A stretch of 60,243 nt of DNA, the filler included, from Jimgerdemannia flammicorona (taxonomy: Eukaryota), in NCBI GenBank assembly GCA_003990765.1. It is 2 parts of 2 records of this genome, joined end to end, with 100 filler letters (N's around TTAATTAATTAA, not from the genome) between each part and the next. Parts side by side here need not be neighbours in the genome. Positions count along the whole stretch, not along the records: positions 1 to 30,073 come from RBNJ01000456.1; 1 more part is not named here. One strand, 5' to 3'. Positions within the stretch are counted from its first letter, which is position 1. The number at the start of each line of letters is the position of its first letter. Shown here piece after piece: positions 1 to 60,243 of the stretch. A program made the translations under genes and the position numbers. The notes beneath the pieces are model-generated. The model was not told the DNA's origin, did no database searches, and saw only the letters and a list, made by a program, of their open reading frames with translations.

Positions 1-3000
1 CCCCCCCTCCCCCCACCAGTTGCCAGTGGAGCTCCCCCCATCTCCCCCCTCCCTCTCCCTCCATGGCACTCAGCCCCACCCTGTCCATAATACATCTCCA
101 AAACTCCCCCAAAACCTTGCATTCACTAAGCCAATGTTTAGGCATTTGCACCACTCCTCCCTCCTGACCAACATTGAAACAATCCTCATACTTGAATACC
201 CCACCATCTACCAAATGTCCAGACTGATAGTTCAACATCACATTCCACTGTAGGACCTGCCACCACACCACTCAGAACTTGGGGGGGAGCCACTGCCATA
301 CCCGTTTGCTCTAAAGCCAGAGTCTATTCCAATCCCACTCCTCCCCAATTCCATCCCTCTGCCAGGCTTCTGGCCACAGGTCTCCACCTAGGCCTCGCAG
401 ATACTCTAGGCCCTTGCCAAGCTGAAAATCCTCCACCAGAACACCACCCAATAGAAGCCTGTCCCACTGCTACATCTGCAGTCCCCAATCCTCCTCAGCT
501 TCATCACCTCGCCACCAAAGTCCAATCTTCCTAGCACCATCCACCACTCTCCACCAAAAGCCGGTATACCACATCCTCCTGCTCCCTTCCATGGCCACCA
601 TCACAAGCAGGTCCCTGGAGCCACCACGTGGGGAGTACCAAACCTCCCACAATCTCTGCATGAGTGGCACCCATTCCTGCCCCCTGAGCTCACTCGCCCT
701 TCGCAGCCACCAGGCTCTCAGACATAGAAGCCACTTAGCAAAGTCCACTAGGCCCAGCCCACCTCTTTCCAAGGGCAGTGTGAGCACCTCCCAACCAACC
801 TGGCTTTGCTGCCCTCCCCAGATCCATGACCTTGCCATCTTCAGCAACTCCTTGACCACCCAGGCTGGGAAATCCAAATAATATCCAACATACCACAGCT
901 TCGACATCCAATACACATTTAACACTATCACCCTTCCAGCAAGGGACATATGCTGGCCTCTCCATCACAGTAGAACATTACCCCACTCCAGAAGTTTACA
1001 GTCCCACCATGCTCAGGGAAGAGGAGATCCGAACACTGAGAAGTAGATCCCCAAGTAGTACACTGGTTCACCTGCTGGCACCACCATCCCAATAACATCA
1101 CCGCCAACAATTCCAGCACCCAGCACCAGCATCTCACATTTGTGCCAGTTAAGTTTAGCACCAGAACCCTGCTCATACCATTCCACAGTCCTCTGTAACT
1201 CTCTCACATCTCCCAAGGAGCCCAGCCCGACCACCATATCATCAGCAAAGGCCCCCACCTTCCAGTTTACCTCTAAAATATCCAAACCCCCAATCTTCCA
1301 CCGAATCCTATCCAGTAGCGGCTCCAGAGAAAGAGCATACAATATGGGCGACAAGGGGTCCCCTTGTGGTACCCCACAGCCCAGGGGAAAGGTCACCCCC
1401 CTGTGGCCATTGATGACCAATGCTGCCTGACTGTTCTCCAAGAGACTGATTAATGATCTTTGGACCCCTGGGGGGATACCAATCTGCTTCAGCACTCCCT
1501 CCAGCCATATTCTCCACACTCTATCATAAGCCTTCTCTTGGTCCAGAAACACCAATCTACCATTCACCCCTGTTGCCTGGGCACCTTCAATCACTCCATG
1601 AACCCAGGCTGTCCCATCTTGAATCAACTGACCACCGACAAACCCACATTGCTCCACACTAAGTACCTGCTGAGCGATTCCTTGCAACCTCATCATCAAG
1701 ATTTTTGTCACCAATTTGTGGTCCATATCAAGAAGCATAATTGGCCACCAGTTCTTCTAGTCCTCTCACCTACCCTTGTCCTTAAAGAGCAAGGAGACTA
1801 GCCCTAAATGCTGTCCCCCAATCCAGGCACCAGACCAAAGAACTCCATCATACATAGCAGTTATTTCCTCTAGCACCTCACCCACCCCAGTCATCTTCTG
1901 CCAAAAATCCCAGGGAAGCCCATCCTCTCCCAGTGCTGTCCCCTTACTCATTGAGGCCACAACTCTGCAAATCTCCTCGCCACTCACCAGGTCCCCCAAT
2001 GCCCCAAGTCCCATCACAGGGTCCAGGTGCCAATCTCCCAGCTGTCATTCAATGTCCAGAGCATCCAATCCCCCATCCTCCTCACTCCAAAGATTCCCCC
2101 ACTGGGTTTGCAGTAGGCCCAGAATTGCTGGAGTCTCCACCACCAGCTCACCATTCTCATCCAAAACTCCCTTCCACTGCTGCCTCATTTGTCATACTTG
2201 TAACAACTGTGACAAGAACCTGGTAGGCCTCTCCCCCTCCTCAAGCCCCTACCACCACAGGCAGGCCACCATTTCCTGCAACTGCTCCTCCTCCTCCCTG
2301 CATAGCATCCCTTTGAGCTCCTCCACCTCCAGCCAGATCCTCACAATATGCCAATCAGCCATGGTCCCATCCTCCAGCACACCTGCCCATCTCTCCATGA
2401 GTGCTGCCAGATACTGTGAGGCCCACAGCACCCGCTGCCTTCACTGGGTACACTTTCCTTTCCCTGCTTCCCTCCAATACTCCTGAGTCTTTGCCTTCAG
2501 CCTTCTCCAGCAGTCCCCAATCTCCAGTCCTTGTTCCTGCCACCTGCCGATATTTCTAACCACCTCTGATTCCCATCCCTCCCACAACACCCTATCCTCC
2601 AACAAGGAAGAATTTAGTCACCAGTGTCCAGGCCCATCCACATTTCCCCCAAACCTCCCCCCTCCAAGCAGCTCCCAGTGATCAGACCATGGACACTATA
2701 TAACTTCCAGTGCTGACCAGATATCTGCTCCCCAATACTCTGCCATTAGAACCCAGTCAATCCTGGAGCCCAGTCCTGCTGTCCAGTGGGTGTACATCTG
2801 CCGCTCAGCCCAAAAATGTCTTCCTGAGTCCACTAGCGAACATGACCTCTCCATCTCCAACCAGTCACCCAACCCACCACTTTCACCCTGCACACCTCTC
2901 CCTCCATCAGTTCTGTCCAACTCCTTATCCCATACCATGTTAAAGTCACCCCCCATACAGTCTAATCCAACTTCTCCCAACACACCAGCCTCTTTTAATC

Positions 3001-3359
3001 TGTGGATCCATTCTACCCTCTCCCCTCTCTCAGCTGGGCAGTAACAGGACCCAACCATCAGCAAGCCCCATCCAGGCCTCTTCCACACTCCCCACACCAC
3101 CCAAGACCCCCAATGTCCAATGTTCCCAATGTCCCCCATCTCTTTCCGAATGAGAATACACACTTTCCCCCTCTAAACTGCTGCTGCCCCCCCATTCCTT
3201 AGTCTAATCCTGTAAGTCCACATCTGCCTCATAATGAACATCCTGCAGTAAGAAGGGGTCCACATCCAGACCCTTAAGCCAACCAAATAAATACTTCCTC
3301 CTAGCTGACCCCCATAGCCCATTAACGTTCAATGAAAAAATCCTAGTTATACTGTTCAT
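1..3359 (-). pseudogene. LINE A ORF2 (APE endonuclease + reverse transcriptase), disrupted
   Basis: Motifs MNSITRIFSLNVNGL, GGDFN, SRIDWVL, DQEKAYDRV, GVPQGDPLSP, AFADD, SGAKLNWHK, SLAGRVIVLN. Many stops and frameshifts. Confidence 0.92.
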
Positions 3360-3390
3360 ATTGAAGAAATGTTGTAATAGAGACCCTAAC

Positions 3391-5286
3391 CTATAATTCC
3401 ATACTTATCTCATCTCCCACCAAATCCAAGCACTGCTCAGCTTCTAAGTCACCCTCTGCATTATCCTGAGCATCCAGAGCCCCCAAGATTTCCTGACATT
3501 CCACCCTGTCCACTTCCTCCATATCCACCTGGTAGTCCAAGCAGACAGTACACCACTTCTCTAGTCCCTTCCTCGAATTCCACAAGAAAATTGCTCTGTC
3601 ACTCACAATCCTCCTAAGTTCCTCCTCCTGCTGATCATCAACTTGATATTCAACTGACTCCAGGAGGACCACCAGGATCTCATTCCTCATCTTCCTTGGC
3701 ACCTCCTCCCCCTGTAGGATCTCCTCCCAATGCTTCTCCTCCAATACCCTGAAGTCCTCACCCCCCAGCTCTTCAGCTGCTACCCCTTCCAAGGTCTTCC
3801 ACATCCACTTCTCCTCATCCACCACCTCCGCTGCCCTCTGAGTGATTTGTCCTTCATCCACCTCGGGGTCCACCAGCATGCTCCTTCTCACCAACTCATC
3901 CCACTCCTCATCCGGCACATCCATCAGCTCCTCCTCCCCCTCTGCCCCATCTGGAACACTATACTGAGGGTGCACACCCTCACCCATTTCGGCATCTGCC
4001 TCTAAATTGCCCTCCCTTCTCTCCTCAACTCCAATCTGAGCCCTACCCTGGACCATCTCTCCCCCCTCAGCCCAGGTGCTCTCCCATGACCCTGCAACTC
4101 TCTCCCCTGAGCTTCCACCTGCCCTATCTCCACCCAACTTCACCAACAGCTCCTTCTGGATTCTCCTCTCCTGCATCTTCTCCCAGGCCCCCTTCTCCAT
4201 TCGGACCTTCTTCCCATCCACCTCCCCCACCACCATCCTGGCCTCAAACTCCTTCCAGGCCAATTGCCTCCTCGCCACTGCCCCTTCCAGGTCCTCCTCC
4301 TCCTCCTGAGTCCCCTTCACCCTGGTGACCTTATACTCCACTGGTCTCCACTGCAGTGCTGCTGGCCAGTCCCTCGACTTCCCTGTATTCTCCTTCCCAG
4401 CCAACCTCACCCTGACATCGACATTGCCAGTTCTAAGCTCCATGCCCTCCCAGACCTTGAATCCAACATCCACAATCTCGCCATACTCCTTGACCACCTC
4501 CACCACTAACTCCCTGGTTCTTTTCTTTGACACAGTCGGGAGGTCCAACACCATCAACTGCACCACTCGGAGATCCCAGCACATGCACCATGCCATAGGG
4601 ACCACAACTCCGCCAACAATCACCCCCTTCTCCATGGCCACCAACAAGGTGTCTTCCTCCTCAAACCCCACCTCGACCCCTTCCTTTCCCCTCAAGAACT
4701 TCACCAATACTGCTCCCTTAGCCTCCTGCACCACAAGCCCCAAAATCATTCTCGCCATCACTGCCAAGCCCCGGAAGCACATCATGACCGCGAATTCTGA
4801 CCTTGACTTCTTGAGTAATGGGGCCGACACCATACCTATTACCCCATCAGCCAGGTCCCTGGGCCTCATGCCCACTCCCAGTCCTGAATTGCCAGCTGCC
4901 ATCACATCTGGATTTTTTGCCAGATCCCCAGTCACAGCTCCATCAATAGTCATATCTCCAGCCCCTACTCCCACTCCTCCCCTGCCACCTGAGACTCCCC
5001 TGGGTACACCTCCCTGTCCCCCAGCAGCCACTGTCGATGCCGTCCCCAGGCCCAGCCAACCATCAAGGCCTGCAGCCATCTTCCCCATCCTGACCTTGTC
5101 AGCAAAGGTCAATCTCTTCCCTTCTCTCTGCCTTAGCCCGCCCCTCCCTCTACCCCCAGAGCCTCAGCTAGCCATCGAGGCCCCCGGCATTCCCAAACCA
5201 TCTCTCCTCCTCCCCATCTGCTGCCAGCCAAAGGCACCATCACCCCCCTGGCTAGTACACTCACCAGTTCGATTATTGCCATCCAT
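3391..5286 (-). pseudogene. LINE A ORF1 (Gly-rich N-terminus, RRM-like middle, Glu-rich C-terminus)
   Basis: 573-aa open frame 3391-5112, in frame with an ATG at 5286 across a premature stop. Homologous to ORF1 of copies B and C. Confidence 0.8.
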
Positions 5287-5368
5287 GTTGATAGTTGCTA
5301 GGCACCAAAAACATAGTAAAAAGTATTGTCTGAGTCTTGTATCACCCGAATGTTACTGGTAAAAGGGC

Positions 5369-6734
5369 CATCCCATCCACATCTACCTCTTGGATACCTA
5401 GAAATCATGAATCCACTCAGCTGAGCACTTTTAAGAAACTCACTGAAGGAGAAAGGAATGAACTTCAAAGAAGTAGAGCATACTTCTATTGCTGACAGAC
5501 AGGACATACATATGTATGGCCAGTGCCTACCCTAACTGAAAACCCAAATAGCAATATGAGCAACTGTTACTACTCTGCACCACCTCAATAATCTGACCAC
5601 CAGAATGCTGAACTTTGTCAAATTAAGGCAAACTGCCAAGGTCCCAACCAAAGAAAGTCAAAAAGCAGCTGGATATGATCTGTATGCAGCTGAAGAAGCC
5701 ACAGTTTCCAACTGAGAAGTTAAGTAAGTCTATATAGGAATCAGTATCCAAATCTCTGAAGGACATGTTGGAAGAATATACTGTCACAGTAGCCTAGCAT
5801 TGAAAGAACTCTCAGTAGAAGGAAGAGTCATTGACAAAGATTATGTATACAGGTGAAATTATTGCCCTCATCCAAAACCATAGTTGGACACCCTTCAAGA
5901 TTCCTATTGGTTTCTGTATTATACAGATCCTATTCAAAAAAATTGAATTAACCCTGACAGTCAAGGAAGTCTCTGAACTACTATCCACTATCTGAGGATC
6001 CAAAGGATTTGGCTTATCAAATAAAGCCCCAGCCCAAACTACTGTGAATAAAGAAGAGCAATTCTACAAGAAAATCAAAGACAGATATGTACCTAGTGGC
6101 TAATGCCCCCATAATATTGAGATGTACTCTTCTCAAATGATTGATGATTGCTTCTCTTATATCAATGAACTGGCTCAAAGAAGAACTAACAGAAGGAAAG
6201 CTTCTATAACCAAAATCACTACTATTGGATTAGACAAACTACTTACACTTCAAGCTTTTATCAACTGAGCACCTATCAAGATTATGATAGACAGTAGTGC
6301 CTTAGGCAACTTCATCAATAAAGAAATAGCCAACAGACTCAAGGTCTTCACCTCTCTGGTACAACAAACTCAAGCTGTTGCCACAGCTGATGGAATCTCC
6401 TATATCATTAGTAAGGAAGTCTGCAATCTACCCTTCCAAATTGGTGACTATCGAGTACATATTATTCTCCAGATTGTATCACTTCCTGACAATGAAATCA
6501 TCCTTAGAACCCCATGGTTGAAATAAGAGAACCCTATAATTGATTGGGTAAACTATTCTCTAACCATCAAGAAAGGATACCATAACTTCAAACTGCAAGG
6601 CAAAAGAGACCCACTCAGCTCTAGTGACTCTGGACCAAAGATTACTCATATCAACAAGCTACAGCTCAAGAAATTGGCCAAGAAATGCCCTCTCTTCACC
6701 ATCTCCATCTGCCCATCCAAAGGAGAACCTGAGA
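5369..6734 (+). mobile_element. Ty3/Gypsy fragment: end of gag (zinc-knuckle remnant), dUTPase, aspartic protease
   Basis: FYC*QTGH near 5485, dUTPase motifs at 5600-6025, protease IDSSALGNFI and ILRTPWLK at 6284-6526. Confidence 0.8.
5600..6025 (+). pseudogene. Retrotransposon-borne dUTPase, decayed
   Basis: FVKLRQTAKVPTKESQKAAGYDLY, SSLA, VIDKD..YTGEI, GSKGFG (motifs I, II, III and V of the trimeric dUTPase family). Confidence 0.85.
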
Positions 6735-6855
6735 TGAAGAGGAGGAAAAAGGTCCAGCAGGAGCCAAGGGAGCGAACCCAGAGCCAGTGTCAAAATGAAT
6801 GAAAGACATGTGGAAAGGTGTATATAAGGGGGACGAACAAAGAACGTAACCAACA
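6735..6855 (-). repeat. Outer part of the PLE 3' pLTR (left TIR), separated from 18624-19018 by LINE B
   Basis: Matches 22174-22290 directly and ~22880-22998 in inverted orientation. Confidence 0.9.
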
Positions 6856-9800
6856 CATCTTTCTCCGGTACCATTTGGGTTATACAACCTTTGGAAGGTA
6901 CTCACAACATCATTTTTGGAGCAAAGAGACTAACAACATAGCAACTGATAGGTGAGCTGAGGTGTATACTGGGCAGGGTGGCCCAAGCACTTTTGAATGG
7001 CAGTAAGTTGGGAGGGGCCCAGGCCTGGGGAGGAGCATGAGGGGGCTGCTGGCAGGTGGACAAGGAAGGGGTGGAGGTACTGGTGGAGGTCAGGGGTCTG
7101 GGAGGGCGAGCTTTGCAGAGACAGTGAAGGGGAGGCAGCAGGTATCAGGGCTGGAGGGCTGGCTGAGGAGGGGCAAGGAGAACGAGAAGACAGCAGTGTA
7201 GGGGGGAGTGGCCCTTAGAAGGGGGGATAGTGAAGCTGAGGGAGTAGCAGCTAGGGGGAGTGTGACTACTGATGGCAAAGGGACTGCTAATCTGGAAAAA
7301 AATCCAGATGTAATGACTGTTGGTGAGGCTGAGCGGTTGGGGCTTGGAAGACAAGGAGATTTGGCAGATGGTGTGACAGGCCTGGCAGTGGCCCCATTAC
7401 TCAAGAAATCGATCTCAGCATTTACGGTTACACTGTGCTTCTGGGGCTTAGCGGTGACAGCGAAAATGGTACTGGGACTTATTGCTAAGCAGATGGCAGG
7501 AGCTGCTTTGGTGAAGTTTCTGAAGGGACTGGAGGGTGTGGAGGTGGGTTTTGAGGAGGCTGAACCACTGGAGGAGGCACTGAAGGTTGGGTTGGTGGTT
7601 GGAGAGATGTGTGTTCCAATGGCGAGGTGTTTGAAATGGGATCTGAGAGTGATATAACTTCTGGTGAAAGGAGTACCCATGGTGACAGCAATGAAGATGA
7701 GAAAGAGAGTAGAGGATGTCATGGCAGAGTATGGAGAGGTGGTGGATATTGGATTCAGGGTCTGGGAAGGGACCATGCTCAGGACTGGAGACATGGATAT
7801 GAGGATTTGACTGGCTGGGAAAGAGGCTACTGGGAAGGCAAGGGACTGGCCTTCGGTGATGGTTTGGGGAGCAATCTTGTGTAAGGTGACAAGGGTGAAA
7901 GGAAGTGAAGAAGAGGAAGAAGATTTATTGGAAGCACTAGAAGAACTGGATGGGGCTGTGGAGTGGTGAGCAAAGGCCTAGAAGACTTTCGAGAAGGTGA
8001 TGCACCTGGAGGTGGTGAATGGAAAGAGGGTTCGAGTAGACAAGGTGCAGTGGAAAAGGGCTCAGGGTTGGAAGAGACAGAAGGAGTTGCTGGCTAAACT
8101 GGGGGGTGGACCACAGAAGAATGCAAGCAAGATGACGAGTATGGAAGGGGCCAAAGCGAGCATCTGAGCTGGTGAGAGGAGTGGGAATGATGGGGTGGAG
8201 ACAGGGAAGACAAAAGAGGTGAAGACTAGCAACCCATATACTGATGGCACCTTGGAGGTTTGGGATGAGGTCTAGGAGAACTCCCCCACTCCTTCCCCTC
8301 TTATCAGACATGGCCCGGCTACCAGAAATAAGACTGGGGAGGATGTGATGATGCTGGGACCCAGCAGGTGAAATTTAGCATTCTGGAGGTAATGGATGGG
8401 GATCAAGTAGTGGTGGCTGGGGAGGAGGAACTGGTGGATGTCCCAGAGGTGTGGGATGAGGATGCGAGTGCCAGAGCTGACACCATGATGCTGGATAGAG
8501 GGAGACCAGTGACCCCTGGTGGAAAGGAGGTGGGGAACCTACTTTGGATGTGCAGGATGATGAATAACCTGGCAGTGGAAGAGTTGGGGGAGGTGGACCT
8601 GCATGTGATGGGTGACAAACACTGGATGAGAATTTTGCAGGAGGAAGGAGTGATGATGGCAATGAAGGCAGAAATTCTCACAGTGTATCTGGAGGAGGAA
8701 GGGTATGAGGTGGACAAGAAGCAGGAGGCAGAGATGGCAGTTATCGCTAGAGAGAGGGCTGAGTACTGCTGGAACAAGCATCATAGGCTGCAGCTTTGGC
8801 AGGAGGCATGCATCAAGTACAGAGAGGAGTTTGAGGAGAAGGCTGATGAGGAGATGAATGAGCTGTTGGCTGGATTGGAGGCTCAGAGGGCTGAAGAGAA
8901 GGAGGTGATGGCAGAACATAATCTGGACACAGCACAGGAGGAGATGAGCATAGAGCAGTAGAGATCAACTGAGAACAAATAGTATTTCATTATGAACAGT
9001 ACAACCAACATTTTTTCTTTGAACGTGAATAGGCTAAGGGATACAGTTAGACATCAGAACATTTTCATTTGGCTGAAGGGATTGGAGGCCGATCTCTTCC
9101 TCTTGTAGGACATCAGGTGTGAGGATGATTCTGATAGGATGGAATGGACAAAGGAATGGGGTGGTATGGTGATTTGGAACAGCAAGGTTGGGATTCTGGT
9201 TCAGAAAGGCAGAGGGGAAATAAGGGATGTGAGGAGCTGGGGGGAGAGACTGGTCTGGGGTGAGTGGATTCATGTGGGTTGGGAGCCAGTCATAGTTGGC
9301 TCCTGTTACTGCCCTGCTGTGTGGGGGGAGCATGTGGATTGGGTGAAGAGGCTCCAGGAGAGTGAGATCCTTGCTGAGGCTGGGGTGGATATGCTTGGAG
9401 GAGATTTCAATATGGTTCGAGATATACAGTTGGATAGAACTGATAGAGGATGGAGTGCTGAGAGTAGAAGTGGGGGGCTGGCGATGTGAGAGGAAGTCAA
9501 AAGGCTAGGAGTGCTGGTTGATGCTAGTAGGGAGTTCTGGGGGGACAGGAGGGTATATACGCATTGGGCTAGAGGCCTGGAGACAAGGATTGATTGGATT
9601 CTGATGGCCAACTGTTAGGGCCACAATGTTTGGAAGGTACTAGAGGTGGAATGGTGTCCATGATCAGATCACTGGGGCCTTTTGGGACAGGGATATTTTG
9701 GGGGAAGTGGTGATAGGCCTGGACATTGGTGCCTAAATTCCTCCTTGTTGGATGATGAGTCTCGGTGAGAGGAGTGGGTGAAAGACATTCAGCTGAAGGT

Positions 9801-11267
9801 GGAGAACTAGAGACAAGAAGGGGTCTCAATTGAGGTGTAATGGGTGAGGATGAAAGAGATGGCCAGGATGTACTAGAGTGAGGCTGGCAGAGAGGCAGGG
9901 AAGTAGCATAGGCAGAGAGTACATTGGGCTTCTACTAGATTGGCTAGGCTCCTGAAGGAGTGGGTGAGACTAGCAATAGTGGAGGGAGAAGAGGAGTGGA
10001 GAACAATGAGGGTGAAGATAGAGGTTGGGGAACTACAACAGATGCTGCAGGAAGAGGAAGAGTCAAGGATGCAAGGCCTGATGGCTCGGCTTCATTGGCA
10101 GGGGCTGGAGGAAGGGGAGAGGCCTTCCAAGTTTCTCATGAGGACACTTTGAGTGAGAAGGGTATAACAGCAGTGGGAAGGGGTACTTGATTCAGGTGGT
10201 ATACTAGTGTATGGTGTATAGGAGATCCTTGGAACACTGAAGGAGTGATGGAGTGGACTGTAGAGTGAGGAGGAGGGTGGGGCAGATGCTACAGCCATTG
10301 ACTGAACATTAGAGAATTGGCACCCACTACAAGCTAAGGGACTAGGAGACCTGGTGATGCCTGTAAGGGAGGATGAGATCTACCAGGTTCTTGCTACAAC
10401 AGCCTTGGGTATGGCACCTGGAGAGGATGGCTACCCTGGGACTTCTGGAAGCAAATGGTTGGAGTCCTGGGCATGTTGGGGGAGCTGATGGCACTGTGTG
10501 ACTTTATATTACAGTCGGGGAGATGGGTGGGGGAGCAGGATCTTGGGCTGGTGATGCTGCTTTATAAGAACAAAGGAAGGCAAGAGGATTGGAAGAACTG
10601 GCAGCTGATAATGTTGCTAGATATGGACAGAAAGTTGGTGACTAAGGTGGTGATCACAAGACTACAGAAGGTGGCCCAGCAAATTGTGGGTGTTGAGCAG
10701 AGGGGCTTTATAGGGGGTCGGCTTATTAGAGATGGCACAGCCTGGGTACATGGAGTTATTGAAGGTACTAGAGCCTGTGGACTAGATGGGCATCTTGTCT
10801 TCTTGGACCAGGAGAAGGCTTATGACCGGGTGCAGTAAGTCTGGCTGGTGAAAGTATTAGATAGAATTGGAGTTTCAGTCCCATTTCGGTCAGTGATGGT
10901 CAGCCTACTGGAAGGGAGTAGGGCTGTACTCACATGTAATGGGCATAGAGGGGTAGTATTCCCTCTGGGTAGGGGGGTGCCCCAGGGGGACCCGCTGTCC
11001 CCCATTTTGTATGCTCTTTCCTTAGAACTCCTAATGGACCGAATTTGGCAGAGGATAGTGGGGCTCTCTATCTATAGAGTCGGCTGGAAAGTTGGAGCCT
11101 TTGCAGATGACATAGTGGTTGGTTTGGGAGAGATTGCTGATGTCGAGGAGCTCAAGAAGGCAGTGGAGTAGTATGAGAAGAACTCCATCTTTCTCTGATA
11201 ACATTCAGGTTACACAATCTTTTGGCAATACTTTCGACATAGTTTCTGGAGAAAAGCTACTAGTATC

Positions 11268-13298
11268 ATGGCGATCAACAAGCATCCAGAGGTGCATACT
11301 GGGCAGAGTGGCCCTGGAGCATTTGAATGGCAACAAGTGGGGAGAGGCCCCGGCTTGGGGGGGAGTATGAGGGGCCTGCTGGTGGGAGGCCGCAGTGGTG
11401 GAGGGGGCAGAGCTGAAGGCCAAGGGTCTGGCAGGGTGAGCTTTGCAGAGAAGGTGAAGGGGGGTCAGCAGGGAGCTAGACTGGAGAGCTGGCTGAGAGG
11501 GGGGAAGGTACCGGCAAAGGCTACCAGGCAGCAACCTCTTAGGGGTATCTCTCTGGAGGGCCATAGGGGTGGAGCTGGGGGAGTAGTGGCTGGGGTAGGG
11601 ACTGCTGATGGGGGTGTGATGGGTGATCTGGAAAAAAATCTAGATGGGACTGCTGATGGTGAGCCAAGTGGTAGAAAGGGCACGAGGCCCAGGGACCTGG
11701 CAGATGGTATAATGGGACTGGTGATGGCTCCATTACTCAAGAAGTTGATCTTGGCATTCGCAGTCACACTGTGCTTCCAGGGCTTAGTGGTGATGGCGAA
11801 AATGGTGTTGGGGCTTATTACTAAGCAGGTGGCAGGAGCAGCTTCAGTGAAGTTTCTGAAGAGACTGGAGGAGGTGGAGGTGGGTTTTGAGGAGGTTGAA
11901 CTGCTGGAAGAGGCACTGAAGGTTGGGTTGGTAGTTGGGGAGGTGTGTGTTCTGATGGCGAGGTGTTTGAAATGGGATCTGAGGGTGGTCCAACTGCTGG
12001 TGAAAGGAGTACCCACGGTGATAGTGATGGAGATGAGGAAGAGAGTGGAGGATGTCATGGCGGAGTATGGAGAGGTGGTGGATATCGGATTCAGGGTCTG
12101 GGAAGGGACTACACTCAGGACTGGGGACATGGATGTGAGGATTTGGCTGGCTGGAAAAGAGGCTACTGGAAAGATGAGGGACTGGCCTTCGGTAATGGTT
12201 TGGGGAGTGTTTCTGTGCAAGGTGACGCAGGTGAAAGGAAGCGAAGAAGAGGAGAAAGATTTATTAGAAGTGCTGGAGGAGCTGGATGGAGCTGTAGAAT
12301 GGTGAGCTAAGGCCTGGAAGACTTTCAAGGAGTTGATGCACTTGGAGGTGGTGGATGGAAAGAAGATTTGAGTGGACAAGATGCAGTGAGAAAGGGCTCA
12401 GGGGCGAAAGAGGCAGAAGGACCTGCTGGCTAAACTGGGGGGTGGACCACAGAAGGATGAAAGCATGAAGATGGGTGCAGAAGGGGCCAGAGCGAGTGTC
12501 GGGGCTAGTGTGAGGAGTGGGAACAATGGGGCAAAGACAGGGAAGGCAAAAGAGGTGAAGATTTGCAACCCATATGCTGATGGCACCTTGGAGGTGTGGG
12601 ATGAAGTCTGGGAGAACTCCCCCACTCCCTCCCCTCTTATCAGGCATGGCCTGGCTTCCAGGAATAAGTCTGGGGAGGACATGATGATGCTGGGGACCCA
12701 GCAGGTGAAATTTAGCATTCTGGAGGTGATGAATGGAGACCAAGTAGTGGCGGCTGGAGAGGAGGAACTGGTGGATGTCCTGGAGGTATGGGATGAGGAC
12801 ATGAGTGCTGGAGCTGACACTATGATGCTGGACAGAGAGAGGCTGGTGACCCCTGGCGGGAAGGAGGTGGGAAACCTACTTTGGGTGTGCCAGATGATGA
12901 ATAACCTGGTGGCAGAAGAGCTGGGGGAGGTGGACTTGCATGGGATGGGTGATGAGCACTGGATGAGAATTTTGCAGGAGGAAGGAGTGGTGATGGCGCT
13001 GAAGGTGGAAATTCTTATAGTGTATCTAGAGGAGGAAGGGTATGAGGTGGACAAGGAGAGGGAGGCAGAGTTGGTGGTTATCACTGGGGAGAAGGCTGAG
13101 TACTGTTGGAACAGGTATCATGGGTTGCAGCTTTGGCAAGAGGCTTACATTGAGTACAGAGAGGAGTTTGAGGAGAAGGCTGATGAGGAGATGAATGAGC
13201 TGTTGGCTGGACTGGAGGCTCAGAGGGCTGAAGAGGAGGAGGTGATGGCTGAACATAATCTGGACATGGCACAGGAGGAGAGGGGCATGGAGCAGTAG
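11268..13298 (+). pseudogene. LINE C ORF1
   Basis: ORFs 11268-12305 and 12465-13298 are in the same frame, separated by TGA stops. Homologous to LINE A ORF1. Confidence 0.85.
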
Positions 13299-13327
13299 GA
13301 ATTAATTGAGAACAAACCATATTCATT

Positions 13328-16300
13328 ATGAACAGTACAACCAATATTTTTTCTTTGAACATAAATGGGCTAAGGGGCACAGTTAGATGCAGGAATATTT
13401 TTATTTGGTTGAAGGGATTGGAGGCCAATCTCTTCCTCTTGCAGGATGTCAGGTACGAGGATGATTCCGATAGGATGGAATGGACTAAGGAATGGGGTGG
13501 CATGGCAATTTGGAACAGCAAGGTTGGGATTCTGGTTCAGAAAGGCAGAGGGGAGATAAGTGATGTGAGGAGCTGGGGAGAGAGACTGGTCTGGGGAGAG
13601 TGGATTCATGCAGGTTGGGAGCCAGTCACAGTTGGCTCCTGTTACTGCCCTGCTATGTGGGGGGAGTATGTGGATTGGGTGAAAGGGCTCCTGGAGAGTG
13701 GGATCCTTGCTGAAGCTGGGTTGGATATGCTTGGAGGAGATTTCAATATGGTTTGGGATGTATGGCTGGATAGAACTGATGGAGGATGGGGTGCTGAGAG
13801 CAGGAGTGGGGGGCTGGCAATGTGGAAGGAGGTCAAAAGGCTAGGAGCACTGGTGGATGTTGGTAGGGAGTACTGGGGGGACAGGAGGGTGTATATGCAT
13901 TGGGCTGGAGGTCTGGGGACAAGGATAGACTGGATTCTGATGGCTGACTGTTGGGGCTGTGGTGTTTAGAAGGTGCTAGAGATAGAATGGTGTCCGTGGT
14001 CAGATCACTGGGGCCTTTTGGAATAGAGGTGTTTTGGGGGAAGTGGTGATGGGCCTGGACATTGGCACCTAAATTCCTCCTTGTTGGATGATGAGTCCCA
14101 GTGAGAGGAGTGGGCAAAAGACATTCAGCTAAAGGTGGCAAATTGGTGGCAGGAAGGGGCCACAATTGGGGTTCAGTAGATGAGGATGAAAGAGATGGCC
14201 AGGATGTACTGGAGCGAGGCTGGCAGAGTGGCTGGGAAGCAGTGAAGGCAGAGAGTACATTAGGCTTCTACTAGATTGACTAGGCTCCTAGAGGAGTGGG
14301 CAAGACTGGCTGTAGTGGAGGGAGAAGAGAATTGGAGAATAACAAGGGTAAAGATGGAGGTTGGAGAACTACAACAGGTGCTGCAGGAAGAGGAAGAGTT
14401 AAGAATATAAGGCCTAGTGGCATGGCTTCATTGGCAGGGGCTGGAGGAAGGGGAGAGGCCTTCCAAGTTTCTCTCAAGGACACTTCGAGTGAGAAGGGTA
14501 CAGCAGCGGTGGGAAGGAGTACTTGACTTGGATGATATACTAGTGCATGGTATATAGGATATCCTTAGAATGCTGAAGGTGTGATGGAGTGGATTGTGGA
14601 GTGAGGAGGAGGGTGGGACAGATGCTACAGCCATTGACCAAACATTAGAAGATTGGCACCCACCACAAGCTGAGAGGTTAGGGGACCTGGTAATGCCTGT
14701 AAAGGAGGACGAGATCTGCTAGATTCTTGCCATGACAGCCTTGGGTATGGTGCCTGGGGAGGATGGCCTACTCTGGGACTTCTGGAAGCAAATGGTTGGA
14801 GTCCCAGGCATGTTGGGAGAGTTGACAGCACTGTGTGACTTTATATTGATGGGTGGGGGAGCAGGATCTTAGGCTGGTGACGCTGCTTTATAAGAACAAA
14901 GGAAGGTGAGAGGATTGGAAGAACTGGCAGCCGATTATGTTACTAGATATGGACAGAAAGTTGGTGACTAAGGTGGTGGTCGCAAGGCTACAGAAGGTAG
15001 CCTGGCAAATTGTGAGTGATGAGCAGAGGGGCTTCATAGGAGGTCGGCTTATTAGAGATAGCACAGCCTGGGTACATGGAGTTATTGAAGGTACTCGAGC
15101 CTGTGGACTAGATGGGCATCTTGTCTTCTTGGACCAGGAGAAGGCTTATGACTGGGTGTGGCAAGTCTGGCTGGTAAAAGTATTAGATAGAATTGGGGTT
15201 CCAGTCCCATTTTGGTTGGTAATGGTCAGCCTACTGGAAAGGAGTAGGGCTGCACTCATGTGTAATAGGCATAGAGGGGTAGCATTCCCTCTGGATAGGG
15301 GAGTGCCCCAGAGGGACCCACTGTCCCCCATTTTGTATGCACTTTCCTTGGAACCTCTAATGGACAGGATTTGACAGAGGATAGTAGGGCTCTCTATCTA
15401 TAGAGTTGGCTGGAAAGTTGGAGCCTTTGAAGATGACATGGTGGTTGGTTTGGAAGTGACTACAGATGTCGAGGAGCTCAAGAAGACAGTGGAGTGGTAT
15501 GAGGAGAACTCTGGGGCGAAGCTGAATTGGCACAAGTACGAAACAATGGTGCTGGGCAATGGCCTGGTGGGTGGAGAAGTTATTGGAACAATTGTCTCCA
15601 CCAGAGAGGCAGTGTGGTACTTGGGCATCTATTTGTTGGTCTATGGATCTGTTCTGCCCAGGCTGTGGTGGGAGCAGAGGATTGGAATTTGGGAGAAGGA
15701 CCTGCAGAGTTGGGGGGGAAGATACTTCTCTCTGGCAGGAAGGATCTCAATTTTGAATATATACTGGCTGCCAAAGCTGTGGTATTTGGCTTATCATCTG
15801 GACTTCCCAGCCTGGGTGGTGAAGAGATTGGTGAAAGTAGCCAAGGGATGGATTTGGGCTGACAGACAGAGTCAGATTGGTTGGGAGACTTTGTCCCTAC
15901 CAGTGGCAAGAGGTGGTCTTGGGCTGGTGGACTTCCCCAAGAGACTACACTGCTTGAGGGCATGGTGGCTTAGGAGGGCAGTGGAGTTGTGTGGAGGGGG
16001 CTGGGTTCCCCTGCTGCAGATGGTATAGAAGAGGCAGTCATCACCAAGAGGCTTGACTGGTGATCTTCTTTCATTAGTTGGGCTTCAGAACACTGCACAA
16101 CTGAGATATAAAGGCTTCTGGTGGGGGATAGCTGAGGGGGTACACTGCATTGGTATTCACTGGCAAGGGGATGAGGGGGAGAGGGCTTGGGGTCCAGCAA
16201 TGTGGAGATGGAATGGTATTCTTCTGGGAGGTATGCCTTTACTTGAGTTCAATATTGGTGATGGAATCAAATACCAAAGGGGACCGGGCCAGGATCTGTG

Positions 16301-16974
16301 GCCTAGTGGTTGACAAGGAGTTAGAATTGGTAAGGAGTGGGACTAGCATGGGGTTTGGACCTGGAGTGCTGCAGTGAAAAATTAGATGCCACTGAAGTAC
16401 TGGGTGGTCTGGTGGCATGTGCTGAGGAGGAATGTAATGCTTAACTTCTGCTCAGGACACCTTGTCATAGGGGGCTACTTTGACTGTGAGGAGTGCCATA
16501 ATGTAGGGCAGGAAGGGAGATTTGTACAGATGCCAGAACATTGGCTAGGGGAGTGTGAGGTGTTGGGAGACTTTTGGTAGGCCATTGGAGACCGCTTGGG
16601 GGTAAGGCGTAGGGGAGATGATGTACAGGGGAGGTGGGAGGACCTGAGGGATCGATTGATAGGAGGGGTAGGGGAGGAGTAGATTACTCTAGGCTGGGCA
16701 TTGGCAATTTGGGTTGGGCTGGCTGGTCACTGGCTATTTGTATTTGAGGAGGAGAGGCGATAGAGCTTGGAGAGCTGGTTATCACGGTGGCAGTACCTTA
16801 TGGAGGATATCTTGACAGGCTGGTGGCTTGGTTGGGGTGGTAGAGGGAGTTGGAGGTGCCACTTAGTGGTGAAAATCTGTGGTCAGAGTAGTGGGAGAGT
16901 TGGAGTTATTAGTGAGAGGGTGGTCTTTGTATGTAAAGAAATGGGGAGGGGCCCCCTGATGGGGATTGGATAGT
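13328..16974 (+). pseudogene. LINE C ORF2: APE endonuclease, RT and C-terminal Cys/His finger
   Basis: FSLNINGL, LQDVR, GGDFN, TRIDWIL, SDH, DQEKAYD, GVPQRDPLSP, AFEDD, CEEC...EHWLGEC. Confidence 0.92.
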
Positions 16975-17032
16975 AGGTGGTGATATTGTATACTTATTCA
17001 TAGACTAATAATAAAGACAGAGTCCAAGGGAC

Positions 17033-17067
<35 letters not shown>

Positions 17068-18623
17068 GAGGAGAACTCTGGAGTGAAGCTGAATTGGTAC
17101 AAATGTGAAACAATGGTGCTAGGCAATGGTCTGGTGGGAGGAGAGGTTATTGGAATGATTGTCCCTACCAGAGAGATGGTACAGTACTTGAGCATCTATT
17201 TGTCAGTCTATAGATCTGTTCTATCTAGGCTGTGGTGGGAGCAGAGGGTTGGAATCTGAGAGGAGGACCTGCGGGGTTGGGGGGAAGACACTTCTCTCTG
17301 GCAGGAAGGATCTCGATTTTGAATGTATACTGACTGCCAAAGCTGTGGTATTTGACTTATCATCTGGACTTCCCAGCCTGAGTAGTGAAGAGATTGGTGA
17401 AGGTGGCCAAGGGATGGATTTGGGCTGGTAGACAGGGTCAGATTGGTTGGGAGACCTTGTCCCTACTGGTGGCGAGAGGTGGTCTTGGACTGGTAGACTT
17501 CCCCAAACGACTACACTGCTTGAGGGCATGGTGGCTTAAGAGGGCAGTGGAGTTACAAGGAGGGGGTTGGGTTCCCCTGCTGCAGAAGGTCTAGGAGAGG
17601 CGGTCATCACCAAGAGGCTTGACTGGTGATCTTCTTTCATTAGTTGGGCTTCGGAACACTGCACAATTGTGATATAAAGGCTCCTGGTGGGGGATAGCAG
17701 AGGGGGCACACCATATTGGTATTCACTGGCAAGGGGATGAGGGGGAGAGGGCTTGGGACCCAGTGATGTGGAGATGGGATGGCATTCTACTGGGCAGCGT
17801 ACCTTTACCTGAGTTCAACATTAGTGATGGAGTAGAATGTTAGAGGTGACCAGGCCAGGATCTGTGGCCTAGTGGTTGGCAAGGAGTTGGAATTGGAGAG
17901 AAGTGGAACTGGTATGGAGTTTGGATCTGGAGTACTACAGTGAAAAAATGGATGCCGCTGAAGTACTGAGTGGTCTGGTGGCGTATGCTGAGGAGGAATG
18001 TGATGCTTAACTTCTGCTCAGGATACCTTATCATAGAGGGCTGCTTTGACTATGAGGAGTGCTTTAATGTAGGACAGAAGGGGAGTTTTATACAGATGCC
18101 AGAACATTGGCTTGGAGAGTGTGAGGTGTTGGGAGGCTTTTGGTGGGCCATTGGGGACTGCTTGGGGGTGAGGCGTAGGGGAGATGATGTAAGGGGGAGG
18201 TGGGAGGACCTGAGGGATCGATTGGTAGGAGGGGTAGGGGTGGAGTAGATTACCCTAGGCTGGGCATTGGCTATTTGGATTGGGCTGGCCAGTCACTGGC
18301 TATTTGTATTTGAGGAGGAGAGGCGACAGAGCTTGGGGAGCCAGTTATCACAATGGCAGTACCTTATGGAGGACACCTTGACAGGCTGGTGGCTTGGTTG
18401 GGGGCTGCAGGGGGGTCAGAGGTACTGCTTGGTGGTGAAAATCTGTGATCAGAGTGGTGGGAGGGTTGGAGTCATTGGTGAGAGGGTGGTCTTTATACAG
18501 AAAGAGGTGGGGAGGGGCCCCTCTATGGGAATTGGATAGTGGATAGTGATATTGTATACTTATTTATAGACTGGTAATAAAGGTGAAGTCCAAGTGACTA
18601 TAAAAAGGAAAAAAAAAAAAAAA

Positions 18624-19018
18624 GTAACAAAAAATGCATCAGCCATTTATTGCCATGTAAAAACATAGTCCTTATATACAAAATATGACATCCCAAATGG
18701 GAGGATGTGCTACAACTTGGGGCAAACCGAATTAGGAACCACATGATCACCAGAGATAGGCAGAGATAAAGGGGGAGCCAATCTCAGTTGTAGGATAAAA
18801 ATCACAAACAAACACAAACAAAACAAATCCAAATCGAGATTAAAAAACATCTGCAGACCCTGGAGGGGTAAGCATGAGCAAGGGGTGAGGCTGAAACAGA
18901 GCGAGCCACAGTGAGCCCAAGTGAAGTGAGGGGCCAAAGGCAGCAGAGGAGAGTGGAGTAAGGCCGAGACCCCAGAGTGAGCACGAGACCCCGGAGGGGG
19001 CAAGGATGTTTTTTAATC
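18624..19018 (-). repeat. Inner part of the PLE 3' pLTR, including a 14-bp inverted repeat and a 153-bp loop
   Basis: Direct repeat of ~22282-22676. GATTAAAAAACATC (18838-18851) pairs with GATGTTTTTTAATC (19005-19018). Confidence 0.92.
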
Positions 19019-19019
19019 C

Positions 19020-21030
19020 TCTCCAGCAACCAGAAGTACCAGAAGGTGACGAAAATGCAAAATGAGAGTGATGGATTAAAGAAGAAATAGAAGGAAGATG
19101 TGAACAAGCAATCAGAGGGCGTCGAGAAAGAGATGAAAGTCCATGGTATAAAAGAGAAGAGTGCAGGACAGTATCAGGGTGTTAAGCAATCCAGTGAGTA
19201 CGATCAAATAGTATGACAAGAATTGGGGGTGGGAAAAAAGAGAGGGTATGGAGAGAGTAAGGGGGGAGGGAGGGAAGGAAGGGGGGGTAAAGAGGAGAGA
19301 GTAGGGAAGAGTGAACAACAGACCATTCAATAGAAGCAAGCAGATTGCGAATAATAAAAATAGAGTAGGCATGACAATGGACCACAAAGTTGCCAAGAAC
19401 CTGAATAGCAGACACCCAATCAGAATGACAGGAGCAGCATAGTGCAAGATGATGAGCCTCACTACGAATGCATTCAAGAAGAGTGTGATAAGGATGATTG
19501 AACAAGAAGTCAGGGAACTGTTGGGAACAGGGAAAATGGGAATAAACAACAGTTCGGAAAGGAGAAAGAGAAATGGAAAGGTCCAAAAAGGGGATACTAG
19601 TCATACTGCACACCCAGGTAATAGAATTGTGGGGAGGGTAGATGCCCAGGAACACACTAGGGATATCAATACCAGCAACAGTGAAGACAATAAAGTCATC
19701 AATATATCAGCGAAAGAAGATATCCCCAGCCCAGAACACAATGGAAAGAGGTGAAGTAATATCATATAACGTACACAATTCATGGGCCAGACCAATAAGG
19801 TTGGCAAAGGTGGGGGTACAATTCATTTCCATGGCAATATCAGAAGTCTGGTGAAAGGAGCCAAGGGCCAACTCAAAATAATTAGAGCTGTAGATGAGGA
19901 GCGTAAGCTCAACAATGGAAGCCAGTGAAACTGGGGAATCCAAAGGAAAAACAATAGAACCCAGGAAGCAAAGGCAATCATTGATCTCATCAAAACAAAT
20001 AGCAGTATAAAAGAAAGAGAAGTCACCAGAGGCCAAATGGGAAAAATGGTGGACAGGCACAATGGTGGAGCAGAGAAGGGTGAGCTCCTGAGTATTATGA
20101 AGAATGGTATACTCAGGCCCAAGATGGTGTTGTAAGAGAGCCATCCAGGAGAGAAAGAAGTGAGATAACCACTTCGAAATCTCAGTGGTAGGAGAACTGT
20201 AAGCAGCCATAATGGGATGCCAAGCCAAAATAGGCTTGTGAACTTTAGGAAGAGTATAAAAAACCAGAAGAGAAACATCCGGGGAGGACAAAGAGTCCTG
20301 AAAGAAGTTAAAAATGGGGTTCACGAATGGAGAGTCCAAAAGCAACCTAGCACAAGCCAGAGAAACCTGAAGAAGAGTGAGAATCTCATCCAATCCAAGA
20401 GCACTAGGCTCATAAGCCATGGCTCGAAGGAGGGCAGAAAGGCCATCAAGATAGAGTGACTTAGGAATAAGTGCAAAACCCTGATTCTTATCAGTGACTG
20501 TGAGCAAATGCATAGGCAATTGCTTGACTGATTTAAGCGTGTTATGCACAGCACAGTCTGAAACCAAGCAAGAGCGAGCACGTCTGGGAACAGACAGTGT
20601 GTAGGCCATGTCGAGGAATACATAGTATGAAGAGACATTGGGAGGGGGGACCCAATTGCTAGGAACAAAATAATGAGAGGGTATCTCACCACAATCTTGA
20701 AAGAAAATGGCAAGGTCAAGAGCATGATGAAAATGTGTGAGATGAGCTGGATCAGTGAAAGAGAATTGTGAGGGAGTCATAGGAAAAATGAAACAAGGAC
20801 CCAAGGATAAGGCAAAGACTTGAAGGGGAGAAAGAGGGTAGTCAGCCAGAGAAAAAAAGGAGGAGATAAAAGAGTTTCAAGAGAAGAGTAAACCCGAAAG
20901 TTCAGGACAAGCAACTGGGAAAGGCGAAGGGGGGACAATATGAGGAACCACTCAGGGCACACCAGAAGCGACGACGGAATCCGAGAAGGGATGGAGACAC
21001 CAGGGGAGAACTATGCCAGGGGGAAGTTTA
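19020..21030 (-). pseudogene. Penelope-type reverse transcriptase without a GIY-YIG domain
   Basis: One frame with a few stops: LSPLQVFALSLGPCF, TDKNQGFALI, FYTLPKVHK..WHPI, SGDFSFFYTAI, FHQTSDIAMEMNCTPTFANL, FR*YIDD (YIDD at 19695-19706), IPFLDLSI, thumb HPYH..IRSE, and terminal PLIACSHLPSISSLI. Confidence 0.9.
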
Positions 21031-22245
21031 AGAGCAGGAGGCCTTCCCCTTCCCTCTGACTTTTTTTGAAGGTGGTGAGCCCGACAAATGGGAGCACACC
21101 CCATCAGAGTACCAGACCTTGTGGCTACAGGCTTTCGTGCAGCCCTTACATTCAGGGGTATGGGTGGAGGAGGTGGAGGAGGAACTGGCAGAGGAGGCCA
21201 AAGGCGAGTGAGCAGCCGAAGGGGCAGCAGTATGAGGAACACCACCATGAGGACAGACAGACTTAGCCAGGTGCCAGTAGGCATGGTGGAGGCAACCGGA
21301 GCAGACAGCATAAGGCCAGGCCCTGACAGGGCAAGAACCAAGTTGGTGGCCATGTTTGGGGGCAGGGGGAACAGAGGAGGAAGCCTTGGTGGGAGAGGGA
21401 GACTGGGAAGAGGCCGATGAAGCTTGATTGGGCTTGGCAGGAGTCTTGGCAGGGGTCTTGGAGGGGGCCTTGGTAGCAGCAGTGGTGAAGAAATGAACCT
21501 CAGCACAAGCAGTAGTATGAGCTTTAACACAAATGGCCTTGGAGACTGAAACCTCAGGGGAGGCAGGCAGGGGGGTAGTGGTGGTAGCACGAGCAGCAGC
21601 AGTAGCATGTGACATCTCCTGCTTGTGAAGGCAAGCAACAAAAGAGGTGCTAGTGAGGAGAAAACAATGCACAGCATTGATGTTGGTGGTGACAGAAGAA
21701 ACATCTTGGATGGTGAAGCTACAGAAGGGGGCAGCATCTGAAAGGTGAGAGGAGGTGAAGGTCACAAAGGCAGCACAGGCATGGTGGAAGGAGACAGAAG
21801 TAGTGGTGGCAGAAGTGGCAGTAGCATCAGTGGTGGCAAGCTTGGCAGTAGCAGTGGTGGCACAAACCTCTTCAGAGAGGGCTTGGCAGTGGGCCTCAGA
21901 GAGAATGGAGTAGCAGATGGTGGGTGGAGCAATGACATCAATGTCATGGCAGAGATGAGCCTCCTTGGCAGAGAGGGTAAGAACCAACCAGAACTGGGAG
22001 AGGAGCAAATGACCAGAGGGACGAAGGTCCAAGGGAAGGGAAAGGATGGCAGATGAGATGTAGGTCTTGAATGAGACAGTGGTGGGGGTGAAGGTGGGGG
22101 GAGGAGGAGGAGGAAGAGCCTCATCCATGAGCTTGTCAATAAAGATGGAGGCCCTGAGAGCAGGCAGTACAGCAGAGGAGGAAGAAGGCCCAGCAGGAGC
22201 CAAGGGAGTGAACCCAGAGCCAGTGTCAAAATGAATGGAAGACAT
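21028..22245 (-). CDS. PLE ORF1: Ala/Thr-rich helical region, Pro/Lys linker, two Cys/His clusters, basic tail
   Basis: Uninterrupted ~405-codon frame from the ATG at 22245 (MSSIHFDTG), which lies inside the pLTR. Contains CSGCLHHAYWHLAKSVCPH and CKGCTKACSHKVWYSDGVCSH. Confidence 0.7.
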   Translation of the reverse strand: MSSIHFDTGSGFTPLAPAGPSSSSAVLPALRASIFIDKLMDEALPPPPPPTFTPTTVSFKTYISSAILSLPLDLRPSGHLLLSQFWLVLTLSAKEAHLCHDIDVIAPPTICYSILSEAHCQALSEEVCATTATAKLATTDATATSATTTSVSFHHACAAFVTFTSSHLSDAAPFCSFTIQDVSSVTTNINAVHCFLLTSTSFVACLHKQEMSHATAAARATTTTPLPASPEVSVSKAICVKAHTTACAEVHFFTTAATKAPSKTPAKTPAKPNQASSASSQSPSPTKASSSVPPAPKHGHQLGSCPVRAWPYAVCSGCLHHAYWHLAKSVCPHGGVPHTAAPSAAHSPLASSASSSSTSSTHTPECKGCTKACSHKVWYSDGVCSHLSGSPPSKKVRGKGKASCS

Positions 22246-22998
22246 GTAAAAAGGTATATATAAGGGAGACAAATAAAGAATATAACCAAAAATGCATCAG
22301 CCATTTATTGCCACATAAAAACATGGTCCTTATATACAAAATATGACATCCCAAATGGGAGGACGTGCCACAACTCGGGGCAAACCGAATTAGGAACCAC
22401 ATGACTGCCAGAGATAGGCAGAGATAAAGGGGGAGCCAATCCCAGTTGCAGGATAAAAATCACAAACAAATACAAACAAAACAAATCCAAATTGAGATTA
22501 AAAAATATCTGCAGACCCCGGAGGGGTGAGTATGAGCAAGGGGTGAGGCTGAAACAGAGCGAGCCGCAGTGAGCCCAAGCGAAGTGAGGGGCTGAAGGTA
22601 GCAGAGGGAAGTGGAGTAAGGCCAAGACCCCAGAGTGAGTATGAGACCCTGAAGGGGGCAAGGATGTTTTTTAATCTCAATTTGGATTTGTTTTGTTTGT
22701 ATTTGTTTGTGATTTTTATCCTGCAACTGGGATTGGCTCCTCCTTTATCTCCACCTATCTCCAGTAATCATGTGATTCCTAATTCGGTTCACTCTGAGTT
22801 ATGGTACATCCTCCCATTTGAGATGTCATATTTTGTATATAAGGACTGTGTTTTTACATGGCAATAAATGGCTGATGCATTTTCAGTTACATTCTTTGTT
22901 CATCCCCCTTATATATGCCTTTCCACATGTCTTCCATTCGTTTTAACACTGGCTCTGGGTTCACTTCCTTGGCTCCTGTGGACCTTCTTCCTCCTTCA
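22174..22998. repeat. Large hairpin: PLE 5' pLTR plus inverted copy (arms 22174-22509 and 22663-22998, loop 22510-22662)
   Basis: The arms are reverse complements with scattered transitions. Confidence 0.93.
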
Positions 22999-23500
22999 CT
23001 TGTTCAAAGTTGACAGCTATGTCAGACCACTACTCCAGAAAGTCCAAGATACATTTCTGAACCAAACCACAGAACCACCTATATCTGTCATTATCAATGA
23101 TCAAGAAAAATACAAAGTGGAACAAATCCTCAACAAATATAGCCACAAGAACTATCTAAATAGTACAACAATACTAGATCAAATTAGAAGGTCTCAATGA
23201 GGATATCAAAAGCTAAGAAGGGGAGAGTTGTAAGTGTATAACCTCCAAGCCACCAAAATTACATGTCATTCTCAGAACTAATTTGAAAATCACATGTGAG
23301 ACTACAAAACAAGTTACTGAAGAGATCATCTGGTTATACAAAATATGCCAGCAAATATGAGAACCTACCACCAAGACACAAGAATACTAGAAGAAGTACT
23401 ACAACCATAAGACCAACTCTAAACCTCTATAACTAGTTTAGTATACTATACTATTACAAAAGGAAACTAAAAGTACCAAACTCAAACTGAGACAAGAAGG
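22999..23500 (+). mobile_element. Chromovirus 3' end: integrase tail and chromodomain remnant, PPT, start of LTR at 23229
   Basis: VSY-like ...VRP...PISVIINDQEKYKVEQIL. PPT AGAAGGGGAGAG followed by TGTAAG. The right boundary is uncertain. Confidence 0.65.
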
Positions 23501-24003
23501 ACCCTATCTCATCTATCAAGAGTTCATGAACTATACTATCAAACTCAAGACTAAGATACACTGCAACTATACAAGACCATTACTTAGCAGAAGCAAAATG
23601 CATTTGAATAACTCTATTTACTCTATATATCTGTATTACCTCTATTGGAGAATGATAGATACTTCATCTGAACTCAAGAAAGCTAACATCATCAAAACCA
23701 ATCTCAAGCCATCCACATGATAGATATTACTACTAGAAATTGTCTTGGATTATAGAAAATATCATTTCTGAGAGGTTCAAACTCCCAGCTGTGATATTGA
23801 GAGTCCTTGCCCTAGACAAGGATGGCCAGTTCTTACAAATATACTAGTAGGCCAAAAAAAAAAGAGAGCCAAGACCTGTTATCCTTGTACAACTACTGCC
23901 ACCAAGGATAGCCTTAATCTTGCAAGAGATAGAAGTGACAATACCTTGAAACTGATGATATATATCAGAAGTCAGAAAACTGCTCAGACTTTGTCAGAGA
24001 TGA

Positions 24004-24471
24004 TGTCATTAATAGTAATATTATCAAAGACTAACCAGACAGCATCTAGATCTATAAATAGCTTAGCAGTCATAGCATAGTTAGATTAGCCTTGTATGAT
24101 GTGACTGTAAACTAACTCAGCAGTCAGATGATCCCTTGATATGTCAGATCATACTTATACTATGTGACTATATTCCAACTCAGCAAGGCACTAAGTACTA
24201 TATCCATATTCAGTATAGCTCAGATAGCCCCTCACTAGTATAAATACCCGCTCCCCCAGATCTCAGAATCTCAGACTCAAACACACAAGAATACTCTTGA
24301 ACACTTCTCACAATATCCCTTTACATAACTACTCCTAGTATAGTAATATCATGAATAGCAAATAAACCTATTTAATAACCTATAAACTACTCTTAAGTAA
24401 ATCTACTCTCTGTTAGGTCCCACTCCTAACCCATTACGAAATTTCCTAATTGGGTATTGTCTGCAGTGATA
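24004..24471 (+). repeat. Probable LTR of another retrotransposon that truncates the hAT element
   Basis: Starts TGTCA after a purine-rich stretch. TATAAATA near 24238, AATAAA near 24361, ends GTGATA. No second copy in the window. Confidence 0.45.
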
Positions 24472-26462
24472 CACCAATTCAACTAAGCTGGTCTTAGTTT
24501 CTTGAACTTCCTGAAATACAGAAAATCCTAAATATCCAGAACTAGTCCAAAAAAGGACTTTAGTTGAGACATCAATTCAATCTTGAAATCAATAAGCATA
24601 GAGGATATACTCTATATGAAATTGATCTTGACCTTAAGAAAACAGTCTTTCAGAATATCCAGAACTTCCAGAAAACCCTTCCAGAACTACATAACAATTA
24701 CCCTAATAATAACTCTCTTACAGCTGAATATGTATACATTTCTTAGAATTAATGTATATTAGATCTGTCAGAATTAATAACTCAATTCTATATTGATTGA
24801 TTTTATTAAGCTATCAGGATCTCACTTAGGTGAAAATCTTGCTGATATCTTCTTAAAGTATATTAAAGACTTTGGTATATAGACAAACATATATATTTTT
24901 CAAAAAGAGTATTTTCATACTTTCAGATTATTGTTTGATATTTAAAAATTATCATATATTTCAAATTATTTACTCTAGATATTAGCTATAATAATAGACA
25001 ATATAACCAATAATAATGTTTTATTTCAAATAATTCATGAGTTTGATCATATTGGCCTAAACCATCTATCAATACAATATGTATAATATATAGCTCATAT
25101 TATTAATCTGGCTGTTCAGAATTTTTTAACCTATCTGAAGACTGATCAAAATACTATTGATATAACTAAGGGAAGAGAAATTTCAAAACTTCAAATGATT
25201 ATTACAAAGATTCAATCATCTTTACTGTATCAAGAGGAATTTGTTAAGAAGACTCAAACCAAAAGAACTTATTTTAGATATCAAAACTTGATAGAATTCA
25301 ACATATTCTATGATTGAGCAGATCTTAAAATTTTCAAATATAAGTCTTTTATTCATTTTTAAATTTGATTCAATATTCAATTTAAAATTCAATTCAAATA
25401 ATCTAATAAATTTATTTTCTATAATATATAGCCTTTAACTGCAACTGTTATTACAGATAAAGACTTAAGAAAATATGCTATTGAGAGCTATACTTGAGAA
25501 ATATTGAAAGATACTATGGAAATTTTAAAGAGCTTCAAAATGGTAACAGATCTTACTACTCAAGAAAAATATCCAACAATCTATTCTACTGTTCTGATTT
25601 ACAATTTCTTACTAGATATATTAGAAGAGCATGATGAGAAGATTTAAAAAACTACAGATGAGTAATCAAATACTATAGGAGAGTAATTAAATATTATTAA
25701 AGAGCAATCAAATACTATTCATCTAGTACTAATAGCAGCTATTGATAAGTTGAAAATATATTATTCAATAACAGATATTCTAACTTATTATATTAGTACT
25801 AGTAAGTAAAATTTTGAAACTCAAGAACTATATGAATTTTACATTTCAAATTTTTATATTTTCAATTTATTTTTCTTCAAATATACTAGTACTTGACCCC
25901 AGACTTAAACTATCATATTATATATCTCATGAATAGGAGTCTGAATGGATTGAGGCTGTCAAGAGAGCTATTTATATAACTTATGATGAAACCTACATCT
26001 CTCTCCCTTGATTAGTTTATCAAGAATAGTCTAATACATATTATAGATACTGAAATCAATGATATTAATACTGCATTATAATAATATATATTCAATAAAA
26101 GACAAAAACTGATGGCAAACCCTGAGCACAAGGTGGATATTTATTTAATAAGTGAAATTGTTGAATATCTGATAAAAATCGATATATTATCTTGGTGGTA
26201 AGTTGAGACTTTAATTTGAATTGTATTTAAATTGAATTATATTTAATTCAAATCAAAATATATTCAAAAACATTAGGGCTATATTGGAGATTTCCCAAAT
26301 CTAGTAAAAATAGCATGAGACTATTTAGCCATCTCAGCAATAAGTACTCTAATTGAGAAAATCTTTTCTAATGGTAGGAATTTTATATCACTTAAAAGAG
26401 GTGCTTTAAAACTGGAAACAATTCAGGAATATATGTGTTTAAAGGCATGGCAATTAGCCTAG
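24472..26462 (+). pseudogene. hAT transposase, decayed, with several short AT-rich introns
   Basis: LIDFIKLSGSHLGENLADIF, IAHIINLAVQ, T*NSTY, LDPRLKL, and dimerisation domain FPNLVKIA*DYLAISA..IEKIFS..LETIQEYMCLKAW. Intron-like segments at ~25802-25889 and ~26198-26277. Confidence 0.85.
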
Positions 26463-26661
26463 TACTAGTCAACCCCAAAATCTTAAAATATAATTATTTT
26501 TATATAATTAAATTGAAATACTTATCATAAAATCCCTCTGATATGGTACTTTGAAAGTAGGTGTTGGAAAGCTTAAGATATGGCAGATACTTTAAAAGCA
26601 AGTACTTTGAAAGCTTAAAATATAGCAGGCATTTTGAAAGTGAGACAGATATTGTCAGAGT

Positions 26662-27121
26662 TAGTACTCCTAACAAATCGAATTGAATTAAATTGGACCT
26701 AAATTTGATTCAATTTAAAAACTTCAAATCAAATTGAGGCCCAATTCAATTCAAATCAATTCAAATTGAGGTCCAATTCAATTCAAGGTCCAATTAAAAC
26801 TCTATTTTTAGAAATTAAATAACTTGATGAATATACATCCAAATTCAATGCTCTTTAGCTTGTTAGATTCCTATTATATAGGGAAATCTAACAGGCTAAT
26901 GATCATTGAATTTGGACATATATTCGTCGAGTTATTACATTTCTAAAAATATGTTTTGAATCAGACCCTCAATTCAATTTGAATTTGATTCAATTTGAAC
27001 TCAATTTGAATTTAATTCGATTTGAACTCAATTTTGAATTGAAAAATCCCCAATTCGATTTAATTTGAATAATCCTCAATTTGATTCAATTTAAATTGAT
27101 TCAATTCATTTGGGAGCACTA
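26662..27121. mobile_element. hAT-family MITE copy 1
   Basis: TIR TAGTACTCC…GGGAGCACTA. 8-bp TSD gtcagagt/gttagggt. Internal palindrome. Confidence 0.85.
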
Positions 27122-27363
27122 GTTAGGGTGGATACTTTGAAAGTAGGATAGATATCATCAAAGTATCATAGATATGGTCATGAGTTATGGGAATTATACT
27201 AAGAGTTGTGTCGAAAACAGAAAGCTTAAGATATGGCAAGTGCTTCAAAAGTGGATAATTTGAAAACTTAAGATATAGCAGATATGGGCACTTTGAAAGC
27301 TTAAGATATGGTGGAAACTCTAATCTAAAATATATAAATGAGTATTTCTAATATGAAAATTTC

Positions 27364-27400
<37 letters not shown>

Positions 27401-27456
27401 CCTCTTCCTCTCCCTATATCAATCTTCATATACTTATTAAAGATCTTACCAGAGCA

Positions 27457-28014
27457 TTGCAGAAAATAAACCAGAGAATCTATAAAGTCTTCAGCCAGCT
27501 TAATGAAGAAAACAAGTCTAGAGTTAAATATAAGAAAATAAGAATGAAGATTACTGAGGTGATTCAAGAATTCGATCTAGATATAAATAAAGCATTCAAG
27601 GCCAAACCTACTACTACTGCTATTGATCTAGATATAGATGAAGTATTTGAGACTGAACCTACTGTTACTACTACTACTACCCTAAATACTACTGCTGCCA
27701 TAGTCTCCAACACTGCTATAGTCCCCAATGCTACTACTGTCATAGCCTCCAATACTGCCACTACTATAGTCCCCAATACTGCCACTGCTATAGCCCCCAA
27801 TACTACTGCCCCCAATGCTGCTACCATTGATATTTCAGACTCAGACATTGAAGTGGAGGATGATGTACTTACTACTATTGAGATTTCAGATTTAGACATT
27901 AAAGTGGAGATCAATAATATGTTTGAAATTTCTGATAATAATACTCCAGATATTATAATTTTGAGTGATGAGGAGGTTCCAGTTTCAAAAAGAGATCATC
28001 TATATATCAGTTGA
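27457..28014 (+). other. Low-complexity Thr/Ala/Asn repeat ORF inside the hAT 3' region
   Basis: 185-aa frame with repeated (I/V)(V/A)PNTAT units and duplicated IDLDIDE / IEISD motifs, preceded by a poly(A) run. Confidence 0.35.
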
Positions 28015-28608
28015 GGCAATATAGAAAGAAATATAGTATAATATCTCAAATTTGTCAGAAGATCAACCCCTTGACTCTGAATCTATCTCTCTAAAAAAAA
28101 GCATACAATAATACTCATTGAGCAGTAGTAGCTAGATATAAGAGAAATCATTAATAGCCTATATTATTGATAGTCTAGTCTGTATATTGTAATTAATAAA
28201 ATTTTTATAATATTATTATTCAAATAAAGCCTCCATTTGATTCAACCCTAATTAAATCAAAGCTCTATTCGATTTGACTTTAATCAAATTAAAACTCCAT
28301 TCAATTTGACCCTAATTGAATTAAGGCTCCATTTGATTTGACTTTCATTCAATTTGACTTCTATTTGACTTGAAAAAATCTCAATTCAATTTGACTTTTC
28401 AGATCTCTCATTCAATTTGACTCAATTTCATTTGATTCATTTGTAAGCACTAATTATAATCTTTGAATAATATTACAATTAAAATATTACATAATGTAGC
28501 TTATAATAATTTATAGCTTAAATTTTATAGTTTTTAAGCTAACATATCTTATTATTATTATTTAACAATTTAAAATAAAAATATCTATTATTGATAAAGT
28601 TAAAAGAT

Positions 28609-30050
28609 GTTTTTTTTTTTTTGATAAGTAAATTTACCTATATTATAGTCTAAGGGTTAGAGCAGGTCCTATAATCTTTTTAGATTATTCATATTCTTAT
28701 TAGAGCTTCTTGATTTGTTTGAAGAAATGATTTCTTTTAAAAGAGATTATATTGAAGTAGTCAGCAATCAATATTACTTCTTTAATAGTATTTGGATCTT
28801 ATAGTTCTACTTCTTGTCTGATATAATCCTTGAGTCTTTATATATATCTATTAAGCTTTTCAGCTTTGCTGATATTATCAATCTTTAAGACTATACTTAT
28901 AAAGATAGTAGTATAGATCTTAACTGATCCTATTTAATATAGATATGCTAATTTATCTCAAGCTATTTTTTTGAGTTAATGAGCTTAAATTACTATATAA
29001 GTTAATCTTAAAACTTGTCCTAGTTTGGAAGGTTTTTTTTTTTTTTTTTTTTTTGTTTTGTTGGAATTTTTTTTTTTTTTTTATTTCTGGCTAGTTGGAA
29101 TTTTATTTTCTACTAAATAGCTATATCTCCTCATAGTAGTACTCTTGTATAAGCAACTGACTTATTATTTGATATATTTATTATTATTAAGTATTGGTTT
29201 ATATTAAATAGCTAAGTTTCAATATCACTACTTCTTCTATTATAGAGTTCAGATAACAATAACTTGAGGTAAGTCTTTTTATCTATAATAGAGAGATCTG
29301 CTTTTGATCTTTTATCTTTAGAACCTGATGCTATCTCTATTACTTATATTTTTACTTATATCTCTTGATAGATCTGTATTAGTTATACTACTTATTCTTA
29401 GAGATATTATATATCTTTGTAGAAGTCATAATATCAAAAAAAGTTTGTACTAATAAGGAGTGAGATTTAACTTTTCTACTACTATCAATTATAATAAACA
29501 TATATATTATAAAGAACAATTATACTTATTGAAGTATAAGAGTATTTTAATATAGTTAAGTCAGATGAAATCTGAGACTTAGACTATATGTCAATAAATG
29601 TTCAAATAGAAATATATAACTAAATTTAAGAAATAGAACTTGAGAAGTAAATATTTATACAAAAGAGATAGAAAGAAAAAGAAACAGATAGAATATTACT
29701 AAGCTAGATGCTAAGCAATGAGTTATACTTAGTGAAACTTAGTAGAATATTATAGAGAGTTACCAAGTATCAATTAGTAATTAATGGAATCTTGGCAGAA
29801 CTATTTAGAAACAGGGTTTTGGCAAATAACTAAGTAATTCCATACTATTCTAAGCTATTCTGGAATATTCTACTAAATAATATAATAAAGAAAAGATAAT
29901 AATTTAGTAAAAAGAAAAATAGAATATAGAGGATTATTATACTCCTTGAGATTTTTAATTATTATATAGTAATTTATTCTTATCTAAATAAGATTTCTTT
30001 ATAATATTTCAGATCTGTCAGCTTTTCTTTTATATTATCTCTATTGACTT
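28609..30050 (-). mobile_element. Heavily decayed LINE-like remnant(s) with poly(A) tail
   Basis: T-tract at 28609-28622 followed by a 3'-end motif shared in inverted orientation with 30840-30886. No readable ORF. Confidence 0.35.
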
Positions 30051-30073
30051 TTTTTTTTTTTTTTTTTTTTTTT

Positions 30074-30173
30074 NNNNNNNNNNNNNNNNNNNNNNNNNNN
30101 NNNNNNNNNNNNNNNNNTTAATTAATTAANNNNNNNNNNNNNNNNNNNNNNNNNNNNNNNNNNNNNNNNNNNN
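30074..30173. other. Assembly gap / artificial contig linker
   Basis: N44-TTAATTAATTAA-N44, 100 bp in total, with stop codons in all six frames. Confidence 0.97.
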
Positions 30174-31090
30174 TTTTTTGCAAAAATTCTCTCTTTACTA
30201 ATATTTTTATTATTAATATTATAAAGTTAAGAAATAATTATAATAAAATATTTTAAACAAATATATATGTATATATATTAAAATAATAATAATTAATTAA
30301 TTTATCAAAAATATATTTATAAAATATTAGCAGTCTTATATCAATCTTATCTAAATAAGTATCTTGAGTTGATTTAAATAAGTATTCAGATATTAGTAGA
30401 TATTTATTATTTAGCTTAAAAGTGAGAAATTTATCTTAAATTATTAGTTAATAGATACTAAGTTATATTATAGTAAATACTTAATTTGAGAAATATATAT
30501 AGTAGTTTTTTTATATTACTTTCTTAGTCTTCTTGACTTCTCAAAGTCCTCAGTAAGAGATTCAGATAGGGTTTGAAGTATATCTACTTGTATATAACAA
30601 ATTATTATATATAAGTTATCAGAATTTCTAATAGAAATTTCTATAGAATTTTTAACTAGTAGTTATAGATATCAAATATAATATAACTATATATAGATAT
30701 ACCCAGCATACTATATTTAGTTATAGCTTTAAATCTGTATAAATATTCTCTATATTGAATATATTATAATTTCAGTTTTACTTTCTCTAAATATAAAAAT
30801 AAAGTAGTATTCTTTTTATAGAATCCTCAGATCTAACTTATTAACCCTTAAACTATAATATAGGTAAATTTATCTACAAAAAAAATAATCTATAATATAT
30901 ATATATATATATATATATACTTTTATTAATAAATATAAGATTGAAAAAAAAATTTAAAAATATTAAAAAATTAATTTTTTGAAATAAATATAGTTAAAAA
31001 AAAAAGTTTGAAAATTTAAGACAAATTTGCCTGCAAAAATATATAACCTATTAGTTAATGATTCTAAGTCTAATTAACTTGAAATATAAA

Positions 31091-34000
31091 TATAAGTTCT
31101 AGTTTCTTTAAGAGGAAGTAGCTAAGACTAGTAATTTTGATAGATCTAAAGTAGCTTAAAGATATACTTATAGGTTTAAGGATTCTCAAATGAATTCTGA
31201 GAGAAAATATTCTAAGCTTTATTTAAGTAGAGAATAAGGATATTTATATAAGATCTGAAAGAAAGATCTGGAAGGATCTTAGAAAAGAAGAGAAAAGCTA
31301 AGAAATAAATTCTCAGTAAAGATAATTAATAGAATTCTACAATATTCTAAAAGATTTTATATATAACTAACTAAGATAAGATACTTAGTACTAAGAAAAG
31401 ACATAAATGTCCTAGTGATGTCTTGGTGCTAAGAAAAGATTTCTAGGCATTCAAGAAGATACTGAAACATAGTAGAATATTTAAGAAAAGATGTCAAAAA
31501 ATACTAAGACTAAGATATGACTATAAAATTATTATATATATCTCTCTCTCCTTAAGAACTAATATTCTTATTGAGTTTTTAAGTTATATAAGACTAAATA
31601 TACTTAACTAAAATTTCTCAAACTTATATTGACATATTGGTAAGGACTAGTTATCCTTATATAGGGCAGAAGGTAGAGAGGTTTGAATCTAACTAGTAGC
31701 TTTATTTCAGTGGACTTCTTGTTTACTAGATATTCTGTTAGTTCTGGAGTTCCAAAGTAAACTTTTGATATATAAGATACTGGTTATTACTATAGGTCAT
31801 CAATAATCCAAAAAAGTCACTATAGGAATTAGGTAATATATTTTATCTCAAAGTCTTGAACTAGGTCTTGAGAGTTCTTGAGATTAATTAGTAATTTTTA
31901 GATAATATCATATTTGGAGTAGTCCATCTACTTGATCAGGTATTTAGAATGATGGTAGCAGATTTATTTATTAAACTTTATACTTAATATGGTCTTCAAT
32001 AATTATAGGAATAGATGGCTTGAGAATTTAACTAAAGTAGGATAATAACTAATTCCAGATCTTAAGATATGATATATAAAAGACTGGGTATATTCTTATG
32101 GTTTCAGATAACTTGAGACAGTAGGAGGATGTAGAGACTTATTTAGTAATCTCAAAGGGTCTAATATACTTGAGTGGAATTTGTTTAATAGATAGTTAAC
32201 TTGGGATTATATTTTGAGATTTTCAGTAAACAGTAGAACTTGATTACTAATAGTATAAATAACATTATAGAGTTTCTTGTCAGTATATTTAGTTTGATAC
32301 TATTGGACTTTCTAGAGATTCATGATAGTAATCTTAAATAGTTCATTCATTTTATTAGTAAGATTCTTGATAGTAGAGACTTATATTTGACTAATTTTCT
32401 TAAAAGGGACTAGACTTACAGAGGTCTCAGAATCTTGACCATAGAGTAGCTGAAAGGAAAAAAGGCTAGTAGATGATTAGATAGAATTGTTATATGCAAA
32501 TTCTATATAAGTCAAGTAATAGCTCTAATTATCTTACTTATTAGAAATATAGTTTCTGAGCATTTGTTCTAAAGTTCTATTCATATACTTAGTTTGTCTA
32601 TCAGTTTGTAGGTAAAAGACAGTAGACATAACCAATTGAGTTTCTAGAGTCTTGAAGAGAGTTTGCCAGAAGTGACTGATGAACTTGGATTATAATTGCT
32701 GATAATTACTTATAGTAGACCATAGTAATAAAAGATAGACTTAAAGAAGATTCTTATAATCTTAGGTATAGTAGTATTGGTGGTAGTTGATTTGGCAAAT
32801 ATAGTTTTAGTCAAGCAGGTAACAAATATGATAATAGTATCAGTACTAGATTAAGTTCATAGTAGTTGAGTTATAAAGTCTATTGTAACTTATTCAAATT
32901 TCTTAGTTAGAATTAGCAGTAGTTATAGCAAACCAGCTAGTACTTGGTTGGTAAACTTATTATGCTAACAGAGATTATAGCTAGTAATATAGTTCTTGAT
33001 TTTCTTAATCATACTTGGCCAATAGTAGTGATACTAGATATTTTTGATAGTTTTCTCAATTCCAAGATAATTAGTAAGTAAGAAGTCATGGTGTTCTTGT
33101 AATATCTTATAGTATAGATTTATATTACTAAGTAGGTAGACTTTGTCTTAATAGTAGATCAGGTTATCCTTGATAGTATATATATCCTTGAACTCATTCA
33201 AGAAAACTCTAGTAACAATAGTGACTTCTTTATAAGCTTGTCTGATTTGGTCTAGAAATTCTGATTGCTAGAGTGACTTATGAGATCTGGGTATCTGAAT
33301 AAAACATCTAGTACTACAAGTGTTTTGTCAGGCTTATAGATAATCATTGAATTGAAAGTTTGAAACTTTAGACTCTACTTGGCTTATAGATATAACAGAG
33401 TAGATTGGGTATTGATATACTTGAATGATTGATAGTCAGTAATAACACTAAACTCAATACTTTCTAGATAGTATTGCTAGTGATCTAGTATATATATTAT
33501 TTCTAGTAGCTCTTTCTTATAGGTGATTAGCTTTTGTTTAGCTAAGGCCAACTTGTAGAACTTAAAGGCAATAGAGCAATGTCCTTTACTATCATCTTAT
33601 AATAAGACTGCTCTAATGGCAAAATTTAATATATCAGTAGTAATGGTAAATTTTAGACTTAGATCTACATTATACAGGACTAGAGTATGGATCAGGTAAT
33701 TCTTGGAAGGCTTGTTGACAAATGAGGTTTCAGGTGTAAAGTATATAGTAATTAGAGTGAGGGGCCTTCCTCATGAGGTTAGTCAGTGGCTCAGCAATAC
33801 TAGAAAAGTTTCTGATAAAGAAATAGTAGTAGTTAGCTAGACCAAGAAAGGAGAGAGTTCTATAAGATTCAATAGAATATGCCATTCTTGAATTGTCTCT
33901 ATCTTGTATAGATCTACTTGAATTCCTTATATAGAGACAATGTGGCCAAGATATTTGACTTATTCTTTGAAGAATTTATACTTTTTAAGCTTTATATAAA

Positions 34001-37000
34001 GCTTGTATTTTCATAATATCTTTTAGACTACTTGGATATACTTGAGGTATTCTTTTTTAGTTATACTAAAGATCAGAATATTGTCAAGATATACTAATAA
34101 GAAGATAAATAGTTAGTCCTTAAATATCTTATTTATAAGAGTCTGGAATGTGACAGATATATTAGTAAGACCAAATGCTGGAACTAGAAATTTGTAGAGT
34201 CCAAAGGGGGTTATAAATGTAGTCTTAGGGATATATTCTAGCTTGATTCAGATTTGGTAGTAATCTGACATGAGGTCAAGCTTGGTGAAGTACTTGGTAT
34301 TCTTGAGAGCATCAAAAATTTGATCAATCAAGAGTAGCAGATATTAGTTCTTGACTATAAGCTTATTAAGTGCTTAGTAGTCTATGTATATTTACAGAGT
34401 ACCATCTTTCTTCTTAATAAATAAGACTGGTGAGCCATAGGGGGACTTGTTTGGTTAAATGGCTCTTTGTATAAGTAACTCTTCTAGTTATTTTTGACTG
34501 CTTTGATCTTAAGAAGTAATATATAGTATATATATTTCTTAGATAGTATAGCCTCTGGGCTCAGTTTGATTTTATAATTAACTTCTCATATAATAGGTAG
34601 ACCAGGTAGCTTATCTGGAAAGATGTCCTTAAATTATTCAAGCAATAACTTGATACTTTTATTGATTGATAGCTTCTTATCTTATTTCTTAGGATAAACT
34701 ATTACAACAAAAGCATATACTGTCTTCTTAAGTACTTTCTTATATTATATGGATTTTGTTCATAGACTTGTCTATTTTGATAGCAATATTGACTTCTTCT
34801 TGAAGTAGGGTAACTTCATTCTTATATTAATTAATATTCAGATTATATTTGGTGAGCCAGGGTTTTTCTAAGATCTAATTATAATCTCCTAGTGATGCAA
34901 CTTTGAAGTCTATTTACTTTCAATATTTCTAGATCTTGATGGATAGTTTGGCTGCAATTGACTCAATAGGATATAGTATATCATCTATAGTAACTATATT
35001 GTCATTCTTGAGTATAGACTTGGTAAGGATCTTGAGGTTTTTGATGAGATTCTAGTTGATGAAGTTTTTTGTAGCCCTGCTATCTATGAGTACTTGAACT
35101 TTTTTTTTTTTTACTAAACCCTTGAAAATGAATATAACTTGAGCTCAGTTTTCAGTAAGACTTACTGCTTGATCAGTGCTACCAAAATCTTTCTAGTCTT
35201 GCTTATTTTTAGATAGTTCTTAGACTTCTATGACCTTGGATTGACTGTCTTTTTTTAGGATTATTGGTACAACTCAGTCTCCTTCCTTAACTGTATAGTC
35301 TTGATCCTTCTGATTGATAAGTAAGACTTGAACTTATTCTTGATAATTTGAGTAAATGACATCAGCATCAATATCTAAATAATATTTGATACTGAGTTCT
35401 GATCATAGTGTAATTCTAGCATAATGTTCTTTAGGATATTAAACTGCAATTCCAGTAGATATCAGAGTTTGGCCTTTAGCTGAAATGGTAACTTGCTTGA
35501 TAGAATACAGGTTAAGACCAATGACTTCTTCTAATTAATATTGAGAAATCTGGGCCTTTAGATAAAGCTTCTTGATCTTGAGTTCAGATTAACTGATAGT
35601 GGGGTTAACAGATGTATCTTTAGACAATATGGTGACTGGTCTTAAGAGTTTGCTAGTCTTTCTAGAATATTTGATTGCAATGTGTTCTCTTTGACAATAA
35701 AAGTAATAAGTTTCAGATTTCTTCAGATAGTCTTTTTTTTCTGAAGTAAGCTTGTTATTTTTCTTATTTATAGTATCTAGATCTATTAGTGCTAGCCAAC
35801 TACTTTGGGTTGGTTCTTATGATAGTTCTCAAAATAGTTCTTATAGTATTCTAGTTTAAAGTAGTTACTAAAGATGATGACATCAAAACTATTAGTAATT
35901 TTCATAGCTTTATTGAGAGTCTGTGGCTCTTCTAGCTTAACCTTGACTCATGTATTTCCTTTTAGGCTTCAGATATAGTAGTCTATCTTCTTATCTTCAG
36001 ATATTGCTAGTAGTTTAAATAGAATTAACAAGAATTATATATTATAACTTAGTATAGATTTGAGTTACTTGATTTTTACTAGCTTATCTCTGGCTAATTT
36101 AGTAGTATTAGCAGACTTGAACTGCTGGTGAAGGGCCTTCTTAAAGGATTTCCAATCTTAGATTCTTGTGTTCAAATAAGTAGTAAAGGTTATAATATAA
36201 TTATATTACTAAATAGCTGCATTCTCTTAGGGGAGAATAGTAGCAAATTAGCCTTATATATCTTCTATTTTTATGAGTTCAAAGTATTGGTCCAACTGGA
36301 AGATCCATGCATCTGTGGTCAGTCTTTCTTGGTAATCATCAAAGATATCTGGCTTAAGTAACTGGTGCAATAGCAGGATATGATATGACTGCACTCTTTA
36401 TTTTCTGATAGTCTATTTATACTTAAAGTTATCAAATTTAATGGGCCATAGTAGTAATCATTTCCTCCAGATTGACTTGTAGTTCTATACTATTTGCTTT
36501 TTCTGTAGTAGAGAGGTCTAGATAATAGGCTAGTTCTCTATAGTTTATTTGGACTTATATAACTAATTGTAACTAGTTTCTGAATTTATATAAGGTTTCT
36601 TAATAAGATAAAATATAATAATACTACTACTATCAAGTATAATGATTTTAGTTTCTTTTAGAGGAAGTAACTAAGACTGATAATTCTGACAGGCCTAAAG
36701 TAGCTCAAAGAAATACTTATAGGTTCAAGTATTCTCAAAGAAATTCTGAGAGAAAATATTCTAAGCTTTATTCAAGCAGAGAACAAAGATATTTATATAA
36801 GATCTAAAAGAAAGATCTGGAAGAATCTTAAAAAAGAAGAGAAAAGTCAAGAAATAGATTCTTGGTAAAGATGACTAATAAAATTCTACAATGTTCCAAA
36901 GGTTCTATAACTAGCTAAGATAAGATACTTAGTGCTGAGAAAAGACAAGAATGTTCTAGTGATATCTTAGTATTAAGAGAAGATTTCTAGACATTCAAAA

Positions 37001-37101
37001 GGTACTGAAATATAGTAGAATATTTAAGAAAAGACAAGAAAAGACTAGAGAAAAGATATAAAAAAGTACTAAAACTAAGATATAACTGTGAAATTGTTAT
37101 A
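31091..37101 (-). mobile_element. Complete but very decayed Ty3/Gypsy element (gag-dUTPase-PR-RT-RH-INT, probably chromodomain)
   Basis: LTRs ~31091-31536 and ~36638-37101. PPT at 31540-31555. Minus-strand motifs VQVLIDSRAT (~35085), LVYLDNILIFS (~34085), and dUTPase KIKKL…GLNLYS (35220-35580). Confidence 0.85.
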
Positions 37102-39271
37102 CTAAAAGTGATACTTAAACTATATAGTCACAATAGATAATTAAAACTCAGTACTTTCTCATATAAACTTAGAACTTGGAGCTGATAGTTATTTTGATTA
37201 TCTATAATATATTAATTCTATCAGTATATAGTTTTATTATAATTTGATAGCAGTAGAAGTTACTCCTATCTACAAGCAAGCTTCTTTTAAGAAACCCATC
37301 ATAAATATAGAAAACTTAGTCAAATTACTAATATTATCAGTAATAATCAAAGAATATCTTTACTCTGACTACTCTCTAGAACTAAGCTAAAGAAATCAAT
37401 AGAATTATCACTAAATAGATCAAAATCCATATTAGTAAAGAGGAATTTGACAGACTCAACAACAAAACTATCTAAGAAGTATTTAATATATTTATTATGC
37501 TCAATAAAGAAGTTGCCCATACTCATAGAATTAGAAAGAAATTTGAAAAATTAATTGATAGTTATTTCTATAAAAATATACATTAAAGCTATAAGTAAAT
37601 ATTTTCTTACTATAAAGCTAAGACCTTCCTGAACTATAAAAAATATTACACTAACCAAAAGAAATTCTATCTCTACTACTGAGTCTTCTATATATAAGCC
37701 AAGATAATCTAATAGTGAGGATTATAAACTACTGGAATTAGTAAGTCTCTATTATATTATCTTAATCTAGAATAATAGTTAAAAAAATACCTAAATCTGA
37801 TACTATTGACCCCAGTACTACTATAGACTCATTATTAAGAATATCAAGTCTATCAAAAATCACTATAAGAGATTTAGTAATAACTTTATCAAAACTATCA
37901 ATCTATAAACTGGTTACTAAGTTTATCTAACTTAATATATTATAGAAGAAATAATTATATATTATACTATCTCTAAAGTAATAATATCTGAAAAAAGACT
38001 ACTACTATCCTATTATATAAGTAATAGAATGATATCAGCAGATAAAAAGATAGTATCTCTGACTGACTAAGTAGCCATACTTATCTAAGTCCTTTATCTT
38101 AGTATTGAAATAAATAAACTCATAAAAGGTCTCTAACTTATATCATTTAAAGATAAAACAGACTAAGTAATAATATTTATAAGATAAGTTAATACCAATT
38201 ATCATATTAATAAATGAAATAATAATTGAAATCCAGATAGTACTCTCAATAGTAATAATTACTATAAGATTGAAGATCTCTATATAACTATAGACTTACA
38301 AATAGAGAAGGTTACTACTTATTTACAGATATAGCTACTCAGTGATAGTACAATCTTTCAGTATACCTTCTCATCTGGAAAACCTATATTAAAATTGATA
38401 TACATAAGTGAAGAAGATGACAATCACTCTGACTATGAAGTCTACTTAGCTACTTTAGGCCTAAAAGAGCTGATCATCCAATAGTTTCACAGCTCTGTCC
38501 ATATTACTAAAGTCAGAACTAAGCTCAAGAATCTCTGATTCTATAATAATAGAAAAGAAAACTTAGAAGTATTTATAATAAGATTAAAAATCCTTCTGAA
38601 TACTATAGAAGTATAATATAGTCAATGAGAACATACTCTGAATGAAACCAGAGCAGTATACTTCTTTGATACTATCTCTGGTGTGATGGTACAGCCAAAT
38701 TTGGAAGAAGGAAATAGGGAATAGACACTTGATCGCACCCAGTCCCAAAGTAGTATAGTCTTATAGTTAGCAGTCCTCAATTTCGATATTGTCTAAATTC
38801 TTAGACATTGTCTAAATTTTAGACATTATCCAAATCAAACATCCTGATTTAGTATAGCATTTAGATATTGTCCAAATATTTCGACAAAGTCCAAATAACT
38901 CATTTATTACTTAGCCACCTTCGCATAGCTAGCAAACTTGTATAAATAACCCAGTATCTTGGAGTGAATAAACCTCAGATCGAAATAGTTCAAAGCAAAG
39001 AGATAGCAAAGGAACTAGTAAGCCTGCAGGCAGATACACTTCAAACTCACTCACTCTCTCCTACAACTTCAAGAGACTCTGCAAGAGTCAGAATGGTCAA
39101 GTTTTCAAGATACAGAAATCCGACATACTTTTAAGAGTAAGCATCCACTATGTTACAACTTGGTGCCCATTGGCTGGTGATTCAAGATGAATCCCTCACT
39201 TTCAAGCTGAACAATGAACAACCACCACTATCTGAAGAACCATACAAACTGAGCCCCAATACTCAGACAAG

Positions 39272-42200
39272 ATGGATATGAGACCATCAGTATTCCATAG
39301 ATATACCTCAGATGAATCAATCATCACCTTCATTGATGATTTTGAGCAGTATGCTGCTGTAAGGACTCTGACAGCAGCACAGCAAGTAGCCCTCATGCCC
39401 TTCAGCCTACAAGGCCCTGCTAGAGCAGCATTCACAGCTGTAACCCATGCAGGAAATGATGCCAATACCATACTGACAGCACAGAAGACCTGGCTCTGAA
39501 ATACATATTACACAGATGAGATCAAGCAAGCCCTGAAGGATTAGCTCAATACAACATGTCAAGGAATGAGCAAGGATCCAAACACATTCTATACCTGAAT
39601 TAGATATCAGATAATTCTTGCAGATTATGCTGCTGCTATCCAAGATCAAGTAGCCAAAGCAACTTTCATGAAAGAAGTCCATCCAGAAATAGCCATGGCC
39701 ATCTGCTCATCACCAGTGATTCTGGATCTGCCACAGAAGGTCACCTATGCTCAGCGATACTAGATAGCCAGATACCCACAAGACCATATAATGGAGAGAG
39801 TTACAGGAGTCAGAATCGAGGCACCCAAGGCAACCAGTATGATCCCCACCACAATGATCAATTGAAACACACCTCAGCCAAAAGCTACCGAGCAGCAAAA
39901 GAACAGTGACCCTATGGAGGAACTCGCCAAAAGGTTTGCTGAAATAACTGCCCACCTGGGAGATGTGGTAAAGGAAATCCGAGGAAGAGATCACCACCCT
40001 GTTCAGAAGTTTGCTGCCATCTCAGACAAGAAGAAAGGTACCTGCTATAGCTGTGGAGAAGAAGGCCACTACTCCTATGAATGTATGAGTGAAACCAAAC
40101 ACAAGGCTCAACCAAGCAATGCTACATGAAACAAGGAGCAGGCCAATACAATCACCTTTGAAGAAATCGGAGAATCCAATGAAGAGGAATGGGAGGCCTA
40201 TCCTGCTCAGACCACCAAGAAAGATGCTCGCAAAGAACCCTACAAGAGACTGCCAGGAAGACTGAAGAAGAACCCAGTGGAAAAGCAGATGGAAACTGAC
40301 ACAGAAAGCCAAGCTGAGGAGATGGACCAAGATACCGAGCTGGAGCAAGCAGTTCAAGAGGAACCACTCCAGCCAGTGAAGGAGAAAAAGAAAAGAAGCT
40401 TCGCAAGACCAAGACCTTCAAGTATGATATCTTCAAGGATCTCAGTCAATAAAAGGTCAATGCAACCTTTGGTCAGCTTACAGAAATCCCAACATTTAGA
40501 CAGCAAATGAGGTTTGGACTTGCCGAAACAACTAAGGAACAAGAATGGAAGATAACTGAGGTCAATAATATTCAAGAGGACTCAGGAGAAGAAAGTGAGG
40601 ACAATTGCAAAACCTCTGCTTATGCAACATGCCAAATCGAAGATAGAACCTTTGAAGCCATCATTGATACAGGAGCAGAAGGATGTCTTCTCAGTAAGAA
40701 GGCAGCAGACCACCTAGATTGGGATGTGGAAGAGACAACTAAGTTAGTATTCGTCACAGCTGATGGCACAAGAGCCACACCTCTGGGAAAGATCTGAGAT
40801 GTTCCCATCAAGATCGGAGGAGCAACAATCTCAGTAGATGTAATCATAACCAATGCCACCAACTATCACATCCTCATCGGCAATCAATGGCTTCACAAAG
40901 CCAAAGTGGTAATCGATCTCAATGCTCAGAAGATGCAGATCACCTACCGGGGACAAAAGATACGAATTTCCATCAATATCAACAAAGGAGTCCTGCCCGA
41001 TATAGAGGAAGAAGAGAGTGAGCAAGAGGAAGCTTATATGGTGACTACCCCAAAGAAGAAGAAAGTTGGATAGATGAGTGAAGAAGAATGGTGCAAAAAG
41101 ATCGCAGAAGGTTATGCCCCACAAGGAGTCTGTCCTCATGGAATCAAGATGTATTGTATGAAGTATGTCAATGATTGCTACCAGTGCACCATCAGAACCA
41201 GGAAGATCTATCAGGAAAGAAGGCAGAAAGCTCTCGAAAAACAGACCAGAGAAGAAGAGAAGGAGGAAGATGATGAACCACCAGCCCTCCTGGAGGACAG
41301 TGATGATGAAGAAGAAATCAAGGTCAAGATTCGAAAGATCCACCCTGATGCAGTCTTGCCAGAATACAAGTCAGAAAACACAGCTGAAATGGACATCACT
41401 ACAGTAGAAGAAACTGTACTAGAATTCCAGACAACTACCCTACTCACAACTAAACTAGAGATGACCATCCCAAAGGATCATGTCAGGATTCTCAAGACAA
41501 GAAGCAGCCTGGCTAGAAGTAAAATCACAATCGAAGGAGGAGTCATTGATTCAGACTATACTGGAGAAATTCTACTCATTGCTAGGAACCACAATCCTAC
41601 AATTCCATTTTCAGTCAAGAAGAAGGACCAATTGGCACAGATGTTGATCTTCCCAATCATACAGCCAAGGATCATAGAAGTCAAGAATCTGGAGGAAACG
41701 AAAAGAAGAAAGAAAGGATTCGGATCCATAGGAAGAGGAGTATTCGCCAGCACCAAGATCACTGAACTTGAGCATAAGAAGGAGGAAAACACAAGCAAGC
41801 ACAGTTACATCATTGGAGACGAATTTCCACTCAAGGAGAAACTCAAGAAAATACTCCACAAATTCGAGGATGTCCTTGCCACAGATTTCAAGGATATTAA
41901 GGGAAAGACCCCACACTACTATCATGAGGTAGATATCGGAGATACTGAACCAATTTATCAGAAGGCAAGACCTGTCCCGCCAGCCTACCAAGAATGGCTC
42001 AGAGAAGAAATCAAGCAAATGGAAGAAGCCGGCATCATCAAAGAAGCCAGCAGCCCCTGGTCTTCACCAGTTGTACTAGTTCCGAAAAAAAGAAGCAAAC
42101 CTGAAGAATTTACCCCAAGGCTCTGTGTCGACTATAGAAAGCTCAATGCAGTTACCAAGAAGGATTGCCAACCACTGCTGCTCATCAGTGACATCCTTAT

Positions 42201-43254
42201 AACACTGGGAGACAAAGCAGAGTACTACAGTACCTTGGACTTATACTCAGGATTTTACCAAATCAGACTCACAGAGATGGCAAGTGAAAAGTCAGCCTTC
42301 ATCACCCCAGACAGAACCTACATCTACTTATGAATACCATTCGGAATATGCAATGCACCAGCAAGCTTTCAGTGAATGATGAACAAAATCTTCTACTATA
42401 ACATGAGAAGATGGATGATGGTCTATGTCGATGATGTAATCATCTACAGCAAGACACCTGAGGAACATCTGCAGCACATATAGCAGATAATGGAGAGATT
42501 AAGACAATATGGCCTTTATATCAAACCCAAGAAGTGCAAGTTTGCAGAAATTGCGATCTCCTATCTTGGCCATATTATCAATCGAGATGGAACACACACA
42601 GACCCCCTCAAAATACAAGTGGTAGCAGCATACTCAAGGCCCACTACTATCACAGAAGCTCAAGCCTTCATGGGACTTGCCTCCTATTATTGCAGATTTA
42701 TTAGAGGATTCTCCAATATCGCAGGCCCAATCTACAAACTCATCAAGAAGGATACCAAGTTCCAGTGGACTGGCAGACAACAGAAAGCATTTGATGAACT
42801 CAAGGTCAGACTGATCCAGGTACCTATCCTCAGATGACCCAATTGGACCCAAGAATTTATCCTTCAGATAGATGCAAGTGCACAGAGACTAGGAGCAGTC
42901 CTAGCTCAAAAAGAAGACAAAAAGGAGTATGTCATTGCATATCTTAGCCACAGAACCCGAGGAGCTGAAAAAGAATATGAGTCCTACAAGTTGGAATGCC
43001 TTGCAGTCATCTGGGCTGTGGAAAAGTTCCACTACTACTTGGCTGGAAGACACTTCACCATTCAGATGGACCACTCAGCTCTCACCTGGCTACTGACAAC
43101 TGGACAACCCAAGGGAATCTATGCCAGATGGATAATGAAGTTACAAGCCTATTATGTAACCATCGTACACCGCCCTGGAAGAACAAATTTCAATGCAGAT
43201 GCTCTCTCACAGACACCTCAAACTACCTCTAACCAACAAATCAATTATGAATAA
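39272..43254 (+). pseudogene. Element D gag-pol (to RNase H), disrupted
   Basis: CYSCGEEGHYSYEC, AIIDTGA, GGVIDSDYTGEI, RLCVDYRKLN, VYVDD, DAS, DHSALTWL, NADALS. Confidence 0.93.
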
Positions 43255-44440
43255 AGAGCTCTACTATGGAATTATCATATACCTGGGACAGCGAAAGATG
43301 CCCCAACATCTGGAAGAATGGACACAAATAATTATCAACAGGACATGGAAACAATTTGAAACCGATGGAGAAATACTGAAGAAAGAAAAACTACTGGTCA
43401 TACCAGAATACAAGAAGGAGCAAGTGATGAAATCAGTACATGAACTTGGCCATCTAGGAGGAACGAATACATATGACAAGGCAAGAAGAACAATATGGTG
43501 GCCAGAGATGGAGGAAGATATCAGATAATTTGTCAAGATATGTGACAAATGCCAGAAACAGAAACAAGACCAATGGAATCAAGCCCTAGGATCAGCACAC
43601 ATAGAACCAGTACCATTTGCCCATATAGCAATGGATGTAATCGGCCCTCTACCCTTGACCCTAACTGGTAACTGATACATCATTGTCATTGTAGACCTTT
43701 TCACAAAGTGGATAGAAGTAGGACCCCTCAAGGAAGCCAATGCATAGTCAATCACCGATTTCTTCCACAAGGAAATCATCTGCTGGTTCAAGACCCCAAC
43801 ACAAGTAACTACAGATAGAGGAACAGAATTTGTGAACCAGCTCTTTGAGGTTCTCTACAAGAAGTACAAGATTCAGCACATTCGGACTATAGCCTATCAC
43901 CCCCAAGGAAATGGATAAGTAGAAAGGACCAACAAAACCCTTAAGAATGTTATCACCAAGATCTGTGATAACTATGAGAACTGGGATCACTATCTGCCAA
44001 TAGCATTATCTGCTCTCCGGGATATCTGATCACAAAGTACCCACTTTACACCTCGAGAAATGCTGTTCAGAGAAGAATATTCTCAAGGAACCCTATCATC
44101 TAATGGAGATGCTGTATGGAAATATGTGGACATGGAAATATGGAGACTACACCAAATCAGGAAGAAGGCCGAGGATTACATAACCAAGGCACAGACACTA
44201 CAATGGAGGAATGCAGAAAAGACCCACAAGCCCTTGGAGATTATCAAGATAGGAGACAAGGTCCTGGTATATCGGAACATGGTAGAAGCTTCATGGTCAC
44301 GAAAACTGGAGCCCAAGTGGGAAGGACCTTACCTTGTGCAAGATATAAAAGGGACCACCTTTTGGCTACAAAAACCCTCAGGCACAATAATCCCCACCAC
44401 CATTCACCAAAACCAACTCAAGAAATATCATGGCCAGTAA
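43247..44440 (+). pseudogene. Element D integrase (own ATG, +1 frame relative to RT-RH)
   Basis: HELGH…CDKC zinc finger, AMDVIGP, TDRGTEF, VERTN, KLEPKWEGPY. Confidence 0.9.
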
Positions 44441-44892
44441 CAAAAGTACTATGATGGCACTCAAGATCACTAGTGCTGCCCAAAGAGCCATCAAAAGACA
44501 ATGGCACACCACGGAGCCTCCAACCATAGAGGCATACTATGAGGATATTCAGAGTATTGTGCAGACTCATCTCTCTCAGATCTCACACTTTAGAGCCTAT
44601 CAATATTGGGCAGAATTCCAAGAGTACTTCAAGCTTGGACAAGTGCTCAATCAGGATCCAGCAAAGACCAAGGAAGACTGGATTGCTGAGTGTCAACTCT
44701 CCCACTCACAGATCACTATTGCCAAAAGGATCCACAAGTTATTCTGAGAAGATGAAGCAGCAATAGACCACCTGAGAGGAGTAACCCCCACTGACTTCGA
44801 GAAAGTGAAGAGACATCATTGGGAAACAGTCATATAGCAAATTGCACAGTACAAGACCATACAGACCTTTGAAGCCTGGGAGTTTGAATAGA
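44430..44892 (+). pseudogene. Element D accessory 3' ORF of unknown function
   Basis: ATG overlaps the integrase end. The frame continues past one TGA (AKRIHKLF*EDEAAIDHLRGVTPTDF). Confidence 0.6.
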
Positions 44893-45689
44893 TGCCTCAG
44901 GGATGAGACCATCTATTCAGGAGGAAGTTGTGATGGTACAGCCAAATTTGGAAGAAGGAAATAGGGAATAGACACTTGATCACACCCAGTCCCAAAGTAG
45001 TATAGTCTTATAGTTAGCAGTCCTTGATTTCGACATTGTCTAAATTCTTAGACATTGTCTAAATTTTAGACATTATCCAAATTGAATATCCCGATTTAGT
45101 ATAGTATTTAGACATTGTCCAAATATTTCGACAAAGTCCAAATAACTCATTTATTACTTAGCCACCTTCACATAGCTAGCAAACTTGTATAAATAACCCA
45201 GTATCTTAGAGTGAATAAACCTCAGATCAAAATAGTTCAAAGCAAAGAGATAGCAAAGGAACTAGAAACCCCCAAACAGAACAAGAAGGATCTAAAGAAG
45301 AAGAGGTCTCTGAACTTATTCTCTGGGATTATTCTTACTGGACACCATCTGAAGATAATGACCCCTAGAATATAAAAGAAGGACCCAGTATAATTCTCAT
45401 TATTCCAAAGCAAGAAACATATCAGAAAAGAGCCTTTCAGCTAGGAAGATGTCCTCACCAAATGGTCTTCCATTCTCCCCAAGACTACTGCTACTAGTAC
45501 CACCTCATGGATCAACAAGAAAGACAGAGATCTCAAAGATTAGAACTTCCAACCATGATTATACAGTTAACTACCTTTAAAGAAGTCACTACAAGATTAC
45601 AAAATCAATTTAGAGGATAAGATCTCTTTACCCAAATAGAAGTATATCTCTTGGCCACCCTTCTCCCAACTTATGACTAAGATAGATAC

Positions 45690-48600
45690 TGTAATAGTGA
45701 CCCAAGAATGATGATATCAGTACAAGAGACAGCCTTTCCTTGCAAGTCACTAGATCAAAGTACAAGAAGATCATATGATATGACTCACCCAGACTATAAG
45801 ATGAGTAATGATGACCAACTATGAGTCATTGGGACCATAATACAAACATCTTAATAAATATAAAAGAAGAATCAAGGAACCACAGTAGCAGCAACTCAAC
45901 AAGACCTACTAATCCCAAAATAGCTCAAAGACTTATTATAAATAAAATGCCTGCTGCTTGCAAAACCTCAAGGTCAAGGAACTACCAAGGTCTCTTAGTC
46001 TAGAAAAGGATGTTCCAGACATCAGAAGAGCTATAGGGACCTACACCACAAGGACTCCTAGTGTCAATCTGGGTACTGGTGACCCTTATCATTATATTCT
46101 CCACCAAAACAAGAATTACCTTTGCTACTAAATGCCTCCAGATATGGTAAGAATATGAAATAAAAAACCTCCTCTGCCAGGAATTCTCTCAAGCTAGTCC
46201 TCAAGAGCTACAAGATACCACTCCTATGGATATATATGAAATAAGGACAGCTAAGAAGATTCATCAGATCTTCAGACATGCACTATGGTCAATCTCCAAC
46301 TTGGAGTATACCAGAGTCTCAGACTTCAGAGATCTGTCAGCCCATTGTATCAATATACTAGAAGCCATAGTAGCTACAGAAGTCCAGTCCACTATCACCC
46401 TCAATAGTGATGAGGTAGAAGAGTTCTAGTATCTCATCCTCCAGGACAACTCAGATCAATTTCTGCAAGAATTGATCTTAGTATTCCAAGATCCAAGCAT
46501 CCAGGTTAGACCTTCCCAAGACCCCACATTTGTTCCTTATTTTGTGAAAGAGAACCTCATAGACTAGAGAGCTCCAGATCTTCTTACCACTACCGAATAT
46601 GATGATGTCATTGGTGATGATATCATCTCATACAATATTGAAATTCATAACCTATATAATGAGATAGATGAAATATTCACAGATCTCATCTTCTTCAGTG
46701 ATGATAAGGATGAAGCCCCCATGGTCCTGAACATCCTGCTTTAAAGTTCTAAGTGATACTGAATTCTTCCAGCATCCTTTTCCTGTACCACTGAAATTCT
46801 ACCAATACCCTGAACTTGTACAACCATTTATACCAATACTGGAATCTATACCAACAACTATAGTTTTCTGTGTTCCAGTATTTTATTGATTATTGGAATT
46901 TATATTTAGCTTTATATCTTAGTAACCATTAAATTATATTTTGTATAAATACCTCTCTTATTTCTTTTGAAATAAAGTCAGTTCCACTTAGTAAAATATA
47001 TACAATTCTTTATAAGCAATCTAAAGAAATAACAAGACAGTTTAAATATAAGAAGTTTGAGGACTATAAGACCTTGGGAAGATATTCCAATAAGAACTTA
47101 CTTATAACAAACTTGAGCTAGTCTAAGAGATATATCTTGAAGAGAATCTGATATATTTGAAGGACTCAGTAACTACTATGTGACAACTTAGTGCCCATTG
47201 GCTGGTGATTTAAGATGAATCCCTCACTTTCAAGCTGAAAAACAAACAACTACTACAACAACTACTCTGACTACAAGAGTCACCTCTACAAAAATTCAAG
47301 ATAAGATGGAAATATATCTCTTTACATTCTATAGATATACTATAGAAGAGTCAATTCTGACCTTTATTGAAGACTTTGAACAATTCACCACTATATGAGC
47401 CCTCAATGTGGATGTAAAATTGGCTCTTCTACCAGTCAGCCTCAGAGGACCTATCAGAGATAAGTTCAATGCAGCTACTATTACTGATGCTGGTGCAGCC
47501 AGACTTGCCAATATGAAGACCTTCCTTAGAACTACATACTATACTAAAGAGATCAAGCAAGCTCTCAAGGATTAACTCAACACTATCTATCAGAGACTCA
47601 GTGAAAATCCCAACTCATTCTATTCTCAAATCTGCAATCAGATTGTCTTGGCTGACTATGATGACTGCCTCAAGGAACAAATAGCAGATTCAACTTTCCT
47701 TAAAGAAGTTTATTCTGAAATTTTCCTAGCAATCTGGTCTACCCCAGCTACACTGACCCTTGATCAGAAAGTGGTCTTTACATAGAGATATTGGACTGCC
47801 AGACACTCTACTGAACACTCAATAGAGAAAATAACTAGTATCAAGATGAAGCCTTCAAAGCCAACTAGTATCATACCCACCATAGTTGTAAACAGACAAC
47901 TATTCCTACCTACCCCCAAGGCAGCCAAAGCTGACCCAGTGGAGGAATTCACCAAGCAGTTTACTGAGATGACTATAGAAGTCCAAAGTACCAATAAGAG
48001 ACCAGTATAGAGATTTGCAGTTACTATAGAAAAATGCAATATTATATGCTTCAGATATAGAGAAGAAGGCCACTATATAAAGAGTTGCATGACTGAAATA
48101 AGATATAAAGCCCAACTAAGTAATACTACCAGAATTAGAGAATAAACCAATACAGTAGTCATCAAGGAGATTGGCAATACTGATAATGAAGAATACTATA
48201 AAGAACCTGAATTCTACCCTGTTACTGAAGGTACTGAAATCCAGTCTAAGTCTTATGACAAGAAGAGCAACAGCAAGCCAGTTGGAAGACCAAATAAAAC
48301 CCCAGCTATCACTATTTAAAGCAAGACCCAACCTGAGGAGATTGATCAAGACATAGAGTTAGATAAAGCTGCCCTTGCCAAATTATTGAAGACACTACTC
48401 CAGTCTCAGGAGAAAGTGAAAGCAAGAAGGAACAGAAGCTGTGCAAGACCAAGATTCATCAGTATGATATCTATAATGATCTCAAGGAATAGAATATCAA
48501 TGCTACTTTTGGACAGCTAGCCAAAGTCCCTGCCTTCAGATAACAGTTAAGAGTAGGACTTACAACTACTACCAAGAATCAAGAGTATAAGATTATAGAA

Positions 48601-51600
48601 GCTCACAATGTACAAGAAGATGATCAAGAAGACTCAAGCAAAGAATCTGAAGACTAGTGCAAAACATCAGCCTATATTCCATATCAGATTGAAGATTGTA
48701 TCTTTGATACTATCATTGATATCAGTGCTGGAGGATACCTCATGAGCAAGAAGACAATTGACTGCCTAGGCTGGAACATTGAAGAGTCCACCAAGATGGT
48801 CTATATCACAGCAGATAGTATATGAGCCACCCTCTTCAGTAAAATCCAAGAAGTCTCCATTAAGATAAGAGAAGCTACCATCCTAGTAGATGTAATTATT
48901 ATAAGTGCCACTAACTATGACATCCTTATTGGCAACCAATGGCTTCATAAGGCCAAGGCTATCATTGACCTCAATGCTCAGAAGATGTAGATCAACTATA
49001 GAGGAAGAAGGATATAAGTCTCTATTAATGTCCATAAAGGAGTTCTACCAGATATAGAGAAAGGAGATAAAGAAGACACAGAAGTCTTCATGCACTCAGT
49101 AAATAAGAACAAAAATAAGAATAAGACACTCAAGCTCACAGATGAGCAGTGGTACAACAAGATCATCAATGGCTATGCCCCTCAAGGAAGATGCCCTCAT
49201 GGTACTAGAATATACTGCTCTGAACATCTGAATGACTGCTGGTCCTATATTAGTGAAGTCAGGAAAATCTACCAACAGAAGCATGAGTAAGAAGCTGCTG
49301 AAGCAAAAAGGAAAGCCAAAGAAGATGACCAGCCTCCAAAGCTTCAAGCTAATAGTGATGATGAGAAAGAACAAGAACCAGACATTACCCTCAAGGTCAA
49401 GAAGTTCACCCCAAAGCCAAGATCCCAGAATATAAGACTAAAGGAGCCATAGAAATGGATCTTGCCAGCATTTAAGATGCTACCCTTGAACCACAGACCA
49501 CCACTCTACTTGGCACTGGAATTGGAGTTAAGTTGTTAGAAAACCATATTAGAATTATCAAGACCAGGAGCAGTCTGGCCAAAAGTGAAATCTCAGTTAA
49601 AGGAGGAGTAATTGACCCTGATTATATTGATAAGATCTTCCTTATAATCAGAAATCACAACCCCACCACCCCATTCAAAATCAAAAACCTTAACAGGATT
49701 GGCCAAATCCTAATCTATGAAATCAAGAAGTCCAACATCACTGAAGCCATCAAACTCATCAAGACCAAGAGAAGAGAACAAGACTTTGGATCTACTGGAA
49801 GAGGAGCCTATACTGCTACCAAGATTACCAAACTAGAGCATAAGAAAAACAAGGACCAGAACAAGCACACATATATCATTGAAGAAAACTTTACTCTAGA
49901 AGAACAACTTCTCAAGATCCTGTACCAGAATGAAGGAGTACTTGCTACAGACTTCAGAGATATCCACAATCAAGAACCCAAGTACTACTATGAAGTTGAC
50001 ACTGGTGATACCAAGCCCATCTATCAGAAAGCCAGACCTATACTACCTGCCTATAGAGAATGACTGTAAGCAGAACTCAAGGAAATGAAAGAAGCCAGAA
50101 TCATCAAGCAAGCTATCAATCTCTAGACTTCACCCATTGTCCTTACCTCAAAGAAAGGAAGTAAGCCTGGAGAGTTTGTCCCAAGACTCTATATTGACTA
50201 CAAGAAGCTCAATGCAATTACCAAGAAGGATAGACAGCCCTTGCCAAATATTCAAAAAATCCTTACCACTCTTGAAAGCAAAGCCAAATACTACATCACC
50301 TTGGATCTATTCTCAGGCTTCCATCAGATTGGTCGCCAGTGAGAAATCAGCCTTCATCACACCTGATGCTACTTATATATATCTGCAAATACCATTTGGA
50401 ATGTACAATACCCCAGTAAGTTTTCAGCAAATGATGAATAGAGTCTTTAGCAATGAGATCAGAAAATGGCTCTTTGTCTATGTTGATGATGTGATCATCT
50501 TTAGCAACACTGTACAGGAATATATCAACCATATACAGCTAGCCCTTAAGAAGCTCAAGGAGTATGGCCTTTATATCAAGCCCAAGAAGTACAAGTTTGT
50601 AGCTCAGAAAATCACTTATCTAGGATACTTCATCAACCAGACTAGAATCTATACAGACTCTATAAAGATTGAGGCTGTTGTAGCTTACCCAAGATCCAGA
50701 ATAACCATAGAAGTCTATGCCTTTCTTGGGCTGACCTCCTACTACAGAAGATTCATCAAAGGATACTCTAATATTGCAGTATCTATCTATGAGCTACTGA
50801 AGAAGGAGACTAAATTCAAATAGACCAAGAAATACCAAGAAACCTTCAATGAACTCAAGACCAGGTTGACCCAAGCACCCATTCTCAGAAGACCAGATTA
50901 GAACCTAGAGTTCATCCTACAGACAGATGTAAGTACTATAGGACTTGGAGCAGTCCTAGCTTAGAAGAAAGATAGATATGAATACATCATCTCCTATATA
51001 AGCTGAGGTACCCATAGAGCAGAACAGAACTATGAGTCATACAAGCTTAAATGCTTAGCAGTAGTTTGGAAAGTAGATAAGTTCTACTACTACCTAGCCA
51101 GGAAATACTTCACTATTCAAACAGACCATTCTGCTCTTATCTGGCTATTCTATACTCTGAACCCTAAAGGAATATATACCAGATAGATCTGCTATAAGAG
51201 TATGACTGTACTGTCAAGTACTGCTTATGCCAATACTGATGCACTCTCAAGGATACCCCGAAACACTCCTATTAAGACTATTTAACATAAATAAAGAGTT
51301 ATACTATAGATTAATCAGCTACCTTAGATAGTGGAAGATGCCTAACCACTTGAACCCTGGATAATCACCATTATTAACTGGACTTGGAAATAGTTTGAAC
51401 TAGACAATACTATACTTAGAAAAGGAGGAAAGCTTATAATATCCAAATACAAGAAGTATCAAGTAATGAAGGAAGTATATGAACAAGAATACCTAGGAGG
51501 AATCAATATATATGATAAGGCAAGAAGAACCATGTAGTGGCCCAAGATAGAAGAAGACCTACACCAATTTGTCAAGAGTATAATAAGTAATAAAAACAGA

Positions 51601-54600
51601 AACAAGATCAGCAAAACCAGGCATCTAGATCATTAAGAATTGAGCCTATCCCCTTCTACCATATTGCAATAGATATCATTGGGCCACTACCACTAATACT
51701 ATTAGGAATAGTACTCCCAAATGAGTCGAATCAATTCAAATTGAATCGAATTGAGGGTTAAATGAGTCGAATCGAATTGAGGGTCTGATTCGAACCCTAA
51801 TTTTCAAAATGCAATAACTCAGCGTAAACTCATCCAAATCTAATGTACTTTAGCATGTTAGAATCACATTAATACGGTGAATCTAACAAGCTAAAATACG
51901 TTAAATTTGGATGAGGTTTCGTCGAGTTATTACATTTTGAAAATTAAGGTTCAAATCAAACTTTGAATTGAATTGGACCTTTGATTTGATTCGAATTGAA
52001 TTGAATTGGACCCTTGATTCAATTGAATCGAATCAAGTTTGGGCCAAATTCGATTTGATTCGATTCATTGGGAGCACTAATCAGGAAACTGCTAAATTAT
52101 AGTTATTGTAGACCTCTTTACTAAATGGATAGAAGCAGGAGCATTACAAGAAGCCAATGCCCTCTCTATAGCCGACTTCCTATACTGAGAAATCATCTGC
52201 CACTATAAGATATCAAAGTAAATCACCACAGACCATGGCACAGAATTTGTCAATAGATTCCATGAGATAATATATCAGAAATACAAGATTCAGCACATCA
52301 AGACTACTATATATTATCCTCAAGGAAATAGACAGACAGAGAGAACTAATAAGACCCTCAAGAATATCCTGGTGAAGATCTCAGACATATATGAGAATTG
52401 GGATAACTACCTCCCAACTACCCTCTCTGTTCTATAAGATATATAGTCACAGAGTATACACTTTACTCTAAGAGAACTACTCTTTGGAGAAGAAGATTCT
52501 GATGAAACCTCAGCTATAAATCTAGACCTAACTTGGAGACAAGTTGACTCAGAAATCCAGAGACTACAATAAATCAGGAAGAAGGATGAAGATTACATCA
52601 TCAAGTCATAAATACTGATGAGAAAGAATGCAGAAAAGAATCACAAGACCCTAGAACCCATCCAAATCAGAGAAAAGGTCCTACTGTATCAAAATATAGT
52701 AGAAGTCTCATGGTCATAAAAACTAGAGCTCAAATGGGAAGGATCCTTCTATGTGCAAGATATCAAGAGAACTATCTTCTGGCTTAGAAAACTCTCAGAG
52801 ACCATACTGCCTACTATAGTATATAGAAATAGACTCAAGAAGTACTATGAACCTATACAAGAGAAGTAAAATGTGATGACTGCCCATGAGGTTCTAGTCT
52901 GCAAATCATAACAGCATGTCCCATAACTAGTAGGTAATCTGTCTGGATCATTCTCTAAGGAATATAGTATCAGCAACTACTTATCTATAAGACTTTCAAA
53001 GCCAGAGGAGTTCAAACTATCAACTGATTGATCAAGATCAGAATCAGACCCTTGCTCTATATAAAGGGAGTGACTCTTCACCATCATACTAAAATATATA
53101 GGAAAGATGCCAGCCTATAAATATTACTTTTTAACCCCCTGCCAGAGGTTGTGGGATCAGCAAATTTTTCAGGACTAGACCAATGAATAAGGATATTCAA
53201 GAAGATCCTTATTCAGAAGGAAGATGTAATGGTAACCTCAGATGATAATATCAGTATAAGAGACAGCCTTTCCTTATAAGATATCAGATCAGAGCACAAG
53301 AAGATCATATGGTATAACTCACCTAGACTATAAGATGAGTAATGATGACCAACTGTGAGTTATTGGGACTACAATACAAACATCTTGAGGAATATAAAAG
53401 AAGGATCAAGGAACCACAGTAGCAGTAACTCAATAAGACCCACTAATCCCAAAATAGCTCAAAGACTTATTATAAACAAAATGTCTACTACTTATTAAAC
53501 CTCAAGGTCAAGGAACCACCAAGGCCCCTTAGTCTAGGAAAGGATATTCCAAGACATCAGAAGAGCCATAGAAACTCACACCACAAGAACTCCTAGTATT
53601 AATCTGGGTGCTGGTAACTCTTATCATTATATTCTCTACTGCTATAAGATGGAAACAAGAATTACTATTACTACTAAATGCCTCTAGATATAGCAAGAAT
53701 ACAAAATAGAAAACCTTCTCTATCAGGAATTCCCTCAAGCCAGCCCTCAAGAGCTATAAGATGCCACTCCTATGGATATATATAAAATAAGGACAGTCAA
53801 GAAGATTTATCAGATCTTCAGGCATGTATTATAGTCGATCCCCAACTTGGAGTATACTAGAGTCTCAGACTTCAGAGATCTGTCAGCCCATCATATCAAT
53901 GCACTAGAAGCCATAGTAGCTACAGAAGTCCAGTTCACTATTACCCTCAATAGTGATGAGATAGAAAAGTTCTGGTATCCCATCCTCTAGGACAACCCAG
54001 ATCAATTCCTGCAAGGATTTATCTCAGTATTCCAAGGCCCAAGCATCCAGGTTAGACCTCTCCAAGACTCCACATTTGTTTCTTATTTTGTGGAAGAGAA
54101 CCTCATACATAGACTAGAGAGCCCCAGATCTCCTCACCACTGCCAAATACAATGACATCATTAGCAATGACATCATTCTGTACAATATATGCAAAATGTG
54201 CAACCTACATGATGAGACAGATGAAATGTTCATGGATCTCATCTCCTTCAGCAATGATAAGGATGAAGCCCTCATGGTTCTGAATATCCTGTTTTAAAGT
54301 TCTAGGTGATACTGAATTCTTCTAGCATTCTTTTCCTATACTACTAAAATTCTACTAGCACTCTGAACTTGTACAACTATCTGTATTAATACTAGAATCT
54401 GTACCAACAACTGTAGTTTTCTGTGTTTCAGTATTTTATTGGTTATTGGAATTTATATTTAGCTTTTATATTTTAGCAACCATTGAATTATATTTTGTAT
54501 AAATACCCCTCTTATTTCCTTTGAAATAAAGTCAGTTCCTCTTAGTACAATATATATAATTCCTTGTAAGCAATCTAAAGAGATAACAAGACAGTTTAAA

Positions 54601-54739
54601 GATAAGAAGTTTGAGGACTATAAGACCTTGGAAAGATACTCCAATAAGAACTTACTTATAATAAACTTGAGTTAGTCTAAGAGATACACCTTGAAGAGAA
54701 TCTGATATATTTGAAGGACTCAGTTACCACTATGTGACA
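45690..54739 (+). mobile_element. Ty3/Gypsy element E with ~1.5-kb LTRs, same lineage as D
   Basis: LTRs 45690-47185 and 53225-54739 (TGTAA…TGACA), 4-bp TSD ATAC, PBS and leader nearly identical to D. Decayed gag, PR, dUTPase (GGVIDPDY), RT (YVDD), RH and INT. Confidence 0.95.
51709..52079. mobile_element. hAT-family MITE copy 2, inserted in the element E integrase
   Basis: TIR TAGTACTCCCAA…TTGGGAGCACTA. 8-bp TSD attaggaa/atcaggaa. Confidence 0.92.
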
Positions 54740-57700
54740 ATACTGATTTCCAAGACAATAAGAGATCAATAACTAGAAATAGCATTTTTGAGCAATGGGA
54801 TATTACAACCATGAAAGACACCCAGACTGCCAAGATTGCAGATACTAGAAGATTCACCTTAGCCAGGATGTTGTAATCTATACATTGAAGAGAGAAGATA
54901 ATAGAGATCAGATCTGAAAAAGTCAAGCCAAGAAACCAGGAAGAAGGACTCTCAAGATCTACAATTTGGGAAAAGACATCCTAGCTTTCATCAGATATAC
55001 AACTTACTAAGAATGGATAGAAGATGCTACCAACTTTATAGAAGCCCTAGAACTTATAGGAAAAAGAGAAATCAATTATCTCTGAGATCTCTCTACTGGA
55101 GCCAGATAGCTACACCTCAATCTCAGAGCTTGGAGACTTCCTGCCAGTAGAGCCTCAGCCTTAGGATAGTCTAAGCTCAGCAAAGATATTACCCAGTATG
55201 CTCTGCTACATCCTAAGGCCAAACCTCTGACCAAAGCTCACCAAGAAGATGTAGAGTATGACCTCTATAGTCTGGAGGATAAACCCATCAAACCTGGAAG
55301 AATATTGATGTTCAGAACTGGACTAGCCATACAGCTACCCCAAGAAACTTACATTCAACTAACCTCAAGGTCTAGACTTACCAGATAGGGAATAACTGTA
55401 GAAGGAGAAACCATAGACTCAGAATATTTAGACAAAATCAAGGTCATCCTATATAATAGTAGTACAGAATAGTACCAAATTATTAGAGGACAGAAGATTG
55501 CTCAAGCAGTCTTCATGAAAGTCAAGATCTCTCAATTACAAGAAGTCTCCAAACTGATTGAAGGAACAAAGCAAGCTAAAGGATTTGGAAGCTCAGATAA
55601 GAAGAAAGTATATCTTCTTCAGGTTAATAATCTCAAGAAGAATGTTTCTCAGCAAGTATATTACCAATTAGTCAGACTGCACAAGAATCTCATTCTGGAG
55701 CCTAGAGAGCAAACTACTTTTGAAATCTTTGTACCACCTGACCCCAGAAATCTCTTCTTTGAACTTAATGAAGATATCTCAAATCTGGACATTGAAGGAT
55801 ACACATTCTCTGATAAGATAAATCCAGTATACTTCTAAGCAACCAACCAGAGTTGAGAAAGTATCATCTTACTAAAAGGAACTATTATAGGATACCTAGC
55901 ACCCTTTCTCAACTAACTCTACAGAGAAGTCTATAAGCTAAATCTATCAGAAAATGGCAAAAGGTCTCAGAAGAAAGGAAAGACCCCTCTGCAACTCAGA
56001 AGATAATGAAGTCTTCTATCAATATTGAAGAAGAATTGATACTCCAGCAATGCAACAACTAGTAGAACTCCTCAACAAATTTCAAGATATCTTCACTACT
56101 AATTATGGTAATCTGCTATATAACTCATTATACTACTATAGTATAAATATAGAAAATATAACACCCATCTGGCAGAAACTCTATAGAATACTCCATCACC
56201 TAAAGACATTCAAAAAAGAGCACATTCAAGAACTCTTAGACAATGGAGTCATCTGACCCTCTATCAGTCCTTAGGTCAGTCCTATACTTATTGTATCAAA
56301 GAAAGGAGGATGGAGACTCTATATAGACTATAGGAAACTCAATTCAGTTACTAAAAAGGATTCCTATCCTTTGTTCAGAATTGATGACCTCTTGAACTAG
56401 TTACAAGATGCCAGATATTTCAGCAGTATGGACCTTTTCACAGGATTCTATAAGATCTCCATAGATCATAAGAATATTCAGAAAACAGTCTTTCTTATCT
56501 TAGAAAAACTATTTGAGTACCTCTGAATACTCTTTAGACTTTGCAATATACCTCCCACCTTCTAGAGAATGATGAACTCAGTTTATGGTCCTCTGATCCA
56601 CTACTATCTGATTATATATATGAATTATTCAAACATCTATTTAGCAAATTTTGAGAAATATCTACATCATCTAGAAGAATTCTTCAAGCTTATCTGTAAG
56701 AACCACCTGAGACTTAATGCTAAGAAATATTACTTTGAAAAACAGAAACTTGAATTTCTTAGATTTATAGTTTCAAAAGAAAGAACCCATACAGAACTAA
56801 AGAAAACTGAGAAGATCAACAATTGGCCAGTATACAAGACCCCAAAGGAAACACTATCATTCTTGATACTAGTATTCTACTACAGAAGATTTATCAAAAA
56901 CTTTGCCCAAATCACTGCTCCAATCTAAATCCTTCTCAAGAAAGGAGTACCTTACAAATAGACAGAATTATAAGAGAAAACCTTCAAGGAACTCAAGCAC
57001 TGCATGAGTACAGCACTAATTCTTATATATTCTAATCTATAGAAGCCATTTATCTTATATACAGATGCCTCCAAAGATTGTCTCAGAGTAGTTCTACTCA
57101 AGAAAAACCTGATCAATAGTACTATATAATAGCTTATGCAAGCTGAGCAACCAATCAGCAGCAACCTAACTATAGTAGTACTAAACTGAAATACCTTACA
57201 GTTATATAGGCAGTTACTTTGTTTAAGCATTACCTCATCAGAAAAAAGTTCACTCTGATAACTGATCATATAGCCCTCAAATGACTATTTAACTATAAGG
57301 AACCTACTGAAATCCTAGCCTGCTGGATCCTTATTCTTTAGGATTACAAAATCACCATCATCTATAAAGCAAAAAAAGCTCACAACAATATTAATGTACT
57401 TTCCCATCAACTCTAATAAATTAGAAGAAGGGTTTACTAAGGAACTATACTTTAAAGGAAGCTCCTTTGATCATTAAAATACAAGAAGATCTTATCCAAA
57501 AAGAATACCAGAAAGCCCAGACAATTGACCAGTATCTCTAGATCCTTATTCTGAGTTCATTTCAATTACTTTCAATTTCTCTACTACAATTTTGCCAAGC
57601 TAATGGAAACTCCCTCCAATGAATCCAGACCCATCAAGAGAACCTCACCTTGGCTAGATATCTACTGCAAGTCTACCAGCTACAGACCTATTATATAATT

Positions 57701-58088
57701 AGAAAATAGTTGCAGAACCTTCCAGCTGCAGACCTAATCTATATTAGGAACTCCACTGGCCTGACTCAGAAAAACATCACTGCTATAGATAGATTATATA
57801 TAATTTACAAACAAAATACCCCAGTACTGATATAGACACAATTCTCTCTGAATGATATACAAAATATAAATCCTATTACCTACTGAAGCATTATCAACCA
57901 TATTGAAATTCTGTTCCCAGAGGAAGAAAAAGAACCTGTTGAATAGAGTGACTCTGATCCAAATGAAGATAATAGTTCAGGTATTGATGCTGAAGATACT
58001 TATATACATTGGAATAATGACTAAAGAATAGTCCAAGAACAGACCATTCTTTAGTAGAGGCTGATATGATGAGCAGCAGAATTGTATC

Positions 58089-59815
58089 TGTTGAGATTTC
58101 TAGCTAATCAACTCGGTATGTAGCTCACGTGAAGGTGGCGCAGCTCACGTGTGAGGACGTCATCAGTAGAAATGTCATCAATACGTAAATACGCGCTTCG
58201 CGCATATCAATAAAGATTGCTCCTTTATCCCTCAAATTCCAGTATTTCACAATAGGTTATGAGCCCCGATTAGTGGCTAACCAAAACACCTCTTTAATAT
58301 ACGCTATACTACTCTACGTGCAAAAGAGATGTCGAATACGCCAGGGAGTCCCTCGGCGGGTGCCAGAACGGGTACCAGAACGGGTGCCGGAATGGGTACC
58401 GGAACGGGTACCGGAACAGCCCCAGCGGCAACTACTACGACCGTCACGACGACATCAATTCCAGCCCCCAGCGGCTATTACGACAGTGCAAACGTCCAAG
58501 AGGTCCATCCCTGTCTTCGACGGGAAAGATTACGCAATCTGGGCCTATCATATGAAGAATCTCCTTATCGAATGTAGCTTGGCGGACTACTGGAAGCCGC
58601 AAGCACAGATTACGGGATACAATGTCGCTAACGATGAGAGAGCCTTATGCGAGATTACGTTCACACTATCTAATGCACAACTGAAACACGTCATCTACGC
58701 TACAACAGCAAACGAAGCCTGGGAGATCTTATGCGATCTACACCAAAAGGACTCTGCCTCGAACAGATTCCACTTGAAATCGCAACTATTCAGCCTATGG
58801 ATGAAGTCCAAGGAGACGATCCGTGAATATGCCGATCGGGTTGACGAGCTGACGAATCACATTAACGCTCTAAGCGCACCAGCGGATTACGTCAAGGATG
58901 ACGACAAGGTCCTGGCCCTTACACGTGGCCTTCCCGAGCGTATAATATCATTGTCATCGCGATGAGGGAGAGCGGTAAGCTTTCGGACTACAAACACGTG
59001 ATAACGAGCCTCCAGAACGTGGAATCTCAGGCACAGGAGAACGATGATGACGAAAGAGCACTCTACGGCTCGTGTGAACGAGGCAAAAAGCAGCGCAAGG
59101 GTCAACACGGCAAAAGCCAGCGCGACAAAAGCCAGCAAGGCCAAGACCAATCAGAGAAATTCGACGGGAGCTGCTATTATTGCGGCAAGTATGGACACCG
59201 TGCGAATGAATGCATGAAAAAGGAAAAGGACAAGGGTGGAAAGAAAGGAAAGAGTGGCAAGCAAGCGAATAGCGCAGATTCTAATGCCGATAAGGGAGGA
59301 TTGTTCTTCGCCGATGTAGATTCAGACCCTTTTGGACCAGTGAAAAATGCGCAAGCCACCCCGACATCTATGAGATCTAGTTCTACATCCACCAGCGCCA
59401 GTTCTACCTGCAAATGCGCTTGCTCGATATCTACGGAACCCAACATTCGGAATACTTTTCAAGGTGCGAAAAGTGGCGGTGACGTAAACAGCACGTGCGC
59501 CAGCGCCAGAGACGAGTATACACCGAGCGCTAACATTGCATGCGACGAAGAGGACATCTGGCTCCTAGATTTGGGTGCATCCCAGTATATGACTTCACAC
59601 TGCGAGTGGTTCTCTATGTACGAACCCTTTGACAACCCCGTGCATATCAGATTGGGTGATAATAAGGTTATATACGCTCAGGGGAAGGGCAACATCAGTA
59701 TGTATTTGCATGGAAACGTTAAGGAACCCTACGCGACCTTTATGGACGTACTGTATGCTCCAGGGATAGGAAAGAACCTCTGATCTCCTTTCTCCGCTAC
59801 CTTACCGGTCACAAG
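58089..59815 (+). mobile_element. Ty1/Copia element, 5' part (LTR ~58089-58254, PBS, gag, protease)
   Basis: TGTTGA start and PBS GGTTATGAGCCC. Motifs IPVFDGKDYAIW, TANEAWEIL, CYYCGKYGHRANEC, WLLDLGASQYMT, DVLYAPGIGKNL. Two frameshifts. Confidence 0.93.
58255..58266 (+). promoter_or_regulatory. Primer-binding site complementary to the tRNA-iMet anticodon arm (half-tRNA priming)
   Basis: GGTTATGAGCCC immediately after the LTR, as in Ty5 and copia. Confidence 0.85.
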
Positions 59816-60243
59816 GTTTGGTGGGCGACCTTCCGAGTCCCCTTTCCCCTATTATTACCCCCTCTACCTCGGGTTGGTTTGCTGTGCCTGCATGGGCATG
59901 GTGGGAGAAGGACAATGGTGATGAGTTGCCCCTTTATCGGTGTCAGATCGGTGTCTTCTCCACTTTTTCGCGGTTTCTGGTGTCTTCGGCTGCATCTGGA
60001 GTGCATCCGTTTTGGTGCGGCGCCTTCTTCCTTTTGCCATCATCAACAAGGTGCTGTCTCGGTGTGTCTCGGGCTATGTAGGGAGTCGGCCGACCTTGGG
60101 CGTCAAGTGCTCAGTATAGGTTACCTGCAGGTCCTCGGTGCCTGTGGTGGGGCCCTCTGGCTTTGGTGAGCTTCCCGGCGAGCGCGGTTCTGGCGTAGGT
60201 GACTGCTTTTCGGGTGATGTCGGGATGGGAGGGGAGATGGCTG
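59816..60243. other. Unidentified GC-rich sequence interrupting Copia pol
   Basis: Copia motifs stop after the protease and strand composition switches abruptly. Confidence 0.4.

Follow-up and report, generated by a model that had tools for sequence, protein, structure and literature searches.

The locus described here lies in a 60,243-nucleotide stretch of Jimgerdemannia flammicorona DNA, the whole of which is referred to below as the window. It is one ancient insertion, since decayed, of a Penelope-like element (PLE) that encodes a reverse transcriptase (RT) and lacks an endonuclease (EN). The PLE is oriented on the minus strand and is interrupted by an APE-type LINE, which in turn carries a nested second LINE (Table 1). 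Once both LINEs, each with its TSD, are taken out, a PLE unit of ~4.49 kb is left, as the initial annotation of this DNA had proposed (~4.5 kb). Three pieces make up the insertion: the full unit, a partial copy upstream of it with the same orientation (a pseudo-LTR, pLTR), and a stretch of 336 nt that repeats the 3' end of the element in reverse orientation. All observations on this PLE rest on one decayed copy.

Table 1. Features of the PLE insertion, the LINEs within it and its flanks (window coordinates)
Feature	Position	Strand	Remarks
Left flank, LTR-retrotransposon pol region (dUTPase, aspartic protease)	5361..6734	+	dUTPase 26 bits, RVP_2 21 bits
3' pseudo-LTR, outer part (repeat a)	6735..6855	-	element 3' end = 6735
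APE-type LINE, 5' part	6856..11185	+	inside PLE 3' pseudo-LTR; 5' end CATCTTTCTC, same as nested LINE; ~10-bp TSD
Second LINE, full-length, same family	11186..17064	+	nested in first LINE; 29-A tail; 14-bp TSD
First LINE, 3' part	17065..18623	+	A-rich tail at end
3' pseudo-LTR, inner part (repeat L and end of 3' UTR)	18624..19018	-	reaches LINE insertion point
RT ORF: DKN motif, RT core, thumb, C-terminal linker motif PLIACSHLPSISSLI	19040..20941	-	defective
5' region of full unit (ORF1 of the initial annotation)	20942..22173	-	rich in pyrimidines; more than one open frame
Upstream direct partial copy (pseudo-LTR), last ~500 nt of element	22174..22676	-	5' truncation at equivalent of 19018
14-nt microhomology GATGTTTTTTAATC	22663..22676		direct partial copy switches to inverted copy
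Inverted 5'-truncated copy, last ~336 nt of element	22663..22998	+	sense strand = window plus strand; 22998 = element 3' end
Right flank, probably degenerate downstream LTR-retrotransposon pol	22999..23720	+	weakly supported identity

LINE insertions and repeat structure

The two parts of the first LINE, which ends in a poly-A tail, are flanked by the copies GTAACCAACA and GTAACAAAAA, with the left copy of the TSD at 6846–6855 and the right copy at 18624–18633. The nested LINE is flanked by TATGAGAAGAACTC and TATGAGGAGAACTC (TSD at 11172–11185 and 17065–17078). The two LINEs match each other at 83–91% where 15498–17064 is compared with 17065–18630, and their ORFs match Pfam families, namely Exo_endo_phos at 13310–13966 and RVT_1 at 14910–15371 in the nested LINE. 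Both LINEs arrived after the PLE had inserted.

Within the PLE, direct repeats relate 18599–19018 to 22257–22676 (91% identity) and 6738–6853 to 22174–22289 (90%). Inverted repeats relate 22176–22509 to 22663–22995 (89%) and 6740–6850 to 22886–22995 (90%), and the reassembled 3' pLTR (18614–18851 plus 6740–6850) is likewise inverted relative to the arm at 22663–22998 (89–90%). The three pLTR copies are equally distant, being 89–91% alike, with 17, 12 and 8 private differences in repeat L and 7, 7 and 6 in repeat a; this equidistance would argue for a single insertion event. According to Craig et al. (2021), PLEs have a partial-tandem pLTR, often with an adjoining inverted 5'-truncated copy, and such a copy beside pLTR and full unit is their typical arrangement; the same arrangement is present here.

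Reverse transcriptase and the missing endonuclease

The minus-strand frame from 20876 to 18843 contains TDKN, LPKVHKP and YIDD motifs and has the DKN motif, RT core and thumb of a PLE-type RT, the DKN and thumb landmarks being named after published PLE descriptions. At E ≤ 1e-3, an exhaustive phmmer search with this RT returned 638 proteins, led by P0002 (2e-89, 43% identity). When ~170 fetched relatives were compared with the window by tblastn, the sole matching region was 19008–20941; the 5' region of the unit gave no match from these relatives, no Pfam family and no usable Atlas match. The start codon of the RT ORF is gone (I stands at the position of the initial M of P0008), one frameshift lies near 20850, and alignment shows two in-frame stops: a TGA at 19707–19709 in place of the R of FFRRYIDD in relatives, and a TAA at 19182–19184 in place of a Q in P0002. 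With these lesions, the copy is dead.

Pfam detected no GIY-YIG domain at E ≤ 0.1 in six ORF pieces of the PLE. An HMM was also built from the 21 EN+ PLEs found by phmmer among the 150 RT matches listed; its best score in six frames of the whole 60-kb window was only 0.6 bits, whereas the same model detects the PLE-style C-terminal GIY-YIG in 23 of 157 retrieved RT matches. This HMM represents C-terminal domains only, so that its negative result is less secure for a very divergent domain of the N-terminal kind. The two closest relatives, P0002 and P0005, are also without GIY-YIG and end after the same linker motif, P0002 three residues beyond its aligned position and P0005 (622 aa, M start) about 30 residues beyond it. 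The initial annotation had the RT frame ending at the linker without a GIY-YIG domain and had suggested a profile search; the Pfam scan, the HMM scan and the relatives all agree with it.

In phylogenetic trees, the window RT and P0002 share a node with a support of 99, and in the surrounding clade of 23 rows, Pfam scans of 22 members detected no nuclease family. The EN+ rows all fall together in a group of their own, with a support of 96 in FastTree (133 rows) and an SH-aLRT of 98 in IQ-TREE (64 rows). A tree uniting the window's five-row clade with the EN+ rows was nevertheless not rejected by the AU test (lnL 43.9 lower, p 0.124); therefore, an ancestrally EN-less origin is not established. 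Among the 30 clusters whose organism names were looked up, names were obtained only for Racocetra fulgida (P0003) and Stenamoeba stenopodia (P0014). The nearest named relative comes from a glomeromycete.

Element ends, flanks and the inversion joint

As the inverted 3'-end copy stands beside the direct copy and full unit, both outer ends of the insertion are the element's 3' end. The outer copies of repeat a cease to match the internal one within 2–5 nt of one common point, which supports the earlier description of a shared stop position. The initial annotation went further and regarded the ends as ~330-bp TIRs of a defined dsDNA, ending TG...CA and inserted by a borrowed integrase or transposase. 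Inverted repeats do occupy the outermost ~334 nt (89–90%), and both ends finish in ...TTCA if a 2-nt gap is allowed in the right copy, a shared TCA that is suggestive at most. However, with the same 3' end on either side of the insertion, reverse complementarity is automatic and TG...CA is trivial; the motif depends on two bases, and one terminus in 16 would carry CA by chance. The GGTCC shared by the outer copies against GGCCC in the internal copy, also pointed out there, is noise, being one of seven internal-private differences in 109 columns that also hold seven right-private and six left-private ones. Moreover, the arm duplicates the 3' end of the element itself, is 5'-truncated and is joined at a microhomology, as in other PLEs (Craig et al., 2021). 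No integrase or transposase family was found by Pfam in the six scanned ORF pieces, no relatives of the 5' region were found, and no TSD is visible between the non-contiguous flanks. On these grounds, a TIR-ended intermediate is very improbable. Of the view that the element is EN-less, non-telomeric and TIR-ended, the missing GIY-YIG domain and the non-telomeric setting, with transposon sequence at the flanks, are supported, and the TIRs as a sign of an integrase are not.

The left flank is transposon coding sequence: its dUTPase and RVP_2 matches each exceed their own cut-off, and tblastx links it to other LTR-retroelement copies within the window. The right flank is similar in base composition and gave weak tblastn matches (E 0.065 and 0.15) to 43406–43492 and 51445–51531 in two other LTR-retroelement copies; Pfam, homologue and Atlas searches of 22999–23720 returned no match. 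No duplication is visible at the PLE ends, and since the flanks are not contiguous, a TSD is not scorable on this copy. Target sequence may have been lost on insertion; equally, a deletion before or after it, or flanks derived from two separate host elements, could account for this arrangement.

The claim that neither end carries telomeric repeats holds. No match to TTAGGGTTAGGG with up to one mismatch occurs across the 60-kb window, a search that covered the TTAGGG type only, and the 31 tandem-repeat rows include nothing that resembles a telomere. The PLE 3' end reads ...CCTCCTCTTCA, with no TTAGGG-complementary stretch seen there. Thus, the telomere attachment typical of Athena and Coprina, with junction repeats and a reverse-complement 3' stretch, is not found in this copy. 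A hammerhead ribozyme was likewise not found by Rfam (E ≤ 1, 18300–23200, both strands) or as a CTGANGA...GAAA core in the sense strand of the pLTRs. Minimal PLE ribozymes are perhaps poorly covered by Rfam. Craig et al. (2021) describe a hammerhead motif in PLE pLTRs, including those of Athena and Coprina, and its absence from Naiads and most Chlamys.

At the inversion joint, the plus strand to the left of GATGTTTTTTAATC corresponds to the antisense of the unit (18965–19018) and that to the right corresponds to its sense (from ~18853 downwards), the 14 nt being common to both. This joint fits the annealing of two cDNAs. Host repair, which the initial annotation had named as an alternative to an integrase, is the part of its reading in keeping with the data. 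Inverted repeats are prone to misassembly. Alternatively, the arm might have arisen at the DNA level, through snap-back of the growing cDNA on the inverted repeat of 14 nt, or later, by template switching during replication or by an inverted duplication. The inverted repeat sits exactly at the joint with its halves 153 nt apart, as a fold-back would use it; however, a fold-back copy would be extended along the continuous cDNA into the unit's own 5' part, whereas the arm ends at the 3' terminus, and its last bases are closer to the left end than to the internal junction. The equal divergence of the three copies also makes duplication at a much later time unlikely, and a DNA-level origin is on the whole quite improbable.

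Proposed insertion route and comparison with known elements

We favor, at a probability of roughly 60%, the insertion of a now decayed EN-less PLE by two-ended priming at a chromosomal break, combined with a template jump and host repair. A break within an LTR retrotransposon would have provided two 3'-OH ends, each priming the RT at the exact 3' end of the element RNA. On one side, a long cDNA would have been copied up to the template's 5' end and continued, after a jump, from the 3' end of another template, creating the pseudo-LTR, while a short cDNA from the opposite side would have halted after ~336 nt. The two cDNA 3' ends could then have annealed via the 14-nt inverted repeat carried by the element, and host repair would have completed the insertion. 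Such a process would be akin to L1 twin priming and endonuclease-independent insertion, and neither an integrase nor a TIR-ended DNA intermediate would be necessary.

The inverted arm halts at the element terminus, at most 2–5 nt from the point of the left end, with no run-on into the 5' region; together with the strand switch within the 14 common nt, this would argue for two-ended priming. A break, rather than a telomere, is what the dUTPase/protease left flank, the lack of telomere arrays and the non-contiguous flanks without a common duplication would point to. A less likely possibility is that an endonuclease acting in trans, whether the GIY-YIG enzyme of another, EN+ PLE in the genome or the APE encoded by the LINEs of this region, supplied the 3'-OH groups, so that ordinary target-primed reverse transcription would have begun at staggered nicks instead of a spontaneous break. 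Craig et al. (2021) ascribe the tandem and inverted pLTRs of PLEs to properties of the GIY-YIG nuclease; EN+ PLEs are common in the phmmer and HMM counts given above, and APE-type LINEs have been active in this very stretch, generating TSDs. Against such help in trans stand the absence of GIY-YIG across the 60-kb window, the absence of a visible TSD at the PLE ends and an element 3' end without an A-tail that LINE machinery could use.

EN-less PLEs are regarded as generally restricted to chromosome ends, and non-telomeric ones must obtain 3'-OH groups by other means (Craig et al., 2021). Here, a nuclease-less copy with nuclease-less relatives, situated inside another transposon, still has the full tandem-plus-inverted layout and a clean microhomology joint. 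This suggests that two-ended priming and template jumping alone can produce the layout and that EN-less PLEs are able to patch internal breaks. More tentatively, there may exist an EN-less PLE lineage, probably in AT-rich fungal or protist genomes, that has neither the ribozyme nor the telomere-complement tail of Athena and Coprina and reaches internal sites by using both break ends as primers. If so, the tandem and inverted pLTR layout of PLEs would stem from the RT and host repair, in contrast to its current attribution to the GIY-YIG nuclease. As a single decayed copy, the insertion offers a lead rather than a demonstration.

Among the systems closest to the PLE in this window are the EN-deficient PLEs, namely Coprina of fungi and others and Athena of bdelloid rotifers. 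They likewise combine a PLE RT bearing DKN and thumb with direct terminal repeats and no GIY-YIG, and they share an RT ORF of ~600 aa that ends soon past the linker, in line with the published description of Coprina-1_Alen. In contrast to them, the copy described here is interstitial, has no telomere repeats at its ends, no TTAGGG-complement 3' stretch and no detected hammerhead in its pLTRs, and has an inverted 5'-truncated copy, which would not be expected at a single DNA end such as a telomere. Identical anatomy, with a pLTR and adjoining inverted 5'-truncated copy that leave the unit between inverted repeats, is described for EN+ PLEs (Penelope/Poseidon, Neptune, Nematis) and for Naiad/Chlamys by Craig et al. 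(2021). Unlike EN+ PLEs, the window PLE has neither a C- nor an N-terminal GIY-YIG, and its RT falls outside the EN+ group in the trees, with the AU qualification given above. PLE-X (Selaginella, Chara; 28S rDNA) and MjPLE01 (kuruma shrimp) are also EN-less and non-telomeric; those elements arose within EN+ clades according to Craig et al. (2021), whereas the nearest relatives of the window PLE are all EN-less. PLE-X has a specific rDNA target, while the target here is a transposon coding region.

L1 elements reportedly undergo twin priming and endonuclease-independent insertion. Their products likewise join an inverted 5'-truncated segment to a direct one at a microhomology, with no visible TSD and apparent target loss. 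The present PLE differs from L1 in its RT class, its lack of a poly-A tail and its direct arm, in which a template jump would have given rise to the pseudo-LTR.

Architecture of the element and its nested LINEs

The Penelope-like element (PLE) at 6735-22998 contains ~50% G+C vs 20-37% in the window background, and contains three copies of its terminal region, or pseudo-LTR (pLTR; inner part L, outer part a), interrupted by two LINEs. The initial annotation had proposed that removal of the LINEs restores the unit, and this is borne out at base level by the insertion boundaries and flanking copies, leaving a complex of ~4.49 kb. Open reading frames of both LINEs matched Exo_endo_phos and RVT_1.

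Components of the PLE and of the LINEs inserted in it
Feature	Position	Strand	Context or evidence
Inverted copy of the 3'-terminal ~336 nt	22998-22663	plus (first component when the sense, minus, strand is read)	repeat finding, blastn
Direct partial copy of the element's last ~500 nt	22676-22174	minus	repeat finding, blastn
Full unit	22173-18624, then 6855-6735 past the LINEs	minus	repeat finding, blastn
APE-type LINE	6856-11185 and 17065-18623	plus	in the PLE 3' repeat; A-rich tail; between copies of GTAACCAACA and GTAACAAAAA
Second full-length LINE, same family	11186-17064	plus	nested in the first; 29-A tail; between copies of TATGAGAAGAACTC and TATGAGGAGAACTC

All pairwise identities among the three terminal-region copies fall at 89-91%, and private differences are evenly spread (17, 12 and 8 in L; 7, 7 and 6 in a), as would be expected if the copies had arisen in one event and then decayed separately. 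The element's 3' end reads ...CCTCCTCTTCA, and both outer copies stop matching the internal copy within 2-5 nt of one position; because the right copy needs a 2-nt gap, their common terminal ...TCA is only suggestive. The ~330-bp terminal inverted repeats (TIRs) described earlier are real, and yet they represent the usual PLE layout, as tandem plus inverted copies are typical of these elements in the description by Craig et al. (2021, PMC8557442). Each outer end is a 3' end of the element, which makes their reverse-complementarity, including TG...CA, automatic, and the further idea of a defined TIR-ended DNA joined by a borrowed integrase finds no support. Likewise, no weight attaches to the difference between GGTCC at the outer ends and GGCCC internally: the 109 aligned columns contain seven differences private to the internal copy, and this is one of them.

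On the sense strand, every pLTR has TATATAAGG (18660-18700, 6805-6835, and correspondingly in the two remaining copies) ~30 nt upstream of AATAAATGG, and the ATG of AATAAATGG starts the long frame at 22304; on the antisense strand, a further TATATAAGG is present ~70 nt beyond the first. The arrangement could represent a bidirectional promoter plus a poly-A-like signal. The first LINE is inserted ~10-20 nt past the AATAAA of the pLTR. Three copies of this APE-type family are present in the window, at 1-5360 (minus) and within 6856-18623 (plus), with ~50% G+C in a background of 20-37% and a sense strand of G 0.36-0.39 and C 0.14 (GC skew 0.4-0.5). All three sit in other retroelements, and the nested copy has a 14-bp target-site duplication.

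A decayed reverse transcriptase and the missing endonuclease

The minus-strand frame running from 20876 to 18843 contains the motifs TDKN, LPKVHKP and YIDD. When this reverse transcriptase (RT) frame was translated with each of the two in-frame stops rendered as X (P0001), exhaustive phmmer against 1.84 billion representatives returned 638 proteins at E<=1e-3, headed by P0002 (2e-89, 43% identity, residues 209-609). These relatives are PLE reverse transcriptases: a phmmer search seeded with two GIY-YIG domains located that domain in 21 of the best 150 of the 638 matches, and an HMM built from the 21 regions found it in 23 of 157 retrieved proteins. The family assignment rests on phmmer, because Pfam did not reach RVT_1 on the PLE RT pieces. 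By tblastn, 19008-20941 is the sole region of the window matched by the retrieved relatives. A word-indexed homologue search yielded two proteins for P0001 and seven for the related protein P0005, and the only organism names among 30 clusters looked up were Racocetra fulgida (P0003) and Stenamoeba stenopodia (P0014).

The copy is dead. A TGA (19707-19709) occupies the position of the second R in the relatives' FFRRYIDD, a TAA (19182-19184) stands where P0002 has Q, the start M of P0008 is replaced by I, and a frameshift near 20850 is required to align P0008. A non-standard genetic code was rejected as the source of the in-frame stops: relatives have R and Q codons at these positions, and the same copy has a lost start and a frameshift as well.

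Pyrimidines make up 68% of the element's sense strand (T 0.39, C 0.29; 18843-20876, minus strand); third codon positions of the RT frame are 49% T and 9% A, and the protein has more L, S, H and C and fewer K, R, N and E than P0002. The public 95-aa fragment P0008, 65% identical to the window RT, likewise seems, by eye, to have a high content of L, S, P and F. Because the inverted arm (22663-22998) shows the same bias on the opposite strand, the skew is a property of the element, and a regional mutation bias was rejected. In the 1.2 kb upstream of the RT, earlier annotated as ORF1, Pfam, tblastn and Protein Atlas found no relatives, and Protein Atlas gave nothing usable for its 422-aa frame. 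The minus strand here is 68% pyrimidine, so that stop codons are rare in all frames and open frames therefore mean little.

The earlier view that the element is EN-less, i.e., devoid of a GIY-YIG endonuclease (EN), holds for this copy. Pfam (E<=0.1) found no such domain in the element's ORF pieces, and an HMM from 21 EN-bearing (EN+) PLE matches scored at best 0.6 bits across six frames of the whole window. Alignments with EN+ proteins end at 19008-19032, where their GIY-YIG domains start. P0002 ends three residues past the aligned linker motif, and its 406 codons in a 1271-nt contig would leave room for a real stop; P0005 (622 aa, M start) ends ~30 residues past the motif. In a FastTree analysis of 133 rows, the window grouped with P0002 (support 99) inside a 23-row group without an EN+ member, while 22/22 EN+ rows fell in one 47-row group (96). 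A quick IQ-TREE run on 64 selected rows agreed, with EN+ rows on one side of a branch (98) and support of 95 for the window's five-row clade. Neither tree contained named Coprina or Athena references, and the composition of the window RT was aberrant in both analyses. None of the 22 Pfam-scanned members of the 23-row group matched a nuclease family; the lineage is thus EN-less. Both trees place the window RT outside the EN+ group, although a topology uniting the five-row clade with the EN+ rows was not rejected by an AU test (lnL lower by 43.9, p 0.124). The absence of EN in the lineage may be ancestral or a secondary loss.

Genomic setting of the insertion

The left flank encodes, on the plus strand, a dUTPase and a retroviral-type protease, and further LTR-retroelement copies within the window are similar to it. 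The right flank had no match in Pfam, the word-indexed search or Protein Atlas; by tblastn it is weakly similar to two other LTR-retroelement copies (E 0.065 and 0.15), in one of them downstream of an apparent RNase H ORF (by eye). If both flanks belonged to one host element, this faint similarity would place roughly the RT-RNase H segment as missing between them, which might reflect a break-site insertion in which target DNA was lost. No duplication was seen at the PLE ends.

dUTPase occurs in several LTR-retrotransposon copies (5560-5856, 41455-41601, 49416-50060); in the left-flank copy it lies upstream of a zinc-finger-like block and the protease, and in the other two the order of dUTPase and zinc-finger-like block is reversed. 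Two 44-N runs (30074-30117, 30130-30173), called assembly gaps, sit where the window is richest in AT, within the filler between its two records. At 58000-60243, G+C rises to 49%, with long plus-strand ORFs (58189-59780) and five copies of the 12-nt tandem repeat CGGGTACCGGAA (58357-58417).

The pLTRs contain no hammerhead ribozyme, and TTAGGG arrays are absent from the window; with a retrotransposon-coding left flank, the non-telomeric position proposed earlier stands for this copy. For the window copy, both the lack of EN and a site away from telomeres are thus supported; for its relatives, the lack of EN alone is. Athena and Coprina, as described by Craig et al. (2021, PMC8557442), attach to telomeric overhangs via reverse-complement telomere stretches beside hammerhead motifs; the present copy, in contrast, shows neither. 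The same source includes non-telomeric EN-less PLEs, namely PLE-X in 28S rDNA and MjPLE01. According to a 2026 study, 13 chromosome ends of a single Ascochyta lentis isolate carry Coprina, and PLEs have a "scattered presence" in two further isolates (PMC13159263). Non-exhaustive keyword searching of the literature did not turn up any account of an EN-less PLE that is both interstitial and break-primed. A 28-nt pLTR string had no match in collections of genome contigs and viral contigs that exclude the source genome, no sequencing run was listed as containing the element, and a metagenome scan returned five loci, all just 26-29% identical. The evidence therefore concerns one copy.

The strand-switch joint

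The most informative new observation on the PLE is the switch from direct to inverted copy. Left of 22663, the plus strand matches the antisense strand of the unit, as far as the equivalent of position 19018; beyond 22676, to the right, the match is to the unit's sense strand, from ~18853 downwards. The 14 nt at the switch, GATGTTTTTTAATC, belong to both copies because the element carries them as an inverted repeat 153 nt apart. The stretch 22,100-23,100 is hairpin-like and prone to misassembly.

Such a joint could form if two cDNAs grew toward each other from opposite DNA ends, their 3' ends being exactly complementary at GATGTTTTTTAATC. The main alternative, in which a single cDNA snapped back on the same 14-nt inverted repeat, would also generate an inverted arm; however, a snap-back copy would be expected to carry on into the full unit's 5' region, whereas the arm ends at the element terminus. 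The best reading, held with a confidence of about 0.6, is a single, ancient insertion primed from two ends at a chromosomal break and resolved via the 14-nt microhomology. Complementary cDNA 3' ends meeting at such a joint are the signature described for L1 twin priming, which the direct/inverted joint of this PLE resembles in its shared 14 nt.

Follow-up and report, generated by a model that had tools for sequence, protein, structure and literature searches.

A two-ORF Penelope-like retrotransposon (PLE) of Jimgerdemannia flammicorona, which is without an endonuclease (EN) and is dispersed in hundreds of copies, probably uses twin priming to insert at DNA lesions that already exist, a reading to which we give a probability of roughly 65% from the sequences of its insertions. 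The two 3'-OH ends exposed by a break or nick pair would each prime reverse transcription at the same internal site of the RNA, helped by 1–3 nt of microhomology at the target ends, and each cDNA would extend inward, with restarts at position +72 of ORF1 after drop-off of the reverse transcriptase (RT) and frequent stalling at both arms of a built-in inverted repeat (IR). A cDNA ending in arm i' could then pair with arm i, after which the strands would be joined and filled in; the joint may arise by direct annealing of the cDNA ends, or the first cDNA may fold back briefly and then switch to the second one, the sequences being compatible with both variants. One long and one short cDNA would yield a flip monomer, swapped roles a flop monomer, two long cDNAs an 8.1-kb palindrome, and two short cDNAs a solo hairpin.

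For the formation of the inverted pseudo-LTRs (pLTRs) of PLEs, self-priming was proposed in 2013, and in vitro work in 2024 stopped short of settling the later steps. The copies of this family number in the hundreds, the IR is spaced, and scars of RT restarts show in which direction synthesis ran, which means that self-priming and twin priming give different, countable predictions in this element. It is also an EN-less PLE with a layout said to be missing from fungal EN-less elements, and its spread, apparently through the patching of broken DNA, takes place away from the telomeres.

Element architecture and coding capacity

The window, i.e., the whole 60,243-nt stretch of DNA analysed, contains a copy with the PLE layout, in which the ORF start lies inside the pLTRs and a partial tandem carries an inverted 5' copy (Table 1). 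Its 3' pLTR is interrupted by an L1-like array, an insertion that came later and cut off the 3' terminus of the element. The pLTR structure read by the first-pass annotation stands, and its length is corrected from 420 to ~503 bp. In the 5' stem the two arms are 89.2% identical across a 334-bp alignment (22176-22509 / 22663-22995).

Table 1. Features of the Penelope-like element in the window
Feature	Position	Strand	Remarks
Outer 116 bp of 3' pLTR (the element's true 3' terminus)	6738..6853	-	repeat a positions 1-116; 89.7% to 22174-22289
Inner 3' pLTR (remaining a, IR, loop L, IR)	18614..19018	-	directly repeats the corresponding part of 22257-22676 at 91%
IR arm i, 3' pLTR	18838..18851	.	perfect 14-bp complement of 19005-19018
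Loop L, 3' copy	18852..19004	.	153 bp, GC-rich; orientation identical in every 3' pLTR seen
IR arm i', 3' pLTR	19005..19018	.	contains last codon and stop (19013-19015) of ORF2
ORF2, PLE-type RT, no GIY-YIG	19013..21103	-	broken in the window; upstream limit approximate
ORF1, ~405 aa	21028..22245	-	Ala/Ser/Pro-rich; C-terminus Cys/His-rich; first 72 nt within pLTR
5' pLTR, ~503 bp	22174..22676	-	a 22174-22509 including arm i 22496-22509; L 22510-22662; i' 22663-22676
Inverted arm a'	22663..22998	+	overlaps 5' pLTR by the IR; ends at +72 of ORF1 within ~3 nt, the 3' terminus base

ORF2 is open over 644–696 aa in other copies of the family, and its overlap with ORF1, in the -1 frame, falls at an A-run (21061-21067). 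Its stop codon sits within the IR, ~99 aa past the RT core, which leaves no GIY-YIG, and the earlier statement that the element is without an endonuclease is confirmed by domain searches of both ORFs, in which neither a GIY-YIG nor any other nuclease or HUH Rep domain was found. Pfam gives RVT_1 alone for ORF2, which rules out a DIRS-type element, since that would need a tyrosine recombinase and RNase H. ORF1 has no significant Pfam or atlas match, its single atlas match (0.80) being below recognition level and uninformative, and a solved-structure search with the RT gave 0 matches. The RT is of PLE type and has 2623 relatives, with RT+GIY-YIG proteins among the top matches; in a quick tree of 69 rows with unnamed relatives, drawn without the second PLE family of the genome, it clusters with EN-less proteins and away from the 8 GIY-YIG bearers. 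An Rfam scan of 17000-24500 returned 3 sub-threshold matches, none meaningful and none a hammerhead, and the hammerhead motif CTGANGA, in its canonical form, is absent from both strands of the pLTR majority sequence.

The inverted repeat as the point of inversion

The perfect 14-bp IR around a 153-bp loop holds as first described, with no extension outward or inward, and such an IR occurs in 0 of 2000 Markov-resampled sequences. The unmutated IR of the family is 15 bp long (135 of 217 left arms are exact to the 15-mer, and in 69 base 15 shows a C>T change). Copies do invert at this IR, as had been anticipated: 28 of 29 insertions do so in an ORF1-anchored sample chosen regardless of junction, and across every locus fetched, a partly junction-selected set, the head-to-head junction is at the IR in 57 of 58 cases; both counts support an inversion point set by sequence. 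The sole inversion off the IR is at L187. Loop L likewise exists in the two orientations envisaged, the 29 insertions, which come from a non-random sample of best-scoring copies, comprising 17 flip, 3 flop, 8 long palindromic, and 1 tandem forms. An assembly artefact is unlikely, because the arms of the 5' stem differ by ~10%, mostly through deamination-type changes, and 165 exact copies of the junction occur genome-wide. A search of P0001 for relatives with DNA context gave nothing, and none of the 22 distant loci (23–28% identity) found by alignment, all on short contigs, has a long inverted arm. The contigs of X1 and X2 cover the element in part, with the joints not shown and no listed piece spanning the junction, which weighs neither for nor against it.

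Folded as DNA, 39 of 40 copies have the IR closed, with a mean hairpin energy of -29 kcal/mol on the cDNA strand vs -24.5 kcal/mol on the sense strand. The loop alone folds as DNA no better than mononucleotide shuffles (-19.5 vs -20.7) and shows no prominent antidiagonal, and the idea of a special DNA hairpin in the loop was dropped on this ground; the 181-nt cassette, IR included, has z-scores of -4.6 (RNA) and -3.7 (DNA).

Outer ends, restarts, and the origin of the inverted arm

All forms (flip, flop, dimer, and solo) have both outer ends at a single base, which is +72 of ORF1. The termini that begin no more than 7 nt from the first base of repeat a number 115 (66 3' ends, 44 arms, and 5 outer restarts), and 4 additional ends are interrupted by other insertions. 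The inverted arm end and the 3' end share the same 1–3 nt microhomology, with C/T at position -1 (43/66 3' ends, 31/44 arms), G at -2 (36/66, 22/44), and A at -3 (34/66, 29/44), so that the bias toward template continuation is alike at both. The match to the ORF1 continuation fades past -3 to -5 in the 115 termini, which have no 30–40-bp tail, and a telomeric hexamer lies within 40 nt of only 2 of them. The two outer ends thus have the look of target priming at a single position of the RNA, and priming of the second cDNA from the opposite target end is strongly implied by these termini together with the restart tracks.

The restart cases are few. Synthesis resumes at +72 on 3' ends in L194 (twice, a168), L092, and L019, and on arms in L152 (also a168), L150 (a332), L196 (RT965), and L045, and the arm of C20 has restarts at RT119, ORF1-624, and a119. 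About half of the stops are at or adjoin an IR arm (a331-332, L+10 to +14, L138-152, i'+5). The RT-restart tracks of the arm are in cDNA polarity, and in all 4 inserts whose two ends were both visible (C20, C271, L150, L152) the other side carries no mirror of them; central restarts are asymmetric in three cases (C3328, L195, L197), and cDNA-polarity tracks are confined to the arm side in C20, C3328, and L196. Nested insertion as the cause of the L150 and L152 restarts was rejected, the flank being unrelated at the other end. In favour of twin priming, too, the halves of C20 carry different restarts and yet differ at 0 of 23 markers, while at least 2 differ from any other copy.

The first-pass annotation saw the arm as a plain fold-back copy of repeat a, with the hairpin supplying the missing priming; self-priming at such palindromes had been proposed previously for EN+ PLEs (PMC3846280). 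A cDNA ending at i' would fold onto i and extend along a, and its free end would join the other target side. The fixed junction and the stable closure of the IR on the cDNA strand agree with pure self-priming of this kind, and the central restarts of L195 can be read as looped out. It leaves unexplained, however, why the arm ends at +72 when the template runs on into ORF1, does not predict the microhomology bias at the arm end, cannot yield arm-only cDNA-polarity tracks, and predicts mirrored restarts, which are seen in 0 of 4 inserts; nor does the loop alone fold better than shuffles. We regard it as unlikely, and neither part of the earlier claim is supported, in view of the unmirrored restarts and the target-primed look of the outer ends; any priming by the hairpin would be confined to the second strand, at the joint.

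Several observations nevertheless count against twin priming. The halves of 8 of 8 full palindromes are of one haplotype (0–1 of 38 markers differ, vs a typical 8–16 between copies), which is the exact prediction of hairpin copying, and twin priming consequently needs both cDNAs to come from one RNA or one source locus. The arm of L133 has 6 rare variants in common with the adjacent a that are absent from the 3' a, again as fold-back would have it. Fold-back in cis is also kinetically easier than annealing in trans, the IR closes in all but one of 40 DNA folds, flop forms could arise by later a/a' inversion, and L187 inverts away from the IR. In 20 flip monomers the identities of the arm to a3 (0.911) and a5 (0.916) do not discriminate its template copy, because deamination noise dominates.

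Target sites and comparison with known systems

No short target site duplication (TSD) was found in 16 inserts. The targets are interspersed repeats, and the 31 complete inserts include 12 with resolvable target sites and 19 without a usable empty site; small target deletions occur in 7 of the 31 (gap 4–26, nominal boundary), a deletion of ~1 kb in one, and direct duplications of 214, 225, 252, and 880 bp in four. Nicking in trans by the endonuclease of an EN+ PLE or of the abundant L1-like elements, with flop forms and some monomers produced by later repeat recombination, could draw on the L1-like elements with an endonuclease domain in the window. The long duplications imply two staggered nicks, two independent insertions (L121 and L134) lie at nearly the same site of one repeat, and crossing-over of a with a' would reverse the orientation of L. 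Such a source appears rather improbable, as the inserts examined have no fixed-length TSD or target motif, the 4 examined of 34 GIY-YIG matches resemble endonucleases of organellar introns and have no PLE RT in their vicinity, and it names the source of the lesion only, with two-ended priming still needed.

The flip and flop forms may be comparable to the flip/flop termini of parvoviruses. A rolling-hairpin-like route, in which a site-specific activity cuts hairpin or palindromic extrachromosomal DNA at +72 and end joining then captures it at breaks, would account for the +72 ends of all forms, the absent TSDs, and the flip/flop terminal loop (17 flip, 3 flop), a feature that other routes explain too, but it is highly improbable, since neither ORF has a nuclease or Rep domain, symmetric-dimer cutting predicts flip and flop at ~1:1 against the 17:3 seen, and the restart tracks indicate that the RT re-initiated on RNA.

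Precedents for twin priming come from Poseidon of Anolis and from L1. The EN+ Penelope elements Pen2a, Pen2, and Pen3a of Adineta vaga likewise combine a direct pLTR-ORF-pLTR with an inverted pLTR (overlapping by 15 bp there), palindromes at the inverted junction, and an ORF start inside the pLTR, but they have GIY-YIG, 8–10-bp TSDs, a 31-bp tail, and few copies, and fungal and protist EN-deficient PLEs were stated not to share their organization (PMC3846280). Unlike in the A. vaga elements, the IR arms of the J. flammicorona element are 153 bp apart, which makes the orientation of the loop readable. In Poseidon of Anolis (PAc) the RT start is fixed within the beginning of the ORF, at +111-118 as against +72 in the J. 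flammicorona element, and in vitro its protein extends both target strands from this one internal RNA start, as is proposed here; PAc differs in cutting its own target, in its hammerhead, and in two start sites that give rise to a tail, and the main text gives no model for the inverted joint (PMC11167929). In L1 twin priming, a second target end primes a second cDNA and produces a 5' inversion (PMC11702581), and EN-independent L1 insertions show target deletions and lack TSDs (PMC1920257). In L1, however, the internal site of the second primer varies, adjoining the point where the first cDNA ends, and only a minority of insertions are inverted, whereas in the J. flammicorona element both primers would be at one site and the joint is the built-in IR in nearly all copies.

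At slightly less than even odds, two-ended priming may be the normal route of this element, one RNP priming both break ends at a single RNA start and the built-in IR acting as a programmed cohesive cDNA joint, by which an EN-less, telomere-independent PLE would span breaks at hundreds of sites; inverted pLTRs in PLEs at large may have arisen in this way as well.

A second PLE family in the genome ends in CCCTAA repeats, with the inverted arm absent in 3 of 3 loci. The excerpted account of the EN-less PLE-X elements of Chara and Selaginella and of MjPLE01 describes them as non-telomeric too, and as genome-wide in Chara, but with hammerheads, a CxC motif, and rDNA targeting in Selaginella (PMC8557442). 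The telomeric EN- PLEs Athena and Coprina, as far as the excerpted accounts describe them, are similarly without an endonuclease, have two ORFs, and prime from exposed DNA ends (PMC8557442, PMC4209133, PMC6431247); the J. flammicorona element differs from these descriptions in having neither a reverse-complement telomeric repeat nor a canonical hammerhead, and in being dispersed inside other repeats with both of its ends precise.

Organization and inversion point of the element

The two-ORF Penelope-like element (PLE) in the window has the plus-strand order a-L-[RT, ORF1, both on the minus strand]-a-L-a', in which the 336-bp repeat a carries arm i of an inverted repeat (IR) at its end, arm i' directly follows the 153-bp loop L, a' is the inverted arm on the 5' side, and the repeat unit of the pseudo-LTR (pLTR) is ~503 bp long. 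The first-pass annotation had described a perfect 14-bp IR extended into a long stem in the 5' pLTR, and this stands, with a 5' stem of 334 aligned bp at 89% identity and a chance origin of the IR in 0/2000 resampled sequences. The 3' pLTR is interrupted by an L1-like array. The middle of a Gypsy-type pol would be absent between the flanks, since the left one is gag-protease-like and the right one chromodomain-like, and this would reflect either a large target deletion or later recombination.

Features of the element and its surroundings in the window
Feature	Position	Strand	Remarks
IR of 3' pLTR	18838-18851/19005-19018		Perfect, 14 bp, around 153 bp; no extension beyond 14 bp
First 116 bp of 3' pLTR	6738-6853		Separated by L1-like array
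L1-like array	6854-18613		Head-to-tail, inserted at a position 116; repeats of 4.3 kb and 1.57 kb; poly(A) termini
Element related to L1-like array	~30-5200	minus	
Left flank	6000-6737		gag-protease-like stretch, presumably of a Gypsy-type element
Right flank	22999-23700		Chromodomain-like stretch, presumably of a Gypsy-type element
AATAAA and TATA-like motifs in repeat a	22304 and 22330	minus	60-90 nt upstream of ORF1 start
AT-rich imperfect palindromes of TTCAA/TTGAA words	26661-27043, 28223-28456, 51726-52080		

The feature is real and its inversion point is fixed. The end of L plus i' has 420 exact matches genome-wide, of which 165 run into the inverted arm and 238 into the RT end, with 17 left unassigned. 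In an ORF1-only sample (the best-scoring 30 of 329 candidate loci, representing 29 insertions), 28 insertions are inverted at the IR, as monomers of flip type in 17 cases and of flop type in 3 and as long palindromic forms in 8, and the remaining one is head-to-tail. Over the fetched loci, 57 of 58 head-to-head junctions (L187 being the exception) lie at the IR, in a set that is partly junction-selected and leaves aside one tail-to-tail nested case. The expectations that the whole family inverts at one IR and that L occurs in both orientations are thus borne out; flop copies could form by later inversion. Full 8.1-kb palindromes (n = 8) were read over their whole length, and there are also tandem units and a single solo hairpin. 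At L193:5789-5969, the arm of one copy is joined tail-to-tail to that of another at a156 in a TATATA stretch, probably through nested insertion. Loop deletions occur in L062/L156, L127 and L185, some apparently between three GGGTCT direct repeats of L, and L185 has lost the entire IR-L-IR cassette from a 3' pLTR.

Origin of the inverted arm

A total of 115 termini, 3' ends and arms alike, start at most 7 nt from base 1 of a (+72 of ORF1), and 4 further termini are interrupted by other insertions. The bias towards 1-3 nt of template continuation is the same in both kinds of end, and both carry restart tracks, in which synthesis begins anew at +72 after a partial copy in cDNA polarity; for example, L152 has a stop at a168 on its arm, and L194 has the same stop twice on a 3' end. 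About half of the restart stops coincide with an IR arm or adjoin one. Judged from these sequence patterns, the closest mechanistic parallel would be L1 twin priming, in a form with a programmed joint (probability roughly 0.65).

A short fold-back, after which synthesis switches to the second cDNA, is possible, because on the cDNA strand the IR readily forms a closed hairpin (DNA fold). Pure fold-back self-priming, the mechanism of the first-pass annotation, in which the arm is copied outward from a hairpin at the IR, is unlikely: it would leave the far end of the arm unrelated to the RT start and its irregularities mirrored, and the opposite is observed, with arms ending at +72 as 3' ends do and restart tracks unmirrored in 4/4 inserts with both ends seen. 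Hairpin copying does predict one haplotype per palindrome, and both halves are alike in 8/8 palindromes; it also predicts variant sharing, and private transversions are common to every a copy of an insert in 5 cases, while in L133 the arm is linked to the adjacent a. However, the two sides of C20 carry different restart tracks and yet one haplotype (0/23 markers differ), so that a single source haplotype does not imply hairpin copying.

Target sites and coding content

The 16 inserts examined for a short TSD had none. Target-site counts rest on 12 of 31 complete inserts, the other 19 having given no readable site; paralogous empty sites revealed a small deletion in 7 and a ~1-kb deletion in one, and direct duplications of 214-880 bp (95-99% identity) flank 4/31. 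By analogy, this pattern points to breaks or widely staggered nicks as the places of insertion, and EN-independent L1 has the same kind of target pattern (PMC1920257). L121 and L134 are separate insertions at a nearly identical site of one repeat, at which the target resembles the element's terminal CTTCCTCC.

Across 42 bodies compared, ORF1 (~405 aa) is overlapped in the -1 frame by ORF2 (up to 696 aa), whose stop codon lies within the IR. ORF2 is a predicted PLE-type RT in which no endonuclease was found; a quick tree clusters it with EN-less proteins, GIY-YIG is present in 4/60 top relatives scanned, and the one named organism among 10 top matches looked up is the fungus Racocetra fulgida, which makes a fungal host probable. 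Neither a canonical hammerhead nor a telomeric repeat was found in the pLTR. Copies have decayed chiefly by C>T/G>A, most at CG (0.30 vs 0.02-0.10). The GIY-YIG matches examined (L198-L201) resemble organellar intron endonucleases, and one adjoins a putative LAGLIDADG-like ORF. Among 22 metagenome contigs with a distant PLE-like RT (L204-L225), more than half are ~3.1-3.7-kb units with identical ends, either circular or tandem, and many carry a loose CTGANGA..GAAA motif.

Relation to known PLEs

Neither the layout nor the idea of self-priming is new: in PMC3846280 an inverted pLTR overlaps the direct one by 15 bp with palindromes at the junction and self-priming is proposed, and in PMC8557442 the inverted 5' copy is termed typical and non-telomeric EN-less families are listed. 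EN-deficient fungal and protist PLEs are stated in PMC3846280 to be without this organization. Both target strands are extended by a PLE from one internal start in PMC11167929; further comparison drew on parts of PMC11702581, PMC1920257, PMC4209133, PMC6431247, PMC3649969 and 10.64898/2026.07.22.740005. For PLEs, a limited literature search revealed no earlier suggestion that twin priming acts through an IR. The element belongs to the PLEs and fits neither their canonical EN+ type nor their telomeric EN- type.

Another PLE family of this genome (L190-L192, that is, G000 C787, C5076 and C11196) has no inverted arm in 3/3 loci. It has a long fused ORF and a ~350-bp pLTR with 71-82-bp tandem repeats at its head and CCCTAA repeats at its end, and 2-3 kb of upstream sequence is common to the loci.

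Follow-up and report, generated by a model that had tools for sequence, protein, structure and literature searches.

Organization of the Element and its Surroundings

The window (the whole stretch of DNA analysed, 60,243 nt, from Jimgerdemannia flammicorona) carries on its minus strand a mobile element whose parts follow in the order loop and arm at the 5′ end, ORF1, reverse transcriptase (RT), and second loop and arm; the plus strand of the window is antisense to these ORFs and has the polarity of first-strand cDNA. At the 5′ end, a central loop of 153 nt, present here as a CpG-decayed copy (22510..22662, plus strand), forms the spacer between two inverted arms (334 bp). It is closed by a stem of 15 bp, whose 5′ half lies at 22496..22510 and whose 3′ half, where the switch into the inverted arm most often occurs, lies at 22662..22676 (both plus strand). 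The direct arm (22176..22509, minus strand) harbors a TATA-like box, the putative promoter, as well as the 5′ UTR and the first codons of ORF1, and the inverted arm (22663..22995, plus strand) terminates at a near-fixed site that it shares with the 3′ end of the element. The ORF1 frame (21028..22296, minus strand) encodes 422 residues with a Cys/His-rich C-terminus and has no Pfam match. The RT, of the type found in Penelope-like elements (PLEs), occupies 19013..20876 (minus strand) and displays the motifs DKN, GIAMG, and YIDD; it is interrupted by stops in the window, and other copies hold a frame of 696 aa. Its stop codon (19013-19018) falls within the closing stem of the 3′ repeat. This 3′ pseudo-LTR (pLTR; 18635..19018, minus strand) comprises a closing stem, a loop (18852-19004), and part of an arm, the remainder of which (6738..6853, minus strand) is separated from it by an array of four LINE-like copies.

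Homologues of the RT carry PF00078, PF28514, and PF26215, and one also carries the GIY-YIG domain PF01541; 3014 relatives were found at E ≤ 0.001, and the nearest named one is a Racocetra protein. No GIY-YIG endonuclease was found in the element, its 696-aa frame giving only a weak RVT_1 match and ending at the repeat. ORF2 has no match among solved structures, neither ORF contains a tyrosine recombinase or RNase H domain of the DIRS type, and the element has no ORF for a Rep/NS1-type nickase and encodes no nuclease. It is an endonuclease-less PLE, an assignment that its RT, its direct and inverted pLTRs, and its partial tandems fit. A first look at genome G000 (231 Mb) yielded 786 loop candidates and 928 RT candidates, of which 40 and 106, respectively, were scored. 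This family (family 1) and a second one (family 2, described below) are both dispersed, with hundreds of copies. Contigs from a single soil metagenome run account for each of the 30 bins of the element; no RNA run was among the matches listed for it in sequencing runs, and no relative of it was found among viral contigs.

Several other repeats share the window. The LINE-like array within the 3′ arm of the PLE (6856-18635) consists of two copies of about 4.3 kb and two of about 1.6 kb in tandem; two of the four have poly(A) tails, and a duplication of roughly 7 nt is present. As LINE 3′ ends also adjoin PLE arms at three other loci (L004, L015, L029), both types of elements may favor each other's ends. 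An older, inverted relative of the array, 64-71% identical to it, lies at 1-5000. Off contig C456, two diverged Ty3/gypsy-like LTR elements (38682-54740) include an ORF in which a dUTPase is joined to an RT (41074-42333), and Copia-type gag and pol fragments are found at 58189-59783. AT-rich, foldback-like repeats made of short TTCAA-type units are present at 26567-28456 and 51709-52080.

A Predicted Rod in the Central Loop

The loop had been described in an earlier note, made from the sequence alone, as a purine-skewed cluster of GNA-triloop DNA mini-hairpins with no hammerhead. The words on which this description rested are present: ACCCC-GGA-GGGGT at 22515-22527, CCC(C/T)-G(G/A)A-GGGG at the opposite end, and, in decayed form, GCC-GAA-GGC and GCGAAGC. 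The 5′ copy of the window has three C-GNA-G words vs. 0.74 expected (p = 0.02), and the 3′ copy has one vs. 0.72. In L027, a natural copy that matches the majority consensus over the loop and that was used as the CpG-intact copy, there are 10 such words vs. 3.15 expected, a count reached in none of 2000 shuffles. Local stems of at least 2 bp flank only four of these 10 (0.87 expected, p = 0.01). Independent mini-hairpins were not confirmed, since the two CCCC-GGA-GGGG ends pair together in a long rod, of which most GNA words form internal loops. The purine skew proved to be element-wide rather than a trait of the loop, with 71% purines in the loop and 67% in the whole cDNA strand.

The antisense strand of L027 is predicted to fold into a single rod that continues the 15-bp closing stem and ends in a GCGAAGC tip and a second, GAA-capped ear. 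The model, drawn by hand, has 41 pairs (40 Watson-Crick and one G·T), arranged in short G-C helices that are spaced by GA/GA, GA/GNA, and GNA/GNA loops, so that C-GNA-G and pyrimidine-G(N)A-purine internal loops, the words of GNA mini-hairpins and sheared G·A zippers, are present in register. The model leaves 71 bases unpaired; T is absent from them, and all but three (68) are G or A. In the window copy, the 41 model pairs consist of 30 Watson-Crick and 11 G·T pairs. Five of the helices have at least 4 bp; their 5′ strands (loop positions 7-10, 14-18, 21-24, 31-35, and 38-41; 22516..22550, plus strand) are spaced by GA and GGA, and their 3′ strands are at loop positions 111-114, 118-122, 130-133, 137-141, and 145-148 (22620..22657, plus strand). 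The tip (22574..22590, plus strand), with a 3-bp stem, a tandem GA, and the GCGAAGC mini-hairpin, is decayed in the window copy. The second ear (22591..22599, plus strand) reads GCC-GAA-GGC in intact copies and is found only in family 1.

With a score that takes G·A pairs into account, the antisense strand of family 1 reached 17.25, vs. a shuffle mean of 4.4 (0/671), and the sense strand 1.6. This score was tuned on L027, an initial, stricter version having picked up no more of the positive control than its tip, and family 2 therefore serves as the independent test. When the same stem words were reordered, the observed value was reached in 2/298 cases for the GA-aware score and in 0/298 for both Watson-Crick pairing only and RNA energy. 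With the stems fixed, 20 of the 26 unpaired segments read G..A vs. 5.8 expected (0/100000); with the first G of each segment also fixed, the expectation rises to 16.5 (p = 0.036). Support for the nested order of the rod is thus good; the excess of G..A segments, considered by itself, is modest.

Folding the loop both as DNA and as RNA, a check proposed in the earlier note, gave a divided answer. With RNA parameters, the same outer helices were obtained for family 1, and the antisense strand stood out (z = -4.55, vs. -0.18 for the sense strand), whereas DNA energy parameters yielded no excess stability (z = +0.70 for family 1 and -1.02 for family 2). According to the available text of a review on mini-hairpins, current parameters cannot explain these motifs, and GNA triloops closed by C-G are much more stable in DNA than in RNA (PMC13037366). 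Sheared G·A pairs are described as folding CGAG blocks (PMC10085684). The antisense strand is, from its base order, capable of forming the rod, the sheared geometry of which is a prediction. Across 85 loops of family 1, differences occur at 20.8% of the positions in CpG sites and at 1.2% of the others, and no covariation was found within the family. Deletions in L253, L256, L260, and L340 take out precisely the tip ear (17 nt, in two cases) or else the entire apical part between repeated GGCC words; either skipping over a folded hairpin or repeat slippage could explain them.

As had been claimed, no hammerhead was found in family 1: a core descriptor was blank on both strands of the consensus, and it detected three of four control loci (L082, L129, and L143, but not L081). 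In family 2, it gave one weak match, away from the repeats. Covariance models from Rfam returned no relevant match; they missed the control hammerheads too and had no HDV control, and this blank therefore says little, also with regard to the HDV models.

Conservation in a Second Family and in Distant Relatives

Family 2 came to light in G000 when a distant protein was used as the query. Its RT shares about 40% identity with that of family 1, and its loop and arm have no BLAST match to family 1. It shows the same layout, with arms of about 510 bp, a spacer of 166 nt, and whole-element palindromes. Its antisense strand reached a rod score of 24.0 vs. 4.5 (0/427), and the sense strand 2.75; C-GNA-G words number 11 vs. 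3.2 expected, with none on the sense strand. The apical half of its rod is a G·A zipper, the outer half is a bulged Watson-Crick helix, and there is no second ear. With RNA parameters, its two strands are alike (z = -2.8 and -2.9). The proposal of a structured signal on the strand of cDNA polarity, with GNA triloops of the DNA type, thus holds and extends to a second family.

A 13-nt tip, C GA GC GAA GC GA G, is identical in family 1, family 2, and the metagenome locus L129, and the pair next to it is C-G or G-C depending on the lineage. In the comparison across families that the earlier note had suggested, the design and the tip are kept, and three sequences gave a single compensatory pair (not significant, 145/500 shuffles). 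Tips with other letters had two matches in the same genome vs. five in the control. Among 77 distant loci, only L129 has a strict zipper, with at least two GA loops (0 in 20 shuffled sets), and L143/L144 have a looser rod. The zippers of L129 and L143/L144 lie on the cDNA strand and adjoin telomere-type repeats, and hammerhead cores are also present there. At L129:1106-1134 and L143:558-614 (minus strands), which belong to distant telomeric PLEs lacking an endonuclease, a small zipper with a GCGAAGC tip directly follows a telomere-type repeat on the cDNA strand, possibly as part of a wider signal. GNA triloops were not supported as a general trait of PLEs and were not clearly enriched in 62 clusters of distant relatives (30 with stems of at least 5 bp vs. 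20.3 expected). Two other PLE relatives (L137:1902-2012 and L140) have palindromes that share a word in the stem and whose mismatch loops draw on a single class of bases; the two are oppositely oriented. In a quick tree (45 rows, long branches, no named references), families 1 and 2 form one group, to which L129, L143, and the telomeric L081 do not belong.

Footprints at Head-to-Head Junctions

The head-to-head junctions of family 1 comprised 99 distinct cases. Of these, 84 cross into the inverted arm within the closing stem, two have one-base indels, three have deletions, and 10 switch inside the loop. Six of the latter were retrieved by a search that had a copy of this kind as its seed, and the other four belong to about 87 junctions chosen regardless of this feature. 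To remove this seeding bias, the genome was searched with two symmetric patterns (gap 60-170 nt), which returned 17 junctions where the antisense 3′ side of the loop is replaced by the complement of its 5′ side and one with the reverse (p = 1.4e-4). The registers of the 17 are 7-10/145-148 (four), 14-18/137-141 (five, plus one with a one-base slip), 21-24/130-133 (four), and 38-41/111-114 (three). Four of the five rod helices are thus used, exactly in 16 of the 17 cases and off by one base in the other. The loop offers 30 possible helices of at least 4 bp, 17 of them within pattern range (five of the rod and 12 off-rod); none of these 12 is used, and the chance of four distinct registers all lying in the rod is 0.002. 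The lone reverse junction is likewise in a rod helix, and each family has one such junction. The registers of local end hairpins lie outside the range of the genome-wide patterns and occur at none of the 99 junctions; near-perfect palindromes may drop from the assembly.

In family 2, where the junction set was seeded with an overwritten copy, 22 of 33 junctions lie in the outer stem, six (probably seven) have the antisense 3′ side overwritten at the inner stem, one shows the opposite direction, and the remainder consist of indels or complex cases. On the evidence of these sequences, the strand bias and the exact registers of the 17 junctions show that the 3′ part of a strand of antisense polarity has repeatedly paired in the rod register and been extended in vivo, with either the 5′ part of the same strand or that of another copy as the template.

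The layout of the arms was established for 98 junctions of family 1: 58 long/short, 16 long/long, 10 short/long (with a flipped loop), six short/short, and eight unknown. Long/short is thus the commonest layout (58/90 with both sides known). Neither target duplications of at least 6 nt at the junctions of 16 insertions nor a long one within up to 800 nt were found. Non-CpG variants are common to the arms at 0.43-0.46 within one insertion vs. 0.11 between insertions, a similarity that fits one source and not one particular model. Whether the short inverted arm derives from the 5′ or the 3′ repeat gave a mixed result.

Alternative Explanations

The junctions might have arisen after insertion, by template switching of a host polymerase at a quasi-palindrome; the rod would then fold in host single-stranded DNA and need not act in transposition. 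Template switching is described as homogenizing inverted-repeat arms and inverting spacers (PMC8604942). It would account for the flipped loops (10/90), be favored at central junctions by the long arms, and agree with the CpG changes that certain overwritten segments share with their template. However, the overwritten segments of L279 and L284 lack changes present in the template, and all 17 overwritten loops are central, with arms on both sides, although the pattern also detects terminal-repeat loops, which have the same stem (0/40 overwritten). Moreover, template switching removes G·A loops, which two families have nonetheless retained, and the 17:1 bias would still require a strand-specific fold. 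We regard this origin as unlikely. Quite unlikely, too, is a fold formed by an antisense RNA that would serve as its own primer for reverse transcription, a route suggested for the Penelope elements of Adineta (PMC3846280). Such an RNA has the polarity of the cDNA and fits the 17:1 bias, and RNA parameters prefer the antisense strand in family 1, but the tips in all three lineages are GAA triloops, of the DNA type, and not GNRA or UUCG tetraloops, just one of 41 pairs is G·T, and the TATA-like box appears to be directed away from the central loop.

The invariant tip leaves room for a role of the kind suggested in the earlier note, and the loop may act as an origin, a protein-binding site, or a resolution site. 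That recognition would be the main role, with ORF1, the RT, or a host enzyme of priming or resolution binding the tip and the fold-back secondary, is nevertheless improbable in our view. This reading, by analogy with the phage G4 and ssiA origins and with parvovirus hairpins, draws on the invariance of the 13-nt tip in three RT lineages, which goes beyond what pairing requires, on the small zippers that adjoin telomere-type repeats in L129 and L143, whose contigs show no inverted arm, and on the mini-hairpins known at G4, ssiA, and N4 sites (PMC13037366); the element encodes no nuclease or Rep-type protein, and the footprints at the junctions map to the outer helices rather than to the tip. 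Very improbable is that the loop amounts to a G-quadruplex, to a set of mini-hairpins that fold separately, or to an incidental product of word repetition that plays no part outside the closing stem. In favor of these readings, the sequence allows four local GNA hairpins, GAGC-type words pair with themselves automatically, family 1 has five G runs, and the stricter null for G..A segments gives a weak result. Nonetheless, the nested order outperforms reordered words, the unalignable family 2 retains the design with no G runs, which rules against a G-quadruplex, and the junctions use long-range registers, so that the reading as separate hairpins or a by-product is already largely refuted by the register data.

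Proposed Mechanism and Relation to Known Systems

The loop is a real, strand-specific, and used structure. The reading that we favor, with a probability of roughly 0.6, is that it is a strand-specific fold-back module that serves as the primer for second-strand synthesis in an endonuclease-less Penelope-like retrotransposon. First-strand cDNA would begin at the near-fixed arm end and halt in the loop or just beyond it. Zipped by sheared G·A pairs, the cDNA would place its 3′ end on the closing stem, as a rule, or, in about one case in 20, on an inner helix. Extending this 3′ end would produce the inverted arm and, if continued, head-to-head palindromes of 8-9 kb. In the sense RNA, the same loops would be pyrimidine mismatches, and the template would fold weakly; in the chromosome, the spacer would keep the palindrome imperfect. 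The short inverted arm that stops at a fixed end is unexplained by a simple local fold-back. It would require pairing with a far repeat or with a second cDNA that was primed across a break, and its near-fixed end may be an internal initiation site, as reported for an element of Anolis (PMC11167929).

The closest parallel is found in the elements Pen2a, Pen2, and Pen3a of Adineta vaga, which share with the present element direct pLTRs on both sides of the ORF and an adjacent inverted pLTR (PMC3846280). The junction overlap of Pen2a is 15 bp, like the closing stem here, the pLTR contains a TATA box and the first codons as in the present case, and the junction palindromes were interpreted as self-priming on a molecule of antisense polarity (PMC3846280). 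In contrast, the Adineta palindromes are 18-38 bp long and near perfect, whereas those described here are non-canonical rods of 153-166 nt, and the Adineta elements have a GIY-YIG domain and 8-10-bp target duplications (PMC3846280). In the same source, as far as its available text goes, fungal and protist elements lacking the endonuclease (EN) are said not to share the Adineta organization.

Coprina and Athena elements, compared by description only and with no named reference sequences in the tree, resemble families 1 and 2 in having a PLE-type RT without GIY-YIG, a separate ORF1, and pLTRs (PMC8557442, PMC4209133). They attach to telomeres via reverse telomeric repeats beside a hammerhead (PMC8557442, PMC4209133), whereas families 1 and 2 have neither, are dispersed, and occupy a branch of the tree other than that of the telomeric, hammerhead-bearing rows. 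Neither family consensus contains a CCCTAA dimer, and the flanks are varied and internal. A classical telomeric family is also present in G000 (L081:2555-6180, L082:3790-7430), with a hammerhead-like core and a CCCTAA tail, inserted at internal sites.

The tip and stem of the rod match known DNA motifs, GCGAAGC being a GCGNAGC mini-hairpin and the stem having the same G-C and sheared G·A blocks as CGAG-block hairpins; in the available texts, such hairpins are described from the origins of phages and plasmids and from one phage and one human promoter (PMC13037366, PMC10085684). Plasmid motifs are reported as possibly acting as single-stranded DNA (PMC5737381), and no link to the element was found in the part of that source available. 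In outline, the terminal hairpins of parvoviruses are alike in their fold-back primer, ears, GA/GAA mismatches, flip/flop, and palindromic dimer bridge (PMC1185569). The present element differs in being an RNA-templated transposon with no Rep/NS1 nickase or capsid, and the parvovirus likeness is an analogy only. A wider scenario, which we find doubtful, is that an EN-minus lineage left telomeres and dropped the hammerhead, its DNA intermediate being hairpin-ended and primed by a G·A zipper that would exist only in single strands, and the GCGAAGC tip being a cis signal read by the RT or ORF1. The same tip is found beside the telomere-joining site of distant telomeric elements. If true, the scenario would mean that a eukaryotic retrotransposon has a functional DNA structure built on sheared G·A pairs and a fold-back step resembling that of parvoviruses.

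Significance

The layout, the 15-bp junction overlap, and the self-priming idea are already published for EN-bearing Adineta elements (PMC3846280); new here are the conserved design of the second family and the junction footprints. In the accessible literature searched, no retroelement was found to carry a G·A zipper or a GCGAAGC tip, and family curation files might contain an earlier mention; the main text of a survey of AMF transposons does not mention PLEs (PMC11952901). How PLEs form head-to-head inverted ends and how those lacking an endonuclease could spread away from telomeres are both open in the cited literature. As old insertions record the priming strand and its register, self-priming can be tested with a 181-nt substrate and a defined RT. 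Standard folding programs miss sheared-G·A rods, and similar signals have possibly been overlooked in other mobile elements. If the fold-back module proposed here is real, the loop would be a natural, long, sheared-G·A DNA rod under selection.
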